Assembly: GCA_965227405.1 (NCBI GenBank)
Contig: OZ245758.1
Location: 3,124,338 to 3,188,337 of the forward strand
Source: Polyangiales bacterium
GTDB taxonomy: Bacteria; Myxococcota_A; Polyangia; Polyangiales; Houyiibacteriaceae
Direction: 5' to 3'
Length of the DNA stretch: 64,000 bases
The notes below the pieces were generated by a model, which saw only the letters and a program-made list of their open reading frames with translations, had not been told where the DNA came from and did no database searches. The position numbers were made by a program, and so were the translations under genes. Each line of letters starts with the position of its first letter. Positions within the stretch are counted from its first letter, which is position 1. Of the stretch, positions 1 through 64,000 are shown piece by piece.

Positions 1-1337
1 GAGAGCCGCACATCACCGTCCTGCAGATCGACGATGAGCAGATCCGCGCGCATCTTGGAGTGCACCAGCTCGTTCCAGCGGTGAAAGTGCAACACGTCAA
101 AGCCCTCGGGCTGAAGCGCATCACGGACCAACTCGGCAATGTCGAGGTCGTGGTCGACCAACGCGACTTTCCACCGACGTGGGGATTCGGGCACGGCATC
201 CAAAATCGTGTCGCGCCCCGAGTCCTTCGCTGCGTAGAGCAACTCGTCGGCGGCATCGATCGCTTGGTCCAACGCCGCGTAAGGATCGAGCGCCGTGACA
301 CCCGCCGAGAAACTGATGCGTAGCTTCTTGGTGCTGATCGCCCGCGCTTTGAGTGCTTCGCGAAACTTCTCGAGCGCGATGCGAGCGCCGGCGGGGTTTG
401 TGTCGGGCAGGGTGATCGCAAACTCTTCACCACCCCAACGACCGAGCACGTCGGTTCCACGAAGCGTGTGCTGAAGCAGTTCGGCGAACTCGCGCAACAC
501 TTCGTCGCCCACCAAGTGGCCGTGCGTGTCGTTGACGCGCTTGAAGTGATCCAAGTCGATTAGGGCCAACGCGATGTTCATGCCGTTGCGGCGGGCCAAA
601 CTCGCAAGACGTTTGGTCTGTTCGAGATAGCCAGCACGGTTCGCGATTCCGGTCAGACCGTCAGTACGCGCTTGTCGCTCCATCTGCGCGTTGCGCCGGA
701 TGCTTGCGTCGACCGCAGCACGAAACAACGACGACTCGACCGGCTCTTCCAAGTAGCAATCGATGCCCAGTTCGAGCAGTCGCTCCAGTCGCTCTCGCGC
801 GGGGTGCTCGCTGACCACGATGACCGGCGTGTTTCGATGGCGGGGCGAGCGACGCATGCGTGCCAGCAGTGCGCTACACACCTGTCCGCCGATCATGTCA
901 CCAAGCACGATGACGTCGATGTCGTCGAGTTCGAGCAACTCGCGAAAGCGCTCCGAACTTCCGGTGTCGTGCACTTGCATCGCGCCGGTCATCGACTTCT
1001 TCCATGCCGCGCGCCGTTCGTCATCGCCTTGACCAAGCAAGACCTGCGGCGGCCGAGGCATGATCGAGGAGTGGCGAATCGCCGCTTCAATGGCGTCGAG
1101 AAGCCGGTCGACGTTGTCTTTGAGCGAGTCGTCGTCCGCAATCTCCACCGCGCGCGCGGCCTCGGTGATATCCGGGAACCCGTAACTCGCGGCAGCGCCA
1201 GCCAAGCGATGCGCTTCGAAGCGCAGCTCGCGACCGATCAAGGGATCCTGGCCAAGCCGCTGCCTGCCGCGGCGCAACGAATCGCGCTTGCGCGGAAGCG
1301 CCTGCACATACCGTCGCAGCAGCTTCTCGCTGACCAT
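1..1337 (-). CDS. Response-regulator/GGDEF diguanylate cyclase, 3' partial (C-terminus runs off the window start). Hpt-like region, then a receiver-like region, a GGDEF domain (GGEEF motif) and a second receiver-like region
   Basis: Minus-strand translation from ATG 1337..1335: MVSEKLLRRYVQ...TDGLTGIANRAGY...DHFKRVNDTHGH...LGRWGGEEFAITLPDT...AADELLYAAKDSGRDT. The 5' end (protein C-terminus) is not in the window. The + strand ORFs 60..323 and 672..1634 are antisense artefacts. Confidence 0.8.
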   Translation of the reverse strand, partial: MVSEKLLRRYVQALPRKRDSLRRGRQRLGQDPLIGRELRFEAHRLAGAAASYGFPDITEAARAVEIADDDSLKDNVDRLLDAIEAAIRHSSIMPRPPQVLLGQGDDERRAAWKKSMTGAMQVHDTGSSERFRELLELDDIDVIVLGDMIGGQVCSALLARMRRSPRHRNTPVIVVSEHPARERLERLLELGIDCYLEEPVESSLFRAAVDASIRRNAQMERQARTDGLTGIANRAGYLEQTKRLASLARRNGMNIALALIDLDHFKRVNDTHGHLVGDEVLREFAELLQHTLRGTDVLGRWGGEEFAITLPDTNPAGARIALEKFREALKARAISTKKLRISFSAGVTALDPYAALDQAIDAADELLYAAKDSGRDTILDAVPESPRRWKVALVDHDLDIAELVRDALQPEGFDVLHFHRWNELVHSKMRADLLIVDLQDGDVRL

Positions 1338-1380
1338 CCGCAGGAGCCTAGGGGGATCCTTGTCGGCCCGCTAGTCAGAG

Positions 1381-2646
1381 TTAGGGCGCGCGCCAGCTCT
1401 TCTCGGGTCGCTTGGGTTTTCGACCGATCTTCACCAACTGCTGTGGCTCGGCGACGGTATCGGGTGCATCCAAAGGCTCGAGCACGATTTCAAACGTGCC
1501 GTTATCAAACGGCCGACCATCGGCGGCTTCCCGTGCGACGAGTCGCTCCCGCAGACCTTCTTTTCGGCGCATGCGCGCACGGTGGTAGCAGTAGGGGTTG
1601 TTGCCGGGTCGTCCGAACACAGCGTGCGCGGTGAACGAACACCCACCCATGCACGTTTCGGCATACGCGCACTCGCGACAGTAGCCCCAAAGGTCATCCA
1701 CGGTTCGTTTGCGTGCGAACGCGAGTTCCGGCGAGCTGTCCCAGATGTCCTTCATGGAACGCTCTCGAAGTTTGCCGCCTACGTACGAGGTGCTTTGCAA
1801 CGAGGGGCAGCCCTTGACCCCACCATCCGACTCGATGCCCATGACGAACTTCCCAGCTTGGCAGCCCTGCCAGTGATCCTGTCCGTCGGGTTTGGGTGAC
1901 CGAATGATCGCTTCCTCGGGACCGAAGTACCCCAGGTTGTTTCCCGGCAAGATCCGAATGCCGTGTTTCCACGCGCGCTTCTTGAGTTCCGCAATGCGTG
2001 GAACCAAGTCCAACAGGTCCCAGGGTTGCAGCAGCATGTCGGGTCGATCGGCAGCGCGTCCTAGCGGCGATGTGATTTGGATCTGCCACGCCTTGATGCC
2101 CGCATCGCGCAGCTTCTCGAAGAGGTCTTCGATGTCGCCTCGGTTGACGCGGTTGATGTTGATGTTGGACGCAGTCGTGATCCCCGCGTCGCGAAAGTGA
2201 CCAAGCGCGGCGAACGCACCCTTCCAACTGCCCTTGCGTGCGCGAATCTTGTCGTGGCTCGGTTCAAGTCCGTCGATGCTCACGCTGACCAGTTGAAGTC
2301 CGGCCTTCTTCATGTCGCGTGCGAGTTCGGCGGTGATGCCAAGCCCACCGGTGGTCATGGTCGGGCGGATACCCGCGGCCGCGAGTGCGGCGATGATCTC
2401 AAGAAACCCGTCGTGCAGGTACGCTTCGCCGCCGATCAGTACAACCTCGCGTGCGCCCATTTCGTCGAGCTGAGCGACCACGTCCAACGCTTCGGACGTG
2501 GTCAGCTCATCAGCGCGGTGACCGCCGGCACGTGAACCGCAATGGCGGCACGCGTGGTCGCACGCGAGTGTCAGCTCCCACACCACGTATGCGGGATGCT
2601 GACCCTCGTGAACGACATCCAGTCGTCGGCCGCCGCGCTTCTTCAC
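1381..2646 (-). CDS. Radical SAM enzyme with C-terminal SPASM-type auxiliary Cys cluster (peptide/protein-modifying maturase class)
   Basis: GTG start (MKKRGG). CX3CX2C radical-SAM motif WELTLACDHACRHCGS. C-terminal Cys-rich region GYCRECAYAETCMGGCSF. Stop of the upstream small gene lies 5 nt before the start. Confidence 0.85.
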   Translation of the reverse strand: MKKRGGRRLDVVHEGQHPAYVVWELTLACDHACRHCGSRAGGHRADELTTSEALDVVAQLDEMGAREVVLIGGEAYLHDGFLEIIAALAAAGIRPTMTTGGLGITAELARDMKKAGLQLVSVSIDGLEPSHDKIRARKGSWKGAFAALGHFRDAGITTASNININRVNRGDIEDLFEKLRDAGIKAWQIQITSPLGRAADRPDMLLQPWDLLDLVPRIAELKKRAWKHGIRILPGNNLGYFGPEEAIIRSPKPDGQDHWQGCQAGKFVMGIESDGGVKGCPSLQSTSYVGGKLRERSMKDIWDSSPELAFARKRTVDDLWGYCRECAYAETCMGGCSFTAHAVFGRPGNNPYCYHRARMRRKEGLRERLVAREAADGRPFDNGTFEIVLEPLDAPDTVAEPQQLVKIGRKPKRPEKSWRAP

Positions 2647-2651
2647 GCTGT

Positions 2652-3008
2652 CTACGATCCGGCGTCGCCGGCGTATCCGTCAACCCCGTCGCAGTTCTGG
2701 TCTTCACCATCGCCGAGTTCATCGAACGCGAACGCATTCGTCGATGCAGACGACTCGTCGCAGTCCCACTCGCCGCAGTAACCGTCGCCGTCCAGATCGG
2801 ATGAGGGGTCATCGCAGTACATGCCACCATCGGGATCGATCGGATCGATCGGGACGCCGTAGCAAGCTGCGAGCGTGACCGCGGCCGCGCCCGTCGCAGC
2901 GACGTTCATCAACTTGCGCACGAAGCCCGTCTTCTTGGGCAGTGCATGGCCGCACTCCGGACAGATGTGACCAGGAACAAACGACTCGCAACACGGACAG
3001 CTCTTCAT
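2652..3008 (-). CDS. Small zinc-ribbon / single-TM / acidic Cys-containing protein (paralog A). Candidate substrate of the adjacent radical SAM enzyme
   Basis: MKSCPCCESFVPGHICPECGH (zinc ribbon), TM segment ...AATGAAAVTLAACYG, then an Asp-rich tail with DLDGDGYCGEWDCDES and NCDGVD. GGAGG Shine-Dalgarno 3 nt upstream of the ATG. Confidence 0.55.
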   Translation of the reverse strand: MKSCPCCESFVPGHICPECGHALPKKTGFVRKLMNVAATGAAAVTLAACYGVPIDPIDPDGGMYCDDPSSDLDGDGYCGEWDCDESSASTNAFAFDELGDGEDQNCDGVDGYAGDAGS

Positions 3009-3135
3009 GACTCCTCCAACTCAAACACCCAGACACGGAGGTACTTTGCAAAGCCTTTGCCACCGAAATTCCAGCGATCAAGGCCGATCAGGCACACGCT
3101 GGCACAAGGCACAGCGAGAGTGAGAACAGCGGTTG

Positions 3136-3396
3136 TCAGTGTACGTCCGGGTTGGATTCGTCGGTGTCGTACTGACCGCACCACCCATCCCCGTCTTGAT
3201 CGAGGCTGCTGTCTTCACAGACCGGCTGTTCAGCCATCTCGGGTTCTGGATATGCGGCGCCGTAGCACGCGGCCAGGGTGATCACGGAGATCGCACCGAG
3301 TGCTGCGTTTTTGAATCGACGACGCGGTCGGATCACGGCTCCGCATTCGGGACACCGGGTCGAAGGAACAAACGCACCGCACTTGCATCGATTCAT
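3136..3396 (-). CDS. Small zinc-ribbon / single-TM / acidic Cys-containing protein (paralog B)
   Basis: Internal start of ORF 3136..3774: MNRCKCGAFVPSTRCPECG, then TM ...GAISVITLAACYG, then DQDGDGWCGQYDTDES. Shares the LAACYG and DxDGDG[YW]CG[EQ][WY]DxDES blocks with paralog A. Confidence 0.5.
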   Translation of the reverse strand: MNRCKCGAFVPSTRCPECGAVIRPRRRFKNAALGAISVITLAACYGAAYPEPEMAEQPVCEDSSLDQDGDGWCGQYDTDESNPDVH

Positions 3397-3432
3397 AGCC
3401 GCAGGATACCCGATCGATCGTAGGCTGCGGCG

Positions 3433-4326
3433 ATGGCGAAGAAGAAGAACATGCTTCCCGTGGCGAGTCCCTATCTCGTTCCCTTCGATGGGAGCTGGAA
3501 GATCGGTAAATCCTCGCAGCAACCGCCCAAAGGCGCGCCTTCTGGAAAGAAGGGCAAGAAAGAGAACCGCAAGGTACTCGAGGGGATCGTGGACGAGATC
3601 TACGAGCTGCAGCGCATGTTCTACGCACACGATCGCTTCTCGATGCTGCTCGTGTTCCAAGCGATGGATGCGGCGGGTAAGGACGGCACGATTCGGGCTG
3701 TGATGACCGGCATCAACCCAGCGGGTTGTCAGGTGCAAACGTTCAAGCGTCCGAGTACCGAAGAGCTCGACCACGACTTTTTGTGGCGGGTCGCGCGCAA
3801 GCTACCAGAGCGAGGGCGAATCGGGATCTTCAACCGCAGTCACTACGAGGAAGTCCTCGTGGTGAAGGTGAACCCGAAGATTCTCGAGTACCAGAAGCTG
3901 CCGAAGATTCATGAAGACGTGTGGCAGCGTCGGTACGACGCGATTCGGAACTTCGAGAAGCACTTGGCCGACAACGGCACAGTGATCGTGAAGTTCTTTT
4001 TGAATGTGTCGAAGGAAGAGCAGAAGGATCGTTTGCTCGCGCGCATTGATGATGAGCGGAAGAACTGGAAGTTCGAGTCCGGAGACCTGGACGTACGCGA
4101 TCAGTGGGATTCGTACATGAAGGCGTATCAGAAGGCGTTGAACGCGACGTCTCGACCCTGGGCGCCGTGGTACGCGATTCCTGCTGACGACAAACCGTTC
4201 ATGCGAGCAACGGTGGCAGGAGTGGTACGGGATACCTTGGCCGCGTTGCCCTTGAAGTACCCGGAGTTGGACGCGAAGCAGAAAGCGCAACTTGCGGAGC
4301 ATCGCGCGCGGCTCGAAGCGAGTTGA
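3433..4326 (+). CDS. ppk2: Polyphosphate kinase 2 (PPK2) family nucleotide phosphotransferase
   Basis: PPK2 hallmarks: LLVFQAMDAAGKDGT (Walker A-like) and GIFNRSHYEEV. About 297 aa. Confidence 0.85.
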   Translation: MAKKKNMLPVASPYLVPFDGSWKIGKSSQQPPKGAPSGKKGKKENRKVLEGIVDEIYELQRMFYAHDRFSMLLVFQAMDAAGKDGTIRAVMTGINPAGCQVQTFKRPSTEELDHDFLWRVARKLPERGRIGIFNRSHYEEVLVVKVNPKILEYQKLPKIHEDVWQRRYDAIRNFEKHLADNGTVIVKFFLNVSKEEQKDRLLARIDDERKNWKFESGDLDVRDQWDSYMKAYQKALNATSRPWAPWYAIPADDKPFMRATVAGVVRDTLAALPLKYPELDAKQKAQLAEHRARLEAS

Positions 4327-4456
4327 ACGAGAAGCGCGACAAGGAAGAGTTTCGTAAGGACGTTCGCTTAGTGGCGATCAGCCTAGGTTGTGCCGCGTTG
4401 TTGTTGGCGATTGTGATGATCGGAATAGCGATCCTGGGAACGCGCGGTGGTTAGCC

Positions 4457-4771
4457 ATGGATGAACGTGCGCAACTTCTCGAAAAGCTACGTCAGCGTGG
4501 TTTGGAGATCAGAGACGGCTATCTCCCGGCGCAAAACGGCTTCATGGTGACCGACCCCAGCACGTTCGAGAGTGTCACGCTGGTCTCGGATGTCGGTTTC
4601 GTGCAGGTGTACGAGGTCGACGACGGGTGGGAGTGCAGAGTGACTCAGCACGGCGGTCCGCATTGGATACACGCCGCGAATTCACTTGCCGAGATCGAAG
4701 CGATCGTCGCGGAATTCTTCAGCGACCCTCAACGACCTCCGAAGGGCGACGGGTGGATCGTCGACGAATAG
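4457..4771 (+). CDS. Hypothetical small cytoplasmic protein
   Basis: Internal ATG of ORF 4388..4771 (MDERAQLLEKL...). No recognisable motifs. Confidence 0.35.
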   Translation: MDERAQLLEKLRQRGLEIRDGYLPAQNGFMVTDPSTFESVTLVSDVGFVQVYEVDDGWECRVTQHGGPHWIHAANSLAEIEAIVAEFFSDPQRPPKGDGWIVDE

Positions 4772-4789
4772 TTTCGCGGGTCGGTGATG

Positions 4790-4895
4790 GCCAACATTTT
4801 TGCCGGAAGTACGGGAAGGCTGGAAGGCGGGAAGGATGCCAAACCTTCCCGCCTTCCAGCCTTCTCGTACTTCCGGTAAAAAAATGGTCTCCCCG
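4790..4895. repeat. Palindromic MITE/REP-like intergenic element, copy 1 (33-bp stem with 32/33 complementarity, short loop, outer T-run/A-run)
   Basis: catttttgCCGGAAGTACGGGAAGGCTGGAAGGCGGGAAGGatgccaaaCCTTCCCGCCTTCCAGCCTTCTCGTACTTCCGGtaaaaaaatg. Lies between convergent genes. Confidence 0.65.
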
Positions 4896-4959
4896 CCAAC
4901 CACTTGACCGTCTTCGTCGCCTTGAAGTCTTCGAAAAACTAAATGGTCTACCCCGAGGA

Positions 4960-5835
4960 TCAGCGCTTCATCCGCGCCACGTGACGAATGATCGAACCCG
5001 CGACATCCAGTCGCGTCGTCCTTTCGATCCCTTCAAGACCCGGCGAACTGTTGATCTCCACCACCAAGGGACCGCGCTTGCTCTGAAGGATATCCACGCC
5101 CGCAACGCGCAGACCCACAGCCTCTGCCGCTCGAATCGCCACGTCCTTCTCTTCTGCGCTCAACTTCACAATGTCCGCCGTCCCGCCGCGATGCAGGTTG
5201 GATCGAAACTCACCCGCCTGCGCCTGACGTCGCATCGCCGCCACCACGCGCGTTCCCACCACGATGCACCGCAGGTCTGCGCCCGATGACTCTTCGATGA
5301 ACTCCTGCACCAACACGCCACTCGCCAAGTCGCGAAACGCTTCGATCGAAGACTCCGCAGCGTTCTGAGTCTCGCAAAGCACCACGCCGATGCCCTGCGT
5401 ACCCTTGATCACTTTTACAACCACCGGCGGTCCACCCACCGCGCGTACCAAGTCACCCGCATGAACCAGGGGACCTCGCCCGTACACCGTTGCAGGTACC
5501 GGCACACCCGCTTCTTCCAGAATCTGAAGACTCAGCATCTTGTCGCGTGATCGCAGGATTCCGTCCGAACTCACCGGCGTGAGCTTGCCCATCCGCTCGA
5601 GCTGACGAACCAGCGCAATTCCAAAGTGCGTCGCTGAAGCACCGATGCGTGGAATGAAGGCGTCGAGGTCGTCGTACGCGCGTCCTTGAAACGAAACCGG
5701 TGCAGGACCCGCGACACCCACGTGGCACTGCATGTAGTCAATGACGGAAACCTTGTGTCCTGCGCGACGACCGGCGTCGACGAGTCGGCGCGTCGAGTAG
5801 AGATCGATGCTCTGGCTGAGAACGGCGATCCGCAT
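4960..5835 (-). CDS. rimK: RimK-family ATP-grasp ligase (ribosomal protein S6 modification / alpha-L-glutamate ligase-like)
   Basis: Start MRIAVLSQSIDLYSTRRL. ATP-grasp blocks ...VVVKVIKGTQGIGVVLCE...VVEINSSPGLEG. The Ala/Ser/Gly-rich N-extension in the ORF track is the mirror of the opposite-strand repeat and is unlikely to be translated. Confidence 0.8.
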   Translation of the reverse strand: MRIAVLSQSIDLYSTRRLVDAGRRAGHKVSVIDYMQCHVGVAGPAPVSFQGRAYDDLDAFIPRIGASATHFGIALVRQLERMGKLTPVSSDGILRSRDKMLSLQILEEAGVPVPATVYGRGPLVHAGDLVRAVGGPPVVVKVIKGTQGIGVVLCETQNAAESSIEAFRDLASGVLVQEFIEESSGADLRCIVVGTRVVAAMRRQAQAGEFRSNLHRGGTADIVKLSAEEKDVAIRAAEAVGLRVAGVDILQSKRGPLVVEINSSPGLEGIERTTRLDVAGSIIRHVARMKR

Positions 5836-5854
5836 GCGAGCGAGCAGAGGTACC

Positions 5855-6742
5855 ATGCCTGCCATGCGGGTGGCATGCGTGATCGCGATGTTGTGGGGGG
5901 CTGGGTTGGTGCACGCACAAGCACCAGCCGAGAGCGAGGCCGAATCGGGTGCGAACCAGGTTGCGGCGCAGCCCGAAGAACCGGTGTCCGAACCCGAACC
6001 CGAACCCGAACCCGCACCCGAAGCCGAGGCCGAAGCTGAACCCGAAGCCGAAGCCGAGGCCGAAGCCGGAGTCGGACGCGAAGCTGCACCCGAAGCTGAT
6101 GCGGCGCCTTCGCCTCGCGAGACTGCGGCGCGGCAACCTGGTGAAGGCCCGCGCATGGAAGACCAAGTCCAAGCCGAGCCCGAAGAAGCAGAAGAAGAGG
6201 AAGACCGCTTTCGACTCTTCTACTTAGAGATCTCAGCGGGCTACGTGTGGTCGAACCTCGGTGTCATCAAGAACGAGAACTTCGTTCCCGACATTCAGAA
6301 GATCGAAGGAAGCGGCTACGGCTTTGGCGCGGGCGCAGGCTTCTTCATCTCGTTTCTCACGTTGGGCATCCAAGCCGAGTGGGCGCGGCACGGCGCGTTT
6401 GATCTCGGTACGGTGACCTTGGACTTGGGGATCCGTCTCCCAACACCTCATCTCGAACCCTACTTGCGAGCGGGCATTGGCTACGCGTGGTTGTCGAACT
6501 TGGACAACTTTCAAGAAGAGGGGGACGCCGCGATTCGAGGTGTGGCCGTCGATATTGGTTTGGGCTTTGACTACATGATCTCGCCGCTTGTGGCGGTTGG
6601 CATCGGTGGCGACGTATCGCTGTTCAACGTGCGTCGAAAAGGGGTGAGCGGCCGGCCGACCACGGACATCGTGCTGGAAGACGATGGCGATGCGATCGGG
6701 ATCCAGGTGAGCGCACTCTTGCAGCTCAACCTGCACTTTTAG
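5855..6742 (+). CDS. Secreted protein: signal peptide, Pro/Glu/Ala-rich low-complexity linker, and C-terminal beta-barrel-like outer-membrane domain
   Basis: MPAMRVACVIAMLWGAGLVHAQA signal, (EP)n/(EA)n tract, then FYLEISAGYVWSNLG...GFGAGAGFFISF alternating aromatic/Gly beta-strand pattern. Start could be 5855 or 5864. Confidence 0.55.
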   Translation: MPAMRVACVIAMLWGAGLVHAQAPAESEAESGANQVAAQPEEPVSEPEPEPEPAPEAEAEAEPEAEAEAEAGVGREAAPEADAAPSPRETAARQPGEGPRMEDQVQAEPEEAEEEEDRFRLFYLEISAGYVWSNLGVIKNENFVPDIQKIEGSGYGFGAGAGFFISFLTLGIQAEWARHGAFDLGTVTLDLGIRLPTPHLEPYLRAGIGYAWLSNLDNFQEEGDAAIRGVAVDIGLGFDYMISPLVAVGIGGDVSLFNVRRKGVSGRPTTDIVLEDDGDAIGIQVSALLQLNLHF

Positions 6743-7950
6743 CGAGGACTGCAGCGGAGCCATACATCTCCACACAGCACGCGCGACCCAACAACTTGGG
6801 AGCCGGTGGAGGTCACGCTTGTCCACGTCGCCATCACGGTGCCGTCATCCGCAACAGCAACCTGTACCTCGTCGCCATCTCCTGCGCCCAGATCGAGCGT
6901 GTGGACTCGGTCGCCAGTGCTGCCATGGATGAACGCCAGTCGTACAAGCGGCTCGGGACTTCCGGGCGGGCTGCCACGATACCCGACCACATACCCACCG
7001 AGGTACGTGCCGACACGAGCAACGCGTGCACCGAGTTCACCAACCGCATTGATGCGCAGTTCCGCTCCACGAGGCACACCCGTCGAGTCGAGACGAATCG
7101 CGTAGAGTTGCTCCTCACCCGTCGCTCCACTCTCGAATACGACGAGTCCTCCGTCCTCATGGAATGAGAGATCCACCGAACCAGTTGCGGGGTGGTTTGT
7201 TTCGACCCGGGTGGTCCCCTCCATGAGTCCTTCGCCATCAACTCGACCGATCTGCAAAGCGTCGCCCGACCGCCATGCGAGGATCGCGTACCCGGAGCGG
7301 CCGACAATCGCAGGCGCTTCGAGTTCCACGTTGTTGGCGATCACCACGCTCGCAGACGGAGCGTCCCCCCAGAAGCGTCCGTGCAACTGAGTTGTCGTCG
7401 CGCTGAGTTCGATCCATGTGACAAACCAGTTGTCCTCAACTCGGTCGACAGCGGGCAGGATTTGCGTACCGGACGAGTCGGCGATTCGCTGCTGGGCTCC
7501 GGAGGGCTCCATGCCATCCACGCGTCGTCCCACGACCTGAAAGCGTCCGTCCACTTCCTCGGTCCAAACCACGAGCCCATCACTCACGGCGGAAGAGTCG
7601 ACTACCGAACCCACGGACGAGAGCTGTGCGCTCGTCATCTCTTCACCTTCGCGCTCGACTTGTGCGGCGAAGACACCATCCTCGCGCGACCAGCTCACCA
7701 CAAAGCGCGATCCTCCGTGAACGTCGGTACGTCCGATCCCGACAGCTTCTTCAGGAGCGAGTTCAAAGTAGTCCGGTACACACGTGCCAAGCGGACCGGA
7801 GTCCGGGTTTGCAACTGTCGGACCCGAGTCAGGCACAGGCCGATCAGGCCTCATAAAGTTGGCGTCGAAGAGCGTGGTGGGCGGTGGGGGTGCAGACTCG
7901 CCGCATGCGCAGAGAATCGCGCAGACAACGGCACTATTCTTCCGGAACAC
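6739..7950 (-). CDS. Secreted lipoprotein, hypothetical (beta-rich)
   Basis: MFRKNSAVVCAILCACGES lipobox. Overlaps the upstream giant gene by 17 bp. Confidence 0.55.
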   Translation of the reverse strand: MFRKNSAVVCAILCACGESAPPPPTTLFDANFMRPDRPVPDSGPTVANPDSGPLGTCVPDYFELAPEEAVGIGRTDVHGGSRFVVSWSREDGVFAAQVEREGEEMTSAQLSSVGSVVDSSAVSDGLVVWTEEVDGRFQVVGRRVDGMEPSGAQQRIADSSGTQILPAVDRVEDNWFVTWIELSATTTQLHGRFWGDAPSASVVIANNVELEAPAIVGRSGYAILAWRSGDALQIGRVDGEGLMEGTTRVETNHPATGSVDLSFHEDGGLVVFESGATGEEQLYAIRLDSTGVPRGAELRINAVGELGARVARVGTYLGGYVVGYRGSPPGSPEPLVRLAFIHGSTGDRVHTLDLGAGDGDEVQVAVADDGTVMATWTSVTSTGSQVVGSRVLCGDVWLRCSPR

Positions 7951-10900
7951 AGAGAGCCTCCTGTCGGATGGTGCGGATCACTGGATAGGTCGCGGGGTCG
8001 GCGGTCGCCGCGGTCAACGTGACGCTCACTTCCATGAACAATCCGTGCGGCATGCCACCGGCTGTCAGGAGTGAACCGACGTCGACACCGCAGTAACTCG
8101 GTGCCACACCGTCACGTGGTGGGCAGATCACGGAGCCGCGAGAAACCTGTTCGGTGATCGTGACGGCTTCAAAGTCCAGGCGGCTCAGGGCGTCGAGCGT
8201 TTCGGCGCTACGCACACCCACTTCAAGTGAGCTGCCATCTGGAATCGAGGACTCCCACATGAACCAAGTCCAGGTTGGCCGTTCGGGCGGAACCATGCAG
8301 AGTTCTTCCGCAGCGTAAACAGCGGTGAACGTGCCGCTTGGCGGTTCGGGTTCAACACACACGCCGCCGTCTAGGTACATGTGAGGCGGGCAGATGCACG
8401 CGCCCAGCTCGCAGACAGCCCCTCCATCGCAAGTGACCCCGTCGCATGGATCGCTCGCAGCGGGACACGGAAAGTTGGCCTGCACCATGGCGCTTCCGTC
8501 GGCGAGGAAGTTGTCGCACCAGCTCCCTCGAAGTTCGATTCGGTTTTCACCAATGGCGACCCATCCATCGTCCGGGCTGCATGGAACCATCATTGAGTTG
8601 AGACTCAGGCTGCCCCCACCGCATGCGCCACGGCTTAGGTCGATCAGTCCGGAGAGGTCGAGCGCGCAACTGAGTTGCGAGGTGATGAGATCGGTCAACT
8701 CAGTCCGCAGCTCTGCGGCGGAGGTGACGGTGAAGTACGTTGCACCGCTATCCACACCTGCGCCCGCGTTGGCGACGGCTTGGAGGTGGTCGACAGCAAT
8801 GTCCTCGTCGATCGACACGACAAACGTCGGGAAGCCCGCATCGAACGCTTCCGATACGCGGTCGACCACCGCGTCTCGGCCGTAGTTGTCGGTTCCGCGA
8901 CACCCGTTGGGCTCTCCATCGGTCGCGAGGATGAGTGCAGTTGAGCCGGTCGGAAGCAGACCGCTTACACGCTGATCGACGAGCCAGTCGGTGGCTTGTT
9001 CGATCGCATCTGCGGTGGGCGTGCCTCCTCCGGGGCTCTGCGAGGAGATGAACGTGTTGAGTGTGTCACGAGCGTCGAGCTGGAGCGTACTGGTGCCCTC
9101 CAGCACGTCGCTGCATGAGCTTCCGCGGTACGTGCGCATGGCAAAGCGGACCTGGTCTTGCAGATTGGTGATCACGCCATCGCTGGCGTCAAACAACGCT
9201 TCCTTCATGCCCTCCCAGCGCGAACCGCCACCGGACCATCCCCAGTTCATGCTTCCCGATTGGTCCATGATGATCAGGAAGTTGGGGGGAACCGGTTCGG
9301 CCTCGAAATCAAGCGATGCGCATGTGCGCCCCGTGGTGGAACAACAGCCGAGTAAACAGATTTCTCCACTCGAGCAATCTGCGTCGCCACCACACGACGC
9401 TCCAGTCGAGCACTCGGGTCCACCGCAGTCTGCAGGCAGATCGTCGACTGTCTTGCCCAAGCAGAGCTCGCAGCGACCGCATTCGTTGATGCACTCGCTG
9501 CTCTGCGTGCACGTGGTGCAGAACCGCGGGTCATCGATCACGTCCAGCGAGCAGCTGTCCGCGATCATCACATGCGTCGTGGTGCCGTCGTCGAGTTCGA
9601 CCGCACAGCAACCGAAGCAGTCGCAACCGTTCGGAGCCAACGGCGCGCAGAACGCGAGACATCGGTCTGCAACTTGGCATGAAGAGTCCGAAGCGGGACG
9701 CTCACCCGTAATGCACTCGGTGTGGTAGCGGCAGCCGTCGTCGCCAGCACCGGAGTTGCCGTCGAAGAAGCAGTCTTGCCAGAATGGGTCGCGATTGTCG
9801 CCCGGGATGCCCGTTCCAAAGGAGCCTTCGTCGTTGTCATTCGGCCCGGTGCACTCCGGATCTGCACCGTCGATGAGTCCGTCTCCTTCGTCGTCGCGAC
9901 CGTTGCTGCATGCACATCCGTCCGCGGGACAGTGGTCTGGGACCACGTCGGAAAGACCGTCCCCGGAGCCACCGCTGCCGTCGATGCTGAACGCTCCGCT
10001 GAGCGAACAACCACTCGCGGGAATGACGATTCGTACCGGAACCGCCGAGACGACTGCGCTTGAGCCCCCGGTGTCTTTTCGCGAGAGGTGCAGCTCGAAA
10101 TCGAAGACCCGTGGTGTGTCCGTCGCGGGAATGGTCGCATTGAGGAACGACACATCAAACAGCACCTCGGTATCGCGAGCACAGTTGGTGACGCTGGTTG
10201 CGGACTGCCCGGCGCAGTGTCCGTCAACAGAGACCACGTCGATGCCAGCAACCTCGCTCGGTGTAAACGGAAGCCCTGAGCCGACGAACTCAGCGCTTAG
10301 TTCTCGGTAGGTCGAACGCCCACTGGGAAACACGTAGCGAAGTTGGGTGCTGCTGGGAAGAGCAGGTGGTGTGTACGCCGTCAGTGACTCGGCCCCACTT
10401 GCGCAACCGACGAACTCGGTGGCACCGGCAGCATCAGGACAGTCGTCCGCTACATCGACGATTCCGTCCGCGTCGCGATCCGCCATGGTTTCGCAGGCAT
10501 CCCCTGTGGGAGGCGGACCTGCGGGTGTACCTGTGAAGCCACCCATTCCGTCCACTCCGTAGGCGCCGTGTGCGTCACACCCGATCGGTGGAACCACCAC
10601 GACGACATCGTACGTGCTTCGACTGGTACGCGTTCGTGGCGGGCGCGTCGTGCTGATGTCTTGGACGATTGAAACTTCGAAGCGGTACACCTGCGGTGTT
10701 GCCGACGCTGCGATCGTTCCGTCAAACCGGAGTCGGAATGCAACTCGGGCATCCATATCGCAGGAGGAGAACGTTTCGGCTCCTGTGGTTCGACAGAAAC
10801 CAGACGTAGGTCCCTCGGCGACCCACTCGGTGACAAAGCCAGGATCGCCATCGACTTCGAACGAGACTTCCGTGGTCGCTTCGGGCAGCTGGAGCGCAAC

Positions 10901-11980
10901 AAGAGCTTCGGCGTTCGCGCCTTCGGGTAGGATCGCACTGACCCGCTCGGCACCACTGAGACAGCCACCGAACTGTGGCGAACCGACCTCAAGCGGACAC
11001 ATGTCCATGGCGTCGGGCATGCTGTCGCCGTCGCCGTCGACCAAGTCACCGCAGGGGCCGTCGGTTCCAGGCGGAAAAATCACACCGCGACCGTCCATTC
11101 CAACAGCTCCTGCCGTGTCGCAGTCTGCGGCGGGAACGATCACGCGAACTAAGCCCTGTGCATTGGTGCTGCCGCCGTCGTTCAATCCGACTTGATGATC
11201 AAAAAGTTGTGCGTCCGCGGTTTGAGCGATCACGCCTTGGTTGCGGAGGGTGATCACAAAACGCACTCGGGTCCCTGGGTCGCAGTCGCGGAAATCGGTG
11301 GACGTTTGTGACCGACAACTTCCGCTCATCACCGAAAATGTACGAACCCGGACCAGTAGGTCGGGGTGTGGTCCCATCAGTTCAAGTTCAACGTCGGAAC
11401 CTCGTGCGCCGACAACGAGATCGGCGGCGACGCTGTACTCGCGAGGCCGGTCTGGAAGAATTGCGACCACGGCTGCATCGCCACTGGTGCACCCTAAGTA
11501 CTGAGCGCGGCCTGCCTCGTCGGGGCACTCGTCGCCAATGTCGGGCACCCGGTCCGCGTCTTCGTCGGGCGAGCAGCTTCGTGGAACGTCGGGAGGCTCC
11601 AAGGTGATGCCGCCACCCGGTGCAGTCGTGGTTCCTTCCCCGTCGCTTCCCTCAGGCTCACCGGTGACCTGTCGACAACCTGGGTTGCAGTCGTAGCAAG
11701 CCTGTTCACTTTCGATCAGCTCTTGGCTCACGCCCATCACGTCCTCGAGGACGTACGTCGTGGCATCGAGACACTCCGTCCACGCTCCCCCTTGACAGAA
11801 GCGCATGCCGGAACGGCAGGTGAGTCCGTGTTCGCTTTGCTCCACCTTCTCGTGGCACTCGATCGCCGTGCCTTCGACACAGCGGCAACCTTCTGCAGGT
11901 GTGGGACATTCGGGCGCGTCGACGAACGAGGTGTCCCAGCACGCCGTCGTAAACACCAGGGCTAGGAAGAACGAGCGCAT
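7934..11980 (-). CDS. Giant (1348 aa) secreted protein with TSP3/MopE-like Asp-Cys calcium-binding repeats and a C-terminal von Willebrand factor A domain
   Basis: N-terminal hydrophobic MRSFFLALVFTTAC. Repeats DADRVPDIGDECPD, DGDGDSMPDAMDMCP, DRDADGIVDVADDCPD. vWA with MIDAS LIIMDQSGSM...ATDGEPN. Confidence 0.8.
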   Translation of the reverse strand: MRSFFLALVFTTACWDTSFVDAPECPTPAEGCRCVEGTAIECHEKVEQSEHGLTCRSGMRFCQGGAWTECLDATTYVLEDVMGVSQELIESEQACYDCNPGCRQVTGEPEGSDGEGTTTAPGGGITLEPPDVPRSCSPDEDADRVPDIGDECPDEAGRAQYLGCTSGDAAVVAILPDRPREYSVAADLVVGARGSDVELELMGPHPDLLVRVRTFSVMSGSCRSQTSTDFRDCDPGTRVRFVITLRNQGVIAQTADAQLFDHQVGLNDGGSTNAQGLVRVIVPAADCDTAGAVGMDGRGVIFPPGTDGPCGDLVDGDGDSMPDAMDMCPLEVGSPQFGGCLSGAERVSAILPEGANAEALVALQLPEATTEVSFEVDGDPGFVTEWVAEGPTSGFCRTTGAETFSSCDMDARVAFRLRFDGTIAASATPQVYRFEVSIVQDISTTRPPRTRTSRSTYDVVVVVPPIGCDAHGAYGVDGMGGFTGTPAGPPPTGDACETMADRDADGIVDVADDCPDAAGATEFVGCASGAESLTAYTPPALPSSTQLRYVFPSGRSTYRELSAEFVGSGLPFTPSEVAGIDVVSVDGHCAGQSATSVTNCARDTEVLFDVSFLNATIPATDTPRVFDFELHLSRKDTGGSSAVVSAVPVRIVIPASGCSLSGAFSIDGSGGSGDGLSDVVPDHCPADGCACSNGRDDEGDGLIDGADPECTGPNDNDEGSFGTGIPGDNRDPFWQDCFFDGNSGAGDDGCRYHTECITGERPASDSSCQVADRCLAFCAPLAPNGCDCFGCCAVELDDGTTTHVMIADSCSLDVIDDPRFCTTCTQSSECINECGRCELCLGKTVDDLPADCGGPECSTGASCGGDADCSSGEICLLGCCSTTGRTCASLDFEAEPVPPNFLIIMDQSGSMNWGWSGGGSRWEGMKEALFDASDGVITNLQDQVRFAMRTYRGSSCSDVLEGTSTLQLDARDTLNTFISSQSPGGGTPTADAIEQATDWLVDQRVSGLLPTGSTALILATDGEPNGCRGTDNYGRDAVVDRVSEAFDAGFPTFVVSIDEDIAVDHLQAVANAGAGVDSGATYFTVTSAAELRTELTDLITSQLSCALDLSGLIDLSRGACGGGSLSLNSMMVPCSPDDGWVAIGENRIELRGSWCDNFLADGSAMVQANFPCPAASDPCDGVTCDGGAVCELGACICPPHMYLDGGVCVEPEPPSGTFTAVYAAEELCMVPPERPTWTWFMWESSIPDGSSLEVGVRSAETLDALSRLDFEAVTITEQVSRGSVICPPRDGVAPSYCGVDVGSLLTAGGMPHGLFMEVSVTLTAATADPATYPVIRTIRQEALCVPEE

Positions 11981-12027
11981 CGCCGATCGGTTCGGCCGAG
12001 TCGGCTGCGATCTTAAAGTTCAGGTGT

Positions 12028-12552
12028 TCATAAAGACGACACAACACTGTCGATCCATCGCCCAACCTGTCGACGAAACGGCCACATCCACCCGTAGGCA
12101 GGACCAACAAACTGCTCAATCACGTGCTCGCGCAGTGCGGGAGCCTCGGCAGCCTGCTTGCCGTACACCTCGGCCGTGGCGCGAAATGTCTCCGCATACG
12201 CTTCCCACTCGATGCGGGCGCGTCCCCAGGCCAGTCCCATCGGAAGGATGGGAAGCAGGTAGAGCAACGTCATTCCAACTAAGGTGTACCGACGAAACTG
12301 ACGAAGGTGCACAGCCTCGTGTCGCAACGTGACGTACTTGGCGCGTGGGTCGCGTTGGTCCCAGTTGCTCGGCAAATAGATCGAACGACCAATCGTCGTG
12401 ACGTACCGAGTCATGTATGCGCTTTGTCCACCCAAGGTGAGCACTTTGAGTGCACCCGAGATCGCGCGTGAAAACGCGTCGTCGGATTTGTAGAGCACGC
12501 GGATCCCCGGAATCTCTTGGCGAAGCTCCTCGATGTACGCGTCGGGATCCAC
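12028..12552 (-). CDS. Hypothetical protein with a C-terminal hydrophobic segment
   Basis: ORF MDPDAYIEELRQ... with coding-like periodicity. No motif recognised. Confidence 0.45.
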   Translation of the reverse strand: MDPDAYIEELRQEIPGIRVLYKSDDAFSRAISGALKVLTLGGQSAYMTRYVTTIGRSIYLPSNWDQRDPRAKYVTLRHEAVHLRQFRRYTLVGMTLLYLLPILPMGLAWGRARIEWEAYAETFRATAEVYGKQAAEAPALREHVIEQFVGPAYGWMWPFRRQVGRWIDSVVSSL

Positions 12553-12581
12553 GACCGCAGCGTAGCGCGTATGCTCTCCCG

Positions 12582-13127
12582 ATGAGTACGAGTCTGAAGC
12601 TAGTCGAAGACACGATTGAGTCCGCTCGAGAAGGAATCGTCGTCGTGTGCGGACCCAAGTCGGACCCGACTCCCATCACCGATGCACAGCGCGCGGCGAT
12701 CGCGGAGACGAAAGTGAAGCTTCCAGCGAGTATGGAGCGTTGGTTGGAGTTTGATGCCCCCTCACTCGATCTCTTCGATACCGGTGGTGACTTCGTCGCG
12801 CTCACTACACTCACCAAGTTCTTGCTCGCCGAGTTCGAACAAGTGGCCGACCAGCTGCCGCCGGACATGGTCGACGAGATGCGCGCCGGAGTCGTGTACA
12901 TGTTGGGCGAGTACGCCGAACACGGAGACACCCCGGCCGTCGTCCTGCCGGGTTCGGCATCGCAAGCACATGTTCTTCTCTTGGACGGTTCCGACGAACC
13001 GCCCGTGCTTGGCTACGAGAAGGAGGAGTTCTGGGAGAAGTACCCCTCCTTCGGAGCGTGCGTTGCGCACATCATCGGGAACCGCGACTACGAAGAGATC
13101 GGGCCCGACTGGGCAAAGAACTCTTAG
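12582..13127 (+). CDS. Hypothetical cytoplasmic protein
   Basis: Internal ATG 12582 (MSTSLKLVEDTIES...). Divergent from 12028..12552. Confidence 0.45.
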   Translation: MSTSLKLVEDTIESAREGIVVVCGPKSDPTPITDAQRAAIAETKVKLPASMERWLEFDAPSLDLFDTGGDFVALTTLTKFLLAEFEQVADQLPPDMVDEMRAGVVYMLGEYAEHGDTPAVVLPGSASQAHVLLLDGSDEPPVLGYEKEEFWEKYPSFGACVAHIIGNRDYEEIGPDWAKNS

Positions 13128-15265
13128 GGCAGCGAACCGACCAAGTTGAGATCGAGGACGATCGAGTCTTCACGCACATCGAGTCGATCCGCCAACTCGA
13201 TGTTTAGCGCGAATCCACTCAGCCCAGGTGCGAGGGACGACAGGTCGCCCACATCCAAACTCGGCAACGAGATCGCCAAGCCGCCAACAACAGAGTCGCG
13301 AAGCTCGGGCCACAACTGCGTGAGCAACAAGGTGCGCAACGTTTCCTCATCGATCGGCGGACTCGCGTCGGTCGACGAGATGATCCACGTCCGGATGAAC
13401 GGTTCTTCGGCCACGTCCAAGGTGATCGCACCGTCGGCGACGTTCAGTGTCGTTCCGGCTTCGATAGTGATGCCGAAAACCGTGGTCGCACCCAGCGCTT
13501 CGAGCGTGAGTTCCGCTTGACCGATCACGAGGACCAAGTCGTCGGTTTCCGCGCCGCGTGCCGGTCGTGCTACCGGAGGCAGTCGACCCACCAGTTGTGC
13601 GTTCATGACCAAGCCTTCCACGCTCTCCGGAAGAAGCGTGGACGCATCGACATTCAACAAACCGGAGTTCCACAACGCATGGGTCAGCCCATTGAGCAAT
13701 GACACCTTCACACCGAGCTGCACAGGGGTTGTTTCGAAGAGCGGGTTGGCCATCGGGATCAAATCGGCCGCGCCTCGCGAGTCGGGGAACTGCACCATCG
13801 AATCCGTGGACACCGTCATCTGCAGCGGAGCGCGCATGTGCCGGCGGTACTCGCTGTCCAAACCGGCCAGACGTCCGTCGATGTTGAGCGTGACCGGCGC
13901 AAAGATGTCGGTCTCGATCGGGAAGCTCTGATCGCGAAGCGCGCTATCCAACGCACCCAATGCATCGGTAAGCACCGCCGGAATGGCGTCGAGCACGGAG
14001 TCACCAAAAGCGCTTTCCAGTTCGGCTTCGATGGTCGAACGCAACAGACCCTCGGCGAGACGCAAGATCGCGTTGGCCTCGGGCGCGGTGAAGCGACCTT
14101 CGATGTCTTCAATCGCGACACTCAGCTCGCTGACCGACGACTCGATCGGGGAATCCGGTCCGTCCTTGCTGACGTCAACGTGAGCGAACGCCGACACCGC
14201 CGCGGTCATTCCGCCACCGAGGTCGAGCATGGTTCCCTCAAAGTCCAGGTTTCCGGCTGTGTCGAGTTCGAGTGCGCCGATTCGCACAAAGAGTTCGACG
14301 CCTCCATCCACCACCTCAGTGATCACGTCCACGTCCTCGATCCGAGCTTCGGTGATGCGAAGGGTGAGCGTGGGTGGACTGTCGACCACGGGGTCGGGCA
14401 GGAACCCGCGGAAGTCGACGTTGCGAATCACTAGTTCAAACACATCGGCCAAGTCGGTGGTTCGAATGGGCATCGCTGCGGTGTCGAGCGGCGTACCGTC
14501 GTCGAAGAAGTCCTGTCCCAACTGAAGGATCAGCGCATCGTCGAGCATGACCTGCGGCGTATCGCCGTTGGCAGCGGGCGAGTAGACGTCGGCCCAGAGC
14601 ACGTCCATTTCAACGCGCGAATCTTCGGTCACACCGTCGGATGCGACCACTTCGATGTGGTTGATTCCAAAGAGTGCGGGAACGTTCGCGGTAAACGCAC
14701 CCATGTCGTCGAGCTCCGCCTGTACGCCGTTCACGAATACGCGCACGTCACGAGTGTCTGCAACCGAACCGATGACTTCGATCGCGCTGCTTCCGTCGGC
14801 GCCCAGTTCCGCGCCAGGCGTCGGGCTGATCACTTCAAGGTTGGGTGCACCCGAGTCCACCAAGATACGCGCGAAGTCGCACAGCGGGCTTCCATCGGGA
14901 CCCAGTTCGACCGTGCAGCCTGTGAACTCGACGTACCCCTCTTCGATCAATTCAAACACTCCGTCGCCCATGTCGGTTGCGGCGCTTGCCGGGTCGGCAC
15001 TCCACGTGACTTGGGCGTCGGTGATGACGAGGTCGTCGACGTCGCGGACTTCGGCGAGCATGCGAATCGACTGTTCGGTTCGATACACCGAACGCGGGGG
15101 TGACACGCTGACTTCGATGCTGGCCGGCTCTGCACCTGGAGGTGCGGGTGTGTCGGTGGCCGAATCGAGCATGCCCGCATCCGGCGTGCCTCCGTCGTCA
15201 TCGTCCCCACAGCCAAAGGCCAGTAGGGAGGCAAGAGAAAGCAAGAGTGCGCGCTGCATGATCAA
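13124..15265 (-). CDS. Large secreted lipoprotein, paralog 1 of a tandem pair
   Basis: MIMQRALLLSLASLLAFGCGDDDDG lipobox. C-terminal domain (ALWNSGLL...GRLPPVA) paralogous to 15262..17949. ATGA overlap with the upstream gene. Confidence 0.65.
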   Translation of the reverse strand: MIMQRALLLSLASLLAFGCGDDDDGGTPDAGMLDSATDTPAPPGAEPASIEVSVSPPRSVYRTEQSIRMLAEVRDVDDLVITDAQVTWSADPASAATDMGDGVFELIEEGYVEFTGCTVELGPDGSPLCDFARILVDSGAPNLEVISPTPGAELGADGSSAIEVIGSVADTRDVRVFVNGVQAELDDMGAFTANVPALFGINHIEVVASDGVTEDSRVEMDVLWADVYSPAANGDTPQVMLDDALILQLGQDFFDDGTPLDTAAMPIRTTDLADVFELVIRNVDFRGFLPDPVVDSPPTLTLRITEARIEDVDVITEVVDGGVELFVRIGALELDTAGNLDFEGTMLDLGGGMTAAVSAFAHVDVSKDGPDSPIESSVSELSVAIEDIEGRFTAPEANAILRLAEGLLRSTIEAELESAFGDSVLDAIPAVLTDALGALDSALRDQSFPIETDIFAPVTLNIDGRLAGLDSEYRRHMRAPLQMTVSTDSMVQFPDSRGAADLIPMANPLFETTPVQLGVKVSLLNGLTHALWNSGLLNVDASTLLPESVEGLVMNAQLVGRLPPVARPARGAETDDLVLVIGQAELTLEALGATTVFGITIEAGTTLNVADGAITLDVAEEPFIRTWIISSTDASPPIDEETLRTLLLTQLWPELRDSVVGGLAISLPSLDVGDLSSLAPGLSGFALNIELADRLDVREDSIVLDLNLVGSLP

Positions 15266-17949
15266 AGCCTCCCGAAGCTGCCGCGCAGCACGAAGTGTTG
15301 CTCTTCGCGGGCGAGCGCCGGTGTTCGAATGCCGAGTTCGGCGCCGGCGGGCAAGCCGTACGCGCTCAACGAACTCGGGAGCTCGAACGAGGGAATCGGG
15401 AGTGCAGGCAACGAATCGTTGAGCACGTTGTCGACGATCGACTGCACGAGCGTTCGCAGGAAGCCTTCCAGCACATCACGCGTGGAGGGATCGAGCGAGA
15501 CGTCGCCCGTGCTGAAGAAGAGCTCGTCGATCGAAATCGCGGAGAAGCTCAAATCGTTGCCCGAGAGAGAAACATCGGTGCTGGCAACAGCGCCTAGCGT
15601 CACGCGAATCGGCTCTTCGAAGAGACCCGGATACACCAAGTCGAGATCCAGTGCGCCGATGCCGACTTCGACACCTTCACCGGTCAGCTGTGCGACTGGC
15701 GGAAGTCGACCGTTGAGGTTCGCGCTCACGCCTGCGGGCAATCCACCACCAAGGTCGCTGCCCGTGACCTCGGCATCGAGCAAGCCTCCTCTCCACAACG
15801 CGTGCATGACCTGGTTGAACACACCGGTTTGGATCGATACCGCCATGTTCTGTCCAGATAGCCCTGGGTCATCGAGGAAGGCGGGGTTGGGCGAGGTGCC
15901 CGGCGGCATCGCAACGCCCAGCGTCGGAAACGCGACGTTGACCGGGCCGCTGAAGCGCGAACCGATGCCGATGAGCATGCGCGCCGTAGACGTATCGACA
16001 CTGGAGAAGCCGACTCCGAAGTTGATCGGCAGCGTTCCTCCGTCGAGTCGCGGCACGTTGAAGGTCGAGCCAAGCGTGGAGATATCCAAACCGCTCAGCA
16101 GTCCATCGAGAACGTCGTTGAAGCTGTCTTCGATGTAGTCGCGCAGCAGGTTCGAGACGAGGTTGCGAACCGTGCCGTTGAGAAGACTGACGACAATGTT
16201 GATGACTGCGCCACTAAGGCCGCTAAACGAGGTGCTGATGCTTCCCACGCTGACCGACACGCTGCCGGGTCGAACCGAAATTCGGGGTCGTCCTGCGGCC
16301 AGGCGTACGTCGAAGATCATGTCGACGTCGACCGAGGAGAACGTTGCCCAGCCCGTGGTGTCGAAGTTAATGCCCAGGGCACGACCATCGATGCGCAACT
16401 GAATCCGCGTGTTTCGGAGGTCCACTCCAGCGCTCAGCCCATCGTTGACGAGTGCCAACGACGTGGAGTTTGGACCGTTGAGCTGCGAGTTCACGTAGCG
16501 AACCTGAGTTCGCAGCGCGCAGCCGAAGATCGTTCCTTGGTCACAGCTGCTCGGCTTGAGCGGGTTGTTCGCGAGGAGCTCTGCGTGGAGCGTGTCGCGC
16601 AGACCCGAGCTATTGACCACGGTGTGAAGCAGGTCGTTGAGCGAGTCGAGTCCGTCTGCGCGGTTGCCGTCGTCGATAGCACCCATGCCGAGCTTCAACG
16701 AGATCGTGTCGTCGGTAGGTGAGGAGTCAGGGGACCAACGGTTTGACACGAGGAACGTGCAGGTCGTGCTGTTCTCGGCCCCGAACGTATCCGTCGCGAC
16801 AACGTCGATGAAGTTCATGCCGAAGCGCACCGTTTGCGCAGCGCTGAACGTTCCACCGTCGAGGCTGGCCGGAGATCCGTTGACCATCACACTGGCAATG
16901 CCGCTGGTGTCGTCGACCGTGCCGCTCACCGTGATGGTGGAGCCAGGAACGGCGTCGACCATGCTGCCATCTCGTGGACCGGTGCACTGGATGGTCGGGC
17001 CGTTGCCGTTGACCACGATCGTGGTTTGAGCGACCAAGGGATCGCCGCTTTCTGTGGGCGGATCCACCGTTGCCGTGACGGTGTAGGTGCCGTCTTCATC
17101 GTAGCGAAAGCGGTTTCGGCCAAGCGTTGCGCCGGCGGGTGCCGAGACGAAGCCAACGTCTGCATCCTCGACCGTGTTGCCGTAGCGATCGGTCACAACA
17201 GCTGCGATCTCGATGACCTGGCCGATGGCGTACACCGGTTGGTCAGGGACTTTGGCGATGACCAGGTTGGCCGGAACGGTCGGGGTGACTTCGACGCGCT
17301 CGGAGGTGCTCGTCGCCCCGGGGAGTTCGCAGCTGACTTGGTACTGACCGGCCACGGTGAACTCGGTGGAGAGATCCGTGGTGGTGTTTCCGTCTTCGGC
17401 GGGGTTCACCGACATGCCCGGCGCCGCATCCGCAACACGGTTGCCGTAGGCGTCGAATACTTCGCACGTCACGTTGACGGTTTCACCGGCCTCGACTTGG
17501 GAGCGATCCACCGTTGTGATTACTTCCGCGGGTGCAGCGGGAATGATCTCGACGATGGCGGGACTCTCGTCGGTGAGCATCAAGTCGGGGAATGCACAGC
17601 TCACTTCCACTTCGCCGACGCGGATGGCGGTGATCATTCCGTCCGCGCGTTCGATCGACGACTCAGGCGACACTCGAATTTGAGGCGTGCGACCTGCCGC
17701 GGAGTAGGGCTCACCGTTCTCATCCAAGATGAGACACGTGACGTTGATCAGTTCACCTGCGGTGACTTGATCGGGCGCCATGGTTTGCACCAAGACCGGG
17801 TTGGGAATGTCGACCGGAGGCAGACTTGTGTCGGGTCCACCGTCGGCGGGAATCGTCCCCGTGTCGTCCATTGGAGGCGGATTGTTGCCACCACACGCCA
17901 TCGCGACGCAGGCGAGAGTCCACACAAACTTACGAACCATGAAAAACAC
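15262..17949 (-). CDS. Large secreted lipoprotein with Ig-like (Big/DUF11-type) repeats, paralog 2
   Basis: MFFMVRKFVWTLACVAMACGG lipobox. Repeated ~90-aa segments (VNVTCEV..., YQVSCELPG...). C-terminal HALWRGGLL...GRLPPVAQ block shared with 13124..15265. Confidence 0.7.
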   Translation of the reverse strand: MFFMVRKFVWTLACVAMACGGNNPPPMDDTGTIPADGGPDTSLPPVDIPNPVLVQTMAPDQVTAGELINVTCLILDENGEPYSAAGRTPQIRVSPESSIERADGMITAIRVGEVEVSCAFPDLMLTDESPAIVEIIPAAPAEVITTVDRSQVEAGETVNVTCEVFDAYGNRVADAAPGMSVNPAEDGNTTTDLSTEFTVAGQYQVSCELPGATSTSERVEVTPTVPANLVIAKVPDQPVYAIGQVIEIAAVVTDRYGNTVEDADVGFVSAPAGATLGRNRFRYDEDGTYTVTATVDPPTESGDPLVAQTTIVVNGNGPTIQCTGPRDGSMVDAVPGSTITVSGTVDDTSGIASVMVNGSPASLDGGTFSAAQTVRFGMNFIDVVATDTFGAENSTTCTFLVSNRWSPDSSPTDDTISLKLGMGAIDDGNRADGLDSLNDLLHTVVNSSGLRDTLHAELLANNPLKPSSCDQGTIFGCALRTQVRYVNSQLNGPNSTSLALVNDGLSAGVDLRNTRIQLRIDGRALGINFDTTGWATFSSVDVDMIFDVRLAAGRPRISVRPGSVSVSVGSISTSFSGLSGAVINIVVSLLNGTVRNLVSNLLRDYIEDSFNDVLDGLLSGLDISTLGSTFNVPRLDGGTLPINFGVGFSSVDTSTARMLIGIGSRFSGPVNVAFPTLGVAMPPGTSPNPAFLDDPGLSGQNMAVSIQTGVFNQVMHALWRGGLLDAEVTGSDLGGGLPAGVSANLNGRLPPVAQLTGEGVEVGIGALDLDLVYPGLFEEPIRVTLGAVASTDVSLSGNDLSFSAISIDELFFSTGDVSLDPSTRDVLEGFLRTLVQSIVDNVLNDSLPALPIPSFELPSSLSAYGLPAGAELGIRTPALAREEQHFVLRGSFGRL

Positions 17950-17989
17950 CCCAAGCTACGGAAAACCCCGCGGGAGTAGGGTATCCCAA

Positions 17990-18705
17990 CGCCTACGCGG
18001 GCACCACGATCGCGCTGAATACCCTCATCCGTGTGCGGCTTGGGAAGACGCTTTCGCTCGCGTCCTTCCCTTTTGCTTCGTGGGCATGGGCAAAGGCAGG
18101 GGCAGGTTTACCAGGACGACCCAGGGAGTGAGCTGCTCTTACCTCGAGCAGCCTGCGTCTCGCCGATACGTCGTCCGCGTCCACCGACGTGCCCATGCCC
18201 ATGCCCATGCCCAGACTAAGGAGGACGATGGTTAGCGAAGAACCGGGGCCTATCCCCATTCTCCTCTTCCTTTTCCCGCGTTGCAGTTCGAATGACGCTC
18301 GGCTTCGGGGAAGTTCTGTTCGAAGCGTTGGACCTATCGCTATCTGCTTCTAGGGAAGAGGAATAGGAAGGGAAAGGTCCGTTTGTGCGGGACGCTCTGC
18401 GTCGCATGGCTTGGGAAGACGCGTTCGCTCGCGTCCTTACGTCGTCCGCGTCCACCGACGTGCCCGTGCCCGTGCCCATGCCCATGCCCACCAGACTAAG
18501 GAGGACGACGCCTAGCGAAGAACGGAGGCCCTGCACACCTATCCCATTCCTCTTCCTCTTCCTCTTCCTTTTCCCGCGTTGCAGTTCGAATGACGCTCGG
18601 CTTCGGGGAAGTTCTGTTCGAAGCGTTGGACCTATCGGAATGCGCCCACCAACTACTCAGTCACCACGATCGCGCGTGAGAACGCTGAATACGGTCGCCT
18701 ACGCG
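17990..18705. repeat. Complex non-coding direct repeat: two ~280-bp units (unit 1 carries a ~105-bp insertion) plus a partial third, with internal (CATGCC)n and (CCTCTT)n microsatellites and inverted CTCTTCC/GGAAGAG arms
   Basis: Unit core cgtcgtccgcgtccaccgacgtgcccatgcccatgcccatgccc...actaaggaggacga...ccttttcccgcgttgcagttcgaatgacgctcggcttcggggaagttctgttcgaagcgttggacctatcg is present at ~18166-18338 and ~18440-18638 with few mismatches. caccacgatcgcgc...gctgaatac occurs at both ends. Confidence 0.65.
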
Positions 18706-20031
18706 TAATAAAGGTCGCTGTGTAGACCCCAGGCTCGCCCGTCACTGCAATCGCTCCATCCGCTTCGAATGCGCGGTCGACCGAAACTTCCAGAAGGACT
18801 TCTTCCTCAATGGTGGGTGCAGGTCGTGCGGTCGGTCGTGGGTCGTCGCAGCCAAATGCACGAGTAATACGAAACGTGGCTGGTCCCGCTGCTTCGTCCA
18901 CACGAAGCCGAACACGAAGCCACGCCATCGTCGAGTCTTCGGCGCGCGAACCATCCGACGCGTACCCATCGATGGTCAGAAAGCTCTCGCCCTCACCGAT
19001 CGCGACGACTCCACTGCGCATGCCTTCGACGATGTCGGGCCACGTGTCGCCGGTTGCCCACACGTAGGTTCGCGGATAGCCGATCGCAGGATCGAAAAGT
19101 CGACCGGGTGCGGGCGTGTTGATGCGATGACAATCGCTGGCTCCGATCGGAGTCACGTTTCGTCCCGCCAACAAATCGCAGCGCCACGCATCGAATGCCA
19201 TCGCGTCGTCATCGCGAAAGCTCAGCGTGCCATTCCACACTTCCATCGCTTCGTAGCCCCAGTTCATGACTCCGCTGTCGGCCCAATCAAACGAGGTCCA
19301 CACGGCATCGGCATAAGGATGGTTGAGCACGGTGTAACAACCGCGCTCACGCGCCTGCATGAGCACGTTGCCTCCACTGATCGTTCCGCGTGGACGATCG
19401 ATGAACGGACTGTCGCGATCGAAGGTGTCCAGATCGATGGGAAGACAGCCGATGTGTCCGGTTGGATCGGTCGGAATCTCGCCTTCCATCACTGGACTGA
19501 TCTCGTTGCCGTCGATCATCAGAAAGCGACCGGGCTCCGTAAGCGCTGCAGCCGTGTCCCAGTACGGAAACTCCGGTCCCATGTTGAAGAGATCCGGATC
19601 TTCGTCAGTGGTGGTCACGTCACTGCCGGTGGAGTTGCTGTGGTCGGTCAGCACGACGAAGTACAGGCCCTCCTCCAGCGCACGCGTTTTGATGTCTTCG
19701 GGGAAACTGTCCCCACCGGTGTCGTTGCTCGCGCCTGTCGCATGCACGTGAACATCGCCGGCGTACCAGGCTCCTGCAGGGTCGTCTTCGAACGCGAGTT
19801 CGTCGGATGGAGTCAGGCCAAGGTCAGGTGGACCCGCGTCGGACTCTGCGTCTCCGCTGTCGGAGCTGCTGTCAGACCCAGCATCGGAACCGCTGTCGGA
19901 GGCTCCGCTATCCGCTTCGTCGTCGTCGCCTCCGCATGCCACACACGCGACAAGCGCGACGCTAATCCATGCGTACTTCGCCTCACGGCTACTCACAAAC
20001 AAACGAAAGGATGTCGCTGCACGAGACATCG
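18653..20031 (-). CDS. Secreted lipoprotein with PHP-like metal-dependent phosphoesterase domain
   Basis: Internal start MSRAATSFRLFVSSREAKYAWISVALVACVACGG (lipobox). GDVHVHATGASND...VVLTDHSNS His-rich PHP-like motifs. Start is uncertain (ORF extends to 20293). Confidence 0.45.
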
Positions 20032-21320
20032 TTCCACTCTCCGTTGGGCCGAAGCGAACCGCAATCTTCGTTGCCGGAGTTGTTGGGTTCGTCGTTGGCC
20101 CAGTTGCAGTCTCCGGAGACGCAGTCACATGGACCAAAACCCGAGCAGTCCGTGAACTGGGTTCCATTGACCCAGAACCATTCTTCTTCGTCGGCTCGAT
20201 CGCTGGCGCCGATCCACCACGTGAAGTCGGTGCGGATAGCGCGAAGACCTTCGATGACCGCGTCGTTTTCGGCATCGCTGTCGAGAACAGCAAGGTCCAT
20301 CATGAACGTGTTGCACGTGACGCGTGCACTATCCCAGTCGCGGGGAATCTCGGGACACGCGATGTAGCGCCCCACCGGAAGCTCCAGGGGTTCGCACGCA
20401 CAGCCTTCGTCGATCGCCGTGTCGCAATCGTTGTCATCGCCGTCGCACAGTTCGCTCGGCATGCGCGGCTGGCAGAAAAAGCAGTCGTCGTCGCAGTCCA
20501 TGGAGTCGGTGATCGTCCCGGGCGGCTGTTCGCATGCTTGAACTTCGGTGCCCGGATCGCCAAACCCATCGCCGTCGAGGTCCTGGTAGTAAAACCCGCC
20601 TGCGTCCTCGTCGGTGTTGCTATCGCAGTCATCGTCGACGCTGTTGCACGACTCTTCGATCCCAGGGCGTCGTGTGTCGGTGGTGTCGTCGCAGTCCATC
20701 GAGTTGGAAACAAAGCCGTCGGGAAGCGCACAGGCTTCGATCATCATCGAGGGTGTACCGAATCCATCGCCGTCCGCATCGCGGAAGTAGATGGTGCGCA
20801 CCATCTCGTCGGTCATCCCGTCGCAGTCGTCGTCCAGGTCGTTGCAGGTCTCACCGGTCGGCGTGACGGCACCCATGCACGGGCTCCACGTCTCACCGTC
20901 ACAGGTTTGAGTTCCAAACTCGCACGCGCCGACATCCGTGTCGCCACACGCACGCGGTCCACCCGAACACGCGCACTCTTCGTCGACGGCTCCGTCACAG
21001 TCTTCATCCAGTGCGGCGGTACAGTCTTCGTCGCCGGGCAAAATCGAACACGGGCTCCACGCACCGCCGCTGCAGGTTTCGACACCGTCCATGCACACGC
21101 CAGACAGACCACACGAACGGGTCGTCAACATCTCGTCGATCGATCCGTCGCAGTCGTCATCGACACCGTTGCAGTCCTCGGCGCTTGCTACGCACGCATC
21201 AAACCCGCTGTCATCGACGCCACCATCACCCACGCCTCCATCGTTGCTCGTCAGTGCACCGCGTGGCACTCCGCAGGACAGGCAAAGCACGCACGTCACG
21301 AGGACACGAGTCACGGAATC
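19989..21320 (-). CDS. Secreted Cys/Asp-rich lipoprotein with MopE-like putative metal-binding repeats and a C-terminal C-type lectin-like domain (paralog 1)
   Basis: Likely GTG start at 21320 (VTRVLVTCVLCLSCGVPRG). Repeats DADGDGFG / CDDxDxxxxPG. C-terminus WNDVSCSDILSFVCE matches the C-type lectin WxDxxC...FVCE signature. Confidence 0.6.
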   Translation of the reverse strand, partial: DSVTRVLVTCVLCLSCGVPRGALTSNDGGVGDGGVDDSGFDACVASAEDCNGVDDDCDGSIDEMLTTRSCGLSGVCMDGVETCSGGAWSPCSILPGDEDCTAALDEDCDGAVDEECACSGGPRACGDTDVGACEFGTQTCDGETWSPCMGAVTPTGETCNDLDDDCDGMTDEMVRTIYFRDADGDGFGTPSMMIEACALPDGFVSNSMDCDDTTDTRRPGIEESCNSVDDDCDSNTDEDAGGFYYQDLDGDGFGDPGTEVQACEQPPGTITDSMDCDDDCFFCQPRMPSELCDGDDNDCDTAIDEGCACEPLELPVGRYIACPEIPRDWDSARVTCNTFMMDLAVLDSDAENDAVIEGLRAIRTDFTWWIGASDRADEEEWFWVNGTQFTDCSGFGPCDCVSGDCNWANDEPNNSGNEDCGSLRPNGEWNDVSCSDILSFVCE

Positions 21321-22663
21321 TCGCAGACGAAAGCCAGGTTGGTGCCGCAGTTGATGTCCGCCCACTGACCCCCGATATCCGCGCGGAATCTTGCGCAGTC
21401 GTTGGCAAATGCCGAGTCGGGTTCCCCTGCGAGCCAGTTGCAGTAGCTCACGCAGGTGCATCCAAAGCCGGTGCAGCTTGTCGCCAGAGCCGACCCGTCG
21501 GCCCAGAACCAGTTGTTGCCCGAACCTTCGACGCCGCCTGCCCAGAAATCGCGATCGTAGGGATCAAGCAACGCCCACACTTCCGCGTTCTCGGTCGCAT
21601 CGTCGATCTTGACCATGTCCCAACCTGCCAAGCGACACGCCGTGACCGCGTCGTTGTAGTTGTCGACGGCAAAGTCGCAGATGGCGTAGTCACCGTTGGT
21701 GGGCGTCGACTCGATGAAGCAGTCGATGCAGCCCTCGTCCACCGTGGTGTTGCAGTTGTTGTCGAGTCCGTCGCACAGCTCGATCGGAAAACCCGGTCGG
21801 CATTCGGGACAGCTGTCGTCGCAGTCGTCGGGGTTGTCGACGAGACCTGGACCCCCACAGCCCGCCATCAGCATCGTTCCGTCACCGAACCCGTCGCCGT
21901 CCGCGTCGACCCAGAAATCGCGCGTCAGCCCTTCGTCCGGCACGCCGTTGCAGTTGTTGTCGAGCCCATCGCACACCTCGGTGCCGAGTGGATTGCAATC
22001 GAAACACGCGTCGTTGCAGTCCTCGTCGTTGAGCACACGGCCCATCGCAGGATCACAGTCCGTCATGGGGGCGCCTGCGCCAAAGCCGTCCGTGTCTGCG
22101 TCGGTGTACCAAGTGTTCGGCGTGGACCCGCCTTCGCACGCGCCCATCAATCCCGCGGGTGTGCAGGTGGACGTTCCGTCTCCGCACGGACCACACGATG
22201 TCGTGGCGCCGGGTTCGCATTCGCAGTTCTCGTCGATCATCCCGTCGCAGTCATCGTCGTCGCCGTTGATGCAGACTTCGGCTGCGCTTGGATCGTCGAC
22301 GTTGGTGCAATCGGCTTCGAACACGCCACCGACGCACGCTTGTCCGCATGCGGTGCCAACCCCGCACGAGCGAACCAAGTCATCTTCATCGACAGTCCCA
22401 TCACAATCACTGTCGACGCCGTCACAGAGGTCGTCGCCTGGCATGCACGCGTCGGTGCCTCCATCAAACGCGTCAACGCCGACATCGGCCGGTCCTGCGT
22501 CTTCGCCCGCGTCGACCCTTGCATCATTGCCTGAGTCGCGCGCATCGACCTCAGCATCGACCGTGACGTCAGGTGTCGCGTCCGCCACACCTGCGTCGGC
22601 GCCATCCAGCCCACCGCGCGGAACCCCGCAACCCAACAAAGCTAAACACACTACCCAACGCAC
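21311..22663 (-). CDS. Secreted Cys/Asp-rich lipoprotein with MopE-like repeats and a C-terminal C-type lectin-like domain (paralog 2)
   Basis: MRWVVCLALLGCGVPRG lipobox. DADTDGFG, DADGDGFGD, CDGLDNNC repeats. C-terminus WADINCGTNLAFVCE. Confidence 0.7.
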   Translation of the reverse strand: MRWVVCLALLGCGVPRGGLDGADAGVADATPDVTVDAEVDARDSGNDARVDAGEDAGPADVGVDAFDGGTDACMPGDDLCDGVDSDCDGTVDEDDLVRSCGVGTACGQACVGGVFEADCTNVDDPSAAEVCINGDDDDCDGMIDENCECEPGATTSCGPCGDGTSTCTPAGLMGACEGGSTPNTWYTDADTDGFGAGAPMTDCDPAMGRVLNDEDCNDACFDCNPLGTEVCDGLDNNCNGVPDEGLTRDFWVDADGDGFGDGTMLMAGCGGPGLVDNPDDCDDSCPECRPGFPIELCDGLDNNCNTTVDEGCIDCFIESTPTNGDYAICDFAVDNYNDAVTACRLAGWDMVKIDDATENAEVWALLDPYDRDFWAGGVEGSGNNWFWADGSALATSCTGFGCTCVSYCNWLAGEPDSAFANDCARFRADIGGQWADINCGTNLAFVCEIP

Positions 22664-22698
22664 AGAGGCTCAAGGTTAGCGCTCAAAGCAGGGGAACT

Positions 22699-23397
22699 CT
22701 ACTCGAGCACGCGTCTGGCGCGGTCGGCGTAAATTCCCGTCGGATGCGCTCGCAAAAACGCACGTGCACGACGTTGTGCAGCCGCTTCACGCCCCATTCG
22801 GACCAATGCTTGAATCGCCAGTAGCTCGCGTTCGGCCCGCAACTGACCACGTGGATGGTCGCGCGCGTGGCGTCGCGTCACCCGAAGCGCAGCGCGTGGG
22901 TCGCGTTCTAGCTGCGCACGTGCGTCTTCAAGGAGTGCCGCTTCCGCTTGGAGCGATTCCAGCGTGGCGGGTTCTGCGCTGCGACGGGTCGTCGGTTGCA
23001 TCACCGGCTCCTCGGCGACCACCGCCACTTCCCTCGGCTCGGGGACAGCTTCGCGCACGGTGGGGACCGCCGGTGTCGAAACAGGGGGCGGCGGCAATTC
23101 GGCGGTTGGTGCTTCGGTTGCTACCTCGGGCGTGTCTGACTGGACCATGTAGGTGCCCGCGACAGCAGCGATGGAGAGTCCGCCTGCAAGAAGCCAGAGT
23201 TTGACGCCCGTGGCGGTTGTCGCGCTGGCCACAGCCGTTGTGCTTGCTGCGGCAACACCGCCGGTGGCAACCGCGCCTGCAAGCGCTGCAGCTTTGGTTT
23301 TGGCGTCGAGTTTGGGCGGCGTCACGTGCTCGGTGAAGAGTTCGCGGAGCTCCGCCGGGACATTCGGATCGTCGCTCATGCGGATGGGATCGGTCAT
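22699..23397 (-). CDS. Anti-sigma factor-like membrane protein (cytoplasmic N-terminus, one TM, Pro-rich linker, C-terminal helical/TPR-like domain)
   Basis: Start MTDPIRMSDDPNV overlaps the sigma stop (ATGA). TM segment LWLLAGGLSIAAVAG. Position directly downstream of the ECF sigma. Confidence 0.55.
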   Translation of the reverse strand: MTDPIRMSDDPNVPAELRELFTEHVTPPKLDAKTKAAALAGAVATGGVAAASTTAVASATTATGVKLWLLAGGLSIAAVAGTYMVQSDTPEVATEAPTAELPPPPVSTPAVPTVREAVPEPREVAVVAEEPVMQPTTRRSAEPATLESLQAEAALLEDARAQLERDPRAALRVTRRHARDHPRGQLRAERELLAIQALVRMGREAAAQRRARAFLRAHPTGIYADRARRVLE

Positions 23398-23978
23398 GCG
23401 GCACCTCGTTGAAGCTGAGCGCGCTTTCGGTTCCACACGCGCTTGAGTTCCGCGCGGGCGTGATGCAGACGCGAGTAGACGGTGCCGACCGGAACTCCGA
23501 TCTGTTCCGCGATCTCGGCGCAAGAAAGTTCTTCAAGTTCAAACATGACCAGCACAGCGCGACGGTCGACATCCAACTCATCGAGCAACGCATGCAAGAG
23601 TTCGGCACGGTTCCGCGCGATCGCAGCGGCTTCGGGCGTGTCGTGATGCCCATCGTCTTGCGGTTGTTCGGTCGGCTTCTCGCGGCGGACATGCGCACGA
23701 CGTCGGTAGTTGGATGCGACGCGTTTGCAGATCCCGAACAACCACGTGGTGAGTTTGGACGAGCCATCGAACGAATCGAGTCGTCGGTGCACCACCACAA
23801 AGACCTCCTGCAGCATGTCTGGGAGGTCCGCTTCGGGGACACCCATGCGATGCAGATTCCGCCACACGCGTTCGGCGTGTTCGTCATGAATCTGTTCCAG
23901 CTGCAGCACGTTGGGTGAATGTCGAAAGGTTGCGTGACGCTTCAAAGAAACATCGAGGCCTTTGGGATTATTGATCAA
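23394..23978 (-). CDS. ECF-family RNA polymerase sigma-70 factor
   Basis: Region 2 LQEVFVVVHRRLDSFDGSSKLTTWLFGICKRVASNYRR. Region 4 HTH LEELSCAEIAEQIGVPVGTVYSRLHHARAELK. Confidence 0.8.
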   Translation of the reverse strand: MINNPKGLDVSLKRHATFRHSPNVLQLEQIHDEHAERVWRNLHRMGVPEADLPDMLQEVFVVVHRRLDSFDGSSKLTTWLFGICKRVASNYRRRAHVRREKPTEQPQDDGHHDTPEAAAIARNRAELLHALLDELDVDRRAVLVMFELEELSCAEIAEQIGVPVGTVYSRLHHARAELKRVWNRKRAQLQRGAA

Positions 23979-24986
23979 TCAGAGCGTGACGCCGAACTCG
24001 AGTGCCAAGAGCGGTGCTGCGCGCGCGGGTGAGAACACCGGCGAAGGTTGGCCTTCGACGTTGAGATCGTGGTCGATCAAAGGCAACGACACACCCGCGT
24101 AGAGCGCGAGGTGAACGGGTCCTGCCAACACGATGGCAGGGCGGACGCCAAGCGTGGCGCCGAGGTAGACCCGGTCGCCAGGATCGCGCGGAACGGGGTC
24201 GTACACCACGACGTGAAGCGCGCCCACATCCAGTGCGGCACAACCCTGGACGTCGACACGTCCCCACGATGAGCCGACGCAGAGACCGATCGATGCAGAT
24301 GTGAGTCCGACTCCGAGTTTGGCGCCGTTGTGTCGAATGTGCTGTTCCGGCCAGAAGCGTGCGTCGACCACCCAACGAAGAAGCGCGGTGATCGCGCCGT
24401 CGACGCGGAGGCGGAACCCGTAGCCGCTATTGGGGACGAGGTTGTAGGCGTACGTTGCGCCGATGGAGAGGCGCGGGGATCGAAATTCTGTTTGGCGCGT
24501 CTCAGTCGGAGTTTCGGTCTCAGTCGTGTTCGCTTCAGTCCCAGTCTCCGCTTCAGTCTCAGTTTCAGCGTTAGCGTCAGCGTGAGTCTCAGCGTCGGGT
24601 TCGGTTTCCGCGTTGTTCGCGAGCGCGGCTTCGGGATCGATCGCCAACGCCACCGCCAACGTGATCGCCTCGGCCAAACCTGTGCACTCCTCTGCTTCGC
24701 TGCTGAGTTCGCGCTCTCCCACCAACGCGCCTGTCGCATCGCGTTTGAAGAGCCGCACCGTCCAGACACCGTTTTGGTGTTCGACCGTTCCTTCCAGGAA
24801 CACGTTCGCGGGTGACGTGAACGGGTCGTAGCCCAAGCGAGATCGTACGTCTTGCCGGAGTGTCGTCGCACTCGGACAACTCGCGGCGTCCGAACCGCGC
24901 ACCCAGGAGAGGTCGACGCCTCCCGATTGTGCCGAAGCCGACGAACAAACAAGTAAGAAAGCCACGGCCCAGCCGCGCATACTCAA
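23979..24986 (-). CDS. Secreted protein with signal peptide, Thr/Glu-rich linker and beta-barrel-like C-terminal domain. First gene of the ECF sigma operon
   Basis: MSMRGWAVAFLLVCSSASAQS signal. (ETxA)n tract. Gly/aromatic alternating C-terminus. Stop abuts the sigma start. Confidence 0.55.
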   Translation of the reverse strand: MSMRGWAVAFLLVCSSASAQSGGVDLSWVRGSDAASCPSATTLRQDVRSRLGYDPFTSPANVFLEGTVEHQNGVWTVRLFKRDATGALVGERELSSEAEECTGLAEAITLAVALAIDPEAALANNAETEPDAETHADANAETETEAETGTEANTTETETPTETRQTEFRSPRLSIGATYAYNLVPNSGYGFRLRVDGAITALLRWVVDARFWPEQHIRHNGAKLGVGLTSASIGLCVGSSWGRVDVQGCAALDVGALHVVVYDPVPRDPGDRVYLGATLGVRPAIVLAGPVHLALYAGVSLPLIDHDLNVEGQPSPVFSPARAAPLLALEFGVTL

Positions 24987-25107
24987 AGCGTATCAAACGT
25001 CGGATTCCCGGTCGTGCGAACCCGCGGCTGAGCGACCTTTCCTCTTCCTGTTCCTCTGAGCGATCTTTTTCGTGAAGGGATCGTGCGTGCATTGCGATTC
25101 ACCCTGC

Positions 25108-26775
25108 ATGGAGGTGGGTGTGAAACTTAGCTTGCGGACCTTTTTGCTTTGTTTATGCGCGGCGTGCTCTTGCGACTCGACAGTCGCAGGCCCAGCCGAT
25201 GGCGGTGACGAGGACGGCGGTATGGATGCTCCGGACTTTGATTCAGCCGTGGATGCCAACGGTGAGGACGCGGGTGACGACGCAAACACACCGGACGGAG
25301 GGATGGACGACGCCGGTCCGATGATGGACGCGATGATGTGCAACGACGTCGACGGCGATGGGGTGACGGACTGCGACGGGGATTGCGACGACGACGATCC
25401 GCTGACCTATCCGGGCGCCCCCGAAGTCTGTGGCGATGGTGTCGACAACGCGTGCGGATCCGATCCCGACCCCGCTTCGCTCTGCAGCGGCGTGGGCACG
25501 CACGTATCGCCTGCTGGCGATGACAGCACAGGAGACGGAACGCGCGAAAACCCAGTCCGCACGATCACGCAGGGCATTGCCAACGCAGTCAGCATTGGCG
25601 GCTCCACAACGGTCGTGGTGGCTGGAGGCGACTACAACGAGACCGTGACGGTTGTGGAAGGCGTGTCGATCACCGGTGGATTCGACTGCCCCTCGTTGCC
25701 GTGCTCGTGGAACCACGATCCGAGCTCGCATACCTCGACCGTGGATGGAGGCGGTACCGCCAACGCGGTCGAGATCGATGACACGATCACGCGTGCAACG
25801 ACGATCTCGCACTTGAGCCTTCGTTCGGGACGCGATGGTGTGTCAGTTCGTGGAGGCGCACCGACGCTTCGCACGCTGAACATCGACGCGCGTACCGGCA
25901 TGAGCGCCTTTGGCGCAGGTACCGATCCCTTACTGGAGAACAGCACCGTGTTGGGCATGAACGCGGGCGTCACGATCGAAGGAAGCGGAGAGATTCGATC
26001 TTCGGATATCGAAGGCTCGCCTGGACTCACGGTGCGTGGTTCGGTGTTGGTCGAAGACAACGTGATTCACGCGGCCGGGGATAGCGGCATGACGATCTGG
26101 GAGGGCAACCCGCAGATCTTGGCCAACGTCATCAACGAAGACGGCACACGTGTGGGCACGTGCGGCTTTGGCTTTTGCGCGGGCATCGCAATCTGGGGTG
26201 GTAGTCCCTACATCGCCAACAACGTCGTGTACGGCATGGGCGGCGACCGCTCGGCATCGATCGCCATCGTCCACGGCGAACTGGTCGTGGAGCGACCCAT
26301 CATCAACAGCAACACGTTGTACGCATCACGGACGGCGGGGAGTGGATCGGCGATCAGTGCTGGCGTGACGTGCGAAAGCTTCTTCGGCATCGCGATGTTC
26401 GGAGAGATTCGAAACAACATCGTGATCGGTGCATCCGCAGGCCAGTCGTTCGGGTTCTACGAAGAAGACAACGATCCGAGCACGACGTGTCGACCGGTCA
26501 TGATTGAAACCAACCTGTTTTCGGGAATCGATCATGTCGCTCGCTTCTTCAACGGTGGCGATCAGTTCTTCACCGCGGTGGCCGACGCAGATGCCGAAGC
26601 GTGGGCGACTAGCAACCAAGCCGGTGATCCGATGTTGGATGCGAACCATCGCCTGATGGCAGGCTCGCCTGCGATCGACATGGGCGTTGCGACAGACGCA
26701 CCCAGTGTGGACCGTGACGGTGATGCGCGCCCCGCAGGTGGGGGGTACGACATCGGAGCCGACGAACGTCCGTGA
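25108..26775 (+). CDS. Secreted right-handed parallel beta-helix (pectate-lyase-fold) protein with N-terminal MopE-like metal-binding motif
   Basis: MEVGVKLSLRTFLLCLCAACSC signal. CNDVDGDGVTDCDGDCDDDDPLTYPGAPEVCGDGVDNAC. Repeated ...VEGVSITGG.../...NSTVLGMNAGVTIEGSG... beta-helix turns. Confidence 0.6.
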   Translation: MEVGVKLSLRTFLLCLCAACSCDSTVAGPADGGDEDGGMDAPDFDSAVDANGEDAGDDANTPDGGMDDAGPMMDAMMCNDVDGDGVTDCDGDCDDDDPLTYPGAPEVCGDGVDNACGSDPDPASLCSGVGTHVSPAGDDSTGDGTRENPVRTITQGIANAVSIGGSTTVVVAGGDYNETVTVVEGVSITGGFDCPSLPCSWNHDPSSHTSTVDGGGTANAVEIDDTITRATTISHLSLRSGRDGVSVRGGAPTLRTLNIDARTGMSAFGAGTDPLLENSTVLGMNAGVTIEGSGEIRSSDIEGSPGLTVRGSVLVEDNVIHAAGDSGMTIWEGNPQILANVINEDGTRVGTCGFGFCAGIAIWGGSPYIANNVVYGMGGDRSASIAIVHGELVVERPIINSNTLYASRTAGSGSAISAGVTCESFFGIAMFGEIRNNIVIGASAGQSFGFYEEDNDPSTTCRPVMIETNLFSGIDHVARFFNGGDQFFTAVADADAEAWATSNQAGDPMLDANHRLMAGSPAIDMGVATDAPSVDRDGDARPAGGGYDIGADERP

Positions 26776-26787
26776 TAGAATTGCCGC

Positions 26788-27363
26788 ATGCGAGCAGTAC
26801 CGTGGATGTTGTTGGCGTTGGTGTTGGCGTGTGGTGATGACGACAGCGCGCCGGGTTCAGACAGTGGAACCCGGCGCGACTCGAGCTCCGGCGTGGACGC
26901 GATGTTGCCGAGTAGTTGTGACGACGGCCCTTTGGCGCTGCCCATTGAAGGCTGCAGTCCGACGCCACCACCATCCACAGGTGACCCTGCACAGGATTGC
27001 GTGAACCGCATCAACCAGTTGCGTGCCGAGTGTCAGTGCCTACCGCCACTCGGCCGTTGGACCGAGGGCGAGAGCTGCGCCGAAGAACACGCGGAATACG
27101 ACAGCACGCGTAGTCCGCACGACGGCTTCCGCGACGGCATCTGCGAGAACGGTGGGTTTGGTCAGAACGAATGTCCGGGATGGGGTTCGATCGACCAAAC
27201 GATTTCAGGATGTTTGCAAGCGATGTGGGACGAAGGTCCGGGCGAGGATTTTCAGATGCATGGGCACTACCTGAACATGACCAACTCGCGTTTTAGCGAG
27301 GTTGCGTGTGGTTTCTACACAACGTCCGATGGGCGTGTGTGGGCGGTGCACAACTTCCGCTGA
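26788..27363 (+). CDS. Lipoprotein with CAP/SCP (PR-1-like) domain
   Basis: MRAVPWMLLALVLACGDDD lipobox. VNRINQLRAEC...GHYLNMTNSRFSEVACGFY resembles CAP-domain motifs. Confidence 0.5.
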   Translation: MRAVPWMLLALVLACGDDDSAPGSDSGTRRDSSSGVDAMLPSSCDDGPLALPIEGCSPTPPPSTGDPAQDCVNRINQLRAECQCLPPLGRWTEGESCAEEHAEYDSTRSPHDGFRDGICENGGFGQNECPGWGSIDQTISGCLQAMWDEGPGEDFQMHGHYLNMTNSRFSEVACGFYTTSDGRVWAVHNFR

Positions 27364-27394
27364 TTCTCGACCGCTTCGAAGCTGTTCCGGGTGG

Positions 27395-27525
27395 GCGGCA
27401 TTCCGCTTCGCGGATCTGGAAGCATGGAAGTTCGGGAGTACGGAAGCTCAACGCATGGGCCCAAAAAAAAATCTGTTTCGCTTCCAGGCTTCCCCCCTTT
27501 CGATCTTCCAGGATAAAAAATGAAT
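27395..27525. repeat. Degenerate copy 2 of the palindromic GGAAGG-type MITE/REP-like element
   Basis: ctggaagcatggaagttcgggagtacggaagc...cccaaaaaaaaa...gcttccaggcttcccc...cttccaggataaaaaatg. Shares the CTGGAAG/CTTCCAG arms and A-run with copies at 4790 and 35148. Lies between convergent genes. Confidence 0.45.
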
Positions 27526-27542
27526 CGCCCACCAAACCAGAG

Positions 27543-29117
27543 CTAACGCCGCTCGAGTATCAGCAGCTCTGGCTGCGCGCACTCGCTACAGATCGTGTAC
27601 GGGTCACTGCTAAAGCGCGCAGCCACATCGAACTGCGGACTGTGCACCAAGCGTGGAAACCAGCTCTCGAAAATCACGTAGTAACGCGGCTGCGTATCGC
27701 GAAGAATCGTTTCGAGTTGCCCGTCGATCACGCGATGATCGTTGAGCCCGACCAAGTCCACCACGCGGCGCTTCCCAAAGAGCCGTACGGCACCGGCGTC
27801 GTTGCTCGCGACCCACTCGGACTCGTCGGTTCGCTCACGGAGCCACTCCGCAGCCGCAACGTTCATCTCGACGATGTTGCGGCAGTTCCCTGCGTACTCC
27901 GGAAGCAATACGACCGTCCCGGCAATCGCCACCGCAACGATCGCAGCTGCGGCAGGTTTGAGGATTCGCTCGGTCAGCACCGTACCGATCAGGATCCACA
28001 CGAAAGGCCGAAATACCCATCCGTAACGCGCCCAATAAAAGCCGTCGTACTCCGCCAGGTCGTGCGCCCAGGCGACACCAATCGGCGCGACCAGCACCAT
28101 GGCACCGAGCAACATTGCTTGAGGATCGCGTTCGTTGAATGCTCGTCGCAGTGCCAGCGCGATCAGCGGTAAGAGCAAGAGCCCGAGTGCAAACCCGCCG
28201 AGCACGACGAGGTAGGCCACGTGGACATCACGCCACTGCGTTGCGAAGTCTGTGACGTGCTTCGCGTAGAACGTCGTGGGCAGCGCGCGGTTGGTCGCAT
28301 GCATGCACCACAAACTCCAACCCCCGAGCGTAACCACCGAAGGCAACCACAGTTCCGTATGGGGACGTAGTCCGTGCGGACCCGAACCTGCCTCCTTTGA
28401 GTCCGTTTTCTCCGACGTTCCGCGATGCTGCCAGAACGCCCACGCCACCACGAGCGCGGTGACCAGGAGCATCTCGGGTCGCGCCAAAGCAGCCAGTCCA
28501 AAGAGGACGCCGGCAACGCGCCGACGTTCGGCAAAGAGCGCAGCCATGGCTCCCGCTCCAAGCGCACACGCGAGCGACACTTCCATCCCCGACACGCTTC
28601 CGAACACCAACGCGGGATCGAGCGCGAGTGCCAAGCCAATGACCAGTGCTGCGCGCGGGCTTCGGGATCGAATCGCCGCGTCACCAGCAAACGCGGTCAA
28701 CGCACCCAGCAGCGCACCAAGTACTTTGGTCGCGACGATGGGCGTGCTCATGCCCAAGCGATGAAAGATCGCCAACAAGAGCGCCCACAAAGGACTGGTG
28801 CTTCCGGCTGCGGGAGTCTCGGGGTTGTACGCGAGCCCTTCGCCATACGCGATGCCCTCGGCGTACACGTGGTGGATGTATGCGTCGTCGAGCGGAAACC
28901 CGATCGCTGCGTAGCCAGACATCGCGACAAAGAGCGCGCTGACCCCACCATGGACCAACGCATAGAGCGCCAGCCGTTTGCGCCAATCGTCCAAGCCCTC
29001 TCCATACTGCCGATCCTGGCAGCGGCCAAGTCCGCGCGATGCCTCAGGTTTTGCAGGTGTTGGGGAGCAACCTCGGCCAATGTCGTATATGCCCACCATG
29101 AGACTCGCGCTGGCCAC
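27543..29117 (-). CDS. Polytopic integral membrane protein, possible GT-C-fold glycosyltransferase (ArnT/PMT-like)
   Basis: At least 10 predicted TM helices. First periplasmic loop FPLDDAYIHHVYAEG is reminiscent of GT-C DD/DE motifs. Start uncertain: it overlaps the divergent neighbour's start by ~20 bp. Confidence 0.45.
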   Translation of the reverse strand: MASASLMVGIYDIGRGCSPTPAKPEASRGLGRCQDRQYGEGLDDWRKRLALYALVHGGVSALFVAMSGYAAIGFPLDDAYIHHVYAEGIAYGEGLAYNPETPAAGSTSPLWALLLAIFHRLGMSTPIVATKVLGALLGALTAFAGDAAIRSRSPRAALVIGLALALDPALVFGSVSGMEVSLACALGAGAMAALFAERRRVAGVLFGLAALARPEMLLVTALVVAWAFWQHRGTSEKTDSKEAGSGPHGLRPHTELWLPSVVTLGGWSLWCMHATNRALPTTFYAKHVTDFATQWRDVHVAYLVVLGGFALGLLLLPLIALALRRAFNERDPQAMLLGAMVLVAPIGVAWAHDLAEYDGFYWARYGWVFRPFVWILIGTVLTERILKPAAAAIVAVAIAGTVVLLPEYAGNCRNIVEMNVAAAEWLRERTDESEWVASNDAGAVRLFGKRRVVDLVGLNDHRVIDGQLETILRDTQPRYYVIFESWFPRLVHSPQFDVAARFSSDPYTICSECAQPELLILERR

Positions 29118-29961
29118 CCTTTCGATTTCCTTGCTGCTTCCGATGATTCCGGAACAAGCCGACGCGCAGTTGGGTGCTTTGGTGCGAGCCGCACGAGCTG
29201 CTGGACGTGCGGGATCAAGTGCGGGTCGCGCTGCAGGTCGCGCCGCTCACTTGGGCGGAAGTGCAGGTCGAGTCGGAACACGTGCGGGTCGTGCGGGTGC
29301 GCATGCAGGTGCTCTTGGAACTCGGTCCACACGCATCACCGCAGCGGGCGTCACGCTTGCCGCTGCGGCCGATGTGCGCGCAGCGCGTCTGTTCACCTCG
29401 CTTCCCGACGAACTCGGACACGGCGCTGCATATCTAACGGACGACCTCGCAGGTTCGTACCGCGTTATCGCCCCGAACCACGCCGACGAACTGACCGGCG
29501 CAGTGACCGACATCTACATCGATCTTCCGATGGCGCGACATCCCGATCGTCTGCCTCCGCTCGAAGGCCGCAACCTTCACGTGTTGGATGCCGAGGGCAC
29601 ACCGCATGCCGTTCGCGTGGTGGAAAAGGAAGACGGGCTGATCGACTACATCGTCGATGCGGGCGAGACCGCGTTGGACGTGGGCTCGGATCTAGCGGAC
29701 TTCGCCGAAGACGAGATGGACGAGAGCGAAGCGGAACGTCAGCGACAGGAGCTTCTTGAGGAAGTTCTCGCGCAAGAGGATGTGCAGCGTGAACTCGATG
29801 ACTTGCTGCGCGAGCATGACGTGGATCTGGAGCAAGCCGCTGCGTTTGTACCGCCCCAGGAAGAGGAGAGCGGTGGGTGGTGGAAGTGGGGACTCGGCGG
29901 ATTGGCCCTCGTTTTCGCCGGCATGTGGTGGGTTGGTCGCAAGCCGAAGCCGATCGGATGA
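29098..29961 (+). CDS. Secreted hypothetical protein with Ala/Gly/Arg-rich repeats and a C-terminal TM anchor
   Basis: MRLALATLSISLLLPMIPEQADAQ signal. (AGRA)n-like tract. C-terminus WWKWGLGGLALVFAGMWWVGRK. Confidence 0.5.
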   Translation: MRLALATLSISLLLPMIPEQADAQLGALVRAARAAGRAGSSAGRAAGRAAHLGGSAGRVGTRAGRAGAHAGALGTRSTRITAAGVTLAAAADVRAARLFTSLPDELGHGAAYLTDDLAGSYRVIAPNHADELTGAVTDIYIDLPMARHPDRLPPLEGRNLHVLDAEGTPHAVRVVEKEDGLIDYIVDAGETALDVGSDLADFAEDEMDESEAERQRQELLEEVLAQEDVQRELDDLLREHDVDLEQAAAFVPPQEEESGGWWKWGLGGLALVFAGMWWVGRKPKPIG

Positions 29962-30224
29962 ACGGCGACGCGCTTGGGCACCGCTACGCGCACGCCGTGT
30001 GGCAAATCAAGTTCGACGTGTCGGACCGGGCGCAGAAGCACGATGCGCTCGGCCGGATTCGCGACGGTGAGCACTGGGTGGTCGCGCCCACGTTTCTATC
30101 GCGGAAAGGGCGCGAAGGTTGGCAGGTGGTGAGTGTGACCATGCATCCCAATCCGGCGCATGCTGGGTCGCTCTTGGTGTTCGCGCGTCGTCTCGAAGAA
30201 GCGCACCAACAACGCGAAGAGTAG
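29958..30224 (+). CDS. Hypothetical small protein
   Basis: ATG 29958 (MNGDALGHRYAHAVWQIKF...). Overlaps the upstream stop by 4 bp. Confidence 0.3.
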   Translation: MNGDALGHRYAHAVWQIKFDVSDRAQKHDALGRIRDGEHWVVAPTFLSRKGREGWQVVSVTMHPNPAHAGSLLVFARRLEEAHQQREE

Positions 30225-30236
30225 TACCCTCGCTAC

Positions 30237-30761
30237 GTGCAGTTGCAGACCCCGCGCGTGCTCTGGTTCGCGCTGTTGATGTCGAATGCGATGTACGCCG
30301 TGGTCGGCATGCTCGCCGCTCCAACGGATGGGACCACGATCGATCCGACTCTCTTGGTTGCGCTGGGTGTCGTGGCACTCGGCAACGGAGTCGGCGCGTT
30401 CATCATCGGGATGAAGCTCCGTCGAACCGCGTACTTGAAAGCCAACTTCGAGGTTGAAGAGGTTCCCGATCCAAACGCCGAAACGATGTTTCGCGATTCG
30501 CCACCGATGATTCGTCAGTTCGCAAAGCCCGACACGATTCCTAAGCGCTTGATGCCGCTGGCGTTCACACCCTTCATTCTCGAGCTCGCACTGAGTGAGT
30601 CGGTGGCGATATTTGGGCTGGTCGCAGCGCTGTTGGGCGCCGATGTGCTGACCTGGATTCCCTTCATCCTCACTGGCGCCACGCTGATCGCAGTGCGTTT
30701 TCCTACCGAAGCCCGCTGGCTACGTGCTCTCGAGCGGATCTACGACGCACGCATGCCCTGA
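30237..30761 (+). CDS. Hypothetical membrane protein (4 TM)
   Basis: MQLQTPRVLWFALLMSNAMYAVVGMLAA... hydrophobic segments. Confidence 0.45.
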   Translation: MQLQTPRVLWFALLMSNAMYAVVGMLAAPTDGTTIDPTLLVALGVVALGNGVGAFIIGMKLRRTAYLKANFEVEEVPDPNAETMFRDSPPMIRQFAKPDTIPKRLMPLAFTPFILELALSESVAIFGLVAALLGADVLTWIPFILTGATLIAVRFPTEARWLRALERIYDARMP

Positions 30762-30787
30762 CACCCGGTCGGTGCTAAGCACTCTCG

Positions 30788-32191
30788 ATGGCGCGCACGA
30801 TCCATTTCGTGTCGCTCGGTTGCGCCAAGAACCGGGTGGATACGGAAGTCATGCTTGGAGTCGCAGGACTCGAGGGATTCGTGCACGTGCCCGATGCCGC
30901 CGACGCGGAAGTGATTGTGGTCAACACGTGTGGCTTCATCGGACCGGCGAAAGAAGAAAGCGTCGACACCATCCTGGAGATGGCTGAGCTCAAGACGCAG
31001 GGACGTTGCGAGCAACTGGTGGTTGCGGGATGTCTTTCTCAGCGATACCCGCAGCAGCTTGCGACCGAGATGCCGGAGGTCGACCACTTCCTGGGCAGCT
31101 CCGACATGCTCAAGCTTGCGACGGTTCTGCAGCGCAAGGGCACGCGCATGATGGTGGGCAATCCCGCCGAGTACACGATGCGCGCGACCGACCCGCGCGA
31201 GATCACACAGGCTGGTCACAGTGCCTACCTGAAGATCGCGGAGGGCTGTAACCGCAGCTGTAGTTTCTGCACGATTCCTTCGTTTCGCGGGAAGCAGCGT
31301 TCGCGACGCATTGAAGATGTGGTGGCCGAAGCCACGCGTCTGTCGGAACAAGGCGTGGTCGAGGTGAACCTGATCAGTCAGGACACGGTTGCGTACGGTC
31401 GCGATCTTGAAGGCCGTCCGGCGCTGTCCGATCTGGTGCGTGCGCTGGGCGACGTCGAAGACCTGCGTTGGATTCGGCTTCACTACCTCTATCCCGAGAA
31501 GCTCACCGACGCGCTGCTCGAGTTGCTCGCGGACCATCCCAAGGTCGTGCCTTACGTCGACATGCCCTTGCAACATGCAGCGACCAACATGCTCAAGCGC
31601 ATGCGTCGCGGGCACGGTGGCAAGCGGCTCTACGATTTGGTCGAGCGATTGCGAGCGCGGGTTCCCGACCTGGTTTTCCGGACCAGCTTTATCGTCGGAC
31701 ATCCCGGCGAAACCGAGGCCGAGTACCAAGAGCTGCTCGACTTCGTGAAGTGGGCCGAGTTCGACCACGTGGGCGTGTTTCTCTATTCGCCAGAAGAGGG
31801 AACACCGAGCGGCGAGATGGATGCCGCGGTGCCCGAGGATGTCGCGCGCGCGCGAAGCCACAAGCTGCTGGAAATGCAGCGCCCGATCAGTGCAGCGAAG
31901 CTTGGTGCACGCGTGGGCACCGAAGTGGAGGTGCTCGTCGATGGCATCAGCGACGAGAGCGAGTTCTTGCTCGAAGGACGTTGGTGGGGCCAGGCACCCG
32001 AAGTCGATGGCAAGATCTACCTCGCGAACAACACGGCTCATCCCGGTGAGATTCGCCGCGCCTTGGTGACCGATGCCGCGGACTACGATTTGGTGGCGGA
32101 TCTGCTGGGACGCGACGGGAGTTGGGATGCACCCCCGGGTATCGAAAGACCGCGTCGCCGAAAGGTCAAACTGCGCACGTTCAACGATTAG
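30788..32191 (+). CDS. rimO: Ribosomal protein S12 methylthiotransferase RimO (MiaB-family radical SAM with TRAM domain)
   Basis: N-terminal MTTase Cys triad (FVSLGCAKN...VVNTCGF...VAGCL). Radical SAM CNRSCSFCTIPSFRG. C-terminal TRAM-like EVLVDG. Length about 467 aa. Confidence 0.75.
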   Translation: MARTIHFVSLGCAKNRVDTEVMLGVAGLEGFVHVPDAADAEVIVVNTCGFIGPAKEESVDTILEMAELKTQGRCEQLVVAGCLSQRYPQQLATEMPEVDHFLGSSDMLKLATVLQRKGTRMMVGNPAEYTMRATDPREITQAGHSAYLKIAEGCNRSCSFCTIPSFRGKQRSRRIEDVVAEATRLSEQGVVEVNLISQDTVAYGRDLEGRPALSDLVRALGDVEDLRWIRLHYLYPEKLTDALLELLADHPKVVPYVDMPLQHAATNMLKRMRRGHGGKRLYDLVERLRARVPDLVFRTSFIVGHPGETEAEYQELLDFVKWAEFDHVGVFLYSPEEGTPSGEMDAAVPEDVARARSHKLLEMQRPISAAKLGARVGTEVEVLVDGISDESEFLLEGRWWGQAPEVDGKIYLANNTAHPGEIRRALVTDAADYDLVADLLGRDGSWDAPPGIERPRRRKVKLRTFND

Positions 32192-32239
32192 AGATTTCGA
32201 TAGAAATCTGCGGTCGTTAGCGCTTCACTTGCCCCGCCG

Positions 32240-32947
32240 ATGCGACTTCAACTCGCCATGGTCGGTTTGGTGTTGATGGGTTGCGCTTCGGCGATCCCCA
32301 CAGCGACCGGCGCATCGACCACACCCAAGTCGCGTAGTGATCTTGGTGGCGGTGTTGCGTTTCGAGTTCCAACGGGTGACCTGCGTGACGACGAACCGAC
32401 CGAGTCGCGTGTTGCGGACGCCGCGTTGGCGGGGGGTGCGGTTCCCTTTGCCTACACCCGACGTGGGCTGACCCGCCATCTCGATATCGGGTTGATGGTT
32501 TCCGGAACCACGATTCGAGCTGAAGTGCGTGGCGAACGCGGTGTGTCCGAAGGATCGACTCGACCTGCGTGGACCTGGGCCATCGCGCCGTACGTGGGTC
32601 CGACCATCGAAGACGACGACTCTGGCCGAGGCGTGCGTTTCGGACTCGACGTTCCGATTGCCTACGGAATCGACTTTGGTGGTCTCTACGATTTTTGGAT
32701 CGGGTTTCGCGGAATGGTGGAAGGACTCACCGGCGATTTCACGCGCGTCGATCGCGAAGAGAGCGCGTGGGTGGTGGCGATGCGCGGTGGGGCGATGATC
32801 GGACTCGCTGCGGGGTTTCGACGCGTGCACGCCTTTGTCGAGGTCACCGTTGCGTGGGAACAACAGTGGGGCGAGCACGGCGACCTGGAGTTGGATCGCG
32901 GCGGCGTTGTCCTGATCCCTGCGGCCGGACTTCGAATTCGGATCTAG
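32240..32947 (+). CDS. Lipoprotein, hypothetical (beta-rich)
   Basis: MRLQLAMVGLVLMGCASA lipobox. Confidence 0.5.
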   Translation: MRLQLAMVGLVLMGCASAIPTATGASTTPKSRSDLGGGVAFRVPTGDLRDDEPTESRVADAALAGGAVPFAYTRRGLTRHLDIGLMVSGTTIRAEVRGERGVSEGSTRPAWTWAIAPYVGPTIEDDDSGRGVRFGLDVPIAYGIDFGGLYDFWIGFRGMVEGLTGDFTRVDREESAWVVAMRGGAMIGLAAGFRRVHAFVEVTVAWEQQWGEHGDLELDRGGVVLIPAAGLRIRI

Positions 32948-33472
32948 CTACGAGTGGCCGCGCGTGGACATCTGGAGCTTCTCGCCCAGGAATCCACCAA
33001 GAAGCGTGACCATCACACCGATCATGCCGCCGACGATGTTGGCGAGCAGTGAGAGCTGATGCACATCGGCGATGTGGTTGAGCCAGAGCAAGGTGGGAAC
33101 GACGGCAAGGAGCGCACCGACAGCAGGCTCGATGAACGTCTTACCCGGCGAGATGAATCCCACAGCGGCGCCACCCACAAACCAGACACCTGCAGAGATC
33201 AACAATCCCGGTAGACCCTGAGGGTCGTAGGTGTCGATGACCATCGGAAGCAGAACGAGGGCAATCGCCTGAAGCGTGGCGTAGATGGCGAACGAGATCG
33301 CGACCCACTTCCACTCGAAGCTTTCCTGCTGGTAGCGCCGTGCGTGTGCTTCTTCGGCGGTCAGCTCGCCACGCTCGAGGACGTCGAGCTTCGCACCACA
33401 CGACGTGCATCGCTTGGCAGAGGGGTCGTTCGCCGCCCCACAGATCGAGCAGATGATCTCCTTGTCGGCCAT
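32948..33472 (-). CDS. Zinc-ribbon domain membrane protein
   Basis: MADKEIICSICGAANDPSAKRCTSCGAKL (CxxC...CxxC) followed by 4 TM segments. Confidence 0.5.
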   Translation of the reverse strand: MADKEIICSICGAANDPSAKRCTSCGAKLDVLERGELTAEEAHARRYQQESFEWKWVAISFAIYATLQAIALVLLPMVIDTYDPQGLPGLLISAGVWFVGGAAVGFISPGKTFIEPAVGALLAVVPTLLWLNHIADVHQLSLLANIVGGMIGVMVTLLGGFLGEKLQMSTRGHS

Positions 33473-33633
33473 GTGGGCTGATTCTCACAAAATGGCCCTA
33501 CAGAAAGCAAGGTTTGTTGCATTTCTCCGCGTTGGCACTCGTTTGAGGCGGTGGGGCGGCGTGGACCCAGCCGTGATACGTTCCAAGCCCCCAAGGACCA
33601 CGCCTCTGGGGTGGTCGTAGCGATGAGGGTGCA

Positions 33634-35067
33634 GTGAGACCCGGCTGGTTCGAGATCTCGCATGAGGGATGGCGGCGTCGTTCGACGCAGCGAAGCCTGG
33701 GGCGTTTGCTTCTGGAAGGCGTCCAAAATGCGTTTGATGCCCGGGCATCGACAGTGGAGGTCTCGCTCGGTCGCAAAGAGATTGTGATCGAAGATGACGC
33801 GCGTAGCGGTATGGCCGACGGGCGTTTGGTCTACACGGTCTTCCTCAGCAACAAGCAAGAGGACCCCTCCCAACGAGGGCGTCTGGGGCGCGGGCTCAAA
33901 GAGCTGATCGTGACCATGGACGAAGCCATCGTCGAGGCGGTGGGCATCACCGTTCGCTTCGATGAGACGGGTCGCCACGAAGAGCCGAACAAACGCGAGT
34001 CGGGTACGCGCATTGTGCTGCGACGAAAGTTCGAAGCGTCTGAGCTTTCGGATGCCGTGCGCTACTTGCGCTTGTGCATTCCCCCCAAGGGGATTCGCCT
34101 TCTTGTGGATGGTCGTGCCGTTCGACGACCTCGCAGTGTGATCTCGTTGGGATCCTGTGAGCTCGAAAGCGTCGAAGTCGAAGATGGTGTGGAGCGTGCG
34201 GTTGTGGGCGCAACCACAGTGGCTCTCTATCAACCGCGCAAGGGACAGGACGCGTATCTCTTTGAGATGGGTGTGCCGATCGAGTCGTGGGATGTGCCCT
34301 GGCACGTTGACGTTGGTCAACGCGTTCCGCTTCTCGATGGACGTGATGGTGTCCCGGATCGGTTCAAGCTTCGACTCAAGGCGTTGTTGTTGGAATCGAT
34401 GATCCATCGGTATCTGGAGACCAAAGACCTTCGCGCGGATTGGGTGCACGACGTGATCGCGCGTTATCCGGTCAAGACGTCAGTGCTTGATGCGTTCGTG
34501 AGCCGTGCGTTTCCGCGGGGAGCGGTACTTGGGGGGACGTCGCGAGCCAACGACCGTGCGCGACAGTTGGGTGCGCACGTGATCGATACGTCGGCGATCA
34601 GTGATGGCGCGTACGTGGGGCTCAGCCGTGTCGTTGAGACCGCAGATGATTTTGTTCGGCGTCGTTCAGCCGAGTTTGGCGGTGAAGACGTCGAACCGGA
34701 CGAAGTGCAACGGCGGTTCGCCGAGTCGGTACGTTGGTTGGCGCGACGCGTGGCTGGACGCGTGGTTCGGGTTCGCTTTTTTGCGCGCGATGCGTCGGAC
34801 GCAGGGCTGCTCGAAGATGCGACCTGTGACGCGGACGCCCGGGTGATCTCGTTCAACGTGAAGGGTCCGTTGCGTTTCGACGATATTTTGGATCCGTCCA
34901 CGTTGGGTGTGGTGCTGCATGAGATCGCACACCTCGAAACGTTGGAGCACGATCTGCGTTTTATCGATCGCTTGCAGACCTTGGCGGGGATGACTGCGAA
35001 GGTGCTCGCGGAGGGTGGACCAGCGTTGGCGAAGGCGTTGCGCCGTGGTGATCCGGATCGGCACTAG
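33634..35067 (+). CDS. Hypothetical protein with N-terminal GHKL/Bergerat-fold ATPase-like motifs and a C-terminal HExxH metallopeptidase-like motif
   Basis: LLEGVQNAFDA (E-x3-N-x2-D N-box), GRLGRGLKE (GxxGxG G2 box), and VVLHEIAHLETLEH near the C-terminus. Confidence 0.45.
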   Translation: MRPGWFEISHEGWRRRSTQRSLGRLLLEGVQNAFDARASTVEVSLGRKEIVIEDDARSGMADGRLVYTVFLSNKQEDPSQRGRLGRGLKELIVTMDEAIVEAVGITVRFDETGRHEEPNKRESGTRIVLRRKFEASELSDAVRYLRLCIPPKGIRLLVDGRAVRRPRSVISLGSCELESVEVEDGVERAVVGATTVALYQPRKGQDAYLFEMGVPIESWDVPWHVDVGQRVPLLDGRDGVPDRFKLRLKALLLESMIHRYLETKDLRADWVHDVIARYPVKTSVLDAFVSRAFPRGAVLGGTSRANDRARQLGAHVIDTSAISDGAYVGLSRVVETADDFVRRRSAEFGGEDVEPDEVQRRFAESVRWLARRVAGRVVRVRFFARDASDAGLLEDATCDADARVISFNVKGPLRFDDILDPSTLGVVLHEIAHLETLEHDLRFIDRLQTLAGMTAKVLAEGGPALAKALRRGDPDRH

Positions 35068-35147
35068 AGGGTGGGGGAGTTTTCATTTTTCGAAGACTCC
35101 AAGATGCAAAGAGCGCAAGTTGAGTTGTCTTCTACTTGGTGGTGGTT

Positions 35148-35262
35148 CGATTTTTTTAACCGGAAGTACTGGAAGGCTGGAAGACGGGAAGGTTTTGGCT
35201 CCTAAACCTTCCCGCCTTCCAGCCTTCCCGCACTTCCGGTCAAAAAAATGTTGGCGATCCCA
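35148..35262. repeat. Palindromic MITE/REP-like element, copy 3
   Basis: atttttttaaCCGGAAGTACTGGAAGGCTGGAAGACGGGAAGGttttggctcctaaaCCTTCCCGCCTTCCAGCCTTCCCGCACTTCCGGtcaaaaaaatg. Confidence 0.65.
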
Positions 35263-35402
35263 TAGGCCTCAAAGCGACTTCGGTGCACGGAGGATAGCCA
35301 GCGTCGCGAACCATCGTTTCCATTCCCTTTCCCATTCCCATTCCCGCCCAGCCGTCTGGTGAACGTGATGGGATAGGGCGCCAATGCCGCTACAATCGAA
35401 GT

Positions 35403-36113
35403 ATGAGATTGGCTTTGGGGATGGGTCTCGCAACGCTCCTGGCGTTCGCGGGTTGCGGCGATGACGACGGCACTGCCGATGCAGGTCGCGACGCAGGTAC
35501 GGCGGATACCGGCGGCAGCGACACGGGCGGCGCAGACACGGGTGGTGCAGACACAGGCGGCGCGGACACAGGTGGCGCGGACACAGGCGGCACAGACACA
35601 GGTGCAGATACGGGTGGTGCAGACACGGGTGGCGCGGACACAGGTGCTTCCGACGCGGGCTCAGGATGTGAAACCGACTCCGACTGCACCGTAGGTGACG
35701 AGTGGTGCGTCGAAGGCGCGTGCGTGCCGTGCGACAACTCCGGACTGCTTTGCGACATCGCCTGTTCGTTGGGATGGACGACCTACATGCGCAACGGCTG
35801 CTCGCCTTGCGAATGCGCGCCGCCGAACCAGTGCACGAGTGACGCTGAGTGCGAAGGCGACAGCACGTGCGTCGCCGGCGAGTTCTGCTGGGATTGGTGC
35901 CCTGAAGACGACCCGAGTTGTTGTTTCGGAAACACCTGCGTGGCTCCGGGGTGCGAAGGTCCGCCCCCGGTTGGCTGTCGGCAACGTGGTTGTGCCCCGG
36001 GCGGAACGTGCGAGGAAGACACCGGGTGTGCTCCAAGCGGTTGTGGTTGCTCGGACGGTGCATGGATCTGCACAAGTGATTGCAATGGAGGAACCTGCTC
36101 CTTCCCCGAGTAA
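35403..36113 (+). CDS. Lipoprotein with (DTGGA)n tandem pentapeptide repeats and a Cys-rich C-terminal domain
   Basis: MRLALGMGLATLLAFAGCGDDDG lipobox. ~11 copies of the 15-nt repeat ggcgcggacacaggt encoding GADTG. C-terminal 30+ Cys. Confidence 0.6.
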   Translation: MRLALGMGLATLLAFAGCGDDDGTADAGRDAGTADTGGSDTGGADTGGADTGGADTGGADTGGTDTGADTGGADTGGADTGASDAGSGCETDSDCTVGDEWCVEGACVPCDNSGLLCDIACSLGWTTYMRNGCSPCECAPPNQCTSDAECEGDSTCVAGEFCWDWCPEDDPSCCFGNTCVAPGCEGPPPVGCRQRGCAPGGTCEEDTGCAPSGCGCSDGAWICTSDCNGGTCSFPE

Positions 36114-36300
36114 GGTCTTGTCTTGTGAAGACTCTTGCGCTGAGCAGAGCGACCTCCGCTTCTAGGGAATAGGAAAAGGAAGAGGAAAGGGCCGTTTGGG
36201 CCGGACGAGCAGAGACCGCCCGTTCCTATTCCTATTCCTTTTCCCGCGTGGCGATTCGAGTCAGGCCGGCGTCGGGGTCTTCCCAAGCCCAGCCAAAACA

Positions 36301-37872
36301 TTAGCGGCGCAGCCATTCCCGCAAAGCCTCCAGCGGACGACAGTTGAGTACATCGTCCACCGTCAGACCCGCGCGTCGCGCGACCGCAACGCCATGATCC
36401 AAGTTGCGGATCTCCTGAATCGAATGTGCGTCTGCCGAGATGCTCACCAGCACCCCACGCTCTCGCGCTTTCGCCAAGTGCTCGGCACTGAGATCCAAAC
36501 GCGCAGGGTTCGCGTTGAGTTCGATGGCACAACCCGCTTCGGCACACGCGTCCAGCAACACTTCGACGTCGAAATCGGCAGGTTTGCGTCCCAGCAAAAG
36601 GCGTCCGGTGGGATGACCGATACAGCAGGTGTGTGGGTTCTTGGCTGCAGCGACTAAACGCTGGGTTCGCGTTTCGCGGTCATGCCGGTAGCGCCGGTGA
36701 ATGGATGCGATCACCACCTCGAGGGTGCCCAGCACCGCATCGGGGTAGTCGAGTTCACCGTGTTCCAGGATGTCGCTCTCGACTCCGGTCAGCAGGACGC
36801 ACCCCGCGCCGGAACCGTTGAGCTCTGCGATCGTCTGCGCTTGCTTCGCGAGTGCATCGGCTTGAAGACCGCGTGCGTAAAACGCGCTGGCGCTGTGCTC
36901 CGAAATCCCAAAGTACGCGAGTCCCGCTGCAGCTGCGGCATCGCGCATCTGTTCGATGCTGTGCGAGCCGTCAGAAGCGAGTGTGTGGTTGTGCAGCGCG
37001 CCGCGCAGAGCGTTGCGCGAGACCAGCGGCGTCGTGGCTTTCCCGACTTCGACGAGTGGCACGTGTGGTTCACGACGTTCGGGTGGAGTCGGGTGCAGTC
37101 CAAGCAACGCATACACTGCGTCTTCGTCGTCGGCGTCAGCCAGCTCGACATCGCGTTCCGCGGCTCGCTCTTGAAGCGCTTGGACATGTTCGTCAGACGC
37201 ACGGAGCTGAAGCGCCTGCCAGCCGAACCCTGCGCTTGCATGCACAACGCTGAGTCCTTCAGGAGCCTCCACCGGATCGGCGTCACCGACGATGACACCG
37301 ATCGCTTCGACCAGCTCCCAGCCGCGGGGAAGGTGTCCTGTCGGAAGCGCGCGACGACCCTTCAACGACTCCAACAAGGGCTGAACGATGGCGGTCGCAT
37401 GATCACGCCGCAGTTTCCCAGCGTTGGCTTTCTTCTCGAGGATTTGATCGAGGACTTTGGCCTGCGTCTTCTTTCCAAAACCCTTCAGGTCCAGCAGGCG
37501 GTTTTCTCGACACGCGTACTCCAGTTCGGCCAGCGAGGTGATGTCGAGTTCTTCCCAGAGCAGTTTGATCTTCTTGGCGCCCAACCCCTTGATGTGTCGG
37601 ATCTCGAAGAGTCCCTCGGGCAAGCCCTCTTCGATCTCGTCCAACACTTTCGGACGAAGACCATCGAGTAGATCTGCAACAAGCGCTGAGGTGGACGGAC
37701 CGATCCCGCGAACGCGGGCAAGCCTTCGCTCTTCGATCATGACCTGAAGATCCTCGTCCACGCTTCGCAGTGCCCACGCCGCGTTGGACCACGCCCGAGC
37801 TCGCTTATCGCTTTTCAGTTCCGCGGCGAACGCCAGGCGTTGAATCGCACGAACGATCTCCTTCCGAGTCAC
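36301..37872 (-). CDS. polX: DNA polymerase X family protein with C-terminal PHP phosphoesterase domain (PolX)
   Basis: HhH motifs (VRGIGPSTSALVADLL, IKGLGAKKIKLLWEEL). Pol beta-like core. PHP domain ALHNHTLASDGSHSIEQM...LTGVESDILEHG. Start probably GTG ~37872 (VTRKEIVRAIQRL); the ATG at 37998 would overlap the upstream gene by 118 bp. Confidence 0.85.
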   Translation of the reverse strand: MTRKEIVRAIQRLAFAAELKSDKRARAWSNAAWALRSVDEDLQVMIEERRLARVRGIGPSTSALVADLLDGLRPKVLDEIEEGLPEGLFEIRHIKGLGAKKIKLLWEELDITSLAELEYACRENRLLDLKGFGKKTQAKVLDQILEKKANAGKLRRDHATAIVQPLLESLKGRRALPTGHLPRGWELVEAIGVIVGDADPVEAPEGLSVVHASAGFGWQALQLRASDEHVQALQERAAERDVELADADDEDAVYALLGLHPTPPERREPHVPLVEVGKATTPLVSRNALRGALHNHTLASDGSHSIEQMRDAAAAAGLAYFGISEHSASAFYARGLQADALAKQAQTIAELNGSGAGCVLLTGVESDILEHGELDYPDAVLGTLEVVIASIHRRYRHDRETRTQRLVAAAKNPHTCCIGHPTGRLLLGRKPADFDVEVLLDACAEAGCAIELNANPARLDLSAEHLAKARERGVLVSISADAHSIQEIRNLDHGVAVARRAGLTVDDVLNCRPLEALREWLRR

Positions 37873-37879
37873 CCCAACG

Positions 37880-38596
37880 TTATACACGCTTCTGGGGAAG
37901 CCAACGCAGCACCACCCGTCTGCCGTCTTCGTCTCCGATAACTTCGTGGGGTGCACGGGCTGCATCGCGGTATCCCACGCGATCGAGCCGTCGCGCACTT
38001 TGTTGAATGGGTCGAGCCACTCCGATCACTTCCACCCGATCGCCCGTACGAAGTTCGACCACACTCACTTGGTTGTGCGCGTACCGAGGCAGCCCCAAGT
38101 GCGCCGGAAGCATCCGGCGATGCCGAACGCTTAAACCGTCGATGACCGAGCTGGTCAGCTCGACACGCCGTGGCGCGATCACGATCGGCGCCAACCCAAG
38201 CGAAATGATCACGGGCGGGCCCTCGTCTGGAGCCACCGTGAAGTCGCATGCTTTCGCAACGCGCCACGGACTGGGATCGTTGGCCCACGCGTCCCACACC
38301 AACGTGGTCTGCTCGTTGGAGTGCAACGTGCCGACGACCCGTTGGCCTTCGCCAGCTCGCATCAGTCCCAAGCAGTCGCGGCCGTCGTCGTCGAACGGAA
38401 GCTGCCAGCCCAAGTACGAGCGCAGACCCACGCGCCCCAGCCACCGCTGCCACCAACTTCCACGTAGCTTCTCGTTTTGCTTGCGCGGGAAGTACGCCGA
38501 TTTGACGACGAAGCCCACGCCTTGGTCCGGTTCGTCGTCGCGCCAGTGAACTTCGCGCACGCGGGTTCCAGAGAAGTGTTGAACGAAGACGTGCAT
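37880..38596 (-). CDS. Hypothetical protein, possibly MOSC-like
   Basis: Internal ATG MHVFVQHFSGTRVREVHW.... Weak resemblance to MOSC beta-barrel proteins. Start uncertain. Confidence 0.3.
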   Translation of the reverse strand: MHVFVQHFSGTRVREVHWRDDEPDQGVGFVVKSAYFPRKQNEKLRGSWWQRWLGRVGLRSYLGWQLPFDDDGRDCLGLMRAGEGQRVVGTLHSNEQTTLVWDAWANDPSPWRVAKACDFTVAPDEGPPVIISLGLAPIVIAPRRVELTSSVIDGLSVRHRRMLPAHLGLPRYAHNQVSVVELRTGDRVEVIGVARPIQQSARRLDRVGYRDAARAPHEVIGDEDGRRVVLRWLPQKRV

Positions 38597-38626
38597 CGAG
38601 GAGAAGGTACGCCAGTCGTGACCGAA

Positions 38627-39913
38627 ATGAACTTCGATGGGCTGGTGGGGCCCACTCACAACTTTGCAGGTCTCGCGTTCGGCAACACGGCGTCGACGGC
38701 CAACAAGGGGCAGGTCAGCAGTCCGCGCGCGGCCGTGCTCGAGGGTCTTGCCAAGATGGAAGCCCTGCACCAGCTCGGTGTGCCGCAGGGAATCTTGCCT
38801 CCCCAACAGCGACCTCGGATCGATGTCCTTCGCAAACTCGGCTTTTCGGGAGACGACGCCAAGGTGCTGCAACAAGCCCAAAGCGACGCACCTCATCTCT
38901 TGGCGGGCGTGTTCAGCGCGTCACCGATGTGGGCAGCGAACGCAGCGACGGTTAGTCCTTCGGCGGACACACGTGACGGCTGCGTGCACTTCACGCCGGC
39001 CAACCTCATCACGCTCTTTCATCGATCGCTCGAAGGTCCAGACACCGCGCGCGCGTTGCGTCGCATCTTTCCGACCGAGCGCTTTGTCGTGCATGAACCC
39101 CTCCCTGCTTCCGTTCCATGGGGCGACGAAGGCGCGGCCAACCACATCCGGTTTCACGACGGTGGTGCGGGCACGGAGGTCTTCGTGTACGGACGTACGT
39201 CGGGTGGCGAAGCAACTCGGAAGTTTCCAGCACGTCAGACGTTGGACGCCTGTCGCGCGATCGTTCGCAGCCACGGTGTCGACAATGCGCTCTACCTTCA
39301 ACAAGCCGCTACGGTGATCGACGCCGGTGCGTTTCACAACGACGTTGTCTCCGTGGGTCACGAACGCGTGCTCCTCTGGCACCAGGACGCCTTTGAGGAC
39401 CCCGATGCGATCGACACGCTGTTTGCAGCGCTTGATGTTGAGCTCGTGTCGTGGCGCGTCAGTCGTGACGAGCTGAGTGTGGCGGATGCGGTCACGACGT
39501 ACCTTTTCAACTCCCAGATTGTCACCACACCCGAGGGCTGGGTGCTGATCGCACCCAAAGAAGTGGAAGAGAACCAGGCCGCGCGCACAGTGGTGGACCG
39601 ACTTCGGACCGAAGGGCTCGCGGCAGCGCACTACCTCGACGTTCGTCAGTCGATGCGAAACGGCGGTGGGCCTGCGTGCTTGCGCCTGCGGGTGGAGTTG
39701 AACGATGCCGAGCGCGCCGATGTGAACCCTGGGTGCGTGTTCACGCCGGAAAAGCACGCCGCGCTGCGTGCTTGGGCACAAACGCACTATCGCGAAGCCT
39801 TAGCGCCAGCGGATCTGATCGACCCTGCTCTGATTACGGAAACGCACGCCGCGTTGGACGCGTTGACGCAAATCCTCCAGCTCGGCAGCGACTTCTACGC
39901 GTTTCAGCGGTAG
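38627..39913 (+). CDS. astB: N-succinylarginine dihydrolase
   Basis: MNFDGLVGPTHNFAGLAFGNTAS N-terminus characteristic of AstB. Conserved ...GAFHNDVVSV...GGGPACLRLRV C-terminal region. About 428 aa. Confidence 0.8.
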   Translation: MNFDGLVGPTHNFAGLAFGNTASTANKGQVSSPRAAVLEGLAKMEALHQLGVPQGILPPQQRPRIDVLRKLGFSGDDAKVLQQAQSDAPHLLAGVFSASPMWAANAATVSPSADTRDGCVHFTPANLITLFHRSLEGPDTARALRRIFPTERFVVHEPLPASVPWGDEGAANHIRFHDGGAGTEVFVYGRTSGGEATRKFPARQTLDACRAIVRSHGVDNALYLQQAATVIDAGAFHNDVVSVGHERVLLWHQDAFEDPDAIDTLFAALDVELVSWRVSRDELSVADAVTTYLFNSQIVTTPEGWVLIAPKEVEENQAARTVVDRLRTEGLAAAHYLDVRQSMRNGGGPACLRLRVELNDAERADVNPGCVFTPEKHAALRAWAQTHYREALAPADLIDPALITETHAALDALTQILQLGSDFYAFQR

Positions 39914-41635
39914 CTACCAACCCACCACAAGCGGGTCGTCGGTCATCGATGTTCGGCGGCGCATGTTGTTATTGCGCATCGTGTTGCGCATCGACGCGGT
40001 TCGCATCTCTGAACGCGCTGACGTCATCGTGACCATTTCAGCCACCGGTTCCGGATCCACCTCGGGCTGCGCAATCGCAACTTCGGGCGCCTGCTCCACT
40101 TCGGGCTCTTCAGGCTGCTCCACTTCCGGTTCAATTACCGGTTCCGCGGCCTCGGGTTCCACGGCGGTGACTTGAGCGACTGTTTCCGGTTCGGTCTCTG
40201 CGGGCTCCATCGGAGCGTTTGGCTCCAACGATTCGGCCACGGGGGTCGACTCGCCGCTAAACACCCAAACCGATCCGATTCCGATGCCGACAACCAGCGC
40301 AGCAACTGCAGCGATCAGCGGCAATCGGTTTGGACGACGAGGCGCAGGAATCGTATCGGGCGCACCATTGTCGACGGTCAGTTCGATCGTCACCGCGTTG
40401 TCGAGGTCCGGCTTGTCCTTGTCGGCCTTCTTGCCTCGCTCAAGCGTGATCGCTTCGCTGGTATCGATCGACTCCAACCCCGGATGCGAGGGCGTGGGCG
40501 TGACCATCGTCGGGACAATTCCGGAAGTCGGATCGATCTGCCCGGTTGGCGTGACGACGATCGGCGTCGGCTGCAGTGCCGCAGCACCGTCGATCAGAAT
40601 CGCGTCGGGCGAACGGGTCATCTTGTCGAGCACGCTCGCGGGTACTTGCACCGTGACGGGCTTACCCAGCGCCGACGCGACCGAAGGATCGTGGTCGACG
40701 TTGATCTTCTCGGCCATGGAAGCGCCGATGAGCTCTGCCACCTGCTTCGCGGTGATCCGAAGCGCGCCTGGAACCGCACTGGCGAGCATCATCCGGAACT
40801 CGTCGCAGTTGGCAGGTCGCTGTTCTGGATCTTTGGACAAGGCTTTCATCAACGCTTTGTCGAGTGCCTTGGGAACTGAGATCAAACGCCCGGGACTCAC
40901 GACCTCCGGTTCGCGAACCATGTCCAAGAGGGCGAGGTCGTTTGGCGCGTCGAAGAGTCGACGCATCATCAACATCTCCCACAACACGATGCCCAACGTG
41001 TAGAGGTCGGAGCGATGGTCGAGTTCGCGACCGCGGGCCTGTTCCGGCGACATATAGCGGAACGTTCCCTTGAGCATTCCGCCTGTCGTCTTGGTCGCAC
41101 GCCCTGCAGCTTTCGCGATACCAAAGTCGATCACTTTGACGTAGCCCTTGAACGCAACCAACACGTTCTTGGGGCTGACATCCCGGTGGACGATGCCGAG
41201 CGGGTTGCCTTCATCGTCCGTAGTTTCGTGTGCGGCATGCAGACCCGCGGCGATTTGCATCGCGATCCAGGTCGCCACTTCCGGGGAGAGCCTGCGGCCC
41301 AACTTGGCGACCGCCCGCATCAACTGCGTCAGCGACACCGAAGGCACGTACTCCATGACCAGGAAGTAGTGGTTGTTCGCAAACCCGAGGTCGTGAACAT
41401 GAACGACGTTCGGATGTTCGATACGCGCCGTGATTCGCGCTTCGTCGAGGAACATCTTCACGAAGCCCTCGTCGTCCGCGAGGTGGTCATGCACGACCTT
41501 GATCGCGACATGCTTCGCGAACCCTGCGGCGCCCTGACGTCGTCCAAGGTAGAGCGCCGCCATGCCACCCGCTTTGAGCTTGGCCACAATCTCGTAGCCA
41601 GCGATGGTGTCGCCTACCTGCATTCCCCGCGACAC
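39914..41635 (-). CDS. Hanks-type Ser/Thr protein kinase with C-terminal TM segment and Pro/Glu-rich tail
   Basis: GxGxxA loop KLKAGGMAALY, VAIK, HRDVSPKNVLV catalytic loop, DFGIAKA, SPEQ activation segment. Confidence 0.9.
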   Translation of the reverse strand: MSRGMQVGDTIAGYEIVAKLKAGGMAALYLGRRQGAAGFAKHVAIKVVHDHLADDEGFVKMFLDEARITARIEHPNVVHVHDLGFANNHYFLVMEYVPSVSLTQLMRAVAKLGRRLSPEVATWIAMQIAAGLHAAHETTDDEGNPLGIVHRDVSPKNVLVAFKGYVKVIDFGIAKAAGRATKTTGGMLKGTFRYMSPEQARGRELDHRSDLYTLGIVLWEMLMMRRLFDAPNDLALLDMVREPEVVSPGRLISVPKALDKALMKALSKDPEQRPANCDEFRMMLASAVPGALRITAKQVAELIGASMAEKINVDHDPSVASALGKPVTVQVPASVLDKMTRSPDAILIDGAAALQPTPIVVTPTGQIDPTSGIVPTMVTPTPSHPGLESIDTSEAITLERGKKADKDKPDLDNAVTIELTVDNGAPDTIPAPRRPNRLPLIAAVAALVVGIGIGSVWVFSGESTPVAESLEPNAPMEPAETEPETVAQVTAVEPEAAEPVIEPEVEQPEEPEVEQAPEVAIAQPEVDPEPVAEMVTMTSARSEMRTASMRNTMRNNNMRRRTSMTDDPLVVGW

Positions 41636-41734
41636 AAGGGTAACGGGTGCCGATGAGTTCCCACAAATGTGTGACCCGCCAGGCCTTCGGATCGACGCGG
41701 ATCTGCGCGGATCTACGTCGGATCTAGGTCGGTT

Positions 41735-42283
41735 CTAGTTCAACTTGCGGCGCACTTCGTTCGCGCAGTTCTCGAGATCTCGTCCGGATTCACCCGCGGT
41801 CTTTTCCACCCAACGGGCTGCACTGCGAACGTCCCCGAACAAACGAACAGGTCGTTCGCGTGCGATCAATGCCACGATCGCCTTGGCAATTGTGCGGATC
41901 GCTGCGCCGATCACACCCTTCTGCAACACGACGAGTGCAATGGCACGCACGCGTCCCGGTCCGTCCTCGCTCGCTTCGCGCCATACCGCACGCGTTTCGC
42001 CCGATGGCGCACTCTTCGCACCTTCGATCACGATCAGCAGCGATGCTTGGCCCAGTTCGTCGGCTGTGTCGCGAACGGCTTGGATTTCCTCACGTGCCTC
42101 CGCCGGCGTTGGCGTTCCAATATGCCAACCCACCACTGTGCTTCCTTGACGTTCCCAGCCGAACACTGACGCGTTGTACCTCGCCTGTGGTAAGAATGCA
42201 TGCGATGCGCTCCGCGGGACTGCTTGCCGTATGTCTAGCTTGGTCAGCGCTGGCCCCGTCGACTGCGGAGGCCCAAGACGCAC
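41735..42283 (-). CDS. Hypothetical protein
   Basis: ORF with coding periodicity. The 5' end overlaps the divergent + gene by ~85 bp, so the true start is probably internal. Confidence 0.3.
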   Translation of the reverse strand: MRLGPPQSTGPALTKLDIRQAVPRSASHAFLPQARYNASVFGWERQGSTVVGWHIGTPTPAEAREEIQAVRDTADELGQASLLIVIEGAKSAPSGETRAVWREASEDGPGRVRAIALVVLQKGVIGAAIRTIAKAIVALIARERPVRLFGDVRSAARWVEKTAGESGRDLENCANEVRRKLN

Positions 42284-42948
42284 GCGAGCTCTTCACGCAA
42301 GGCGTCGAGGCCATGGGCGCAGAGCAGTACGAGCGCGCACGCGATCTCTTCAAACAAGCGTACGAGCTGTCCCAGCGCCCTAACATCTTGGTCAATTTGG
42401 GAAGTGCGCAGCGTCAGGTTGGCGAGCTTCTCGAAGCGCGTGCTTCGTACGAGCGGTTTCTCGAAGAGTCCGACGACCGCCGTTTGAACCGCCGTGTCGA
42501 GCAAGAACTTGAGGACGTCGAGTCGCTGATCCCGCAGCTCACGATTCGAGTCGAGAATCTCGGCGGCGGCGATCGCGTGCAGGTCGACCACGAAGATGTC
42601 GAAACCCTCGACGAGCCGTTCGAGATCAATCCAGGTCTGCGCGAAGTCCGCGTGATGCGTGGTGAGCGTGAGTTGACGTCGATTCGTGTTCGAGTTGAGC
42701 CTGAGGGTCGCGAGTTGGTCGAGCTGAGCGTTCCCGATGTCACCGATCCGGCGGAAGTCGCCATCGCACAACCGGATCCGGACCCCGATCCGGACCCCGA
42801 TCCGGGCGGAAGCAACGTGGGTGTGATCGTGGGCGTGACCTTGGGCGTGGTTGCTGTTGCCGTCGCGGTGGTGCTCGCCATTGTTCTGAGCGGCGGCGAG
42901 GATCCCTTTCAGGGCAGCATCCCGCCGGGAAGCGTGGACGTGCCATGA
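42198..42948 (+). CDS. Secreted TPR-like protein with C-terminal (PD)n linker and TM anchor
   Basis: MHAMRSAGLLAVCLAWSALAPSTAEA signal. AMGAEQYERARDLFKQAYELSQRPNILVNLGSAQRQVGELLEARASYERFL TPR-like pair. PDPDPDPDPDPG, then TM VGVIVGVTLGVVAVAVAVVLAIVL. Confidence 0.55.
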
Positions 42949-43391
42949 GGGCTTTGCTTCTCGCGTTGTTTCTCGCTAGCTGCGGCAGCGATGTCACCGA
43001 ACTGGTGATCGTGATCGAGAGTCCGGACTTACCGATCCCCGACGAGCTGCAGCAGATCGATCTGATCGTGACCGGTCCGGATGGTTCGACGGTGGTCGAC
43101 ACGATGCTGGATTTCACACTGCCCGGCGCACCCGAGCCGCCCTTGACCTTGGGACTGGTGCAAGAGGGCGAAGCAGGACCGATCGTGGCCGAAGCGATTG
43201 GTCGCACAGCCGGTGGTCAGGTCGTGACACGCACGATGCGAACGAACTTCGTGGATGGCGAGTCACGCCGAGTCACGTTGCCGCTGCAAGGTGCGTGTTT
43301 GGACATGACGTGTTCTCCGGGGATGACGTGCGACAACGGCATTTGCGTGTCGGACGAAGTCTTCGGCGAGTCGCTGCCACCGTTTCCTTAG
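42945..43391 (+). CDS. Lipoprotein, hypothetical
   Basis: MRALLLALFLASCGSD lipobox. ATGA overlap with the upstream gene. Confidence 0.5.
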   Translation: MRALLLALFLASCGSDVTELVIVIESPDLPIPDELQQIDLIVTGPDGSTVVDTMLDFTLPGAPEPPLTLGLVQEGEAGPIVAEAIGRTAGGQVVTRTMRTNFVDGESRRVTLPLQGACLDMTCSPGMTCDNGICVSDEVFGESLPPFP

Positions 43392-43401
43392 GGGACCCTC
43401 C

Positions 43402-44619
43402 CTAGAGCTCGTGCAACTGCACGGACTTGAGATCGACCGCGTCGATGATCGCGGACACGGACAAGAACGCCGCGAGCGCGGGTAGCTCCTTGGCCCATGT
43501 CGGGAGATAGGTCGGCTTGTCGATCGCGTCGTCGAATGCGCCTTCCAACGCGTCAATGTCGCCGAGAGTCACCCGTCCTACAAATAAGCGTTCGATGACG
43601 TCGACGCGATGCTCCGAGATCGCTTTGCGCAAGTAGGTGTGCATGGCGAACAGCCCTTTGAGGTACACGACGTCTTTCGTGAACGGATAGCGTCCGCGAA
43701 CATCGCCTCCCCGGAACACGCGCATGGTTGTTCGCACGGCTTCATTTTCCGGTTCGTCGAGTTCAAGCAAGCGCTCGAACACCTGAACGAAGTCAGCGCC
43801 TTGTTCCGCGAGATGAATCGCTTCGATCCGCAGTGCGATTCGGCGAAGGCGCGCGAGATCGATCGCGCCTGTGACCAGTTCAGCAAACGTAGCCAGTCCT
43901 TCTTGGGTGGCGGTTGTTCGGGGTGCGCCTAAACCCAGCGCGCGGATCCGACTTTGTTTGCGTCCGTTGCGCGACGTCAACGCATGCACGCCGATCTCGT
44001 GGGCCGACAACTGACGCGCGTCGTAGTCCGTGAAACAAGTACCGGAACGCAAACGAACCCGACTCGACGACGCCGCAGCTTTTGCACTCAGATCGGCATC
44101 GATGACGATTCGCATCGGCGTGTCGAAGAAGCCTTCCCAGTCTTGGGCAAGTTGATCTGCGACGGCGTGGGCGGTCACACAGTACGCGCCTTCGACCGGT
44201 TGAGTTGCTGCTGCGAGCGTCGCACTACTGTCGAGTAGACGCGTCGCGGCTTCCCGGTGTGTCATGTCGGAACCCAAAAGAGTTCCATTGGCACCTCCGT
44301 AGATCTCACGGCTGATGCGATGAAACTCGGGAGTGCCGACGTGTTCGAGTAAATCGGCGGCACGACGATAGCTATGGGCCGTGCGTGCGATGTACGCCTG
44401 AATCGGATCGGCCGTGTCGCACGCGCTCTCGATCGCGACGAGTTCCGCCGCAGCATCGCTGGTTTGCTTCTCCCGAATCGTGGGGAGCTTGGGGTTCTGT
44501 TTACGCCAGCTCTCCAGGAACTCGTTCGCGACGCGTTGCGACCAGGACAGCGCACTCAGAACTTTGAGCGACTTTGCCGCGTCGACCAATCGGTCCGAGA
44601 GTTCTTCACGAGACGCCAC
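43402..44619 (-). CDS. QEGLA-motif protein (DUF1704 / flavohemoglobin expression-modulating family, putative metallopeptidase-like)
   Basis: HEIGVHALTSRNG...TTATQEGLATFAE carries the family-defining QEGLA block. Confidence 0.6.
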   Translation of the reverse strand: MASREELSDRLVDAAKSLKVLSALSWSQRVANEFLESWRKQNPKLPTIREKQTSDAAAELVAIESACDTADPIQAYIARTAHSYRRAADLLEHVGTPEFHRISREIYGGANGTLLGSDMTHREAATRLLDSSATLAAATQPVEGAYCVTAHAVADQLAQDWEGFFDTPMRIVIDADLSAKAAASSSRVRLRSGTCFTDYDARQLSAHEIGVHALTSRNGRKQSRIRALGLGAPRTTATQEGLATFAELVTGAIDLARLRRIALRIEAIHLAEQGADFVQVFERLLELDEPENEAVRTTMRVFRGGDVRGRYPFTKDVVYLKGLFAMHTYLRKAISEHRVDVIERLFVGRVTLGDIDALEGAFDDAIDKPTYLPTWAKELPALAAFLSVSAIIDAVDLKSVQLHEL

Positions 44620-44652
44620 GACGTCGACTTTACGCTACGAGTGCTGGTGTAA

Positions 44653-45990
44653 CTAGGCTCGGCTCAACCCATGTTTTTTCATGAGTCGGTGTACGTAGCT
44701 GCGATCGACTCCCATCGCTTCAGCAACGGCGCTTACGTTCCATTGTTTCCGGGCAAGCCACCCTTCGAGGTACGTGCGCTCCAGATGATCGATGCAACGC
44801 TCACGAGCGTCTTTGAACGGTTCATCCAAGTCCACCGAAGGGATTCGACGTTGTCGAGCTGGACCTGGCATGGAGTCGAGGGCACGACGCCCGCCGAGAG
44901 CACGCGCACGCTGGACGAAGTTGCGAAGCTCGCGGGCGTTGCCGAGCCAAGGCATGTTTTCGACGTCCGCCATGACGTCCGGAAGCAAGGGATCAGCCCC
45001 GGCGAGAAAATGCTCAACCAAGAGACGAATGTCTTCGCGCCGTTCGCGAAGCGGCGGGATGCTCACAGGAAGCACGGCAAGTCGGAAGTACAGGTCTTCG
45101 CGAAACGCTCCTGCTGAGACCATGGCGGCGAGGTCGCGATGCGTTGCTGCAACGACGCGAACATCGGTCGCGCGATGTTCCGCTTCTCCAACTCGCCGGA
45201 TTTCCCCGGTCTCCAGTGCGCGTAGCAGTTTGGGTTGAACCGAAAGAGGAAGCTCGCCGATCTCGTCGAGGAATAATGTCCCACCATGGGCCGCGCCGAA
45301 CGACCCTTGATGAGCGCGGACTGCTCCAGAAAATGCCCCGCGGGTGTGCCCAAAGAGTTCGCTTTCGACCAACGACTCCGGGATCGCACCACAGTCCACG
45401 ACGATGAACGGTGCATTGGACCGCTCCGATGCCTGGTGAATTGCGCGTGCGACGACGTCCTTGCCGGTTCCTGTCTCACCAGAAATCAACACGGTGCTGG
45501 ATGTCTGTGCGTAGTCGTGAAGCAACGCGAACAACGCGCGCATCGATGCGCTTCGCCCCACCAGGGGTCCGAATGACTCCTGCGGCCAAACGCTTCGGTC
45601 TCGCGCTTCTCCCACTCGAACGAGCAGTTGGACATCTCCGAGCCGAAGCAGAGCTCCATCGTGGAGTCGAGCTCCACTGACACGGGTGGAGTTGACGAAC
45701 GTGCCGTTGGTGGAGTCCAGATCAACAACCCACGGCCCATCGAGCCGGAACTCGATGCGAGCATGGATTCGAGACACTGTGCGGTCTTGGATACAAACCG
45801 CGGTTCCTGGCGAGCTGCCAATCTCGATGTCGTTGTCGATCTCGAGCGATCGGGGTTGAGTCTCTACGTTCCAGTGAAGTTCGATGGGTTGCCGAACAAA
45901 CTTGGTTGCAGCGACCCGAGTGGTTGCCTCCTCCGCGTCGAAGGGATTCATATAGAGCGAGCATACCGTGGACACGCGTGACGCTGACAC
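44653..45990 (-). CDS. Sigma-54-dependent transcriptional activator with N-terminal FHA domain and C-terminal Fis-type HTH
   Basis: FHA: IGSSPGTAVCIQDRTVSRIHARIEF...LDSTNGTFVN. AAA+ sigma54 activator: ISGETGTGKDVVARAIH, GAFSGA, GTLFLDEIGEL. HTH VSAVAEAMGVDRSYVHRLMKKHGL. Confidence 0.85.
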   Translation of the reverse strand: MSASRVSTVCSLYMNPFDAEEATTRVAATKFVRQPIELHWNVETQPRSLEIDNDIEIGSSPGTAVCIQDRTVSRIHARIEFRLDGPWVVDLDSTNGTFVNSTRVSGARLHDGALLRLGDVQLLVRVGEARDRSVWPQESFGPLVGRSASMRALFALLHDYAQTSSTVLISGETGTGKDVVARAIHQASERSNAPFIVVDCGAIPESLVESELFGHTRGAFSGAVRAHQGSFGAAHGGTLFLDEIGELPLSVQPKLLRALETGEIRRVGEAEHRATDVRVVAATHRDLAAMVSAGAFREDLYFRLAVLPVSIPPLRERREDIRLLVEHFLAGADPLLPDVMADVENMPWLGNARELRNFVQRARALGGRRALDSMPGPARQRRIPSVDLDEPFKDARERCIDHLERTYLEGWLARKQWNVSAVAEAMGVDRSYVHRLMKKHGLSRA

Positions 45991-47270
45991 CTAGCTCTCA
46001 CCTTCAATGAGGCTTGGCCGTTCCAAAACGCGCTCGTCTTGTCGATGCCAACGGCTCAGGAACGACCAGGTTCGGAGCATTGGAGCGAAGTCAAAACGTG
46101 TTCCTCCAAGGAGGTGGTGACCTCCGTCCACACCGAGAAACACCAGCGAGAGATCACCAGCCTCGTGACGCCTTTCGAACGTGAACAGCCCAACGTCTGT
46201 GGTCTCTTCTCGCCCTGCGTCGCCAGTCGCAGCACGAATGTGCGATCGGAGCATGGAGTAGGAGTCTTCAACGCCGAGTACCCGACCACCGTCGGTACTA
46301 ACGTTCTCGAACACACCTCCGCGTTCACCCCACGGGACGAAAGCATCCCCATCGACGGATTCGTCCGGCGTTGGAAACCCGCGACCGGCGACGTAGAGCA
46401 CGGACATGTCGGCGTTTGCGTTTGGTTCGCATCGAGGACGGCCGACTCCCGTGCTCAACGCTTCGGGAAGAACCGCCACGAGGCTAGCCACTGCTGCAAC
46501 ACGTTGGAGTGCTGGGACGTGCGGACCCATTTCGCACAAAATCCGCTGCACCATCATTCCACCGTTGCTGGTGCCGCTGAGATACATGCGCTCCGGATCG
46601 ACGGAGAACGCCTCGACTTCGGCCAGGAGGGTTTCGACGACGTGATCGAGGAACCCAACATCATCGCGGAGCTCCTCATCGGTGCCAAACCCAGGGCTGG
46701 GAATGCGTCCATCTTCCCAGTGGCGACCACTGCTATCTGCTTCAACGATCCCCTCAGGGAAGACCAACAGCACTGGCTCCACACTTTCTGCAGCGACGGT
46801 TTCTGGTGTGCAGGGCTCCCCCTCGGAGTCCACAAACCCGGTTGGGCGACGGTAAGGGTCGAACTGACACTCGTTGGTGTTCCGCTGCCAAAAAAGGGGC
46901 TCGCCTCGAACGATCGGGTAGCCCGAAAACGTTTCGATCATCCGTTGCGCGCTTCCTGCTCCGCCGTGCAGATGAATCCACACAGGTGCATGGGCGCCAA
47001 GATTCTCGGGGACGAAGACGTAGAACGTGCGTTCATGAACGGTGTCTTCGAAGGTTTCCTCGACGTCGAAACGCAGTAGGTCTCCTCCCGTGGGCCAATC
47101 GTCGCACTCGGATTCGCATCGGTGTGGTTCGCTACGAAGGGTCTGAAAAGGCGGAGCACCAGCGTCCATTCCAGCGTCAGCAGTGAACGTGTCAGAAAGG
47201 TTTGCATCTGGTGCGTCAGCCAACATCGGCGAGTTGCAGGCGATGAGCAGAGCAAGCGGGAGATGGGATC
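45991..47270 (-). CDS. Secreted alpha/beta-hydrolase esterase lipoprotein (PHB-depolymerase/LpqC-like)
   Basis: Likely GTG start (VTRSHLPLALLIACNSP lipobox). WIHLHGGAGSAQRM and GxSxG nucleophile elbow LSGTSNGGMM. Confidence 0.55.
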
Positions 47271-47443
47271 GGGTCACCTCGGAACCCTTTGCAACGGCTG
47301 TGCCTTCGACCCCACCGGATGCATCGCGAACGATGTGTGGATCGTTGTCGACAGACTGATGCAGGCGTGCACCGGGGATGGGTCTGGATCGGGTGCGAAG
47401 TGCACGTCGCGAAGGAGGCCCAGTTCTTGAAATGCCCAGTGAG

Positions 47444-49112
47444 CATGACGAAATCTTCTCTCCTGGCCCTGTTCGCACTCGCTGCCTGCGACTCACCCTC
47501 CACCAACCCAGACGCGGAGCTACCCGATTCAGCAGTGTCGGACGCCGGTATGCTGTTCGATGCTTCGAGCGACGTCGGCGAAGGAACCGATGCTTCGATG
47601 GATGCATCTGTGCCGCCGCCTCCTCCTGGTGTTCCTCAGGTTTCGGCAGCAGGAGGACACATTCGTGGAACGCGTGAGGCTGGCATCGAGAGTTTCTTGG
47701 GAATCCGCTACGGCGAACCGCCGACCGGCGAGCAACGCTTTCGTGCTCCTGTGCCGCATGTCCTCGATGGCATTGTCGAGGCAACCGACGTTGGCGTTGG
47801 GTGCCCCGGTGGGAGTCGGTCATCCGACGGTGATGAGGACTGCTTGAAGTTGAGTGTTTGGCGCTCCGAACCAGAGGAGGGTGACGCTCTGAAGCCTGTC
47901 ATGGTGTTCATCCATGGTGGTGCGTTCGTGACCGGATTCTACGGAGACTCCACCTACGAAGGTCAGAACCTCGTTACGCGAGACGTGATCTTAGTGAACA
48001 TCGACTACCGAATCGGATTGCTCGGATGGCTGGCGACGGACGCGTTGGCGGAAGAAGCTGGCAGCGCAGGAAACTACGGTCTGCGAGACCAGGTGCTCGC
48101 GTTGCAATGGGTGCGCGACAACATCCGCGCCTTTGGTGGTGACCCCGACAACGTGACGATCTTTGGCGAGTCGTCTGGGGGAATGTCGGTCTGTGCGTTG
48201 CTTGCCACGCCAAGCGCAGAGGGGCTGTTTCATCGCGCGATTTCACAAAGCGCAGTGGGATGTCACTACCCGAGCCCATCGGAATACCATCAGGTCGGTG
48301 ATGACCTCGCAGCAGCTGCGGGGTGTCCGGATGGTGACCTGGCGTGCCTCCGTGCTGCACCCACATCCGCGCTGTTGGACGCCGCGTCCACTGTCACGGG
48401 AGGCCTGATGGGAGGACCCCGCCTGCGACCGGTGTCCGACGGGATCCTCTTGGAGCGTCGCCGTCTCGATACCCCGGATGGCATCGATGTTCCGCTACTG
48501 ATCGGGTCAAATCTTGATGAAGGCGACGGGTTCGTGGGTCAGCGAGCTGGTGATGTGTCCGATGAGGCGAGTTACCGGGAGTACCTGACGTCGCAATTTG
48601 AGGTCTACTTTGGCGAGCCGCGTCCTGAGCTGGTGAACGACATCATGGCGCTCTACCCGGTGTCGGAAGGCGTAGCTGAGGGGCGGCGCTGGACCGCCGC
48701 ACAAGATGCGCTCGGACGTTTCTGGACCGACACCGCGTTTCGATGTCCTGCGATCGACACAGCGATGATCCACACCACTGCAGGGTCACCAACCTACCTC
48801 TTTGAGTTCCGCCGACCCGTCCAAGTTGGCTTTGGGCGACCGATTGCGGGACACGGTTACGAACTCTTCTACGTGTTCGGGAACTTCCCCTCAATGACGC
48901 CTCCCAGTCCGGAAGACCTGGCACTTGCGGCCCAGATGCAGGACATCTGGACACAGTTCGCGCATCGGGGTCGAATCGATGCTGTGGATGAGTTTACGTT
49001 GAGCGGTACCAATCGTTTGGTGTTCGACGAGAGTGTCACCATGGACGATGCAGCTTCTGCAATCGCAGACTGCGATGCGTTGGTGGCCACCGGGATGCCG
49101 CTCGGATCGTGA
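47444..49112 (+). CDS. Carboxylesterase type B family lipoprotein
   Basis: MTKSSLLALFALAACDSP lipobox. EDCLKLSVW, VFIHGGAFVTG oxyanion region, IFGESSGGMSV (GESxG). Confidence 0.8.
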
Positions 49113-50641
49113 GGTACCCTTGTCGGATGCGAAGGGTCGCGATGTTGACGCTCTTGCTTGCGTGCGACCCTTCACTTGGCTGGACGGTGGCCTCGACTTG
49201 TGAAGGGCAGGTCGCTCTTGCCGTCGAGACCGGTGATTGCGGAAGCCGATCGGGTGCACCGACCCAATCCACCAACGATGGCGAACTCACGATCGAGAAC
49301 ATCGAGCCGGGCCTCTATTGCTTGTCCACTCTTGCGTACGTGTCTTCCGACACGCGATCGACAAGTACGAATGGGTTCGACTGTCGTTTGCTCGATGTGG
49401 ACTCGCAAACGCGCAACCTACCCATGGAGCGTTCGTCGTTGGTCGCGACGCTGACCTGTTCTGAACCTCCGGTGCCGAGCGCCGCTTTGGACACGCTCTT
49501 GGAAGAAGTCGCGGGTTGTTCTCCTGCGTGTGATGTCGAGAGGTGTACGTGCTCGGCGAGTTGTGTGGAGCAAGGGACAGGGGAGTGTCCCGCTCCGGTA
49601 CGTGGTCGGCAGTTGGCGATCTCGGACAACTTCGTCTGCGCCTTGGCGGTGGATAGTCGAGGGCTCAGCTGTTGGGGGACGGGGTTGGCGCCAGGAACGC
49701 ACCTTGGCGCTGCCTTGGGAGAGGCCCCTGGTGTTGCTCGGTACTTTGATGTCGACACACTTCGCGTTGATCCACCAACAGAAGAAGACGACCGCAGAAT
49801 CTTCACCATGGCCGCCGATGAAGATCGTTTGTGCTTCAATCTTCGAAAGAGCATTGAGTGCGTCGACGTGCAGACACATTCTCTGGCGAGCGAGGTCGTG
49901 GATGCAACGGCCCCCACCCGGATCGCGGTCAGCTCGAACGTGTTCTGCGTCGGAGAGGCGAACCCCAACTGCGTTGCAAGTGGCGATGACATGCCTGCAA
50001 GGTTCCTCGACAGCGCCTTTCGCGGTGGCAACGAAGTAACCGGAACGAGCGGCGAGATCTGTTCAATCGTCGGTGGGCAGGTGGTGTGTGCGACACCTAC
50101 GAGACTGCCGCCGCGACGCTGCACCGATCGTTCGTGCCCAAGCGGTTTGATCTGTGTTGAACAGGAGCGCGGAGAATCGGTCTGTCAGACGCCACCCATC
50201 GACCTGCCCGTCACAATCGCTCTTGACTCTGGCTGGGGACGGAACTGCGTCGTCACCTCAATGCGAGACGTTCGCTGCTGGGAGAGTGGTGAATTGTCTC
50301 CGCGTACGGTCCAACGCGAGGCCGAGGGTGAACTGAAAGCTTTGGATGTGTCGGTTGGCGAAGATCACATCTGTGTTCTGCGCAATGAAGGTGGCGTCGA
50401 GTGTGGGAGGCTTTCACTGTCAGGTGACGAGTACCGATTTGCATCGGCAGAGCTACTCGACGTCGAAAACGTCGGTGACTTCGTCGCCGGTCCTGACGGA
50501 GTGAGCTGCGTGATCCGACTTGATGATTCGGCCGTGGTTTGCTCACAACTCGCGGACTTCGTCGTCGACGGGACACCCAGTCCTTTGCTCGGAATTGGGA
50601 ACACCTCGACGCTCGACCCCAATCCTCCGGTGTGTCCATGA
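49109..50641 (+). CDS. Cys-rich secreted lipoprotein, hypothetical
   Basis: MRRVAMLTLLLACDPS lipobox. Repeated ...C.ES/C.GE... segments. ATGA overlap with the esterase gene. Confidence 0.5.
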   Translation: MRYPCRMRRVAMLTLLLACDPSLGWTVASTCEGQVALAVETGDCGSRSGAPTQSTNDGELTIENIEPGLYCLSTLAYVSSDTRSTSTNGFDCRLLDVDSQTRNLPMERSSLVATLTCSEPPVPSAALDTLLEEVAGCSPACDVERCTCSASCVEQGTGECPAPVRGRQLAISDNFVCALAVDSRGLSCWGTGLAPGTHLGAALGEAPGVARYFDVDTLRVDPPTEEDDRRIFTMAADEDRLCFNLRKSIECVDVQTHSLASEVVDATAPTRIAVSSNVFCVGEANPNCVASGDDMPARFLDSAFRGGNEVTGTSGEICSIVGGQVVCATPTRLPPRRCTDRSCPSGLICVEQERGESVCQTPPIDLPVTIALDSGWGRNCVVTSMRDVRCWESGELSPRTVQREAEGELKALDVSVGEDHICVLRNEGGVECGRLSLSGDEYRFASAELLDVENVGDFVAGPDGVSCVIRLDDSAVVCSQLADFVVDGTPSPLLGIGNTSTLDPNPPVCP

Positions 50642-51477
50642 GGTTGACGGCATTGTTGTTGAGCTTGTTCAGCATCCCTGGATTCGCTCAGTCTCCCGGC
50701 TCCGAAGTCGAAGAAGTTGAGCAAGACGCGCAACGCCAGGACACTCAGCACGAACCGACCACTGCTGAAGAGTTCCTTGTCGCCATCGACCAAGCGCTTG
50801 CTGATGAGGCTATCCAACAGGCAAGTACGTTGCTCGACCAAGCGTTTCAGTGTGAAACGATCAGTCGGGCGCAGCTCTCTCGGATGACCCAGTTGCGCGC
50901 AGCGTTTGCCTACGCAAATGGTGAGCTCGGTCAGTTGGAGCGTTCACTCGCTGGCCTTGCAACCCTCGATGCAGAGCTCGAGGCGGGACTTGCGCCACCT
51001 CCGGTCCAAGCACGCTATGCCGAAGTGCGTGAGAGCAGTCCCGAGCTCGCCCTGGATGTAGAAGTCGCGAGCGAAGTCGTCGACGGTGTTCGGGTTGCGC
51101 GTTTGGTTTCCCGGGTGGATGGCGATCCGGGTCGGTTGGTGCACGGCGTTCGAATCCGCGCTGCGCTTGAGGGTGCACCACTGCGTCTTCTCGGCTCAGA
51201 CGACCAACTTGAGCTTGGCGACCCACACGAGCCGATCAATCTCGACTTCACCCTCGAAGCGTTGGGTGTCGGAGGCGCGGTCGTGGGTCGTCGCGGAGCA
51301 CCGGACTCCCCGGTTTCGTTGCACGTCGAAGCGCTCCCCAAAGATCGAACATTTCTGTATGTCACTCTCGCGACAATCGCTGTTGTGGTCGTCGCAGGAG
51401 CAATTGGGTTTGGGTTTGCGTGGGTGCTCACCGACGGTTTCACCCGCGGGGATGACACGGAGGTAAGCGTGCGATGA
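50638..51477 (+). CDS. Secreted protein with signal peptide and C-terminal TM anchor
   Basis: MRLTALLLSLFSIPGFAQS signal. C-terminal TM LYVTLATIAVVVVAGAIGFGFAWVL. Overlaps the upstream stop. Confidence 0.5.
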   Translation: MRLTALLLSLFSIPGFAQSPGSEVEEVEQDAQRQDTQHEPTTAEEFLVAIDQALADEAIQQASTLLDQAFQCETISRAQLSRMTQLRAAFAYANGELGQLERSLAGLATLDAELEAGLAPPPVQARYAEVRESSPELALDVEVASEVVDGVRVARLVSRVDGDPGRLVHGVRIRAALEGAPLRLLGSDDQLELGDPHEPINLDFTLEALGVGGAVVGRRGAPDSPVSLHVEALPKDRTFLYVTLATIAVVVVAGAIGFGFAWVLTDGFTRGDDTEVSVR

Positions 51478-51480
51478 CGC

Positions 51481-53124
51481 CTACCTCGGCTGAAAATGCA
51501 GCCGGAGATTGAGTCGTTGGCCGGGAGCTAACGGGATGACTTTGCGAACGAGCCTGTCTGGGACCTGCGCGGCGCTGTCCGCATACGGAATCTGATAGAT
51601 CGTGTACTCGCCCGGTGGTCGACTTCGCCTTGCTGGCACCAGCCCTCCGACAGCTCGGTTCCTACCTGCACAGTTGTCGATACAAACGGCGATACCGTTC
51701 GGAACCACAAACTCTCCCGGCGGTCCTTCGAGCGGTGGTTCTGCCTCGCGGACTTCCTCCATCGGTTGCATCTGCGGTGGCCGTCGCGGTTCATCCCGCG
51801 GCGATGTCTCCATCTCGGAGGGACCAGTCGACATGGTTGGTCGCACCGGTTCTTGGGTCGGTTCCGAAGGCGGAGTCTCTTGGACCGGTTCCGAAGCGGG
51901 AGTCTCTTCCGCAGGCTCACCAGGAGTCGTGGGTTCAGGAGGCGTCCCAACTGCAGCGAGCTCTTCGGCACCCTCGGCTTCGGTGGAAGCCGTTGCTGTT
52001 GTATCTGAGGGCCATGCCGCCCATGTACCGACGCTCAACAGAACCAGCGTGCTGAGGATGATGGGCAGCGTTCGAGAGCGCCGCGGTCGTTGAATGTTGG
52101 TCCGCGACAACCGCTCTGAAACGTCGATCGAGATTTCCTCGAGCGTACCTTCCACCGGTTCCGGTTGGGCCCGCTTCGGTGCGTCACTCTTCTCGTCGTC
52201 TCTGGCAAGGAGAGCGTCTGCATAAGTTTGGCGTTCGCGTCGCGACATCGGGCCACCGAGTGGCTGGAGTGCAAGTTGAAGCCGATCCGCATACTCCAGT
52301 GCAGTGGATGGTCTGTCGTTGGGGTCTCGTTGCAGTGCGATCAACGCGATGTCGCACGGGAGATCTGCGAGCGAAGGTCTGATCTCATCGGGACGGGGGA
52401 TCGGTCCGTTGAGGACGGCAAGTATCGTTTCTGGCTGCGTCGCGCGACGAAAGAGCGGACGCAAGGTCAGAAGCTGGTGATGAATCACACCAAGCGCCCA
52501 AATGTCTGACCGGCGCTCAGCACGTCCGTGTGTTTGCTCGGGTGACATGTACGAGAACTTGCCTTTGACCTCATCCGGCATGGTTTGGTGGATGCGATTG
52601 CGTGCTTTGGCGATGCCAAAATCCAGCACCTTCACTTCGCCGGCGTTGGTCAGAAACAAGTTCGACGGAGAGACATCACGATGGACGATCTCCAAAGGTT
52701 CTCCATCCTCGTTTCTCGCTTCGTGCGCCGCATGAAGACCTTCGGCCGCTTCGATGATCAGCGTGGTGACGAAGCGGAAGCAGTCTTGGTCACTTGGAGC
52801 CCGCGTCACGAGAGCCTTGAGCACGCGGAGTACTGTGGTTCCCGTCAGCAGCTCCATGACGATGAATGCACCATCTGCGCCGTCTCCATAGTCCAAGATG
52901 CGGCAGACGTTCGGATGATTGATCTGCGAAACGATCCGCGCCTCGTCCAAGAACATCTCGCGAAAGCTGACGTCCTTGGACAAGTGCGGGTGAATGCGCT
53001 TTAGCGCGACCGTGCGACCAACACCGGCGGTCGTGGCGCGGGCTTCATAGACGGTAGCCATTCCGCCTGAAGCGAGCTCCCGAACGAGTTCGTATCGACC
53101 TTCTGTGGTGACGACCACACTCAC
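51481..53124 (-). CDS. Hanks-type Ser/Thr protein kinase with Pro/Glu-rich linker and C-terminal domain
   Basis: ELASGGMATVYEA, VALKRI, HRDVSPSNLFL, DFGIAKA, SPEQ. Confidence 0.9.
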   Translation of the reverse strand: MSVVVTTEGRYELVRELASGGMATVYEARATTAGVGRTVALKRIHPHLSKDVSFREMFLDEARIVSQINHPNVCRILDYGDGADGAFIVMELLTGTTVLRVLKALVTRAPSDQDCFRFVTTLIIEAAEGLHAAHEARNEDGEPLEIVHRDVSPSNLFLTNAGEVKVLDFGIAKARNRIHQTMPDEVKGKFSYMSPEQTHGRAERRSDIWALGVIHHQLLTLRPLFRRATQPETILAVLNGPIPRPDEIRPSLADLPCDIALIALQRDPNDRPSTALEYADRLQLALQPLGGPMSRRERQTYADALLARDDEKSDAPKRAQPEPVEGTLEEISIDVSERLSRTNIQRPRRSRTLPIILSTLVLLSVGTWAAWPSDTTATASTEAEGAEELAAVGTPPEPTTPGEPAEETPASEPVQETPPSEPTQEPVRPTMSTGPSEMETSPRDEPRRPPQMQPMEEVREAEPPLEGPPGEFVVPNGIAVCIDNCAGRNRAVGGLVPARRSRPPGEYTIYQIPYADSAAQVPDRLVRKVIPLAPGQRLNLRLHFQPR

Positions 53125-53148
53125 GCGTGGTCGAGATTATCACGACTA

Positions 53149-55071
53149 CTACGACTCAGACTTCTCGGACTTCTCAGACTTCTCGGACTTCACGACGCGG
53201 ATCGACAGCTCTTCGAGCTGGTTGTCGTCCACAAGTCCCGGTGCGCCGGTCATCAAATCGTTGGCGCGCTGGGTCTTGGGGAACGCGATCACATCGCGAA
53301 TCGACTCGGTCTGGCACGCGAGCATTGCGACGCGGTCCATGCCAAAGGCGATGCCCCCATGCGGAGGTGCACCGTAGGTCAACGCGTCCAGGAGGAAACC
53401 AAACTTGTCGCGTGCGTCTTCGTCCGTCAGGCCGATGACTTCGAACACCTTGGCTTGAACGTCGGGTTTGTGCAGACGAATGGAACCACCGGCGATCTCG
53501 AACCCGTTGAGCACGAGGTCGTAGCGGTAGCACTTCACCATGCCGGGGTCGGTGCCGAGCTTCTCGACATCTTCGTCGTGGGGACGCGTGAACACGTGGT
53601 GAGCCGCAGCCCAACCGTCGCCGTCTCGCTCAAAGAGCGGTGGCTCGACCACCCACAGGAAGTTCCAGTCTCCGTCGGTGCCAACCTCGGGAATCATCCC
53701 GAACTTCTTGCCGAGGTGAACGCGAAGCTTGTCCATGACGGTGTGCACGACACCTTCGGGACCAAACTGGAAGAGCAGGAGGTCGCCAGCTTCAGCGCCG
53801 CACGCCTTGTTGATCGCGAGCCGAAGTTCGTCGCTGATCGTCTTGGCAAAGGGGCTCTGCGTCCACGCACCGTCTTCGTTGACCTTGGCGCGCGCCAGGC
53901 CCTTGGCGCCGTTTTGCTTGCAGAGCTTCTCCAGCAAGTCGGTGTCCTTGCGGCTGAGCTTGTGCTCGGCCGGGACGCGGATCGCTTTGACGATCTCTTC
54001 GGGCAGTTCGAGTCGGTAGGTGCCGTCCTTGAACTTGCTGGCAAGAGGCTCCAGCAGCGGCACGCCACCACCGCCGTGCTCCACAATGAGCTCGGTCAAC
54101 TCGATGTGCTCGAGTCCGAAACGCATGTCGGGCTTGTCGTTTCCGAAGCGGCGCATCGACTCGTAGAAGTTGAGCCGCGGGAACTTCCCGTCGGGATAAC
54201 GCTCGGTGAGATCGACGCCCAGTTCCTTCCACAGACGCACCACGAGGCCTTCGAGCATCGTGAAGAGGTCGTCCTGGTTGATGAACGACATCTCGATGTC
54301 GATCTGGGTGAACTCGGGCTGACGGTCGATGCGCAGCGCTTCGTCGCGGAAGCAGCGCACGATCTGGAAGTAGCGGTCGTAGCCACCCACCATCAGCAGC
54401 TGCTTGTAGAGCTGCGGACTTTCGGCGAGTGCGTACATGCTTCCTGGGTAGAGCCGCGCAGGCACCAAGAAGTTTCGTGCACCACCTGGGGTGTACTTCA
54501 CCAGGTAGGGCGTTTCGACTTCGAGAAACCCGTTGGCGTGAAAGTACTCGCGCGTGGCTTGGTTGAGCTTGGACCGAAGAACCAAGTTCTTCTGCAGCTG
54601 CGGACGACGAAGGTCGAGGTAGCGGTACGCGAGACGCTTGTCCTCGTTGGTGTCGATGTCGTCTTCGATCTGGAAGGGCGGGGTTTGCGCTTCGTTGAAG
54701 ATCGCCATCTCGAGCGCGACAACTTCGATCGCGCCGGTGGCCAGGTTCGGGTTGTGCAGCGAGCCGCCGTCGTCTTTGGTTCCGCGATCACGCACTTTGC
54801 CGCGGATGCCGAGGCACCACTCGCCGCGTGCGCGATCCGCCTCGGGGAACTTCGTCGCGGGATCGAATACAACCTGGGTCAGTCCCTCGCGATCGCGAAG
54901 GTCGATGAAGATGCAGCCGCCGTGATCTCGGCGGTTGTGAACCCAGCCAAAGAGGACAACCTCTTGGTCGATGTGATCTTGGCGAAGCTCTCCGCAGGTG
55001 TGGGTTCGCTTCAGCTCGTCGATAAATCGCGCCACGCTTCGTGTGCCTTTCCGTCCGCGGGACCAGCGCAC
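53149..55071 (-). CDS. aspS: Aspartate--tRNA ligase with an unusual C-terminal (SEK)n tail
   Basis: N-terminal OB fold RTHTCGELR...VVLFGWVHNRRDHGGCIFIDLRDREG. Class II motifs FQIVRCFRDEALR, GGSIRLH, GAPPHGGIAFGMDR. Start may be a GTG ~36 nt inside the ATG. Confidence 0.9.
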   Translation of the reverse strand: MRWSRGRKGTRSVARFIDELKRTHTCGELRQDHIDQEVVLFGWVHNRRDHGGCIFIDLRDREGLTQVVFDPATKFPEADRARGEWCLGIRGKVRDRGTKDDGGSLHNPNLATGAIEVVALEMAIFNEAQTPPFQIEDDIDTNEDKRLAYRYLDLRRPQLQKNLVLRSKLNQATREYFHANGFLEVETPYLVKYTPGGARNFLVPARLYPGSMYALAESPQLYKQLLMVGGYDRYFQIVRCFRDEALRIDRQPEFTQIDIEMSFINQDDLFTMLEGLVVRLWKELGVDLTERYPDGKFPRLNFYESMRRFGNDKPDMRFGLEHIELTELIVEHGGGGVPLLEPLASKFKDGTYRLELPEEIVKAIRVPAEHKLSRKDTDLLEKLCKQNGAKGLARAKVNEDGAWTQSPFAKTISDELRLAINKACGAEAGDLLLFQFGPEGVVHTVMDKLRVHLGKKFGMIPEVGTDGDWNFLWVVEPPLFERDGDGWAAAHHVFTRPHDEDVEKLGTDPGMVKCYRYDLVLNGFEIAGGSIRLHKPDVQAKVFEVIGLTDEDARDKFGFLLDALTYGAPPHGGIAFGMDRVAMLACQTESIRDVIAFPKTQRANDLMTGAPGLVDDNQLEELSIRVVKSEKSEKSEKSES

Positions 55072-55136
55072 GGTAGTCCCGGCCGCACGGAGGTCAAGCC
55101 GTCGAGATCACAGAGATCTGCGCTAGAGTCCGCCGC

Positions 55137-56096
55137 ATGTGGCGTTTGGCCATCGTGATCCTGGTCGCTTGCGCAGGCAGTCCGCGTCGCGACCTGCCGC
55201 CGGCTCCACCGGGCGCACAGGAGGTTCTGCTCGACGCCGGGTATCGAGTCGCGTGGCCGTGGGTTGCGGTGCGTCTGGACGCGCGAGGCACCCGCACCGA
55301 CGAGCACTACCTGCGAGCGGGACAATGCCTGGCGGTGATCGTCTCGGATCCCTCGATTCAGATCGAAGCGGGCGGCGCGACGGGGCTTTCGACCGCCCAA
55401 GGTTCGTGGCTGGTGGGTTGCGTGCCCACCGACGGGCCAGTGCCGGTGACCTTGCAGGGCGAGGGGCGCGGACGCGTGGTGGTGGGTCTCTTCATCGGGA
55501 TGCCTGAAGCGAACGCTCACGTCCTGCTCGCCGAACACTTTCGGTACGCCGTGCCCGAGGCCGAACAAGTCCCCACGACACTTCTGATGCAGGAGAACGC
55601 GTGTGGCGAAGACGAGGCCCGTGGGCATTATCAACGCGGCATGGAACTCGCGCGCGAAGAGAAGTTTGCGGAGGCGGGTGACGCCTTGGCATTGGCATAC
55701 GCGTGTCATGCGGACGGAACGATCCTGTTCAACCTTGCGACGGTGACTGCGCAGCGCGGTCGTGAACAGGAAGCGCGGGAAATGTTTGTTCAGCTGCTGC
55801 GCGACCATTCGAACTTGCCGGATGAACGGCGGACTCAAGTTCAAGAGTCGCTCGATCGGCTTCTCCGGCCAGGCACAATTCGCATTCGGGTCGCTCGCGG
55901 GGATCAGCTTTTCGTCAACGAGGTTCGCTGCTCGTTCGAAGGCCAGCATGCCGAGGTGGTCGCGATGCCGGGTAGCCATCGCGTGTTGCTACGCAGTCCG
56001 GACGGAGAACGCCACGAGGTGCGCGTGCAGCTACGTTCCACGCAGACCGTCGAGATCGATCCTCGACTCTGGGTGTCCACCGCCGAGAGCGAATGA
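55137..56096 (+). CDS. Secreted lipoprotein, kinase-linked paralog family member 1 (N-terminal beta domain, TPR-like helical block, C-terminal beta domain)
   Basis: MWRLAIVILVACAGSP lipobox. Conserved block GDALALAYACHADGTILFNLATVTAQRGREQEAREMFVQLLRDH shared with 56181..57224. Confidence 0.6.
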   Translation: MWRLAIVILVACAGSPRRDLPPAPPGAQEVLLDAGYRVAWPWVAVRLDARGTRTDEHYLRAGQCLAVIVSDPSIQIEAGGATGLSTAQGSWLVGCVPTDGPVPVTLQGEGRGRVVVGLFIGMPEANAHVLLAEHFRYAVPEAEQVPTTLLMQENACGEDEARGHYQRGMELAREEKFAEAGDALALAYACHADGTILFNLATVTAQRGREQEAREMFVQLLRDHSNLPDERRTQVQESLDRLLRPGTIRIRVARGDQLFVNEVRCSFEGQHAEVVAMPGSHRVLLRSPDGERHEVRVQLRSTQTVEIDPRLWVSTAESE

Positions 56097-56180
56097 TCCT
56101 AAGCGGTGGCTGAAAAAACGGTGCCGGCGCACGCGTCTTCCCAAGACCTGAGCAGGTGAACGTGCAAGAGTGCGAGCACG

Positions 56181-57224
56181 GTGAGATCGCTTGCGCTCAG
56201 CGTTTGTTTGGCCTGCGGCGGCACGGCAGCAGCAGGCCCTGGACTTCAAGCCACGTTGCGTGACGTGAACTCCGGTCTGCGCAACGAAGGGCTGATCCTC
56301 CACGAAGATGGCTGGCTCGAGTTGACGCTCAGCGACGACGGGTGGACGCGCTCGCATGAGCTCGAGCCCAACAGTTGCCTGACGGCTGTTGCGCTGAGCG
56401 ATGAACTGGTGTCGGTCCACGTCGGCCTCCAGGAAAGCGAGCAATCCGACGGTGCGTCGTGGATCTCGGTTTGCGCAGAGGACGACGCACGCAGCATGGA
56501 CGTGCGCTTGGAAGGGCCGCCCGAGACAGCGGTTGCGTTTGCGTTGTTCACGGGTCCAGTCGGCGGCGACGCGTTTGCACGCTCGTACTTTCAAACCGAC
56601 ACCCCACCGGAAATCATGGAGCCGGTAGCTGCAGAACCCACGCCGAGTGAACCCGAGACACTGGTCCTTCCAACACCCACGCCCACGCCTACCGAGCGCT
56701 GCGACGATGACGAAGCGCGCGAGCACTACCGGCGGGGAATGCGCTTTGCCCGTGAGAACGAACTCGGTCGCGCCGCCGATGCACTTGCTTTGGCGTACGC
56801 ATGTCACGCCGATGGGACGATCTTGTTCAACCTCGCAAGCGTGACTGCACAGCAGGGAAATCTAGAAGAGGCACGCCAAATGTTTGTGCAGCTTCTTCGT
56901 GATCACCCCAACGTTCCCGATGCTTTGCGGGCTGAAGTCGACTCGGCCTTGGACTCTCTTCGGCGCCCGGGCACTCTGATCGTATCGGTGCGACGCGGTG
57001 ACCAGGTTTTCATCAACGGAGTGGAAGTCGAGGCTGGCAATCGGAATCAGAATCAGCGCCGACGTCGACTTCGCGTGCGAGTGCTGCCAGGCACTCACCG
57101 CATCGTTGTGCGCTCCGGTGCCCGACGGTTCAACGCAGAGGTGCGAACCGAGGGTCGAGACGAAGTCAGCGTGGACCCGCGAAACGCGAGCAACCGAAGT
57201 AGCGGCCCGCCGGAGTCGCGTTAG
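56181..57224 (+). CDS. Secreted lipoprotein, kinase-linked paralog family member 2
   Basis: GTG start, VRSLALSVCLACGG lipobox. ADALALAYACHADGTILFNLASVTAQQGNLEEARQMFVQLLRDH. Stop lies 3 nt before the kinase ATG. Confidence 0.6.
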   Translation: MRSLALSVCLACGGTAAAGPGLQATLRDVNSGLRNEGLILHEDGWLELTLSDDGWTRSHELEPNSCLTAVALSDELVSVHVGLQESEQSDGASWISVCAEDDARSMDVRLEGPPETAVAFALFTGPVGGDAFARSYFQTDTPPEIMEPVAAEPTPSEPETLVLPTPTPTPTERCDDDEAREHYRRGMRFARENELGRAADALALAYACHADGTILFNLASVTAQQGNLEEARQMFVQLLRDHPNVPDALRAEVDSALDSLRRPGTLIVSVRRGDQVFINGVEVEAGNRNQNQRRRRLRVRVLPGTHRIVVRSGARRFNAEVRTEGRDEVSVDPRNASNRSSGPPESR

Positions 57225-57227
57225 CCC

Positions 57228-58775
57228 ATGAGCAAGGTCTCGCGCATTGGTGCCTACGACATCGTTGCGAAGCTCGGCAGCGGTGGGATGGCCGATGTGT
57301 ACCTCGGCACGAAAACCGGCGCCGCGGGATTTAGTCGACCGGTTGTCGTGAAACGTATTCGAGACTCGCTGCGCGGCAAGACCGACGTTCAGCAAATGTT
57401 TATCGACGAAGCGCGGCTTTCGTCACGCATCCAGCATCCCAACGTGGTGGGAGTGGAAGAGCTCGGTGAAGAAGACGGCTGCTTCTTCATGGTCATGGAG
57501 TACGTGCACGGCGTTGAGCTCGCAGCACTCTTGCGCGACCTGGCGCAGATACGACGCCAGCTGACTCCGGATGCAGCGGTGGCGATTGCCTGTGCCGTTG
57601 CGGATGGACTGCACGCAGCGCACGAAGCTCGAGACGCGCAAGGCCGAGCGCTTGGGGTCGTGCACCGCGACGTGAGCCCGCAGAACATCATCTTGTCGGC
57701 GAACGGCGGCGTGAAGGTGATCGACTTTGGCGTCGCGAAAGCCGCGTATCGTCTGCACCGTACCGAAGGTCACAAGATCAAGGGCAAGCTGCGCTACATG
57801 AGCCCAGAGCAGATCAACGGCGAGGTCGATCGTCGTAGCGATCTCTTCGCGCTGGGCGTCGTGTTGTGGGAGTGCTTGACGAACCGGCGCCTGTTTAGCG
57901 AGTCGGACGACATGGTGGTGCTCAAGCGCATCCAAGAAGGCGACATTCCACCGCCCAGTCAGTTTGCGAAGACCACTCGCGAGTTGGACTCGGTCGTCAT
58001 GCAGACACTCGCCGTGAATCCCGATATCCGGCCGCCGACTGGCCGCAAACTTCGGCAGATGCTGCAGCGAGCGGTTCCAAGCGCTCAAGAGTTTGATGAC
58101 GCTGCGTGCGCCGCACTTCTGATGGCAACGCTGGGAGGCGAACTCGAGGACCAGGCGCGTCGGCTCATGGTTCCGGTGCAGATGGCGCTCAACACGCAAG
58201 AGCTCACCACCGAACCCGCCCAAGCGTTGCAGCGATTCACGATGGAGTGGGTGGAAGCTCCGCGACACGTGGTGAGCACGCCGAACGTCTTCATGGAGCC
58301 TGTGGCGCAAGAGTCGGCGCGGCCGATGAACGCGCCGGCATCTGCTCCGAAGCGACCTTCGCATTGGTTGATCGGAGCGATCGCGGGCTTGGCGGTGTTT
58401 CTGGGCATCGCGGGTGCGGGACTCTTCTTTATGGCGCGCGAAGAACCGGCAGAATCTACATCGGATGCTGTGACCGTGATCGCGCCACCTGCTCAGCCTT
58501 TGGCGCAGCCGGTTCAGGCCACGGCCGATCCCACTCCGGAGCCCGCTGCGGATCCTTCAGAGCCTGTCGAGCCCATCGAGGAAACCGATAACGAAGCGGA
58601 CGCAGGGACGGAAGCGGAGCCACGACGATCTTCGAGACGCACGCCGCGAAACCGGATGCGCGAAAATCCGGCGGCATCGACCGCAGAGCCATCGTCCTCC
58701 GCGGACTCAGACATGTCTGATGATCGGGGCTTTCGGTTGATCGAAACCGAAGACCCTTTTCAAGACGAGTTCTAG
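57228..58775 (+). CDS. Hanks-type Ser/Thr protein kinase with C-terminal TM and acidic tail
   Basis: KLGSGGMADVYLG, VVVKRI, HRDVSPQNIIL, DFGVAKA, SPEQ. TM WLIGAIAGLAVFLGIAGAGLFF. Confidence 0.9.
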   Translation: MSKVSRIGAYDIVAKLGSGGMADVYLGTKTGAAGFSRPVVVKRIRDSLRGKTDVQQMFIDEARLSSRIQHPNVVGVEELGEEDGCFFMVMEYVHGVELAALLRDLAQIRRQLTPDAAVAIACAVADGLHAAHEARDAQGRALGVVHRDVSPQNIILSANGGVKVIDFGVAKAAYRLHRTEGHKIKGKLRYMSPEQINGEVDRRSDLFALGVVLWECLTNRRLFSESDDMVVLKRIQEGDIPPPSQFAKTTRELDSVVMQTLAVNPDIRPPTGRKLRQMLQRAVPSAQEFDDAACAALLMATLGGELEDQARRLMVPVQMALNTQELTTEPAQALQRFTMEWVEAPRHVVSTPNVFMEPVAQESARPMNAPASAPKRPSHWLIGAIAGLAVFLGIAGAGLFFMAREEPAESTSDAVTVIAPPAQPLAQPVQATADPTPEPAADPSEPVEPIEETDNEADAGTEAEPRRSSRRTPRNRMRENPAASTAEPSSSADSDMSDDRGFRLIETEDPFQDEF

Positions 58776-58779
58776 AGTA

Positions 58780-59037
58780 CTAGTGGCCGAGTCGGTCGCA
58801 GGCGGCTTGGCTGCCGGCGTAGCAAGCTTCCTCAAGCTGAGGGCGTTCCATCGCGTCGAGTTCAGCGCGCGTGAACGAGGGCGGCGTGTCGTCCTCTTCC
58901 TCGAGTTCCTCTTCTTCGTCTTCGATCTCGGTTTCGGCCTCTGCTGGCGTCTCCGTTGGAGGTTCAACGGGAGCGGCTTCTTCCGGTTCTCCGCCGCATC
59001 CGAGAAGGGCGGCGATGACGACAGCACGCAACAACAT
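58780..59037 (-). CDS. Small acidic lipoprotein, hypothetical
   Basis: Internal start MLLRAVVIAALLGCGGEPEE (lipobox). Glu-rich. Confidence 0.4.
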   Translation of the reverse strand: MLLRAVVIAALLGCGGEPEEAAPVEPPTETPAEAETEIEDEEEELEEEDDTPPSFTRAELDAMERPQLEEACYAGSQAACDRLGH

Positions 59038-59082
59038 GGTCAATGAATAGCAGCATTTGGAGAGCGTCGATATGCTTGGACC

Positions 59083-59382
59083 ATGCGTTTCCTCGTCCCG
59101 ATCGTTGTGCTCGCGTTGCCCTTGGTGGTTCTTGCTGCGGATCAGACCGAAGTGCCGAGTTGTGTGGAGGTGACGAAAGAAGCGCCCTACCAGGCGTACG
59201 GTCACACCCACATCGTGGTGATCCGAAACGGGTGCGACGAAGCGGTGCAGTGCCGTGTGGCGACGAACGTGGATCCGGAAGAGCAGCGGGTCACGGTGCA
59301 GGCCGGCGAGACCTCGCGAACGGCAACACGGAGGGGAAGCCCGTCGCGAGAGTTCGACGCGAGGGTGAGCTGTACGGAGTAG
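59083..59382 (+). CDS. Small secreted protein, hypothetical
   Basis: MRFLVPIVVLALPLVVLAADQ signal. 4 Cys. Confidence 0.4.
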   Translation: MRFLVPIVVLALPLVVLAADQTEVPSCVEVTKEAPYQAYGHTHIVVIRNGCDEAVQCRVATNVDPEEQRVTVQAGETSRTATRRGSPSREFDARVSCTE

Positions 59383-59563
59383 GTCGCTCTATTTTTTAGT
59401 GGAAGTTTCGAAGGCGCAAGACTCAAGGTGAGCTGTCATTTTCATGGGTACCTCGGAGTCGCGACACCCAGATTTAATTTCGGTCTACCGCGCTCTCTTT
59501 CGTCTGGGCCTCCCTCGACTTCGAATCTTCCACAAAATTAATGAATAGAGCGTAAACCCACAC

Positions 59564-60382
59564 TTACACGACAAGGTCAGCCATCACGCCAAAGTGATCG
59601 CTGCAATACACGCCGTCCTCCGGCTGATCAAAACACAGCCGCACTTCGGTGGGTCGTCCGCGACCCTTCTCGTCGGGACCGCGCACAAAGATGTAGTCCA
59701 GTCGACGCGGCGGTTCGTGCACCAACGCTGCGAAGGGATTGCGCGTTCCGTCAAACGTCGCCGAACGCTCCTGCGTCGTGTAGTCCCACATGTCTTGAAA
59801 GCGAATCGTGCGCTCTCGGCCTAGGTTGGTGTAGCCGCCCAAGTATCGAATCTCGTCGCTCTGTGGTTCCGCGTTCAGATCGCCCATCAAGATGGGTGGG
59901 TAGCGACCATCGACGGGTGCACGCTTCATGATCTGATCGACGATGAACAAAATCTGCTTCTGACGAATCCAGCCTTCATGCAGCTTCCAGTTGAGATGTG
60001 TGACAAACACATCCACAGGACCAAAGGGAGCATCGACGACGGCATGCAGAAGGCTGCGCTTCTGGTCGCTCTCATCCGCGCCCGGAAGCTCCATGCTTTC
60101 GTGTCGGAGAATCGGCCATCGACTCAGCACCGCGTTGCCGAAGTAGAGCTTGTTGTCCTTGCCCCAACTCGAAGTCACGTTGTGCGCGGCGGAATACACG
60201 CGATGCAGGTTGCCGCGTAGCTCGTCGGCTTGGTTCATCACCAGATCGCCACGCCGCAGTTCGAGAACTTCTTGAAGCCCGATTATGTCGGCGTCCAAGC
60301 GTCCCATCTCGTGCACGATCAGCTTGGTGCGCGCGGCCCACGGCCCGCTTTTGTTCCAGATGTTGAGGGTCGCGACCTTCAT
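59564..60382 (-). CDS. Endonuclease/exonuclease/phosphatase (EEP) family protein
   Basis: MKVATLNIWN...IIGLQEV...GDLNAEP...SDHFGVMADL EEP motifs. Confidence 0.7.
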   Translation of the reverse strand: MKVATLNIWNKSGPWAARTKLIVHEMGRLDADIIGLQEVLELRRGDLVMNQADELRGNLHRVYSAAHNVTSSWGKDNKLYFGNAVLSRWPILRHESMELPGADESDQKRSLLHAVVDAPFGPVDVFVTHLNWKLHEGWIRQKQILFIVDQIMKRAPVDGRYPPILMGDLNAEPQSDEIRYLGGYTNLGRERTIRFQDMWDYTTQERSATFDGTRNPFAALVHEPPRRLDYIFVRGPDEKGRGRPTEVRLCFDQPEDGVYCSDHFGVMADLVV

Positions 60383-61287
60383 CGCGCGCTCGCGTTGAGA
60401 CCCCAGTCGTACCGGTCGTACACCCACGGTCGGTCACTCGCGAAGGCCTGGCGCAGCTGGCTGTTCAGCTCCTGGTCCGCGTGCTCGAGCAGAAACTTTC
60501 GAATCCCTGTCGCACCGCCCCAATCCACGGCGTAGTAGCGAAAGATCATGGGCAGACGGACCTCTTTCGGAAGCACTCGTACGTCGGTGTTGACGTAGTT
60601 CGCGCTGGCCATACGCAACTGGTCGTCGAGCTTGTCGGGATCGTAGAACGCAACCGGTGGGCAACTGGTCGACGCGCACACCAACGCCATGTGAATGCGT
60701 GGGTCGATCAAGGACGGTGAGTACGCGTGCGCTGGCGAGTCGTCCGCAAGCGTTGGCCGACGCGTGGCAGGGTGACCCGCGTTGCGACGCAATACTCCGT
60801 TTTCCATCTCGTCCAACGAGAGCACCACGTCGCCGACTTGATAGGACACGCGCCCGAAGAACGAGGGTACTTCCATGACCGACTCGTCGATCTGAAACGC
60901 GAGCACACCGTGAATCGAAAGCACGTTGTAGAGGTTCACAAAGAACGCGATGCGATCGTCGTCGGTGGGTAGGTCTTCCGGTGTGACGTGACGCAATGCC
61001 GGAGCGAGCTGAATGACCTCTTCAAACGACTTGGTCGCTCGGAGTCTTCGGTAGTCGACCTTGCCCTTGTCATCGACATGGCCACGGAGCGTGTTTGTCG
61101 CCAGTTTGAGGGCCGCAACCAGCTCGCCCGCATCCATGCGCTTCGCTTCGCCCTCCTCGTTAAGCACGACCTTCGCCCCTAAACGCGGGATGACCGCGCG
61201 GACGATTTCGCCGACGTTTCGTGCCCTTCGGAAGATGTCGTAGACGTCGCGTGCACCATCGCGAACGTCGCTCCAGCGACCCACCAA
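60379..61287 (-). CDS. DUF547-family protein
   Basis: ...RIAFFVNLYNVLSIHGV...HMALVCASTSCPPV... matches DUF547 conserved blocks. ATGA overlap with the EEP gene. Confidence 0.55.
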   Translation of the reverse strand: MVGRWSDVRDGARDVYDIFRRARNVGEIVRAVIPRLGAKVVLNEEGEAKRMDAGELVAALKLATNTLRGHVDDKGKVDYRRLRATKSFEEVIQLAPALRHVTPEDLPTDDDRIAFFVNLYNVLSIHGVLAFQIDESVMEVPSFFGRVSYQVGDVVLSLDEMENGVLRRNAGHPATRRPTLADDSPAHAYSPSLIDPRIHMALVCASTSCPPVAFYDPDKLDDQLRMASANYVNTDVRVLPKEVRLPMIFRYYAVDWGGATGIRKFLLEHADQELNSQLRQAFASDRPWVYDRYDWGLNASAR

Positions 61288-61314
61288 ATCATCCTCTCAG
61301 GCTATAACCGGCAC

Positions 61315-62457
61315 ATGCAAGAGCTTCACGAGGCCGACACGCTTGCCGCCGCACTGAACCAAGGGACGTTGGAAAACGTTGCGGTTCAATCCATCGACCT
61401 CCAGCCCTTCGCGGACAAACTCGGCAACGTTTCCGTGGCGGGAACGATCTTCATGGGTTGTTCGCTCTCAGCCGAGCTCTCCAGTTCGTTGATGGCGCGA
61501 GGCGCATTGGTCTTTCCAGAACTTCCCGACGTTCCGTACACGACGTATCCCGCTTCGCTCTACACGGTCGACGCGTTGTTCGACGGCTTCGACGTCAACG
61601 ACCCTTGCACCTACTGCCACACGCCCGACGCGAAGATCTACGCGCACTGGAAGAAGACCGGCGGTGCGGCGGCGTCGACCATTCACGAAACGCTTGCACG
61701 TCGACTTCACGATCATGCGATCACCGACTCGCTCGACGAGTTGGTGCACGGTCAAAAAGTCGTCGCGATCATGGGCGGACATTCGATGTCGCGTGCTTCC
61801 GATTCGTATCGCGCGGTAGCGAGCATGAGTGCGGAGTTAGCGCGTCGCGGATACCTGATGGCCAGCGGTGGTGGTCCAGGTGCCATGGAAGCAACGCACC
61901 TTGGGGTGTACTTCGCCGACCAAGATGGTTTGGAAGATGCGATTGCAATCCTTGCCGAAGCCCCCAAGTACAACCATCGCGATTGGCTTTCTGCAGCGTT
62001 TCGAGTGCGTGAGCGCTTTCCGAATCCCAAGCCGCGAACCAGCGTTGGCATTCCGACTTGGTTCTACGGACACGAGCCACCGAACGCGTTTGCCTCTCAC
62101 GTGGCCAAGTACTTTGCGAACAGCGTGCGCGAAGAAGGTTTGGTCACGATCGCCACACACGGGATCCTCTTTGCACCCGGTAAGGCAGGGACGGTGCAGG
62201 AGATCTTCCAGGATGCAGCACAGAACCACTACGGCACCGTGCAGAGCATGATCAGTCCGATGGCGCTCTATGGGGTGGACTACTGGACCAAGAAGTACCC
62301 CGTCAAAGCGCTGCTTGATCGCTTGTCCGAAGGACGTGACTACGCCGACATGATGACGATCGACGACGACCCCGATCGTTTGGTTCAGTTCATCGTCGAC
62401 CACCCACCGCGTGAAGTGCAGATGGGCTGGTCGTACTGCGAGGAGTTTTGCTCGTGA
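61315..62457 (+). CDS. LOG/TIGR00730-family Rossmann-fold nucleotide-binding protein with N-terminal extension
   Basis: VAIMGGHSMSRAS...ELARRGYLMASGGGPGAMEATHLG matches the LOG signature GGGxGxMEA. Confidence 0.6.
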   Translation: MQELHEADTLAAALNQGTLENVAVQSIDLQPFADKLGNVSVAGTIFMGCSLSAELSSSLMARGALVFPELPDVPYTTYPASLYTVDALFDGFDVNDPCTYCHTPDAKIYAHWKKTGGAAASTIHETLARRLHDHAITDSLDELVHGQKVVAIMGGHSMSRASDSYRAVASMSAELARRGYLMASGGGPGAMEATHLGVYFADQDGLEDAIAILAEAPKYNHRDWLSAAFRVRERFPNPKPRTSVGIPTWFYGHEPPNAFASHVAKYFANSVREEGLVTIATHGILFAPGKAGTVQEIFQDAAQNHYGTVQSMISPMALYGVDYWTKKYPVKALLDRLSEGRDYADMMTIDDDPDRLVQFIVDHPPREVQMGWSYCEEFCS

Positions 62458-63611
62458 GGTTCGCTTGGGTCTGCATCTTGCTGATCGCGTGTGGGGACGA
62501 CTCCACGCCCGAAGTCGATGCAGCTGTCGACACCGCACAAGATGTGCCGGGGGTCGATGCGCCGATCGATGTCCCCGGTACCGACGTGCCAGCAATGGAC
62601 TCCGCGTTCGACAGCGGCACCGACAGCGGGATGGATGCAGGTATCGAATGCGAGTGCCCCGAACTCCCGGCCGTGTGCGACGGCATCACGTTGGGTCCGG
62701 TGTTCTCGCCCGATGACGCGAACTTTGGACAAGAGTTGATGCAGGCGTTGGCGTGTGCCGATACCAGCGTGCATGCCGCGCTCTACGACGTGAAATGGGA
62801 CTGTTTGGTCGACGCGATGATGCAGCGTTTGGATGCGGACGCGGACCTCGAGATCGATATTGTGACGGACGACGGCACGTGTCCCTTTGATGGATCGACC
62901 TACGACTGTGCGCTCAACGCGTTGGCGAGCCATCCCCGCGTCGAGATTGTGCTGGACGGTCGCCCCGAGCGAATGCGGCACAACTTCATGACGTTCGATT
63001 CGCTTCGCACGTGGACCTCGTCGGCCGATCTGACCGAGCCCTCGTTTTGCGACCAGTTCAATCACTCGTTGGTCGTGGAAGACGCTGAGACGGTGTTTGC
63101 GTTCGAGGATGTGTTCTTTCGCATGTTCTTTGATCGGAACTTTGGGCCGGTACCCATTGAGGATCCCCGTTTTGGCGGCGTGTTTGCGCTGTACTTCAGC
63201 CCGCAAGAACCGGCTGGCGTGGCACCCAACTGGTTCAACGACGTGATTCGCGAAATCGGCGCGGCAACGATTCGCTTGGATTTGATGATGCGGGACTACG
63301 ATCGCTTCGAAATCACCAACGCACTTCTCGAGGCACGCGATCGGGGTGTCACGGTGCGTGTTCTGGTGGGGCTTGGCGCATCGAGTGATCCGGCCGTGCA
63401 GACCCTTCGTGATGCGGGCGTCGAAGTGCGCGCAGCATCGATGGGACACCGCGTGTTGGTGGCCGACGGAGCCACCGTGCTTGCCGGCAGCGTGGATTAC
63501 ACCGCGCGAAGCTGGGATGACTCGGGCACCAGTTTGTGGATTGCCGACGCCGCGGTTGCAGACTCGTTTGTGCGCGAGATGGATCGCATCTGGTCGATCG
63601 TCGCGCCCTAG
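62448..63611 (+). CDS. Lipoprotein with phospholipase D-like (PLD/HKD-fold) domain
   Basis: MLVRFAWVCILLIACGDDS lipobox. HNFMTFD and MGHRVLVADG resemble degenerate HKD-type motifs. Overlaps the upstream gene by 10 bp. Confidence 0.45.
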   Translation: MLVRFAWVCILLIACGDDSTPEVDAAVDTAQDVPGVDAPIDVPGTDVPAMDSAFDSGTDSGMDAGIECECPELPAVCDGITLGPVFSPDDANFGQELMQALACADTSVHAALYDVKWDCLVDAMMQRLDADADLEIDIVTDDGTCPFDGSTYDCALNALASHPRVEIVLDGRPERMRHNFMTFDSLRTWTSSADLTEPSFCDQFNHSLVVEDAETVFAFEDVFFRMFFDRNFGPVPIEDPRFGGVFALYFSPQEPAGVAPNWFNDVIREIGAATIRLDLMMRDYDRFEITNALLEARDRGVTVRVLVGLGASSDPAVQTLRDAGVEVRAASMGHRVLVADGATVLAGSVDYTARSWDDSGTSLWIADAAVADSFVREMDRIWSIVAP

Positions 63612-63624
63612 CTTCTTCAGCCTG

Positions 63625-64000
63625 CTAAGCCGGGATGAGTTCGCGGGTCCGTATGAACCGCTGCTTGAAACGGCGAATGCGACGCAGCTGCTGCGTGTCG
63701 AAGAAGGGCGGACCTTCACCGCGCAGGTAACTCATGATGTTGCCAGGGGTGTCGCTGTGCGGGTTTCCGAAGAAGTGACCCAGTTCATGAGCGAGTACTG
63801 TGGGTCCGGCGATCGACGAGAGAATCACGTAGTGCCGTGGGCTTCCACCGCGACGACTGCGCCAATGCACACCGCGGATGAAGCGACCTTCGATATCGAC
63901 GTCGGCCATGCTCCGAACGACGAAGACGTTGATGACGTCGGGTTGAACCAAGGGGCCGAGTTTGTGGCGGTCGGCGCGAGTCACCAAGTCTTCGGGCCAA
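63625..64000 (-). CDS. Zinc metalloprotease (metzincin-like HExxHxxGxxH), 5' partial at window end
   Basis: VLAHELGHFFGNPHSD motif. ORF continues to the window edge. Confidence 0.5.
   Translation of the reverse strand, partial: WPEDLVTRADRHKLGPLVQPDVINVFVVRSMADVDIEGRFIRGVHWRSRRGGSPRHYVILSSIAGPTVLAHELGHFFGNPHSDTPGNIMSYLRGEGPPFFDTQQLRRIRRFKQRFIRTRELIPA

Follow-up and report, generated by a model that had tools for sequence, protein, structure and literature searches.

A radical SAM/SPASM enzyme paired with small zinc-ribbon proteins that carry a lipobox-like Cys-Tyr-Gly site looks like an undescribed bacterial protein-modification system

A radical SAM/SPASM enzyme and the small partner proteins encoded beside it, found together in hundreds of bacteria, look like an undescribed protein-modification system. 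We studied this module in a 64,000-nucleotide stretch of DNA from a Polyangiales bacterium (GCA_965227405.1 OZ245758.1:3124338-3188337), which is called the window in this work, and in which the enzyme gene (rSAM) lies next to two partner genes, A and B (Table 1). What we observed is the gene order, the co-occurrence of enzyme and partner, the conservation pattern, and the class of the enzyme. An earlier note on this DNA had proposed a candidate undescribed modification system here; its conserved and dedicated pairing of enzyme and partner held, whereas the target and the chemistry that it proposed did not. The reading that we prefer is that A and B are dedicated substrates of the enzyme, that their zinc ribbon acts in a leader-like way, and that the junction at Ala-Cys-Tyr-Gly is modified before export and lipidation; we hold it tentatively, as something a little short of an even call.

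Table 1. Coordinates of the enzyme gene, the partner genes, and their features in the window
Feature	Position	Strand	Basis
Radical SAM/SPASM enzyme, 421 aa, GTG start	1381..2646	-	ORF; Pfam/NCBIfam matches; AF2 pLDDT 85
CX3CX2C radical SAM cluster motif (C29, C33, C36)	2539..2562	-	Invariant in 46 homologues
SPASM region, seven Cys (C262, C280, C323, C326, C332, C336, C353)	1588..1863	-	All seven invariant in rSAM alignment
C-terminal beta-hairpin after SPASM, residues 365-391, conserved RERLV...PFDxGxF	1474..1554	-	AF2 strands 365-371, 385-391; conservation
5-nt spacer from stop of A to rSAM GTG, without Shine-Dalgarno	2647..2651	-	Sequence
Partner A, 118 aa; zinc ribbon and signal-peptide-like segment, then ACYG and a single MopE-type repeat	2652..3008	-	
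A: C4 zinc ribbon (C4, C7, C16-P17, C19)	2952..2999	-	Cys invariant in four partner alignments
A: near-invariant heptad T45-L46-A47-A48-C49-Y50-G51, lipobox-like; proposed processing/modification site	2856..2876	-	
A: acidic tail, single MopE-type 'putative metal-binding' repeat, 4 Cys; lineage-specific cargo	2679..2816	-	
A: GGAGGAG ribosome-binding site	3011..3017	-	Sequence, just upstream of A's ATG
Partner B, 86 aa, paralogous to A; shortened tail with 2 Cys	3136..3396	-	
B: heptad T40-L41-A42-A43-C44-Y45-G46	3259..3279	-	
B: zinc ribbon, CxC first knuckle (C4, C6, C15, C18)	3343..3387	-	Pfam zinc-ribbon matches weak, below cut-off

The earlier note had described three tightly spaced, co-directional genes on the minus strand, and both the open reading frames and the sequence bear out this layout, coordinates included. 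The sequence also agrees with its account of an enzyme gene that starts with GTG 5 nt after the stop of A and lacks a ribosome-binding site: the stop codon lies at 2652-2654, no Shine-Dalgarno-like run follows it, and the reading frame of the enzyme has no start codon before the GTG at 2646, which lies upstream of the family-conserved R7-R8-L9. The short spacer is consistent with translational coupling of A and the enzyme gene, whose counterparts elsewhere abut or share 4 nt. B starts at an internal ATG of the reading frame 3136-3774, and its homologues P0020, P0192, P0239, and P0244 are of nearly equal length (85-87 aa). The paralogy of A and B that had been claimed is real (41% identity, E = 7e-19), and both proteins carry TLAACYG and the shared acidic block (DLDGDGYCGEWDCDES and DQDGDGWCGQYDTDES). 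The order B, A, enzyme is also found in L006/L007, and a scan of positions 1200-3800 for promoters and terminators found nothing.

The pairing extends well beyond the window. The earlier note had asked whether partner homologues elsewhere sit beside a radical SAM gene, and all nine that we looked up adjoin an rSAM/SPASM gene, with unrelated genes on the other flanks. From the enzyme side, a genome scan with the rSAM protein as query found a partner in L009-L020, L022, L028-L032, L034, and L047 (as a C-terminal fragment at the contig edge in L019 and L031), and nearly all enzyme loci with enough flank carry one, in Myxococcota as well as in Sericytochromatia or Cyanobacteria MAGs. When the flanks of 21 loci were compared all against all, the only recurring genes were the enzyme (21/21) and the partner (19/21); no other neighbour was found in more than four of these loci, and neither a protease nor a transporter recurred, which fits the use of the general Sec and lipoprotein export machinery. 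An exhaustive profile search gave 955 partner representatives at 50% identity, and the module is also present in Sorangium sp. So ce375 (L047; complete 13.1 Mb genome record). The partner of the sister-clade locus L024 keeps the Cys, in the form LALGGC. Against the preferred reading stands the enzyme of L023 (58% identity), which has no partner nearby. More distant enzyme loci (L025, L026, and L036-L041, 34-40% identity) were set aside as other systems; in L036, a large ATP-binding transporter-like ORF lies directly downstream on the opposite strand.

The flank comparison also bears on an anti-sigma-like role of A and B, which the earlier note had raised; they would then be transmembrane signalling proteins that the enzyme matures or regulates. 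The topology would be alike, with a zinc-binding domain in the cytoplasm, a single membrane segment, and a domain outside, but only enzyme and partner recur in the 21 loci, and neither a sigma factor nor a regulator accompanies them as a conserved neighbour. Moreover, zf-HC2 is not among the Pfam and NCBIfam matches listed, and many tails are of low complexity and have no sensor domain; such a role is extremely improbable.

In all four partner alignments, the zinc-ribbon cysteines C4, C7, C16, and C19 are invariant; P17 is invariant in two of them and near-invariant in the other two, and P12 is invariant or nearly so. A zinc ribbon has two CxxC-type knuckles about 8-15 residues apart on a pair of beta-hairpins. 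The cysteines of the partners are spaced as CxxC-x8-12-CPxC, the first knuckle being followed by an aromatic-hydrophobic-Pro stretch; together with the AF2 model of A, in which residues 1-25 form short strands at a pLDDT of about 85, this suggests a C4 zinc ribbon of textbook type at the partner N-terminus. Neither A nor B matched an NCBIfam family at E up to 0.1, the Pfam matches were confined to weak MopE and zinc-ribbon families, the latter below cut-off, and a Foldseek search of the PDB with the model of the partner yielded nothing significant (best E-value 4). After the ribbon comes a hydrophobic stretch, which, counted from the final basic residue up to the Cys, measures 16-17 aa in 96 of 129 partners, with K/R at -18/-17, and in the model of A a helix (residues 29-49) ends exactly at C49. 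In the four alignments, A48, C49, Y50, and G51 never vary, and T45 and L46 vary little or not at all. The motif T-L-x-A-C-Y-G is found in closely similar form in 128 of the 129 word-search matches and in 119 of 122 short new matches from the exhaustive search, Cys-Tyr-Gly being the constant part; two exceptions, TLAACSG and TLWACGD, keep the Cys. The order X-Tyr-Gly recalls the chromophore tripeptide of GFP, which we take to be a coincidence.

The signal peptide of SPase II substrates consists of a basic n-region, an h-region of about 7-22 residues, and a lipobox [LVI][ASTVIM][GAS]C. The partners display a basic n-region, an uncharged h-region, and a lipobox L-[AMS]-A-C; T-L-[MAS]-A-C is present in 121 of 129, and in 128 of 129 if T-L-T-A-C and T-M-x-A-C are counted. 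The PROSITE rule PS51257 places the lipoprotein Cys within roughly the first 35 residues. The lipobox-like Cys of the partners, at positions 44-54, is residue 49 in A and 44 in B, and its median zero-based index in the family is 54 (about residue 55), which is outside that limit; the zinc ribbon makes up the extra length. We read the N-terminal module as the signal peptide of a lipoprotein, extended by a cytoplasmic zinc ribbon. Of the single transmembrane helix ending in LAACYG that had been described earlier, the motif stands, and the helix can be refined: a stretch of about 16-17 residues ending in a lipobox-like L-A-A-C suggests the h-region of a signal peptide rather than a stable membrane anchor. 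LAACYG as a lipobox-like cleavage or lipidation site, and the invariance of the ribbon, h-region, and T-L-x-A-C-Y-G, had been missed in that description. A zinc ribbon joined to a signal peptide of lipoprotein type with an invariant Cys-Tyr-Gly is, to our knowledge, a combination not seen before.

The near-complete invariance of the ribbon (four Cys, P12, and P17) could also mean that its four cysteines are themselves the target, for example of sactionine-type Cys-to-carbon crosslinks, and that the rest of the protein serves only for placement at the membrane. The ribbon is the sole partner region that is always in the compartment of the enzyme, and the closest solved structure to the enzyme is SkfB, a sactipeptide synthase; synthases of this kind belong to the SPASM or twitch type. 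Nevertheless, the textbook spacing, the model, and the weak matches to Pfam zinc-ribbon families speak for an ordinary ribbon, and the invariant T-L-x-A-C-Y-G would be left unexplained. We consider this target quite unlikely.

The enzyme itself belongs to the radical SAM superfamily (PF04055, 92.1 bits vs a cut-off of 29.5) and to its SPASM subfamily (PF13186, 31.1 bits vs 21.5). Besides the three cysteines of CX3CX2C, it has exactly seven more (3+7), which follow the SPASM pattern CX9-15GX4C...CX2CX5CX3C...C as C262-x17-C280, C323-x2-C326-x5-C332-x3-C336, and C353, and which would be enough for two auxiliary Fe-S clusters. The AF2 model has an alternating beta/alpha core, and the closest solved folds, SkfB, PqqE, SuiB, and anSME, all modify peptides or proteins. 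Identity to the window enzyme is at least 64% over the best 120 matches listed, which span the Myxococcota orders, and the Sericytochromatia enzyme is 60% identical; conservation this strong is what one would expect for a target site that does not vary, rather than for a variable tail. An N-terminal RRE-sized domain is absent, as CX3CX2C begins at residue 29 and leaves no room for it, and a PqqD-like domain was found neither among the Pfam matches listed for the window proteins nor as an extra recurring gene beside the pair. The beta-hairpin after the SPASM region is a candidate docking element for the partner.

The same properties of the enzyme can be read in another way, namely that the small proteins are membrane-anchoring or regulatory subunits whose cytoplasmic ribbon binds the enzyme and keeps it at the membrane, where it acts on something else, for example a lipid, a cofactor, or another exported protein. 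A zinc ribbon followed by a membrane segment and a variable outside tail is a common architecture of bacterial membrane proteins. Conservation of the enzyme is unusually high for a RiPP maturase, an RRE is missing, the pair is divergently transcribed in L017, L032, L045, and L047, and the solitary enzyme of L023 would also fit. On the other hand, no third gene recurs in the 21 loci that could supply such a substrate, the short h-region with its lipobox looks cleavable, and anchoring gives no reason why the Cys-Tyr-Gly that closes the hydrophobic stretch on its outer side is strictly invariant. The closest relatives and folds of the enzyme act on peptides or proteins, and the two or three paralogous partners per enzyme seen in some loci are typical of precursors. 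We therefore regard a purely anchoring or regulatory role as rather unlikely.

The earlier note had seen in the acidic tail a possible site of Cys-X3-Asp thioethers; it had named the zinc ribbon as the other candidate target and had also remarked on the likeness of the acidic block to MopE. This last remark proved to be the apt one. The MopE family PF11617 scores 18.2 bits in A against a cut-off of 27, and B holds half a repeat, but the family passes in homologues (for instance, 38.4 bits in the Sorangium partner), many of the listed matches carry it, and the tail corresponds to one such repeat in most Myxococcota members. In the AF2 model of A, residues 65-110 form a MopE module with pLDDT above 90 that folds independently. 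According to the Pfam description, the repeat is common among secreted proteins of myxobacteria, which lack a radical SAM partner. Some lineages have Pro/Ser/Thr-rich tails, the Sericytochromatia-type partners among them, or Cys-free tails of low complexity, and their enzymes are still 56-67% identical to that of the window. Judged from the sequences, the acidic tail with its Cys and Asp residues consists of one MopE-type repeat and is specific to certain lineages.

These observations weigh heavily against the idea that the enzyme makes Cys-X3-Asp thioethers in the tail, as enzymes of the PapB, ranthipeptide, or QhpD type do, and that the N-terminus is only an anchor or leader. The crosslinks made by QhpD join Cys to Asp or Glu within QhpC, a small protein that is exported. 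As a SPASM protein with two auxiliary clusters, the window enzyme would suit such chemistry, and C-x3-D occurs in 180 of 249 tails vs 112 +/- 6 in shuffled tails, but this excess is explained by the consensus of the MopE repeat, and in the other 69 tails C-x3-D is absent. Twenty-nine of the 249 tails have no Cys at all, and another 36 have a two-Cys loop without the acidic motif. The Cys-free tail of P0204 is encoded next to an enzyme that is 67% identical to that of the window and keeps all of its Cys. Where tail cysteines are present, their number is even (counts of 4, 2, 6, or 0 in 127 of 129 partners), which fits disulfides in an exported module. Tail thioethers are thus very unlikely, and this part of the earlier proposal was abandoned.

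We return to the preferred reading, in which the partners are substrates modified at the Ala-Cys-Tyr-Gly junction. Enzyme and partners would form a self-contained module of two or three genes; we infer the substrate relationship, the site of modification, lipidation with cleavage, and docking on the zinc ribbon. Partner and enzyme would be made together, often from translationally coupled genes, and the cytoplasmic enzyme would dock on the zinc ribbon, which would take the role of a RiPP leader. Chemistry driven by the 5'-deoxyadenosyl radical, with two auxiliary clusters, would then act in or next to A-C-Y-G while this stretch is still cytoplasmic. After Sec export, Cys49 (Cys44 in B) would be lipidated and the zinc-ribbon signal peptide cut off, and the exported part after Tyr-Gly would be the variable tail, mostly disordered or MopE-type. 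The reaction could be a crosslink (-2 Da) in which Cys, Tyr, or Thr-4 takes part, or else Cys or Tyr could be oxidised. In a narrower version, the ribbon-bearing n-region is a RiPP-style leader that recruits the enzyme, and the residue modified before export is the +1 Cys, the +2 Tyr, or the -4 Thr. Such a new kind of lipoprotein maturation is doubtful in our view; if it is true, the mature surface lipoprotein begins with a structure made by a radical SAM enzyme, and the signal peptide doubles as a leader peptide.

Several points speak against a modified junction. As the enzyme has no recognisable RRE, leader-like recognition of the zinc ribbon is a conjecture. Modification of a target within the signal peptide or lipobox would have to take place no later than Sec targeting, so that little time is left for it, and a Cys whose thiol is engaged in a crosslink could not be lipidated by Lgt. 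The position of the Cys beyond the first 35 residues and the uncommon Met at -2 argue against a lipobox as such. Lastly, the invariance of T-L-x-A-C-Y-G could stem from another factor that recognises it, rather than from the enzyme.

Radical SAM/SPASM maturases have repeatedly been a source of new peptide chemistry, and the window enzyme belongs to a large clade with strong conservation. Were the partner its substrate, the system would link RiPP-like, leader-guided radical chemistry with general lipoprotein export, and it would define a very short target motif that can be tested. The copy in Sorangium sp. So ce375 offers a starting point for experiments.

The earlier note had proposed to place the enzyme by sub-family HMMs, and by this measure it falls firmly into no known family. 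An exact look-up of the window proteins yielded neither names nor accessions. The best NCBIfam scores were obtained with TIGR04103 (nif11-class peptide radical SAM maturase 3; 484.4 bits vs a cut-off of 725) and TIGR03913 (GDL motif peptide-associated radical SAM/SPASM maturase; 394.9 bits vs 591.75), and they span residues 19-401, including the extension after SPASM; the Sericytochromatia and L024 enzymes likewise score below both cut-offs. The two families are annotated as maturases of small neighbouring peptides, which resembles the arrangement in the window. In contrast to TIGR04103 systems, the window partners have no Nif11 leader match in NCBIfam and instead have a zinc ribbon and a signal-peptide-like segment. 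Our literature search found no papers on TIGR04103 or TIGR03913, and none of relevance on an rSAM/SPASM enzyme with a zinc-ribbon/lipobox partner or on a myxobacterial precursor of this kind.

Two known pairs, QhpD with QhpC and anSME with sulfatase, consist of a cytoplasmic SPASM enzyme and a protein that is exported after modification. anSME is also among the closest solved folds, but the window partner lacks the C/S-x-P/A-x-R motif, no sulfatase recurs among the neighbours, and the QhpD and anSME families are not among the 25 best NCBIfam matches. Unlike in both pairs, no dedicated exporter or protease recurs, and the conserved site is T-L-x-A-C-Y-G at the lipobox. PapB, CteB, and SkfB share with the window a SPASM or twitch enzyme next to a small Cys-containing precursor. 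The ranthipeptide and sactipeptide systems differ in that the window enzyme lacks an N-terminal RRE-sized domain, its partners are longer (85-170 aa) and have a zinc ribbon and signal peptide, and no transporter or peptidase recurs; Cys-X3-Asp/Glu-type spacing in every precursor core defines a ranthipeptide, whereas the tail Cys-X3-Asp is not conserved in this family. TIGR04133 'rSAM_w_lipo', which we take to be a radical SAM/SPASM protein paired with a small lipoprotein, is similar by description, as the window also combines a SPASM enzyme with a small putative lipoprotein, but the match is weak (132.4 bits, far under the cut-off of 425), the partners have no NCBIfam match, and we know of no zinc ribbon or CYG motif in that system. 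The partner also resembles the prolipoproteins processed by Lgt and LspA, with which it shares the basic n-region, the h-region of 16-17 aa, and L-[AMS]-A-C. It differs from them in that a zinc ribbon of 25-45 residues extends its n-region and that Tyr-Gly at +2/+3 and Thr at -4, which no lipobox rule requires, are almost invariant.

The three co-directional minus-strand genes reported in the earlier note, encoding a radical SAM/SPASM enzyme and the small proteins A and B, were confirmed by the ORF listing, the sequence and Pfam. A and B share 41% identity (E = 7e-19) and are thus paralogues. The enzyme gene appears coupled to that of A: it begins 5 nt past the stop of A, and the spacer lacks a Shine-Dalgarno run. 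Its start is sound, since the ORF has no start codon ahead of this GTG, which lies upstream of the family-conserved R7-R8-L9. The ATG of B is internal to a longer ORF and is supported by four homologues of near-equal length (P0020, P0192, P0239 and P0244; 85-87 aa). About 45 nt downstream of the enzyme gene lies an HPt-REC-GGDEF diguanylate cyclase gene, which is probably unrelated to the module because it does not recur beside it in other lineages. On the other side, a divergent PPK2 polyphosphate kinase gene, its start 36 nt away from that of B, neighbours a RimK-type ATP-grasp ligase gene, and this pair also flanks the module in close relatives (loci L006 and L007). The RimK ORF shares 350 nt with an OMP beta-barrel ORF across a GC-rich repeat, which reads SASASGSG... 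from one strand and EPEPEAEAEA... from the opposite one; since the RimK domain match begins only at residue 108 of the listed ORF, the true start is probably further downstream and the overlap an ORF-calling artefact.

Coordinates of features in the window and in other loci with the enzyme (L numbers)
Locus	Feature	Position (nt)	Strand	Remark
Window	HPt-REC-GGDEF gene	3-1337	-	continues past window start
Window	radical SAM/SPASM gene	1381-2646	-	GTG at 2646
Window	protein A	2652-3008	-	118 aa
Window	ribosome-binding site of A	3011-3017	-	GGAGGAG, from sequence
Window	protein B	3136-3396	-	86 aa
Window	PPK2 gene	3433-4326	+	
Window	RimK-type ligase	4960-6156	-	
Window	overlap of RimK and OMP ORFs (both strands), across GC-rich repeat	5807-6156		
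Window	OMP beta-barrel ORF	5807-6742	+	
Window	putative lipoprotein	6739-7950	-	...AILCAC...
Window	putative lipoprotein	7934-11980	-	MRSFFLALVFTTAC...
L005	large cytochrome c / MauG/CCP-like protein	2129-3988	-	weak or faint Pfam matches
L023	radical SAM gene	3995-5545	+	C-terminal extension of ~100 aa
L024	sister-clade partner	5131-5502	+	downstream of enzyme; DEE instead of YG after LALGGC
L047 (Sorangium sp. So ce375, CP150335.1)	large cytochrome c / MauG/CCP-like protein	15-1892	-	weak or faint Pfam matches

The check on gene-neighbourhood conservation suggested with the original observation came out in its favour. All nine partner homologues (A/B-type proteins) examined, namely P0011, P0006, P0012, P0020, P0019, P0186, P0146, P0204 and P0339, adjoin a radical SAM/SPASM gene in otherwise unrelated flanks, and the truncated enzyme beside P0339 is 56% identical to that of the window. 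In an all-vs-all flank comparison of 21 loci, the only recurring genes were the enzyme (21/21) and the partner (19/21). The enzyme-side survey, which combined a genome scan and a metagenome scan, placed the partner directly upstream of the enzyme in L009-L016, L018, L020, L022, L028-L030 and L034, and in divergent orientation in L017, L032, L045 and L047; L019 and L031 show a C-terminal fragment of it where the contig ends, and L021 and L033 contain no sequence upstream of the enzyme. L024 (enzyme 51% identical) has a variant partner with a predicted zinc ribbon and a hydrophobic stretch (h-region), and the single clear exception is L023 (enzyme 58% identical), where no partner was found nearby. 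The large ORF directly upstream of the L023 enzyme is putatively VgrG-like, as judged by eye. Paired partner paralogues accompany the enzyme in the window, L005, L006, L012, L013, L034 and L045. In L001, L005, L006 and L046 the stop of the partner gene overlaps the start of the enzyme gene by 4 nt; the two abut in L044, and in loci elsewhere the gap reaches up to 86 nt. Lys/Asn/Glu-rich partners of low-GC organisms of unassigned phylum (L046, GC 43%; P0321, P0336, P0337, P0339 and P0346) share the TLMACYG motif, so the range of the module exceeds Myxococcota and Sericytochromatia. Two distant loci (L005 and L047) have, close to the module, a large protein with weak or faint cytochrome c and MauG/CCP-type Pfam matches; it did not recur in the other compared loci, the all-vs-all set being without L047.

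The enzyme scores above the cut-offs of Pfam Radical_SAM and SPASM, and carries CX3CX2C (C29/C33/C36) and exactly seven further Cys in the SPASM pattern. Its best NCBIfam matches, both named as peptide maturases, are TIGR04103 (484 bits vs cut-off 725) and TIGR03913 (395 vs 592); because these scores fall short, it belongs to neither family, and the same is true of the Sericytochromatia and L024 enzymes. SkfB and PqqE are the closest solved structures by sequence, and the AF2 model (pLDDT 85) is most similar to SkfB, PqqE, SuiB and anSME, each an enzyme that modifies peptides or proteins. The radical SAM motif begins at residue 29, too early to leave space for an N-terminal RRE; alignment and model show a conserved beta-hairpin (residues 365-391) C-terminal to the SPASM region. 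The family is large and unusually conserved: every one of the best 120 database matches, which include Sorangium, Byssovorax, Kofleriaceae and Polyangiaceae, is at least 64% identical.

The earlier note drew attention to the acidic tail and likened its Cys-X3-Asp spacings to the geometry used by thioether-forming enzymes, but the tail is what varies among partners. Tails are Pro/Ser/Thr-rich with one 2-Cys loop in L020, L022 and many Sericytochromatia or Cyanobacteria MAG members, longer and Cys-rich in L016 and L017, and of low-complexity sequence without any Cys in 29 of the 249 collected partners; among the Cys-free ones, P0204 (L045) adjoins an enzyme 67% identical to that of the window with all cluster Cys kept. 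C-x3-D occurs in 180 of 249 tails vs 112 +/- 6 in shuffles, an excess due to the consensus of the PF11617-type repeat; the tail of A is one such MopE-type repeat (18 bits, under the cut-off, which homologues pass), for which AF2 gives a confident fold as a separate module. The tail Cys count is even (4, 2, 6 or 0) in 127/129 partners, which fits disulfides in an exported module, and in composition (D 18%, G 12%, P 12%, A 11%) the tail is akin to a lipoprotein tether. We thus regard thioethers in the tail as highly unlikely. The window also encodes two neighbouring putative lipoproteins whose signal peptides are short and ordinary; one of them, 1348 aa long and rich in Cys, contains a VWA domain along with TSP3-like Asp/Cys repeats. 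Exported proteins of this genome that lack a radical SAM partner thus commonly carry acidic Cys/Asp repeats.

Unlike the tail, the N-terminal part of the partner is almost invariant. C4, C7, C16 and C19 (protein A numbering) show no variation in any of the four partner alignments; A48, C49, Y50 and G51 are invariant, and P17, T45 and L46 are invariant or close to it. Because a word-indexed search might favour the T-L-x-A-C-Y-G motif, an exhaustive profile search covering 1.84 billion representatives was added, which gave 955 matches at E <= 0.001 and 339 at E <= 1e-10; a close variant of the motif was present in 119 of the 122 short new matches, and two exceptions (TLAACSG and TLWACGD) both keep the Cys. 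The sister-clade partner of L024 also retains it, its h-region ending in the canonical lipobox LALGGC, and this single example suggests that the lipobox Cys predates the CYG motif. The last Lys/Arg lies 16-17 residues from the Cys in 96/129 partners, positions -18 and -17 are mostly Lys/Arg, -10 is mostly Gly, and the four preceding residues are T-L-(M/A/S)-A. In its layout the segment resembles a lipoprotein (signal peptidase II) signal peptide, and Leu at -3 speaks against signal peptidase I. A stable transmembrane helix would usually be longer, and in the AF2 model the helix of A stops exactly at C49. Two features depart from standard lipoprotein signal peptides: a predicted zinc ribbon of 25-45 residues before the basic patch, and the invariance of Thr (-4) and of Tyr-Gly (+2/+3); neither is required by any lipobox rule.

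We tentatively propose, at somewhat less than an even chance for the composite, that A/B-type partners are substrates of the adjoining enzyme: the zinc ribbon would remain cytoplasmic and serve as a leader-like handle, the enzyme would modify the invariant A-C-Y-G junction ahead of Sec export, and Cys lipidation and loss of the zinc-ribbon signal peptide would follow. Modification of the zinc-ribbon Cys themselves, which are likewise invariant, is quite unlikely. The main alternative, in which the partner serves to anchor or regulate the enzyme at the membrane instead of being its substrate, we consider unlikely, and the anti-sigma role offered earlier extremely unlikely.

The earlier interpretation is upheld in part: the module exists, is conserved and seems not to have been described before, but its proposed target and chemistry are not supported. 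In public annotation the enzyme appears as 'radical SAM protein' and the partner as 'hypothetical' or 'putative metal-binding motif-containing protein', and our literature search found no paper describing this enzyme-partner system. By analogy, the module may work like a RiPP or protein-maturase pair. The nearest conceptual precedents for an exported target are QhpD/QhpC and anSME/sulfatase, although the enzyme matches neither definition. TIGR04133 'rSAM_w_lipo', whose definition it does not match either, is a precedent for the combination of a SPASM enzyme with a small lipoprotein, going by its TIGRFAMs description.

Follow-up and report, generated by a model that had tools for sequence, protein, structure and literature searches.

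The window, that is, the whole 64-kb stretch of DNA analysed here, is rich in kinase, MopE and FHA-sigma54 genes and carries a palindromic repeat at three intergenic loci. The source names of homologues place the host, a member of the Myxococcota, near the Sandaracinaceae, and the gene content is in keeping with this. Copy 1 lies between ORF 4388–4771 on the + strand and rimK on the − strand (stop at 4960), copy 2 between a CAP-domain gene (+, stop at 27363) and a gene for a 524-aa membrane protein (−, stop at 27543), and copy 3 after a GHKL-ATPase gene (+, stop at 35067) and before a lipoprotein gene (+, start at 35403). The ORF coordinates agree with the preliminary description of this DNA, in which copies 1 and 2 were placed between convergent genes and copy 3 downstream of a + strand gene. 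Three of four loci have the convergent setting: those of copies 1 and 2, and the copy-3 locus in the form found in the sister species contig L092. Gene calls were made without a crude GC3 gene caller, which is unreliable at 61% GC.

ORF 4388–4771 has 127 codons, probably encodes a 104-aa protein starting from MDERAQ, and has no Pfam or PADLOC match. It is missing in all relatives without copy 1; its gain thus belongs to the ~0.5-kb expansion of the spacer that also added the hairpin element. The lipoprotein gene (35403–36113) encodes the lipobox LAFAGC, a Cys-rich C-terminal half and ~12 GADTG-type pentapeptide repeats, the latter derived from a 15-nt tandem array in the DNA (35469–35675).

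Architecture of the repeat unit

The hairpin of copy 1 spans positions 4797–4882, with arms at 4797–4835 and 4844–4882 and a loop at 4836–4843, and reads T5-GCCGGAAGTACGGGAAGGCTGGAAGGCGGGAAGG, loop ATGCCAAA, complement and an A-run that continues to 4884. Its arm is made up of T5, GCCGGAAGTAC and three GGAAGG octamer units. Within the 33-nt core CCGGAAGTACGGGAAGGCTGGAAGGCGGGAAGG, 32 of 33 positions are paired, the same value as reported before, and the T5/A5 runs lengthen the stem to 39 nt, with the two arms being 95% complementary. The hairpin of copy 3 spans 35150–35249 with arms of 46 nt (35150–35195 and 35204–35249) and, as in copy 1, a loop of 8 nt (35196–35203); its core is paired at 30/33 positions, slightly better than the previous estimate of about 29/33. 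Copies 1 and 3 are therefore near-perfect palindromes, and the term "perfectly palindromic" used in the preliminary description is too strong for either of them.

The predicted minimum free energy (MFE) of copy 1 as RNA is −85.1 kcal/mol for the + strand and −78.6 kcal/mol for the − strand (z −14.5 and −12.1), with none of 200 shuffled sequences matching its RNA fold energy, and folding as DNA gives −48.9 kcal/mol (z −13.2). The corresponding RNA values for copy 3 are −72.1 (+) and −83.5 (−) kcal/mol, with z of −10.7 and −12.0. A mismatch-tolerant inverted-repeat scan of the 64 kb returned three strong hairpins: copy 1, copy 3 and a third one at 36165–36245. Long hairpins like those of copies 1 and 3 are absent from most gene ends in the window, and the repeat is therefore not the general terminator of this lineage. 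Copies 1 and 3 match each other with an nhmmer E-value of 1e-18. With at most two mismatches allowed, GGAAGGCTGGAAG has 11 matches in the window against 1.6 expected, 10 of which fall inside the three loci.

The four to five transition mismatches of the stems all give G:U on the + strand of copy 1 and on the − strand of copy 3, and A·C on the opposite strand. This is a weak hint of strand-specific RNA pairing, which would arise by chance with a probability of ~1/8 and in which one mismatch is common to both copies. The G:U-compatible strand at copy 3 is antisense to the upstream gene. ORF 35269–36075 on the − strand was considered as the upstream gene for this strand and rejected as an antisense artefact, since it is R/C/P-rich and the + strand lipoprotein ORF has a lipobox.

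Each arm carries four tandem GGAAGNNN boxes placed 8–9 nt apart (4+4 GGAAG boxes per hairpin), at offsets 2, 11, 19 and 27 with spacings of 9, 8 and 8 nt; the hairpin thus amounts to two short tandem arrays in inverted orientation. Its ends consist of a T-run and then (A/G)CCGGAAGTAC. The outer arm ends at 4802–4811, 4868–4877 and 35159–35168 read (A)CCGGAAGT, which is identical to the consensus site of eukaryotic ETS domains. The match is almost certainly a coincidence, and of note only in that the GGAA core is the conserved box.

A more degenerate copy had been noted near 27395–27525, and this is borne out by a profile match with an E-value of 4.5e-5 and by its GGAAG/CTTCC boxes, of which 104 nt contain six exact ones where 0.36 would be expected (P 2e-6). 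This copy 2 (27413–27553) has a purine arm at 27413–27450 and a pyrimidine arm at 27479–27516 with the boxes at exact 8-nt spacing, and its fold is no better than that of shuffled sequences (z −0.8 and −0.2). It keeps 38/40 box positions and 4/20 spacer positions, and the complementarity of the spacers between its arms is 1/10, in a comparison that was anchored on the boxes and is hence partly circular. In all probability, copy 2 is a genuine member of the family of copies 1 and 3 that has decayed and retains just the GGAAG boxes.

Alignment of copy 1 (−) with copy 3 (+) covers an E module, the hairpin and an outer flank, with the homology beyond the hairpin being one-sided and ~80 nt long; the homologous unit is thus larger than the ~105 bp proposed previously. 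The order of the unit is E module (a T-run plus CGAAGACTYCAAG), T-run, hairpin and A-run-TGTTGGC. The E-module core TTTTTCGAAGACTYCAAG, an 18-mer, occurs exactly twice in the window, at 4921–4938 (−) and 35086–35103 (+), and A-run-TGTTGGC beyond the hairpin also has exactly two occurrences. In copy 1 the E module (4885–4959, −; 18-mer TTTTTCGAAGACTTCAAG) lies directly after the rimK stop, and in copy 3 (35083–35149, +; 18-mer TTTTTCGAAGACTCCAAG) it begins 16 nt past the ATPase stop. The outer flank GCCAACA at 4790–4796 (TGTTGGC on the other strand) is common to copies 1 and 3 and sets the − orientation of copy 1 equal to the + orientation of copy 3. Copy 2, whose E-to-hairpin order runs on the − strand, has the same orientation by profile match, and retains the T-run and a proximal E remnant (TTGGTGGGCGATTCATTTTTT, 27516–27540, −) that abuts the stop at 27543. 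A solo E-like module (TTTTTTAGTGGAAGTTTCGAAGGCGCAAGACTCAAGG, 59374–59447, +) is located after a + strand ORF and has no hairpin, the match being weak (E 0.005). The linker between E module and hairpin is poorly conserved and ends in TTGG.GG.G. GAAG/CTTC also recurs inside the E module (GAAGACTTC). No convincing common secondary structure of the E module was found from four sequences.

Read from E module to hairpin, all copies begin 0–21 nt past a stop codon on the same strand (that of rimK, the 524-aa membrane protein or the GHKL-ATPase). The flanks of the dispersed copies are unrelated to each other, and the only ORFs that overlap the unit are spurious ones. The repeat unit is thus a polar, mosaic and non-coding element of ~175–190 bp. 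The preliminary description overlooked the E module, the polarity, the tandem octamer boxes in the arms and the conservation relative to a sister species.

Other repetitive elements occupy nearby spacers. The third strong hairpin belongs to a ~160-bp block at 36135–36295, between the lipoprotein and PolX genes, which is bounded by inverted CTTG(T/G)GAAGAC and is missing in L092 (30-nt spacer) and in the relative L102 (12 nt). The arms of this hairpin, GGGAATAGGAAAAGGAAGAGGAAAGGG and TTCCTATTCCTATTCCTTTTCCC, have a period of 6 and form 5-bp GGAA/TTCC helices with one mismatch per period. The region 18040–18640, between two − strand genes, consists of two tandem units of ~271–298 bp. These hold hexamer arrays (GGGCAT/ATGCCC and TTCCTC/GGAAGA) and an exact duplication of 78 nt (18262–18339 = 18560–18637); their modules in common with the 36135–36295 element are repeat families D7, D8, D11, D13 and D14. 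A further module, a TTCCC/TTCCT hexamer array with CCCGCG..GCCGT behind it, is found 40–85 nt upstream of the lipoprotein start, at 35318–35366 in the window and at 3768–3810 in L092, and the window module is related to family D7 (18255, 18553 and 36223). Beside copy 1, the motif GGGAGAC(C/T)ATTT..TTTTT occurs twice, at 4877–4894 and 4934–4955.

Distribution among relatives and conservation in a sister species

Copy 1 is present in the same strain (L014) and in a 99% strain from another run (L081). In relatives with 83–84% RimK identity (L015/L016 and L082–L091), the rimK–PPK2 spacer is 105–117 nt long and holds neither a hairpin nor ORF 4388–4771. In L102/L103, from the same relative genome as L015/L016, the ATPase–lipoprotein spacer measures 9 nt against 335 nt in the window, and the lipoprotein–PolX spacer 12 nt against 188 nt; the L102/L015 genome is without copy 1 and copy 2. 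Relatives at 68–84% protein identity thus have spacers of 9–117 nt at the corresponding sites, and the orthologous sites are polymorphic: empty in L015/L016/L102/L103 and L082–L091, occupied in L081 and partly occupied in L092. About 67 kb of DNA of the relatives contains one strong hairpin, which is unrelated to the repeat.

As a palindrome, the exact 21-nt arm was found neither in 185,579 species genomes nor in the JGI metagenomes; in both collections the matches were lone arms or octamer arrays, all from unrelated taxa. The exact arm has no match in viral contigs, in which four 18-mer matches are presumably due to chance, and a literature search for the arm sequence returned unrelated primer matches only. 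Rfam gave 0 matches at the gathering threshold, and permissive searches gave sub-threshold models of eukaryotic miRNA precursors, which are generic long hairpins. Since the spacers of relatives are short and free of hairpins and the collections hold no palindromic copy, the repeats are insertions at gene 3′ flanks that took place in the recent ancestry of this Sandaracinaceae-like myxobacterium and are confined to a narrow lineage. The earlier suggestion of a dispersed, lineage-specific, non-coding palindromic repeat therefore holds, both at the orthologous sites of relatives and, for the palindrome, in the genome and metagenome collections.

The Logan short-read contigs L014 and L081 end inside a hairpin arm, and L093 ends at the T-run that opens an E-like sequence; the repeats fragment short-read and k-mer assemblies of this lineage at defined points. 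In an 84% relative, L017, three direct repeats CTCCGTCCCCAATT(GTA) followed by GGGAGACTATTTTTTT and the contig end are found after rimK (10897–10945); these repeats are similar to TCTCCGTS, the class-2 unit of Geobacter.

Many bacteria of soil and sediment that are unrelated to each other have period-8 arrays of GGAAGGCN. Among 62 distinct matches, 31 have at least five units and the longest has 18, although the search pattern spans 2.6 periods and had no control octamer, which makes the recurrence an unquantified lead. At ~12 loci (e.g. Sorangium L010, L062, L050, L054, L035, L044, L067 and L070) the array forms a hairpin with a complementary CCTTCC array, with the purine arm being 5′ in seven of the eight scored. 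Some of these hairpins lie right after stop codons, and some arrays are just upstream of start codons. Those in L010 (Sorangium sp. So ce1014, 583–655), L062 (147–215), L050 (1593–1681) and L054 (11340–11402) have GGAAGGCN arms and AT-rich loops, and several begin a few nucleotides past a stop codon; they are without the T-run/A-run, the CCGGAAGTAC end and the E module of the window family. In soil metagenome contigs, GGAAGGCN/CAAGGNNG arrays are found in conserved contexts (L020, L026, L038, L041, L051, L073 and L040; L028, L032, L075, L079, L080 and L063), one context being directly upstream of a ATGATGTTTGA... start and the other between "cgataatag" and "gttaacNgttaacgaga", which suggests leader-region arrays in some uncultured lineage. 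As a lead, the GGAAGGCN arrays may be related to the long G-rich simple sequence repeats (SSRs) of large GC-rich genomes (PMC4692102).

The copy-3 locus is also carried by L092, an NCBI metagenome-assembly contig whose ATPase gene is 97% identical to that of the window at the protein level and ~88% at the DNA level. The two sequences agree at 39/42 positions in the E core, 36/37 in the right arm and 35/39 in the distal flank, giving 110/118 (93%) for the repeat in total. In the adjacent gene, identity is 57% at four-fold degenerate sites, 64% at all third positions and ~75% at third positions of the last 200 nt. Given the 57% four-fold-site identity, the similarity of the right arm alone would arise by chance with a probability below 1e-6. 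It follows from 93% in the repeat against 57% at four-fold sites that at least one copy is constrained and not decaying, and the copy-3 block is therefore under purifying selection or else homogenised through exchange between copies. In L092, 75 nt are missing, comprising the distal E module, T-run, left arm and loop; the gap may reflect the true loss of one arm or a fault of the assembly, and the join differs from the outcome of a simple de Bruijn-graph collapse. The distal flank of copy 3 (GTTGGCGATCCCATAGGCCTCAAAGCGACTTCG, 35250–35282, +) is kept in L092 and synteny is lost right after it. At this very edge, a 727-bp segment with an ankyrin-repeat gene on the − strand (L092 3126–3852) is inserted, so that the repeat marks a synteny break.

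These observations bear on whether the repeat is a purely selfish foldback-type MITE, i.e. a non-autonomous element whose repetitive inverted arms serve as transposase-binding sites and which has no host function. We regard this as a possibility of rather low probability. The repeat is small and non-coding, well below the MITE size of ~500 bp at ~175–190 bp, and has long inverted arms of tandem sub-repeats as in foldback/Galileo terminal inverted repeats (TIRs; PMC3573991); its copies are dispersed with unrelated flanks, the family is lineage-specific and polymorphic in presence among relatives, and in L092 a synteny break with a gene insertion lies at its edge. However, 93% identity of the orthologous copy against 57% at neutral sites is not predicted by the neutral decay of a dead MITE, and the polar mosaic departs from a plain TIR-core-TIR structure, as the 39–46-nt inverted arms are not strictly terminal and the E module lies outside them on one side. 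No direct repeat that could be a target-site duplication (TSD) was found at the hairpin or at the E-plus-hairpin boundaries of copies 1 and 3, nor on comparison with the short-spacer site of L102, two copies giving low power. The main ORFs of the 64 kb include no transposase or RAYT gene. A miniature mobile element, as the preliminary description had it, thus gains no support from the search for TSDs or a transposase; the selfish foldback MITE accounts for the dispersal of the repeat and not for its conservation.

Candidate roles of the hairpin and of the GGAAG boxes

A GC-rich hairpin right after stop codons and between convergent genes might be taken for a canonical bidirectional Rho-independent terminator. 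The T-run before and the A-run after the hairpin on both strands had been described correctly, and this layout is the reverse of the A-tract/hairpin/U-tract order of such a terminator. With an A-run and not a U-tract 3′ of the hairpin on either strand, the repeat is not a canonical intrinsic terminator, in line with the previous view. Moreover, terminator scans make no call at the hairpins and the 39–46-bp stem is far beyond typical terminator stems, which leaves this explanation with hardly any probability.

We tentatively propose, with confidence somewhat short of even, that the repeat acts at the RNA level as a 3′-end hairpin, by analogy with other intergenic repeats. The role in RNA stability or termination raised in the preliminary description is plausible. 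A transcript from either strand would have the same U-run, a hairpin of ~−80 kcal/mol and an A-run. Such a stable hairpin would block 3′-to-5′ exonucleases, and would hinder read-through between the neighbouring, mostly convergent genes. The upstream U-run may also pair with the emerging A-run and pull it from the fairly weak rA:dT hybrid, and some non-canonical termination through this U-run/A-run pairing is conceivable, if speculative. Comparable RNA functions have been suggested for repeats of the REP/BIME and ERIC type and for the long U-less hairpins of other GC-rich bacteria, and effects on mRNA stability have been reported for ERIC-type repeats. The stem z-scores of −10.7 to −14.5 and the start of the units just past stop codons are favourable to an RNA hairpin, and so is the finding of stop codons directly followed by hairpins with this inner arm in unrelated bacteria, e.g. 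L062, L036 and L044. Several points count against it: no U-tract is present 3′ of the stem, two to three copies are seen in the window, and copy 2 has lost its stability while keeping its boxes, which fits a factor that reads the boxes better. The nearly intact arm of L092 without its partner also counts against a role of the hairpin alone, as long as the deletion is neither very young nor an artefact of assembly.

The last two points lead to the question of whether the boxes are what is read. The GGAAG boxes, ~one every 8 nt and four per inverted arm, may be a putative array at the DNA or RNA level for an oligomerising protein, in which case the perfect palindrome of young copies would be incidental to the way in which the element forms. 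This is the main and a serious rival to the RNA hairpin, though of rather low probability. MetJ binds tandem 8-bp metboxes, ParG binds ACTC boxes and omega binds heptads. In copy 2 the boxes are kept (38/40) at exact 8-nt spacing with randomised (4/20) and non-complementary (1/10) spacers, but the anchoring of this test on the boxes makes it partly circular, and copy 2 could also stem from independent growth of an octamer array. The neighbouring hairpin at 36165–36245 pairs box-to-box only (GGAA/TTCC) with a regular mismatch in each period, the single arm of L092 is conserved at 36/37 in the absence of its partner, and GAAG/CTTC recurs in the E module. In Geobacter metallireducens, 24 lineage-specific inverted site pairs with four tandem octamers each have been read as regulator sites (PMC2700814), and the reader of the GGAAG boxes may by analogy be like the putative "global regulator/IHF-HU" factor proposed there. 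On the other side, no candidate binding protein was found, and a location at gene 3′ ends instead of promoters is odd for an operator.

A bolder form of the box explanation, which we hold to be improbable, is that the GGAAG boxes and not the hairpin are functional, the inverted four-octamer arrays being operator-like pads for a putative oligomerising DNA- or RNA-binding protein of the lineage, and that the GGAAGGCN array hairpins of soil bacteria have arisen convergently and make up a class of array-built palindromes, so far undescribed, that obey one physical logic. If this were true, the shared logic could be that of a U-less terminator, or else that of a palindrome with Chi-like G-rich octamers pointing outward from a central break.

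Comparison with known repeat systems

Returning to the repeat as a whole, its best reading is an inserted intergenic repeat similar to ERIC, REP and foldback elements. Several other classes were tried and rejected. A retron or defence-system ncRNA does not fit the housekeeping neighbours (PPK2, RimK, RimO-like, PolX and AstB) and the lack of a reverse transcriptase, and PADLOC on the window gave only a weak match to a TmtA-like ATPase; an integron attC, a CRISPR or a tRNA-linked att site does not fit a locus without tRNAs, array or R-box-like ends.

ERIC/IRU, RU-2/YPAL and the Correia repeats of Neisseria (reviewed in PMC3184786, PMC2229807) resemble the window repeat in size class (100–170-bp imperfect palindromes), in folding as a hairpin over the whole unit, in their lack of coding capacity, in their co-transcribed intergenic position at gene ends and in their presence or absence between relatives. 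The window repeat differs from them in having no sequence similarity and no TA target duplication, and in its GGAAG octamer arms, its one-sided E module and its Myxococcota host.

REP units are imperfect palindromes of 20–40 nt that bear an unpaired tag, GTAG or CGTC, at one end and go together with a RAYT (PMC3733652). REP/BIME/REPIN elements share with the window repeat their hairpins, their location downstream of genes, their mosaic arrangement with short modules in the spacer and their lineage specificity (PMC3733652, PMC2817692). Were the repeat a REP/REPIN family moved by a RAYT transposase, this would agree with its build as an intergenic hairpin doublet of ~90–100 nt that is found past gene ends, for the most part where ORFs are convergent or co-directional (cf. 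PMC3733652). However, the arms here are purine-rich octamer arrays without internal dyad and not 20–40-nt palindromes, the ends are a T-run and then (A/G)CCGGAAGTAC in place of a GTAG or CGTC tag, and no RAYT gene was found among the main ORFs of the window. A REP-type repeat, the other class put forward in the preliminary description, is hence very improbable.

The paired class 1–3 sites of Geobacter metallireducens, read as sites of a global regulator or of IHF/HU (Aklujkar et al. 2009, PMC2700814), are the closest architectural precedent. They too consist of three to five tandem 7–9-mers on one strand that are paired with a like array on the other, and are intergenic, multicopy and absent from the sister species (PMC2700814). 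The likeness is architectural only, their motifs being GTTGCTYN, TCTCCGTS and MTYCTGA against GGAAGNNN in the window (PMC2700814). Furthermore, the Geobacter arrays lie at variable distance from each other, whereas those in the window abut as a tight hairpin with T/A-run clamps (PMC2700814).

Long inverted arms of short tandem repeats are also found in the foldback transposons FB and Galileo of Drosophila, which are eukaryotic, of kilobase scale and equipped with a known transposase and TSDs (PMC3573991, PMC4079207), none of which was seen for the window repeat. The GGGAATC heptamers of Xanthomonas and Nostoc resemble the window arms as G/A-rich tandem units of 7–8 nt that are intergenic and near an ORF end (PMC4692102). 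Different from these long G-rich SSRs, the arms here have three to four units, form an inverted pair and belong to a dispersed unit with unique flanking modules (PMC4692102).

Small palindromic repeats of Myxococcota are barely catalogued, and this family is a concrete and datable case. Being absent at 68–84% protein identity, present at 97–99% and conserved far above neutral sites, it is useful for studying the domestication of repeats after insertion. The reversed T-run/hairpin/A-run layout together with the octamer-box arms offers a clean test both of hairpin function versus box function and of transcript termination by U-less hairpins in GC-rich bacteria. Compared with the systems above, the repeat is a new family within the known class of small palindromic intergenic repeats, distinguished by its unusual octamer-box/foldback build and its reversed T/A-run layout.

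Follow-up and report, generated by a model that had tools for sequence, protein, structure and literature searches.

The question raised by this locus is what fills the long intergenic gap behind a PHP-domain gene, and whether the repeats in it control the lipoprotein operon that follows. The window, which is the whole stretch of 64,000 nt analyzed here from a Polyangiales bacterium, contains at this site a gap of 712 nt from the PHP stop to the lipoprotein ATG, without a credible reading frame. Both genes are on the minus strand, the PHP-domain gene (CehA/McbA-like) ending with TAG at 18653–18655 and the gene of the 892-aa lipoprotein starting with ATG at 17940. Exact database look-ups of the PHP protein as called and of a 236-aa lipoprotein returned no record. 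A first reading made from the letters alone (the sequence-only reading) suggested a variable-length promoter or 5′ UTR, or a structured non-coding RNA. Our results led, with moderate confidence, to a different explanation: the region is a set of strain-specific, nested, duplicated and slippage-prone palindromic repeats at an insertion hot spot, and not a conserved control element.

Anatomy of the repeat region

The features of the locus were assigned as follows, where no strand is given for elements that were not assigned one.

17985–18024, minus strand: copy 2 of the duplicated target, the decayed last ~13 PHP codons and stop; 10 nt are deleted, and it has a TAG of its own
18026–18641: 616-nt block specific to the window strain, missing or replaced in relatives; alignments to relatives end at its borders
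18037–18072: module a, short GC hairpin GGGAAGACGC..GCGTCCTTCCC, second copy at 18408–18438; fold z −3.4
18073–18157, named on the plus strand: module b, G-rich arm 18081–18107 and inner stem
18158–18213, named on the plus strand: module c, terminating in (TGCCCA)4
18079–18215: complete rod hairpin of "type C" (b plus c), in which the (TGCCCA)4 arm 18187–18213 is the pairing partner of the G-rich arm 18081–18107 with its NGGGCA units, inner stems lying between them
18214–18261: module d, AAGGAGG on the plus strand, which is CCUCCUU (anti-SD-like) on the gene-sense strand; second copy at 18490–18543
18262–18277, named on the plus strand: module e, pyrimidine array Y1, within D1
18278–18339, named on the plus strand: module f, core copy 1, within D1
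18340–18400: module g, purine arm and flanks, complementary to Y1 and Y2; inverted repeats I4, I5 and I7
18408–18637: unit 2, truncated tandem copy a′ c′ d′ e′ f′, lacking the G-rich arm as well as ~100 nt from the interior of the rod hairpin; (CGTGCC)5 in c′ at 18459–18489, array Y2 at 18544–18575, core f copy 2 at 18576–18637
18645–18692, minus strand: copy 1 of the target duplication, in which the 3′ end of the PHP/CehA-like gene with its TAG is functional, from translation and the empty-site alignment

Five direct-repeat segments were detected by the repeat finder, in the same order in both units: D1 (18262–18339 and 18560–18637, 78 nt, 100% identical), D2 (18211–18276 and 18491–18556, 66 nt, 76%), a segment at 18158–18213 and 18429–18484 (56 nt, 89%), D4 (18037–18067 and 18408–18438, 31 nt, 97%), and an outer repeat at 17985–18015 and 18645–18675 (81%). 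The sequence-only reading had described two near-identical units. The two units were indeed present, but they shared ~81% identity over 210 nt, and only the 78-nt core was 100% identical. A 62-nt query taken from the core occurred twice in the window, versus zero copies expected from shuffles. The extra insert that had been noticed in unit 1 was found as ~100 nt (18068–18157) exclusive to that unit. Microsatellites had also been noticed, and Tandem Repeats Finder resolved them as the hexamer arrays TGCCCA (x4, 18190–18213), CGTGCC (x5.2, 18459–18489), and TTCCTC (x4.7, 18547–18574).

The inverted repeats consisted of arms of 27 nt (I2, 85% complementary) and 22 nt (86%). Each unit had been thought to carry its own pair of arms, which was not the case: the purine arm GGAAGAGGAATAGGAAGGGAAAGG at 18354–18375 is a single copy lying between the units, complementary to both pyrimidine arrays, and the G-rich partner arm of unit 1 at 18081–18107 has no counterpart in unit 2. 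The small predicted ORFs were by-products of the repeats, as had been suggested; behind the AAGGAGG, unit 2 has ACG where unit 1 has ATG. The 42-codon ORF was rejected as a gene, its ATG being exclusive to unit 1 and replaced by ACG in unit 2 and in the sister strain. A 107-aa ORF spanning unit 2, which was used in a protein search as a proxy for further copies of the element, had no match.

Empty site and target duplication

The DNA of relatives was taken from contigs encoding identical or similar flanking proteins. In the metagenome-assembled contig L009, with a DNA identity of ~85–86%, the distance from the PHP stop to the lipoprotein ATG was only 50 nt, and in another relative (P0002), whose PHP protein is 86% identical, the next gene was located ~72 nt past the stop. 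The 616-nt block was thus demonstrated as an insertion relative to these relatives. A 31-nt segment of L009 (1142–1172) aligned to both 17985–18015 and 18645–18675 of the window. In alignment A4, a stretch of ~46 nt, which extends from GTATTC to TTGG and comprises the last 13 PHP codons with the stop, was single in L009 and double in the window, where it flanked the 616-nt block on both sides. The outer motif caccacgatcgcgc..ctgaatac had been reported at both ends of the region, and it was found there (17985–18024 and 18645–18692); the empty site in the relative identified it as the duplicated 3′ end of the PHP gene. Copies 1 and 2 had common bases that differed from L009, which places the origin of the duplication in the lineage of the window. 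Copy 2 was common to the window and the sister strain L001. In the ancestral arrangement, as read from the relatives, the PHP and 892-aa lipoprotein genes lay ~50 nt apart, and this gene pair was probably co-transcribed.

The target duplications of classical transposons are far shorter than 46 bp. This counts against the explanation that we prefer; a duplication of 46 bp is more readily accounted for by a break with a wide stagger or by recombination of the att type than by classical transposition.

Strain haplotypes at the site

At least four haplotypes of the gap between the PHP and lipoprotein genes were found, and the portion specific to the window was 18026–18641. Contig L001 was 98.9% identical to the window over 5250–18025 and encoded an identical lipoprotein; it diverged past 18025, where it read CGGGAATGGGAAAGGGAAGGGGAATGG... 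in place of the window sequence. Judging from the length of the contig, its far end should be in the hairpin at 4797–4882. Contig L003 was 97.0% identical over 18642–27366 and diverged at the edge of the block, reading TAGTTGGTGGG and then TCGCGGATCCGGAAGCTTGGAAGC..., unlike the window. Contig L013, from the same sample as L001, was 97.4% identical up to the stop codon, and its alignment ended at 18653. Past the PHP stop, L013 carried an accessory island of 4.5 kb with defence-like genes. Its four genes encoded an 82-aa ORF, a 621-aa OLD-family ATPase, a RelA_SpoT protein, and an NA37 protein, and the ATPase matched the PADLOC models AriA, GajA, and Old with E values of 1e-21 to 1e-14. After the island genes, L013 13326–13495 was an 83% identical copy of window 18252–18075, which includes the rod hairpin. 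The unit-1 hairpin was thus recovered independently in the assembly of a sister strain, so the region did not arise as an artefact of assembly. Turnover at this site was demonstrated between genomes of 97–99% identity. The Logan contigs started or stopped inside repeats, at the start of L001 and at both ends of L003 and L013. No match was obtained in the plasmid and phage collections.

Variation of the arrays

A comparison among strains had been called for in the sequence-only reading, and it revealed variation. In the three-way alignment, the GGGCAN units numbered about 3 in the L013 copy, 4 in unit 1, and 5.5 in unit 2, and the TTCCTC units numbered 2.7 versus 4.7 between the two pyrimidine arrays. 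The (GGAAGA)n array adjoining core f was missing from the L013 copy of the sister strain, while the C-rich arm was identical. These differences demonstrated changes in array length and showed that the arrays change faster than their flanks. The variation in array length that had been anticipated was therefore found, but the changes went far beyond length, since the whole 616-nt block was missing from relatives or replaced by other DNA. Of the 13 period-6 arrays, seven were located in non-coding DNA, which makes up 7% of the window (p 1e-5).

The 78-nt core was 100% identical between the two units versus ~70% to the version of the sister strain. This fits a recent duplication or gene conversion in this strain better than long-term constraint. 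The identity of the core, compared with the 76–89% of its neighbors, could also mean that the core is under selection and was not recently converted, which counts against our preferred explanation.

Folding of the region

The rod hairpin at 18079–18215 (137 nt) had a minimum free energy of −83.5 kcal/mol compared with a shuffle mean of −55.8 (z −6.8), and none of 200 shuffles was as stable. The pairing of e with g around f, represented by the fold of 18260–18378, was weaker (z −2.0). Copy 2 together with the conserved leader formed a small hairpin in the fold of 17975–18030 (z −3.8). The whole region folded better than shuffles on both strands, with z −3.7 on the gene-sense strand and −2.3 on the other, as expected of palindromes at the DNA level. 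A strong hairpin potential was thus demonstrated for the region. The stems consisted of 5-bp runs separated by one mismatched pair each, located at the variable sixth base of the hexamer. As to a possible G-quadruplex, a G4Hunter score of 1.5 was reached only by 18082–18106; the other arrays stayed below it owing to the C in each unit. An intrastrand triplex was considered unlikely given the loops of 79–250 nt (cf. PMC4666352).

Searches for regulatory, RNA and mobility features

No sigma-70-like promoter was found by consensus scan on either strand of 17700–19000. The same kind of scan gave just one terminator-like site, located antisense (plus strand) at 18047–18064 and within the chance expectation of 1.3, and no U-tract followed any stem on the sense strand. 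In the covariance search, the whole window had no Rfam match at gathering thresholds, and the repeat region at E values up to 10 had only a chance-level miRNA match (E 6.2). No tRNA or tmRNA was found by scanning. The octamer-armed hairpins of the window were rejected as bidirectional terminators, since a T-run before the stem and an A-run after it occurred on both strands, and the runs simply extend the stem.

In the window, which covers less than 1% of the genome, no transposase (including Y1_Tnp/RAYT) or integrase was found among the predicted genes other than PolX and two short ORFs. Neither the 616-nt block nor the 4.7 kb of the L013 island, which is incomplete with a gap to L001, contained an integrase.

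Related modules in other gaps

Parts of the block were found again in the window. The segments 18343–18394 and 18553–18608 matched 36155–36207 and 36223–36277 at 82–87%; module g was 87% identical to 36155–36207, and the region of Y1 and core f was 82% identical to 36230–36277. The element at 36.2 kb was a hairpin of ~170 nt filling the gap between two convergent genes. The end of L001 matched a (CCATTC)n array at 35310–35346 (86%, E 1e-6), and the end of L003 matched an octamer-armed hairpin at 27408–27434 (89%, E 1e-4); at the 27.4-kb gap itself, the sequence of L003 differed from the window. Near-perfect hairpins with (NGGAAGGC)n arms were present at 4786–4943 and 35081–35259, with z of −13.6 and −11.8. 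According to the gene map of the window, which was based on codon usage, all hairpin elements were located between genes, and a long hairpin was present in each of the four convergent gaps exceeding 150 nt. Lone pyrimidine arrays were also observed 60–85 nt upstream of other start codons.

Two of these gaps were compared with syntenic contigs of relatives, L012 and L014, whose PolX proteins are 84% and 87% identical to that of the window.

36114–36300: 187 nt in the window, 12 nt in L012; both genes overlap in L014
35068–35402: 335 nt in the window, 9–18 nt in L012; a different hairpin upstream of the 227-aa gene in L014

No target duplication was visible at the 35-kb and 36-kb insertions in the comparison with L012. 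Each module family had 2–3 copies in the 64 kb, out of a genome of 9.07 Mb, and the few contigs that were compared. The family pattern CTTTTCCCGCGTKGCNNTTCGA had one match in 185,579 species genomes, among which the source genome is not included, and this match in a Stellaceae coding region was judged to be due to chance. In the JGI metagenomes, where the source genome is likewise not included, the same pattern had two unrelated matches.

A similar layout was found in the distant relative L004, whose PHP ortholog is 61% identical. The gap after that gene contained a (CCCCTG/CCCTTG)n arm and a complementary (GGCAGG/GGCAAG)n arm, and an 85-nt tandem duplication added a partnerless (GGGCAC)7. The layout of one arm with two copies of its partner was the same as in the window, and L004 11333–11680 folded at z −5.5. 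Lone arrays were present in two further gaps of L004, and a lone (CACGGG)6 array was present in a gap of L007; the 21 kb of L006 had no such arrays. Hexamer-armed hairpins thus recur in several lineages of the Polyangia type, with undetectable homology outside the arrays.

Comparison with known intergenic repeats

REP and REPIN sequences are intergenic imperfect palindromes of 20–40 nt, or doublets of such palindromes, present in tens to hundreds of copies per genome, and the RAYT gene, encoding a Y1 HUH transposase, is often flanked by the repeats. REP, BIME, and REPIN elements are mobilised by RAYT transposases as palindromic intergenic repeats (PMC3116915, PMC3733652), and the REP palindromes carry a conserved GTAG or CGTC tetranucleotide at one end (PMC3733652). 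The repeats described here resemble them in being non-coding and strictly intergenic, in forming long imperfect hairpins of several coexisting families and composite clusters, in being present or absent between close strains, and in breaking short-read assemblies. They differ in that no GTAG or CGTC tag occurs at the ends of the arms, which start and stop with hexamer units (TGGGCA, GGAAGA), and in that the stems are degenerate hexamer or octamer arrays with five fixed bases and one free base. No RAYT gene was seen in the window, which is less than 1% of the genome, and the block is bracketed by a 46-bp target duplication, whereas REPINs produce none.

MITEs carry terminal inverted repeats and a short (2–10 bp) target-site duplication per element. 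The modules here are, like MITEs, short non-autonomous palindromic intergenic DNA that is variable between strains and able to alter co-transcription. Unlike in MITEs, no defined terminal inverted repeats with a short duplication could be demonstrated per module, the only duplication seen being that of ~46 bp around the whole block; their arms are microsatellite-like, and no parent insertion sequence is known. The MITE-like repeats of bacteria include the Correia elements, ERIC, RUP, and BOX (reviewed in PMC3184786). As the REP/REPIN tag and the MITE type of duplication were absent, we do not claim membership in either group.

The BoxC/TM-ECO motifs of E. coli are intrastrand-triplex motifs of 37 nt with loops of 1–6 nt, which have no link to gene function and whose carrier loci show more frequent rearrangement from strain to strain (Holder et al. 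2015, PMC4666352). The region is similar to them in being G/C-rich and intergenic, in its potential for non-B DNA, and in having three related blocks (an arm and two partner copies); its loops of 79–250 nt and arms of 16–32-nt arrays are different. The SSR contingency loci are known from phase-variable promoters of Neisseria and Haemophilus. In phase-variable SSRs, the repeat number varies between strains or within a population, and the tract lies between the −35 and −10 hexamers, over the site of a regulator, or within a coding frame. In common with these loci, the region has short tandem units ahead of a surface-protein operon, and the number of units differs between copies and strains. Unlike them, the repeats here are neither between promoter hexamers nor in frame, and the region is dispensable. 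No description of these arrays was found in the literature on myxobacterial hexanucleotide, G-quadruplex, REP, or MITE repeats, the coverage of which was incomplete, so that this is weak evidence of novelty.

Alternative explanations

A control function was the first possibility to be weighed. In a phase-variable promoter or 5′ UTR, slippage of the hexamers would alter the spacing or structure upstream and toggle the lipoprotein operon. The block does lie upstream of a surface-lipoprotein operon, its arrays vary in length (GGGCAN ~3/4/5.5, TTCCTC 2.7 vs 4.7), and the lone pyrimidine arrays upstream of other start codons are in accordance with such a role. However, scanning of both strands gave no promoter-like pair of hexamers, the arrays are 240–630 nt away from the ATG (17940) and do not fall in any conserved frame, a conserved leader of 85 nt lies outside the block, the whole block is missing in relatives and replaced in sister strains, and the same modules occur between convergent genes, where no promoter is expected. 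Thus, the promoter switch of the sequence-only reading was not borne out, and we consider it highly improbable. A selected structured RNA, such as a cis leader, an attenuator, a terminator-insulator, or a small RNA in which one arm has two alternative partners, agrees with the strong folding of the region and the rod hairpin. The recurrence of the one-arm, two-partner layout in L004, one inner-stem pair that is C-G in one strain and, by a compensatory change, T-A in another, and the retention of the CCUCCUU motif in three copies also speak for it. Nevertheless, two changes disrupt the same inner stem, no U-tract lies behind any sense-strand stem, the palindromes fold equally on both strands like a DNA-level repeat, an Rfam match is lacking, and the element is not conserved at the locus in relatives. 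The non-coding RNA that had been proposed consequently lost its support in the covariance search and the strain comparison, and a selected RNA seems distinctly unlikely to us. Taken together, the loss or replacement of the block, the lack of a promoter or Rfam match, and the presence of the modules in unrelated gaps leave a programmed phase switch or a conserved non-coding RNA unsupported. The block may still have an incidental effect on the expression of the operon.

The scar of an integrative island is a different kind of alternative, which is compatible with our preferred explanation. A site-specific recombinase would integrate elements at the 3′ terminus of the PHP gene, with the 46-bp repeats as attL and attR and the hairpin repeats as the ends of the island; the 616 nt would be a cis-mobilisable remnant left when the cargo was lost. 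Direct repeats of the gene 3′ end flank variable DNA in all three strains, accessory DNA with defence-like genes occupies at least 4.9 kb between the repeats in the sister strain L013, and the rod hairpin is beside the same repeat side in the window strain and in L013. Against these observations, no integrase is present in the readable 4.7 kb of the island or in the window, no plasmid or phage matched, and the modules of the block also occur in ordinary intergenic gaps far from islands. Moreover, the L013 junction is exactly at the stop codon, without the TTGGTGGG of copy 1, which means that the junctions are not uniform. We regard an island scar as rather unlikely.

Proposed origin of the block

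In the explanation that we prefer, strain-specific palindromic repeats at an insertion hot spot, DNA would have been inserted directly behind the PHP stop together with a ~46-bp target duplication, of which copy 1 kept the gene end and copy 2 decayed. The 616 nt would have been assembled from palindromic intergenic modules with stems made of degenerate hexamer arrays (GGGCAN, GGAANN). The internal tandem duplication was demonstrated by the repeats themselves, and the truncated second unit would have arisen from a duplication of 300–370 bp. The arrays would change in length through slippage, and whole modules would be gained, lost, and swapped between strains. The hairpins may form in single-stranded DNA or in RNA. 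Lying between the PHP gene and the lipoprotein operon, the stems may act in RNA as a barrier or a 3′-end stabiliser; in DNA, the hairpins may render the site fragile and recombinogenic, and such fragility would explain the other cargo of the sister strains, including the defence-like island. We infer that the block itself belongs to the selfish or neutral repeats, akin to REPs and MITEs. The low copy number of each module family in the DNA that was read, the lack of any real match of the family pattern in the genome and metagenome collections, and the absence of transposase, integrase and RAYT genes from the window count against this explanation.

More broadly, these repeats could be members of a class of palindromic intergenic elements not yet described from Polyangia-type Myxococcota, with degenerate 5+1 hexamer or octamer stems (GGGCAN, GGAANN, NGGAAGG), arising or spreading via hairpins or slippage and forming hot spots that capture accessory DNA, defence genes included, behind stop codons. 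Template switching or break repair, for example, would duplicate tens of target bases. The GGGCAN hairpins of L004 with a duplicated arm and the array of L007 hint at a clade-wide process rather than a single family. We put this class forward tentatively, as a possibility that we find doubtful.

Significance

In annotation, the repeat block should be given neither a regulatory function nor a non-coding RNA nor small ORFs. Microsatellite-stem hairpins inflate the intergenic gaps of a 9-Mb myxobacterial genome, with 712 versus 50 nt at this locus and 187 and 335 versus 0–18 nt at two others, and the repeats coincide with strain-specific gene content. Since they break short-read assemblies, they matter for metagenome binning and for pangenome analysis of the Myxococcota. 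If it is true that the repeats make hot spots, they would provide a handle on the entry of accessory and defence genes into the large, otherwise syntenic chromosomes of myxobacteria.

The repeat block and its counterparts in related strains

Module d of the repeat block between the PHP-domain gene and the 892-aa lipoprotein gene carries the motif AAGGAGGACGA on the + strand, which reads UCGUCCUCCUU on the gene-sense strand. The motif was located at 18214-18230 in unit 1, at 18490-18506 in unit 2 and at about 13345-13365 of L013, a contig from a sister strain, and was kept in all three copies of the module, only one of which, that of unit 1, had an ATG after it. On the gene-sense strand, UCGUCCUCCUU resembles the 3' end of the 16S rRNA, the anti-Shine-Dalgarno sequence. 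A weak Rfam match to the DUF3800-XI RNA (23.2 bits, E 0.012, below the gathering score of 37.8) was observed at 17797-17860, within the lipoprotein coding region, and was probably a chance match.

In a distant relative (L004), the gap after the PHP ortholog (11333-11680) contained a (CCCYTG)n / (GGCARG)n hairpin, together with an 85-nt tandem duplication terminating in a perfect (GGGCAC)7. This region is the same in design as the repeat region of the window.

Other hairpins and hexamer arrays

An element of about 170 nt was present in two copies in the window, at 4786-4943 and 35081-35259, with a mutual identity of 76-84%. Its core formed a near-perfect hairpin of 38-40 bp with the octamer-repeat arms CCGGAAGTAC(NGGAAGGC)3, which a T-run and an A-run, one at each side, prolonged, and the two copies gave z values of -13.6 and -11.8 on folding. 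The flanking genes were convergent for one copy and co-directional for the other. In the relative L014, whose PolX protein is 87% identical, the position of the octamer-armed hairpin was occupied by a distinct long inverted repeat, GTGATCGCCGGCGTCTATCCGGTT / AACCGGATAGACGCCGGTGATCA (4060-4200), upstream of the 227-aa lipoprotein gene.

Another octamer-armed hairpin, CTGGAAGC ATGGAAGT ... / GCTTCCAGGCTTCC, was found in the convergent gap at 27405-27525. In L003 (1-116), from a strain 97% identical, this gap held unrelated sequence ending in (CTCAAT)3, and a look-alike of the hairpin was located behind the PHP gene instead. The hairpin gap also coincided with one edge of a segment of about 5 kb (22700-27540; ECF sigma factor, beta-helix/MopE protein and CAP-domain protein) that had no counterpart in the elsewhere syntenic contig L012.

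A further long hairpin, with the arms CGCTCTATTTTTTAGTGGAAGTTTCGAAGG / CCTCGACTTCGAATCTTCCACAAAATTAATGAATAGAGCG, spanned the convergent gap at 59383-59563, and no hexamer arrays were present in it. Lone pyrimidine- or C-rich hexamer arrays, on the sense strand and with no inverted partner close by, were observed at four places, with the units CCATTC, TTCCTC, CCCCTG and CCGGGT:

Window 35320-35345
Window 25036-25057
L004 9917-9962
L004 6015-6052

Three of these preceded a start codon by about 40-85 nt, and the array at 25 kb was identical in L003. In the contig L007 of another relative (7778-8060), a perfect (CACGGG)6 was followed by a tandem array with a unit of about 29 nt (cgaccgtcaccgagggagcg...), which extended into an annotated gene.

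Gene ends at hairpin sites

Between PolX and the 232-aa lipoprotein gene, the gap (36114-36300) was occupied by a hairpin of about 170 nt, whose arms consisted of AGGAAN / NTTCCT hexamers pairing in 5-bp runs with one mismatch at every sixth position. The hairpin was missing in L012, where the gap was 12 nt, and in L014, where the genes overlapped. Exactly at this site, L012 carried CTAGAGCGGGAAGGCG x2.1 (11566-11598), a 16-nt tandem duplication of the 3' end of a gene with its stop codon, which is a second case of gene-end duplication at such a site.

In L013 (SRR23272279), a 4.5-kb accessory island (8784-13250) started directly after the PHP stop codon and contained four genes:

Gene 1: 82-aa ORF
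Gene 2: OLD-family ATPase-TOPRIM, AriA/GajA/Old-like
Gene 3: RelA_SpoT-domain protein (PADLOC PDC-S33)
Gene 4: NA37 nucleoid-protein homologue

This insertion behind the PHP gene looks like a candidate defence island.
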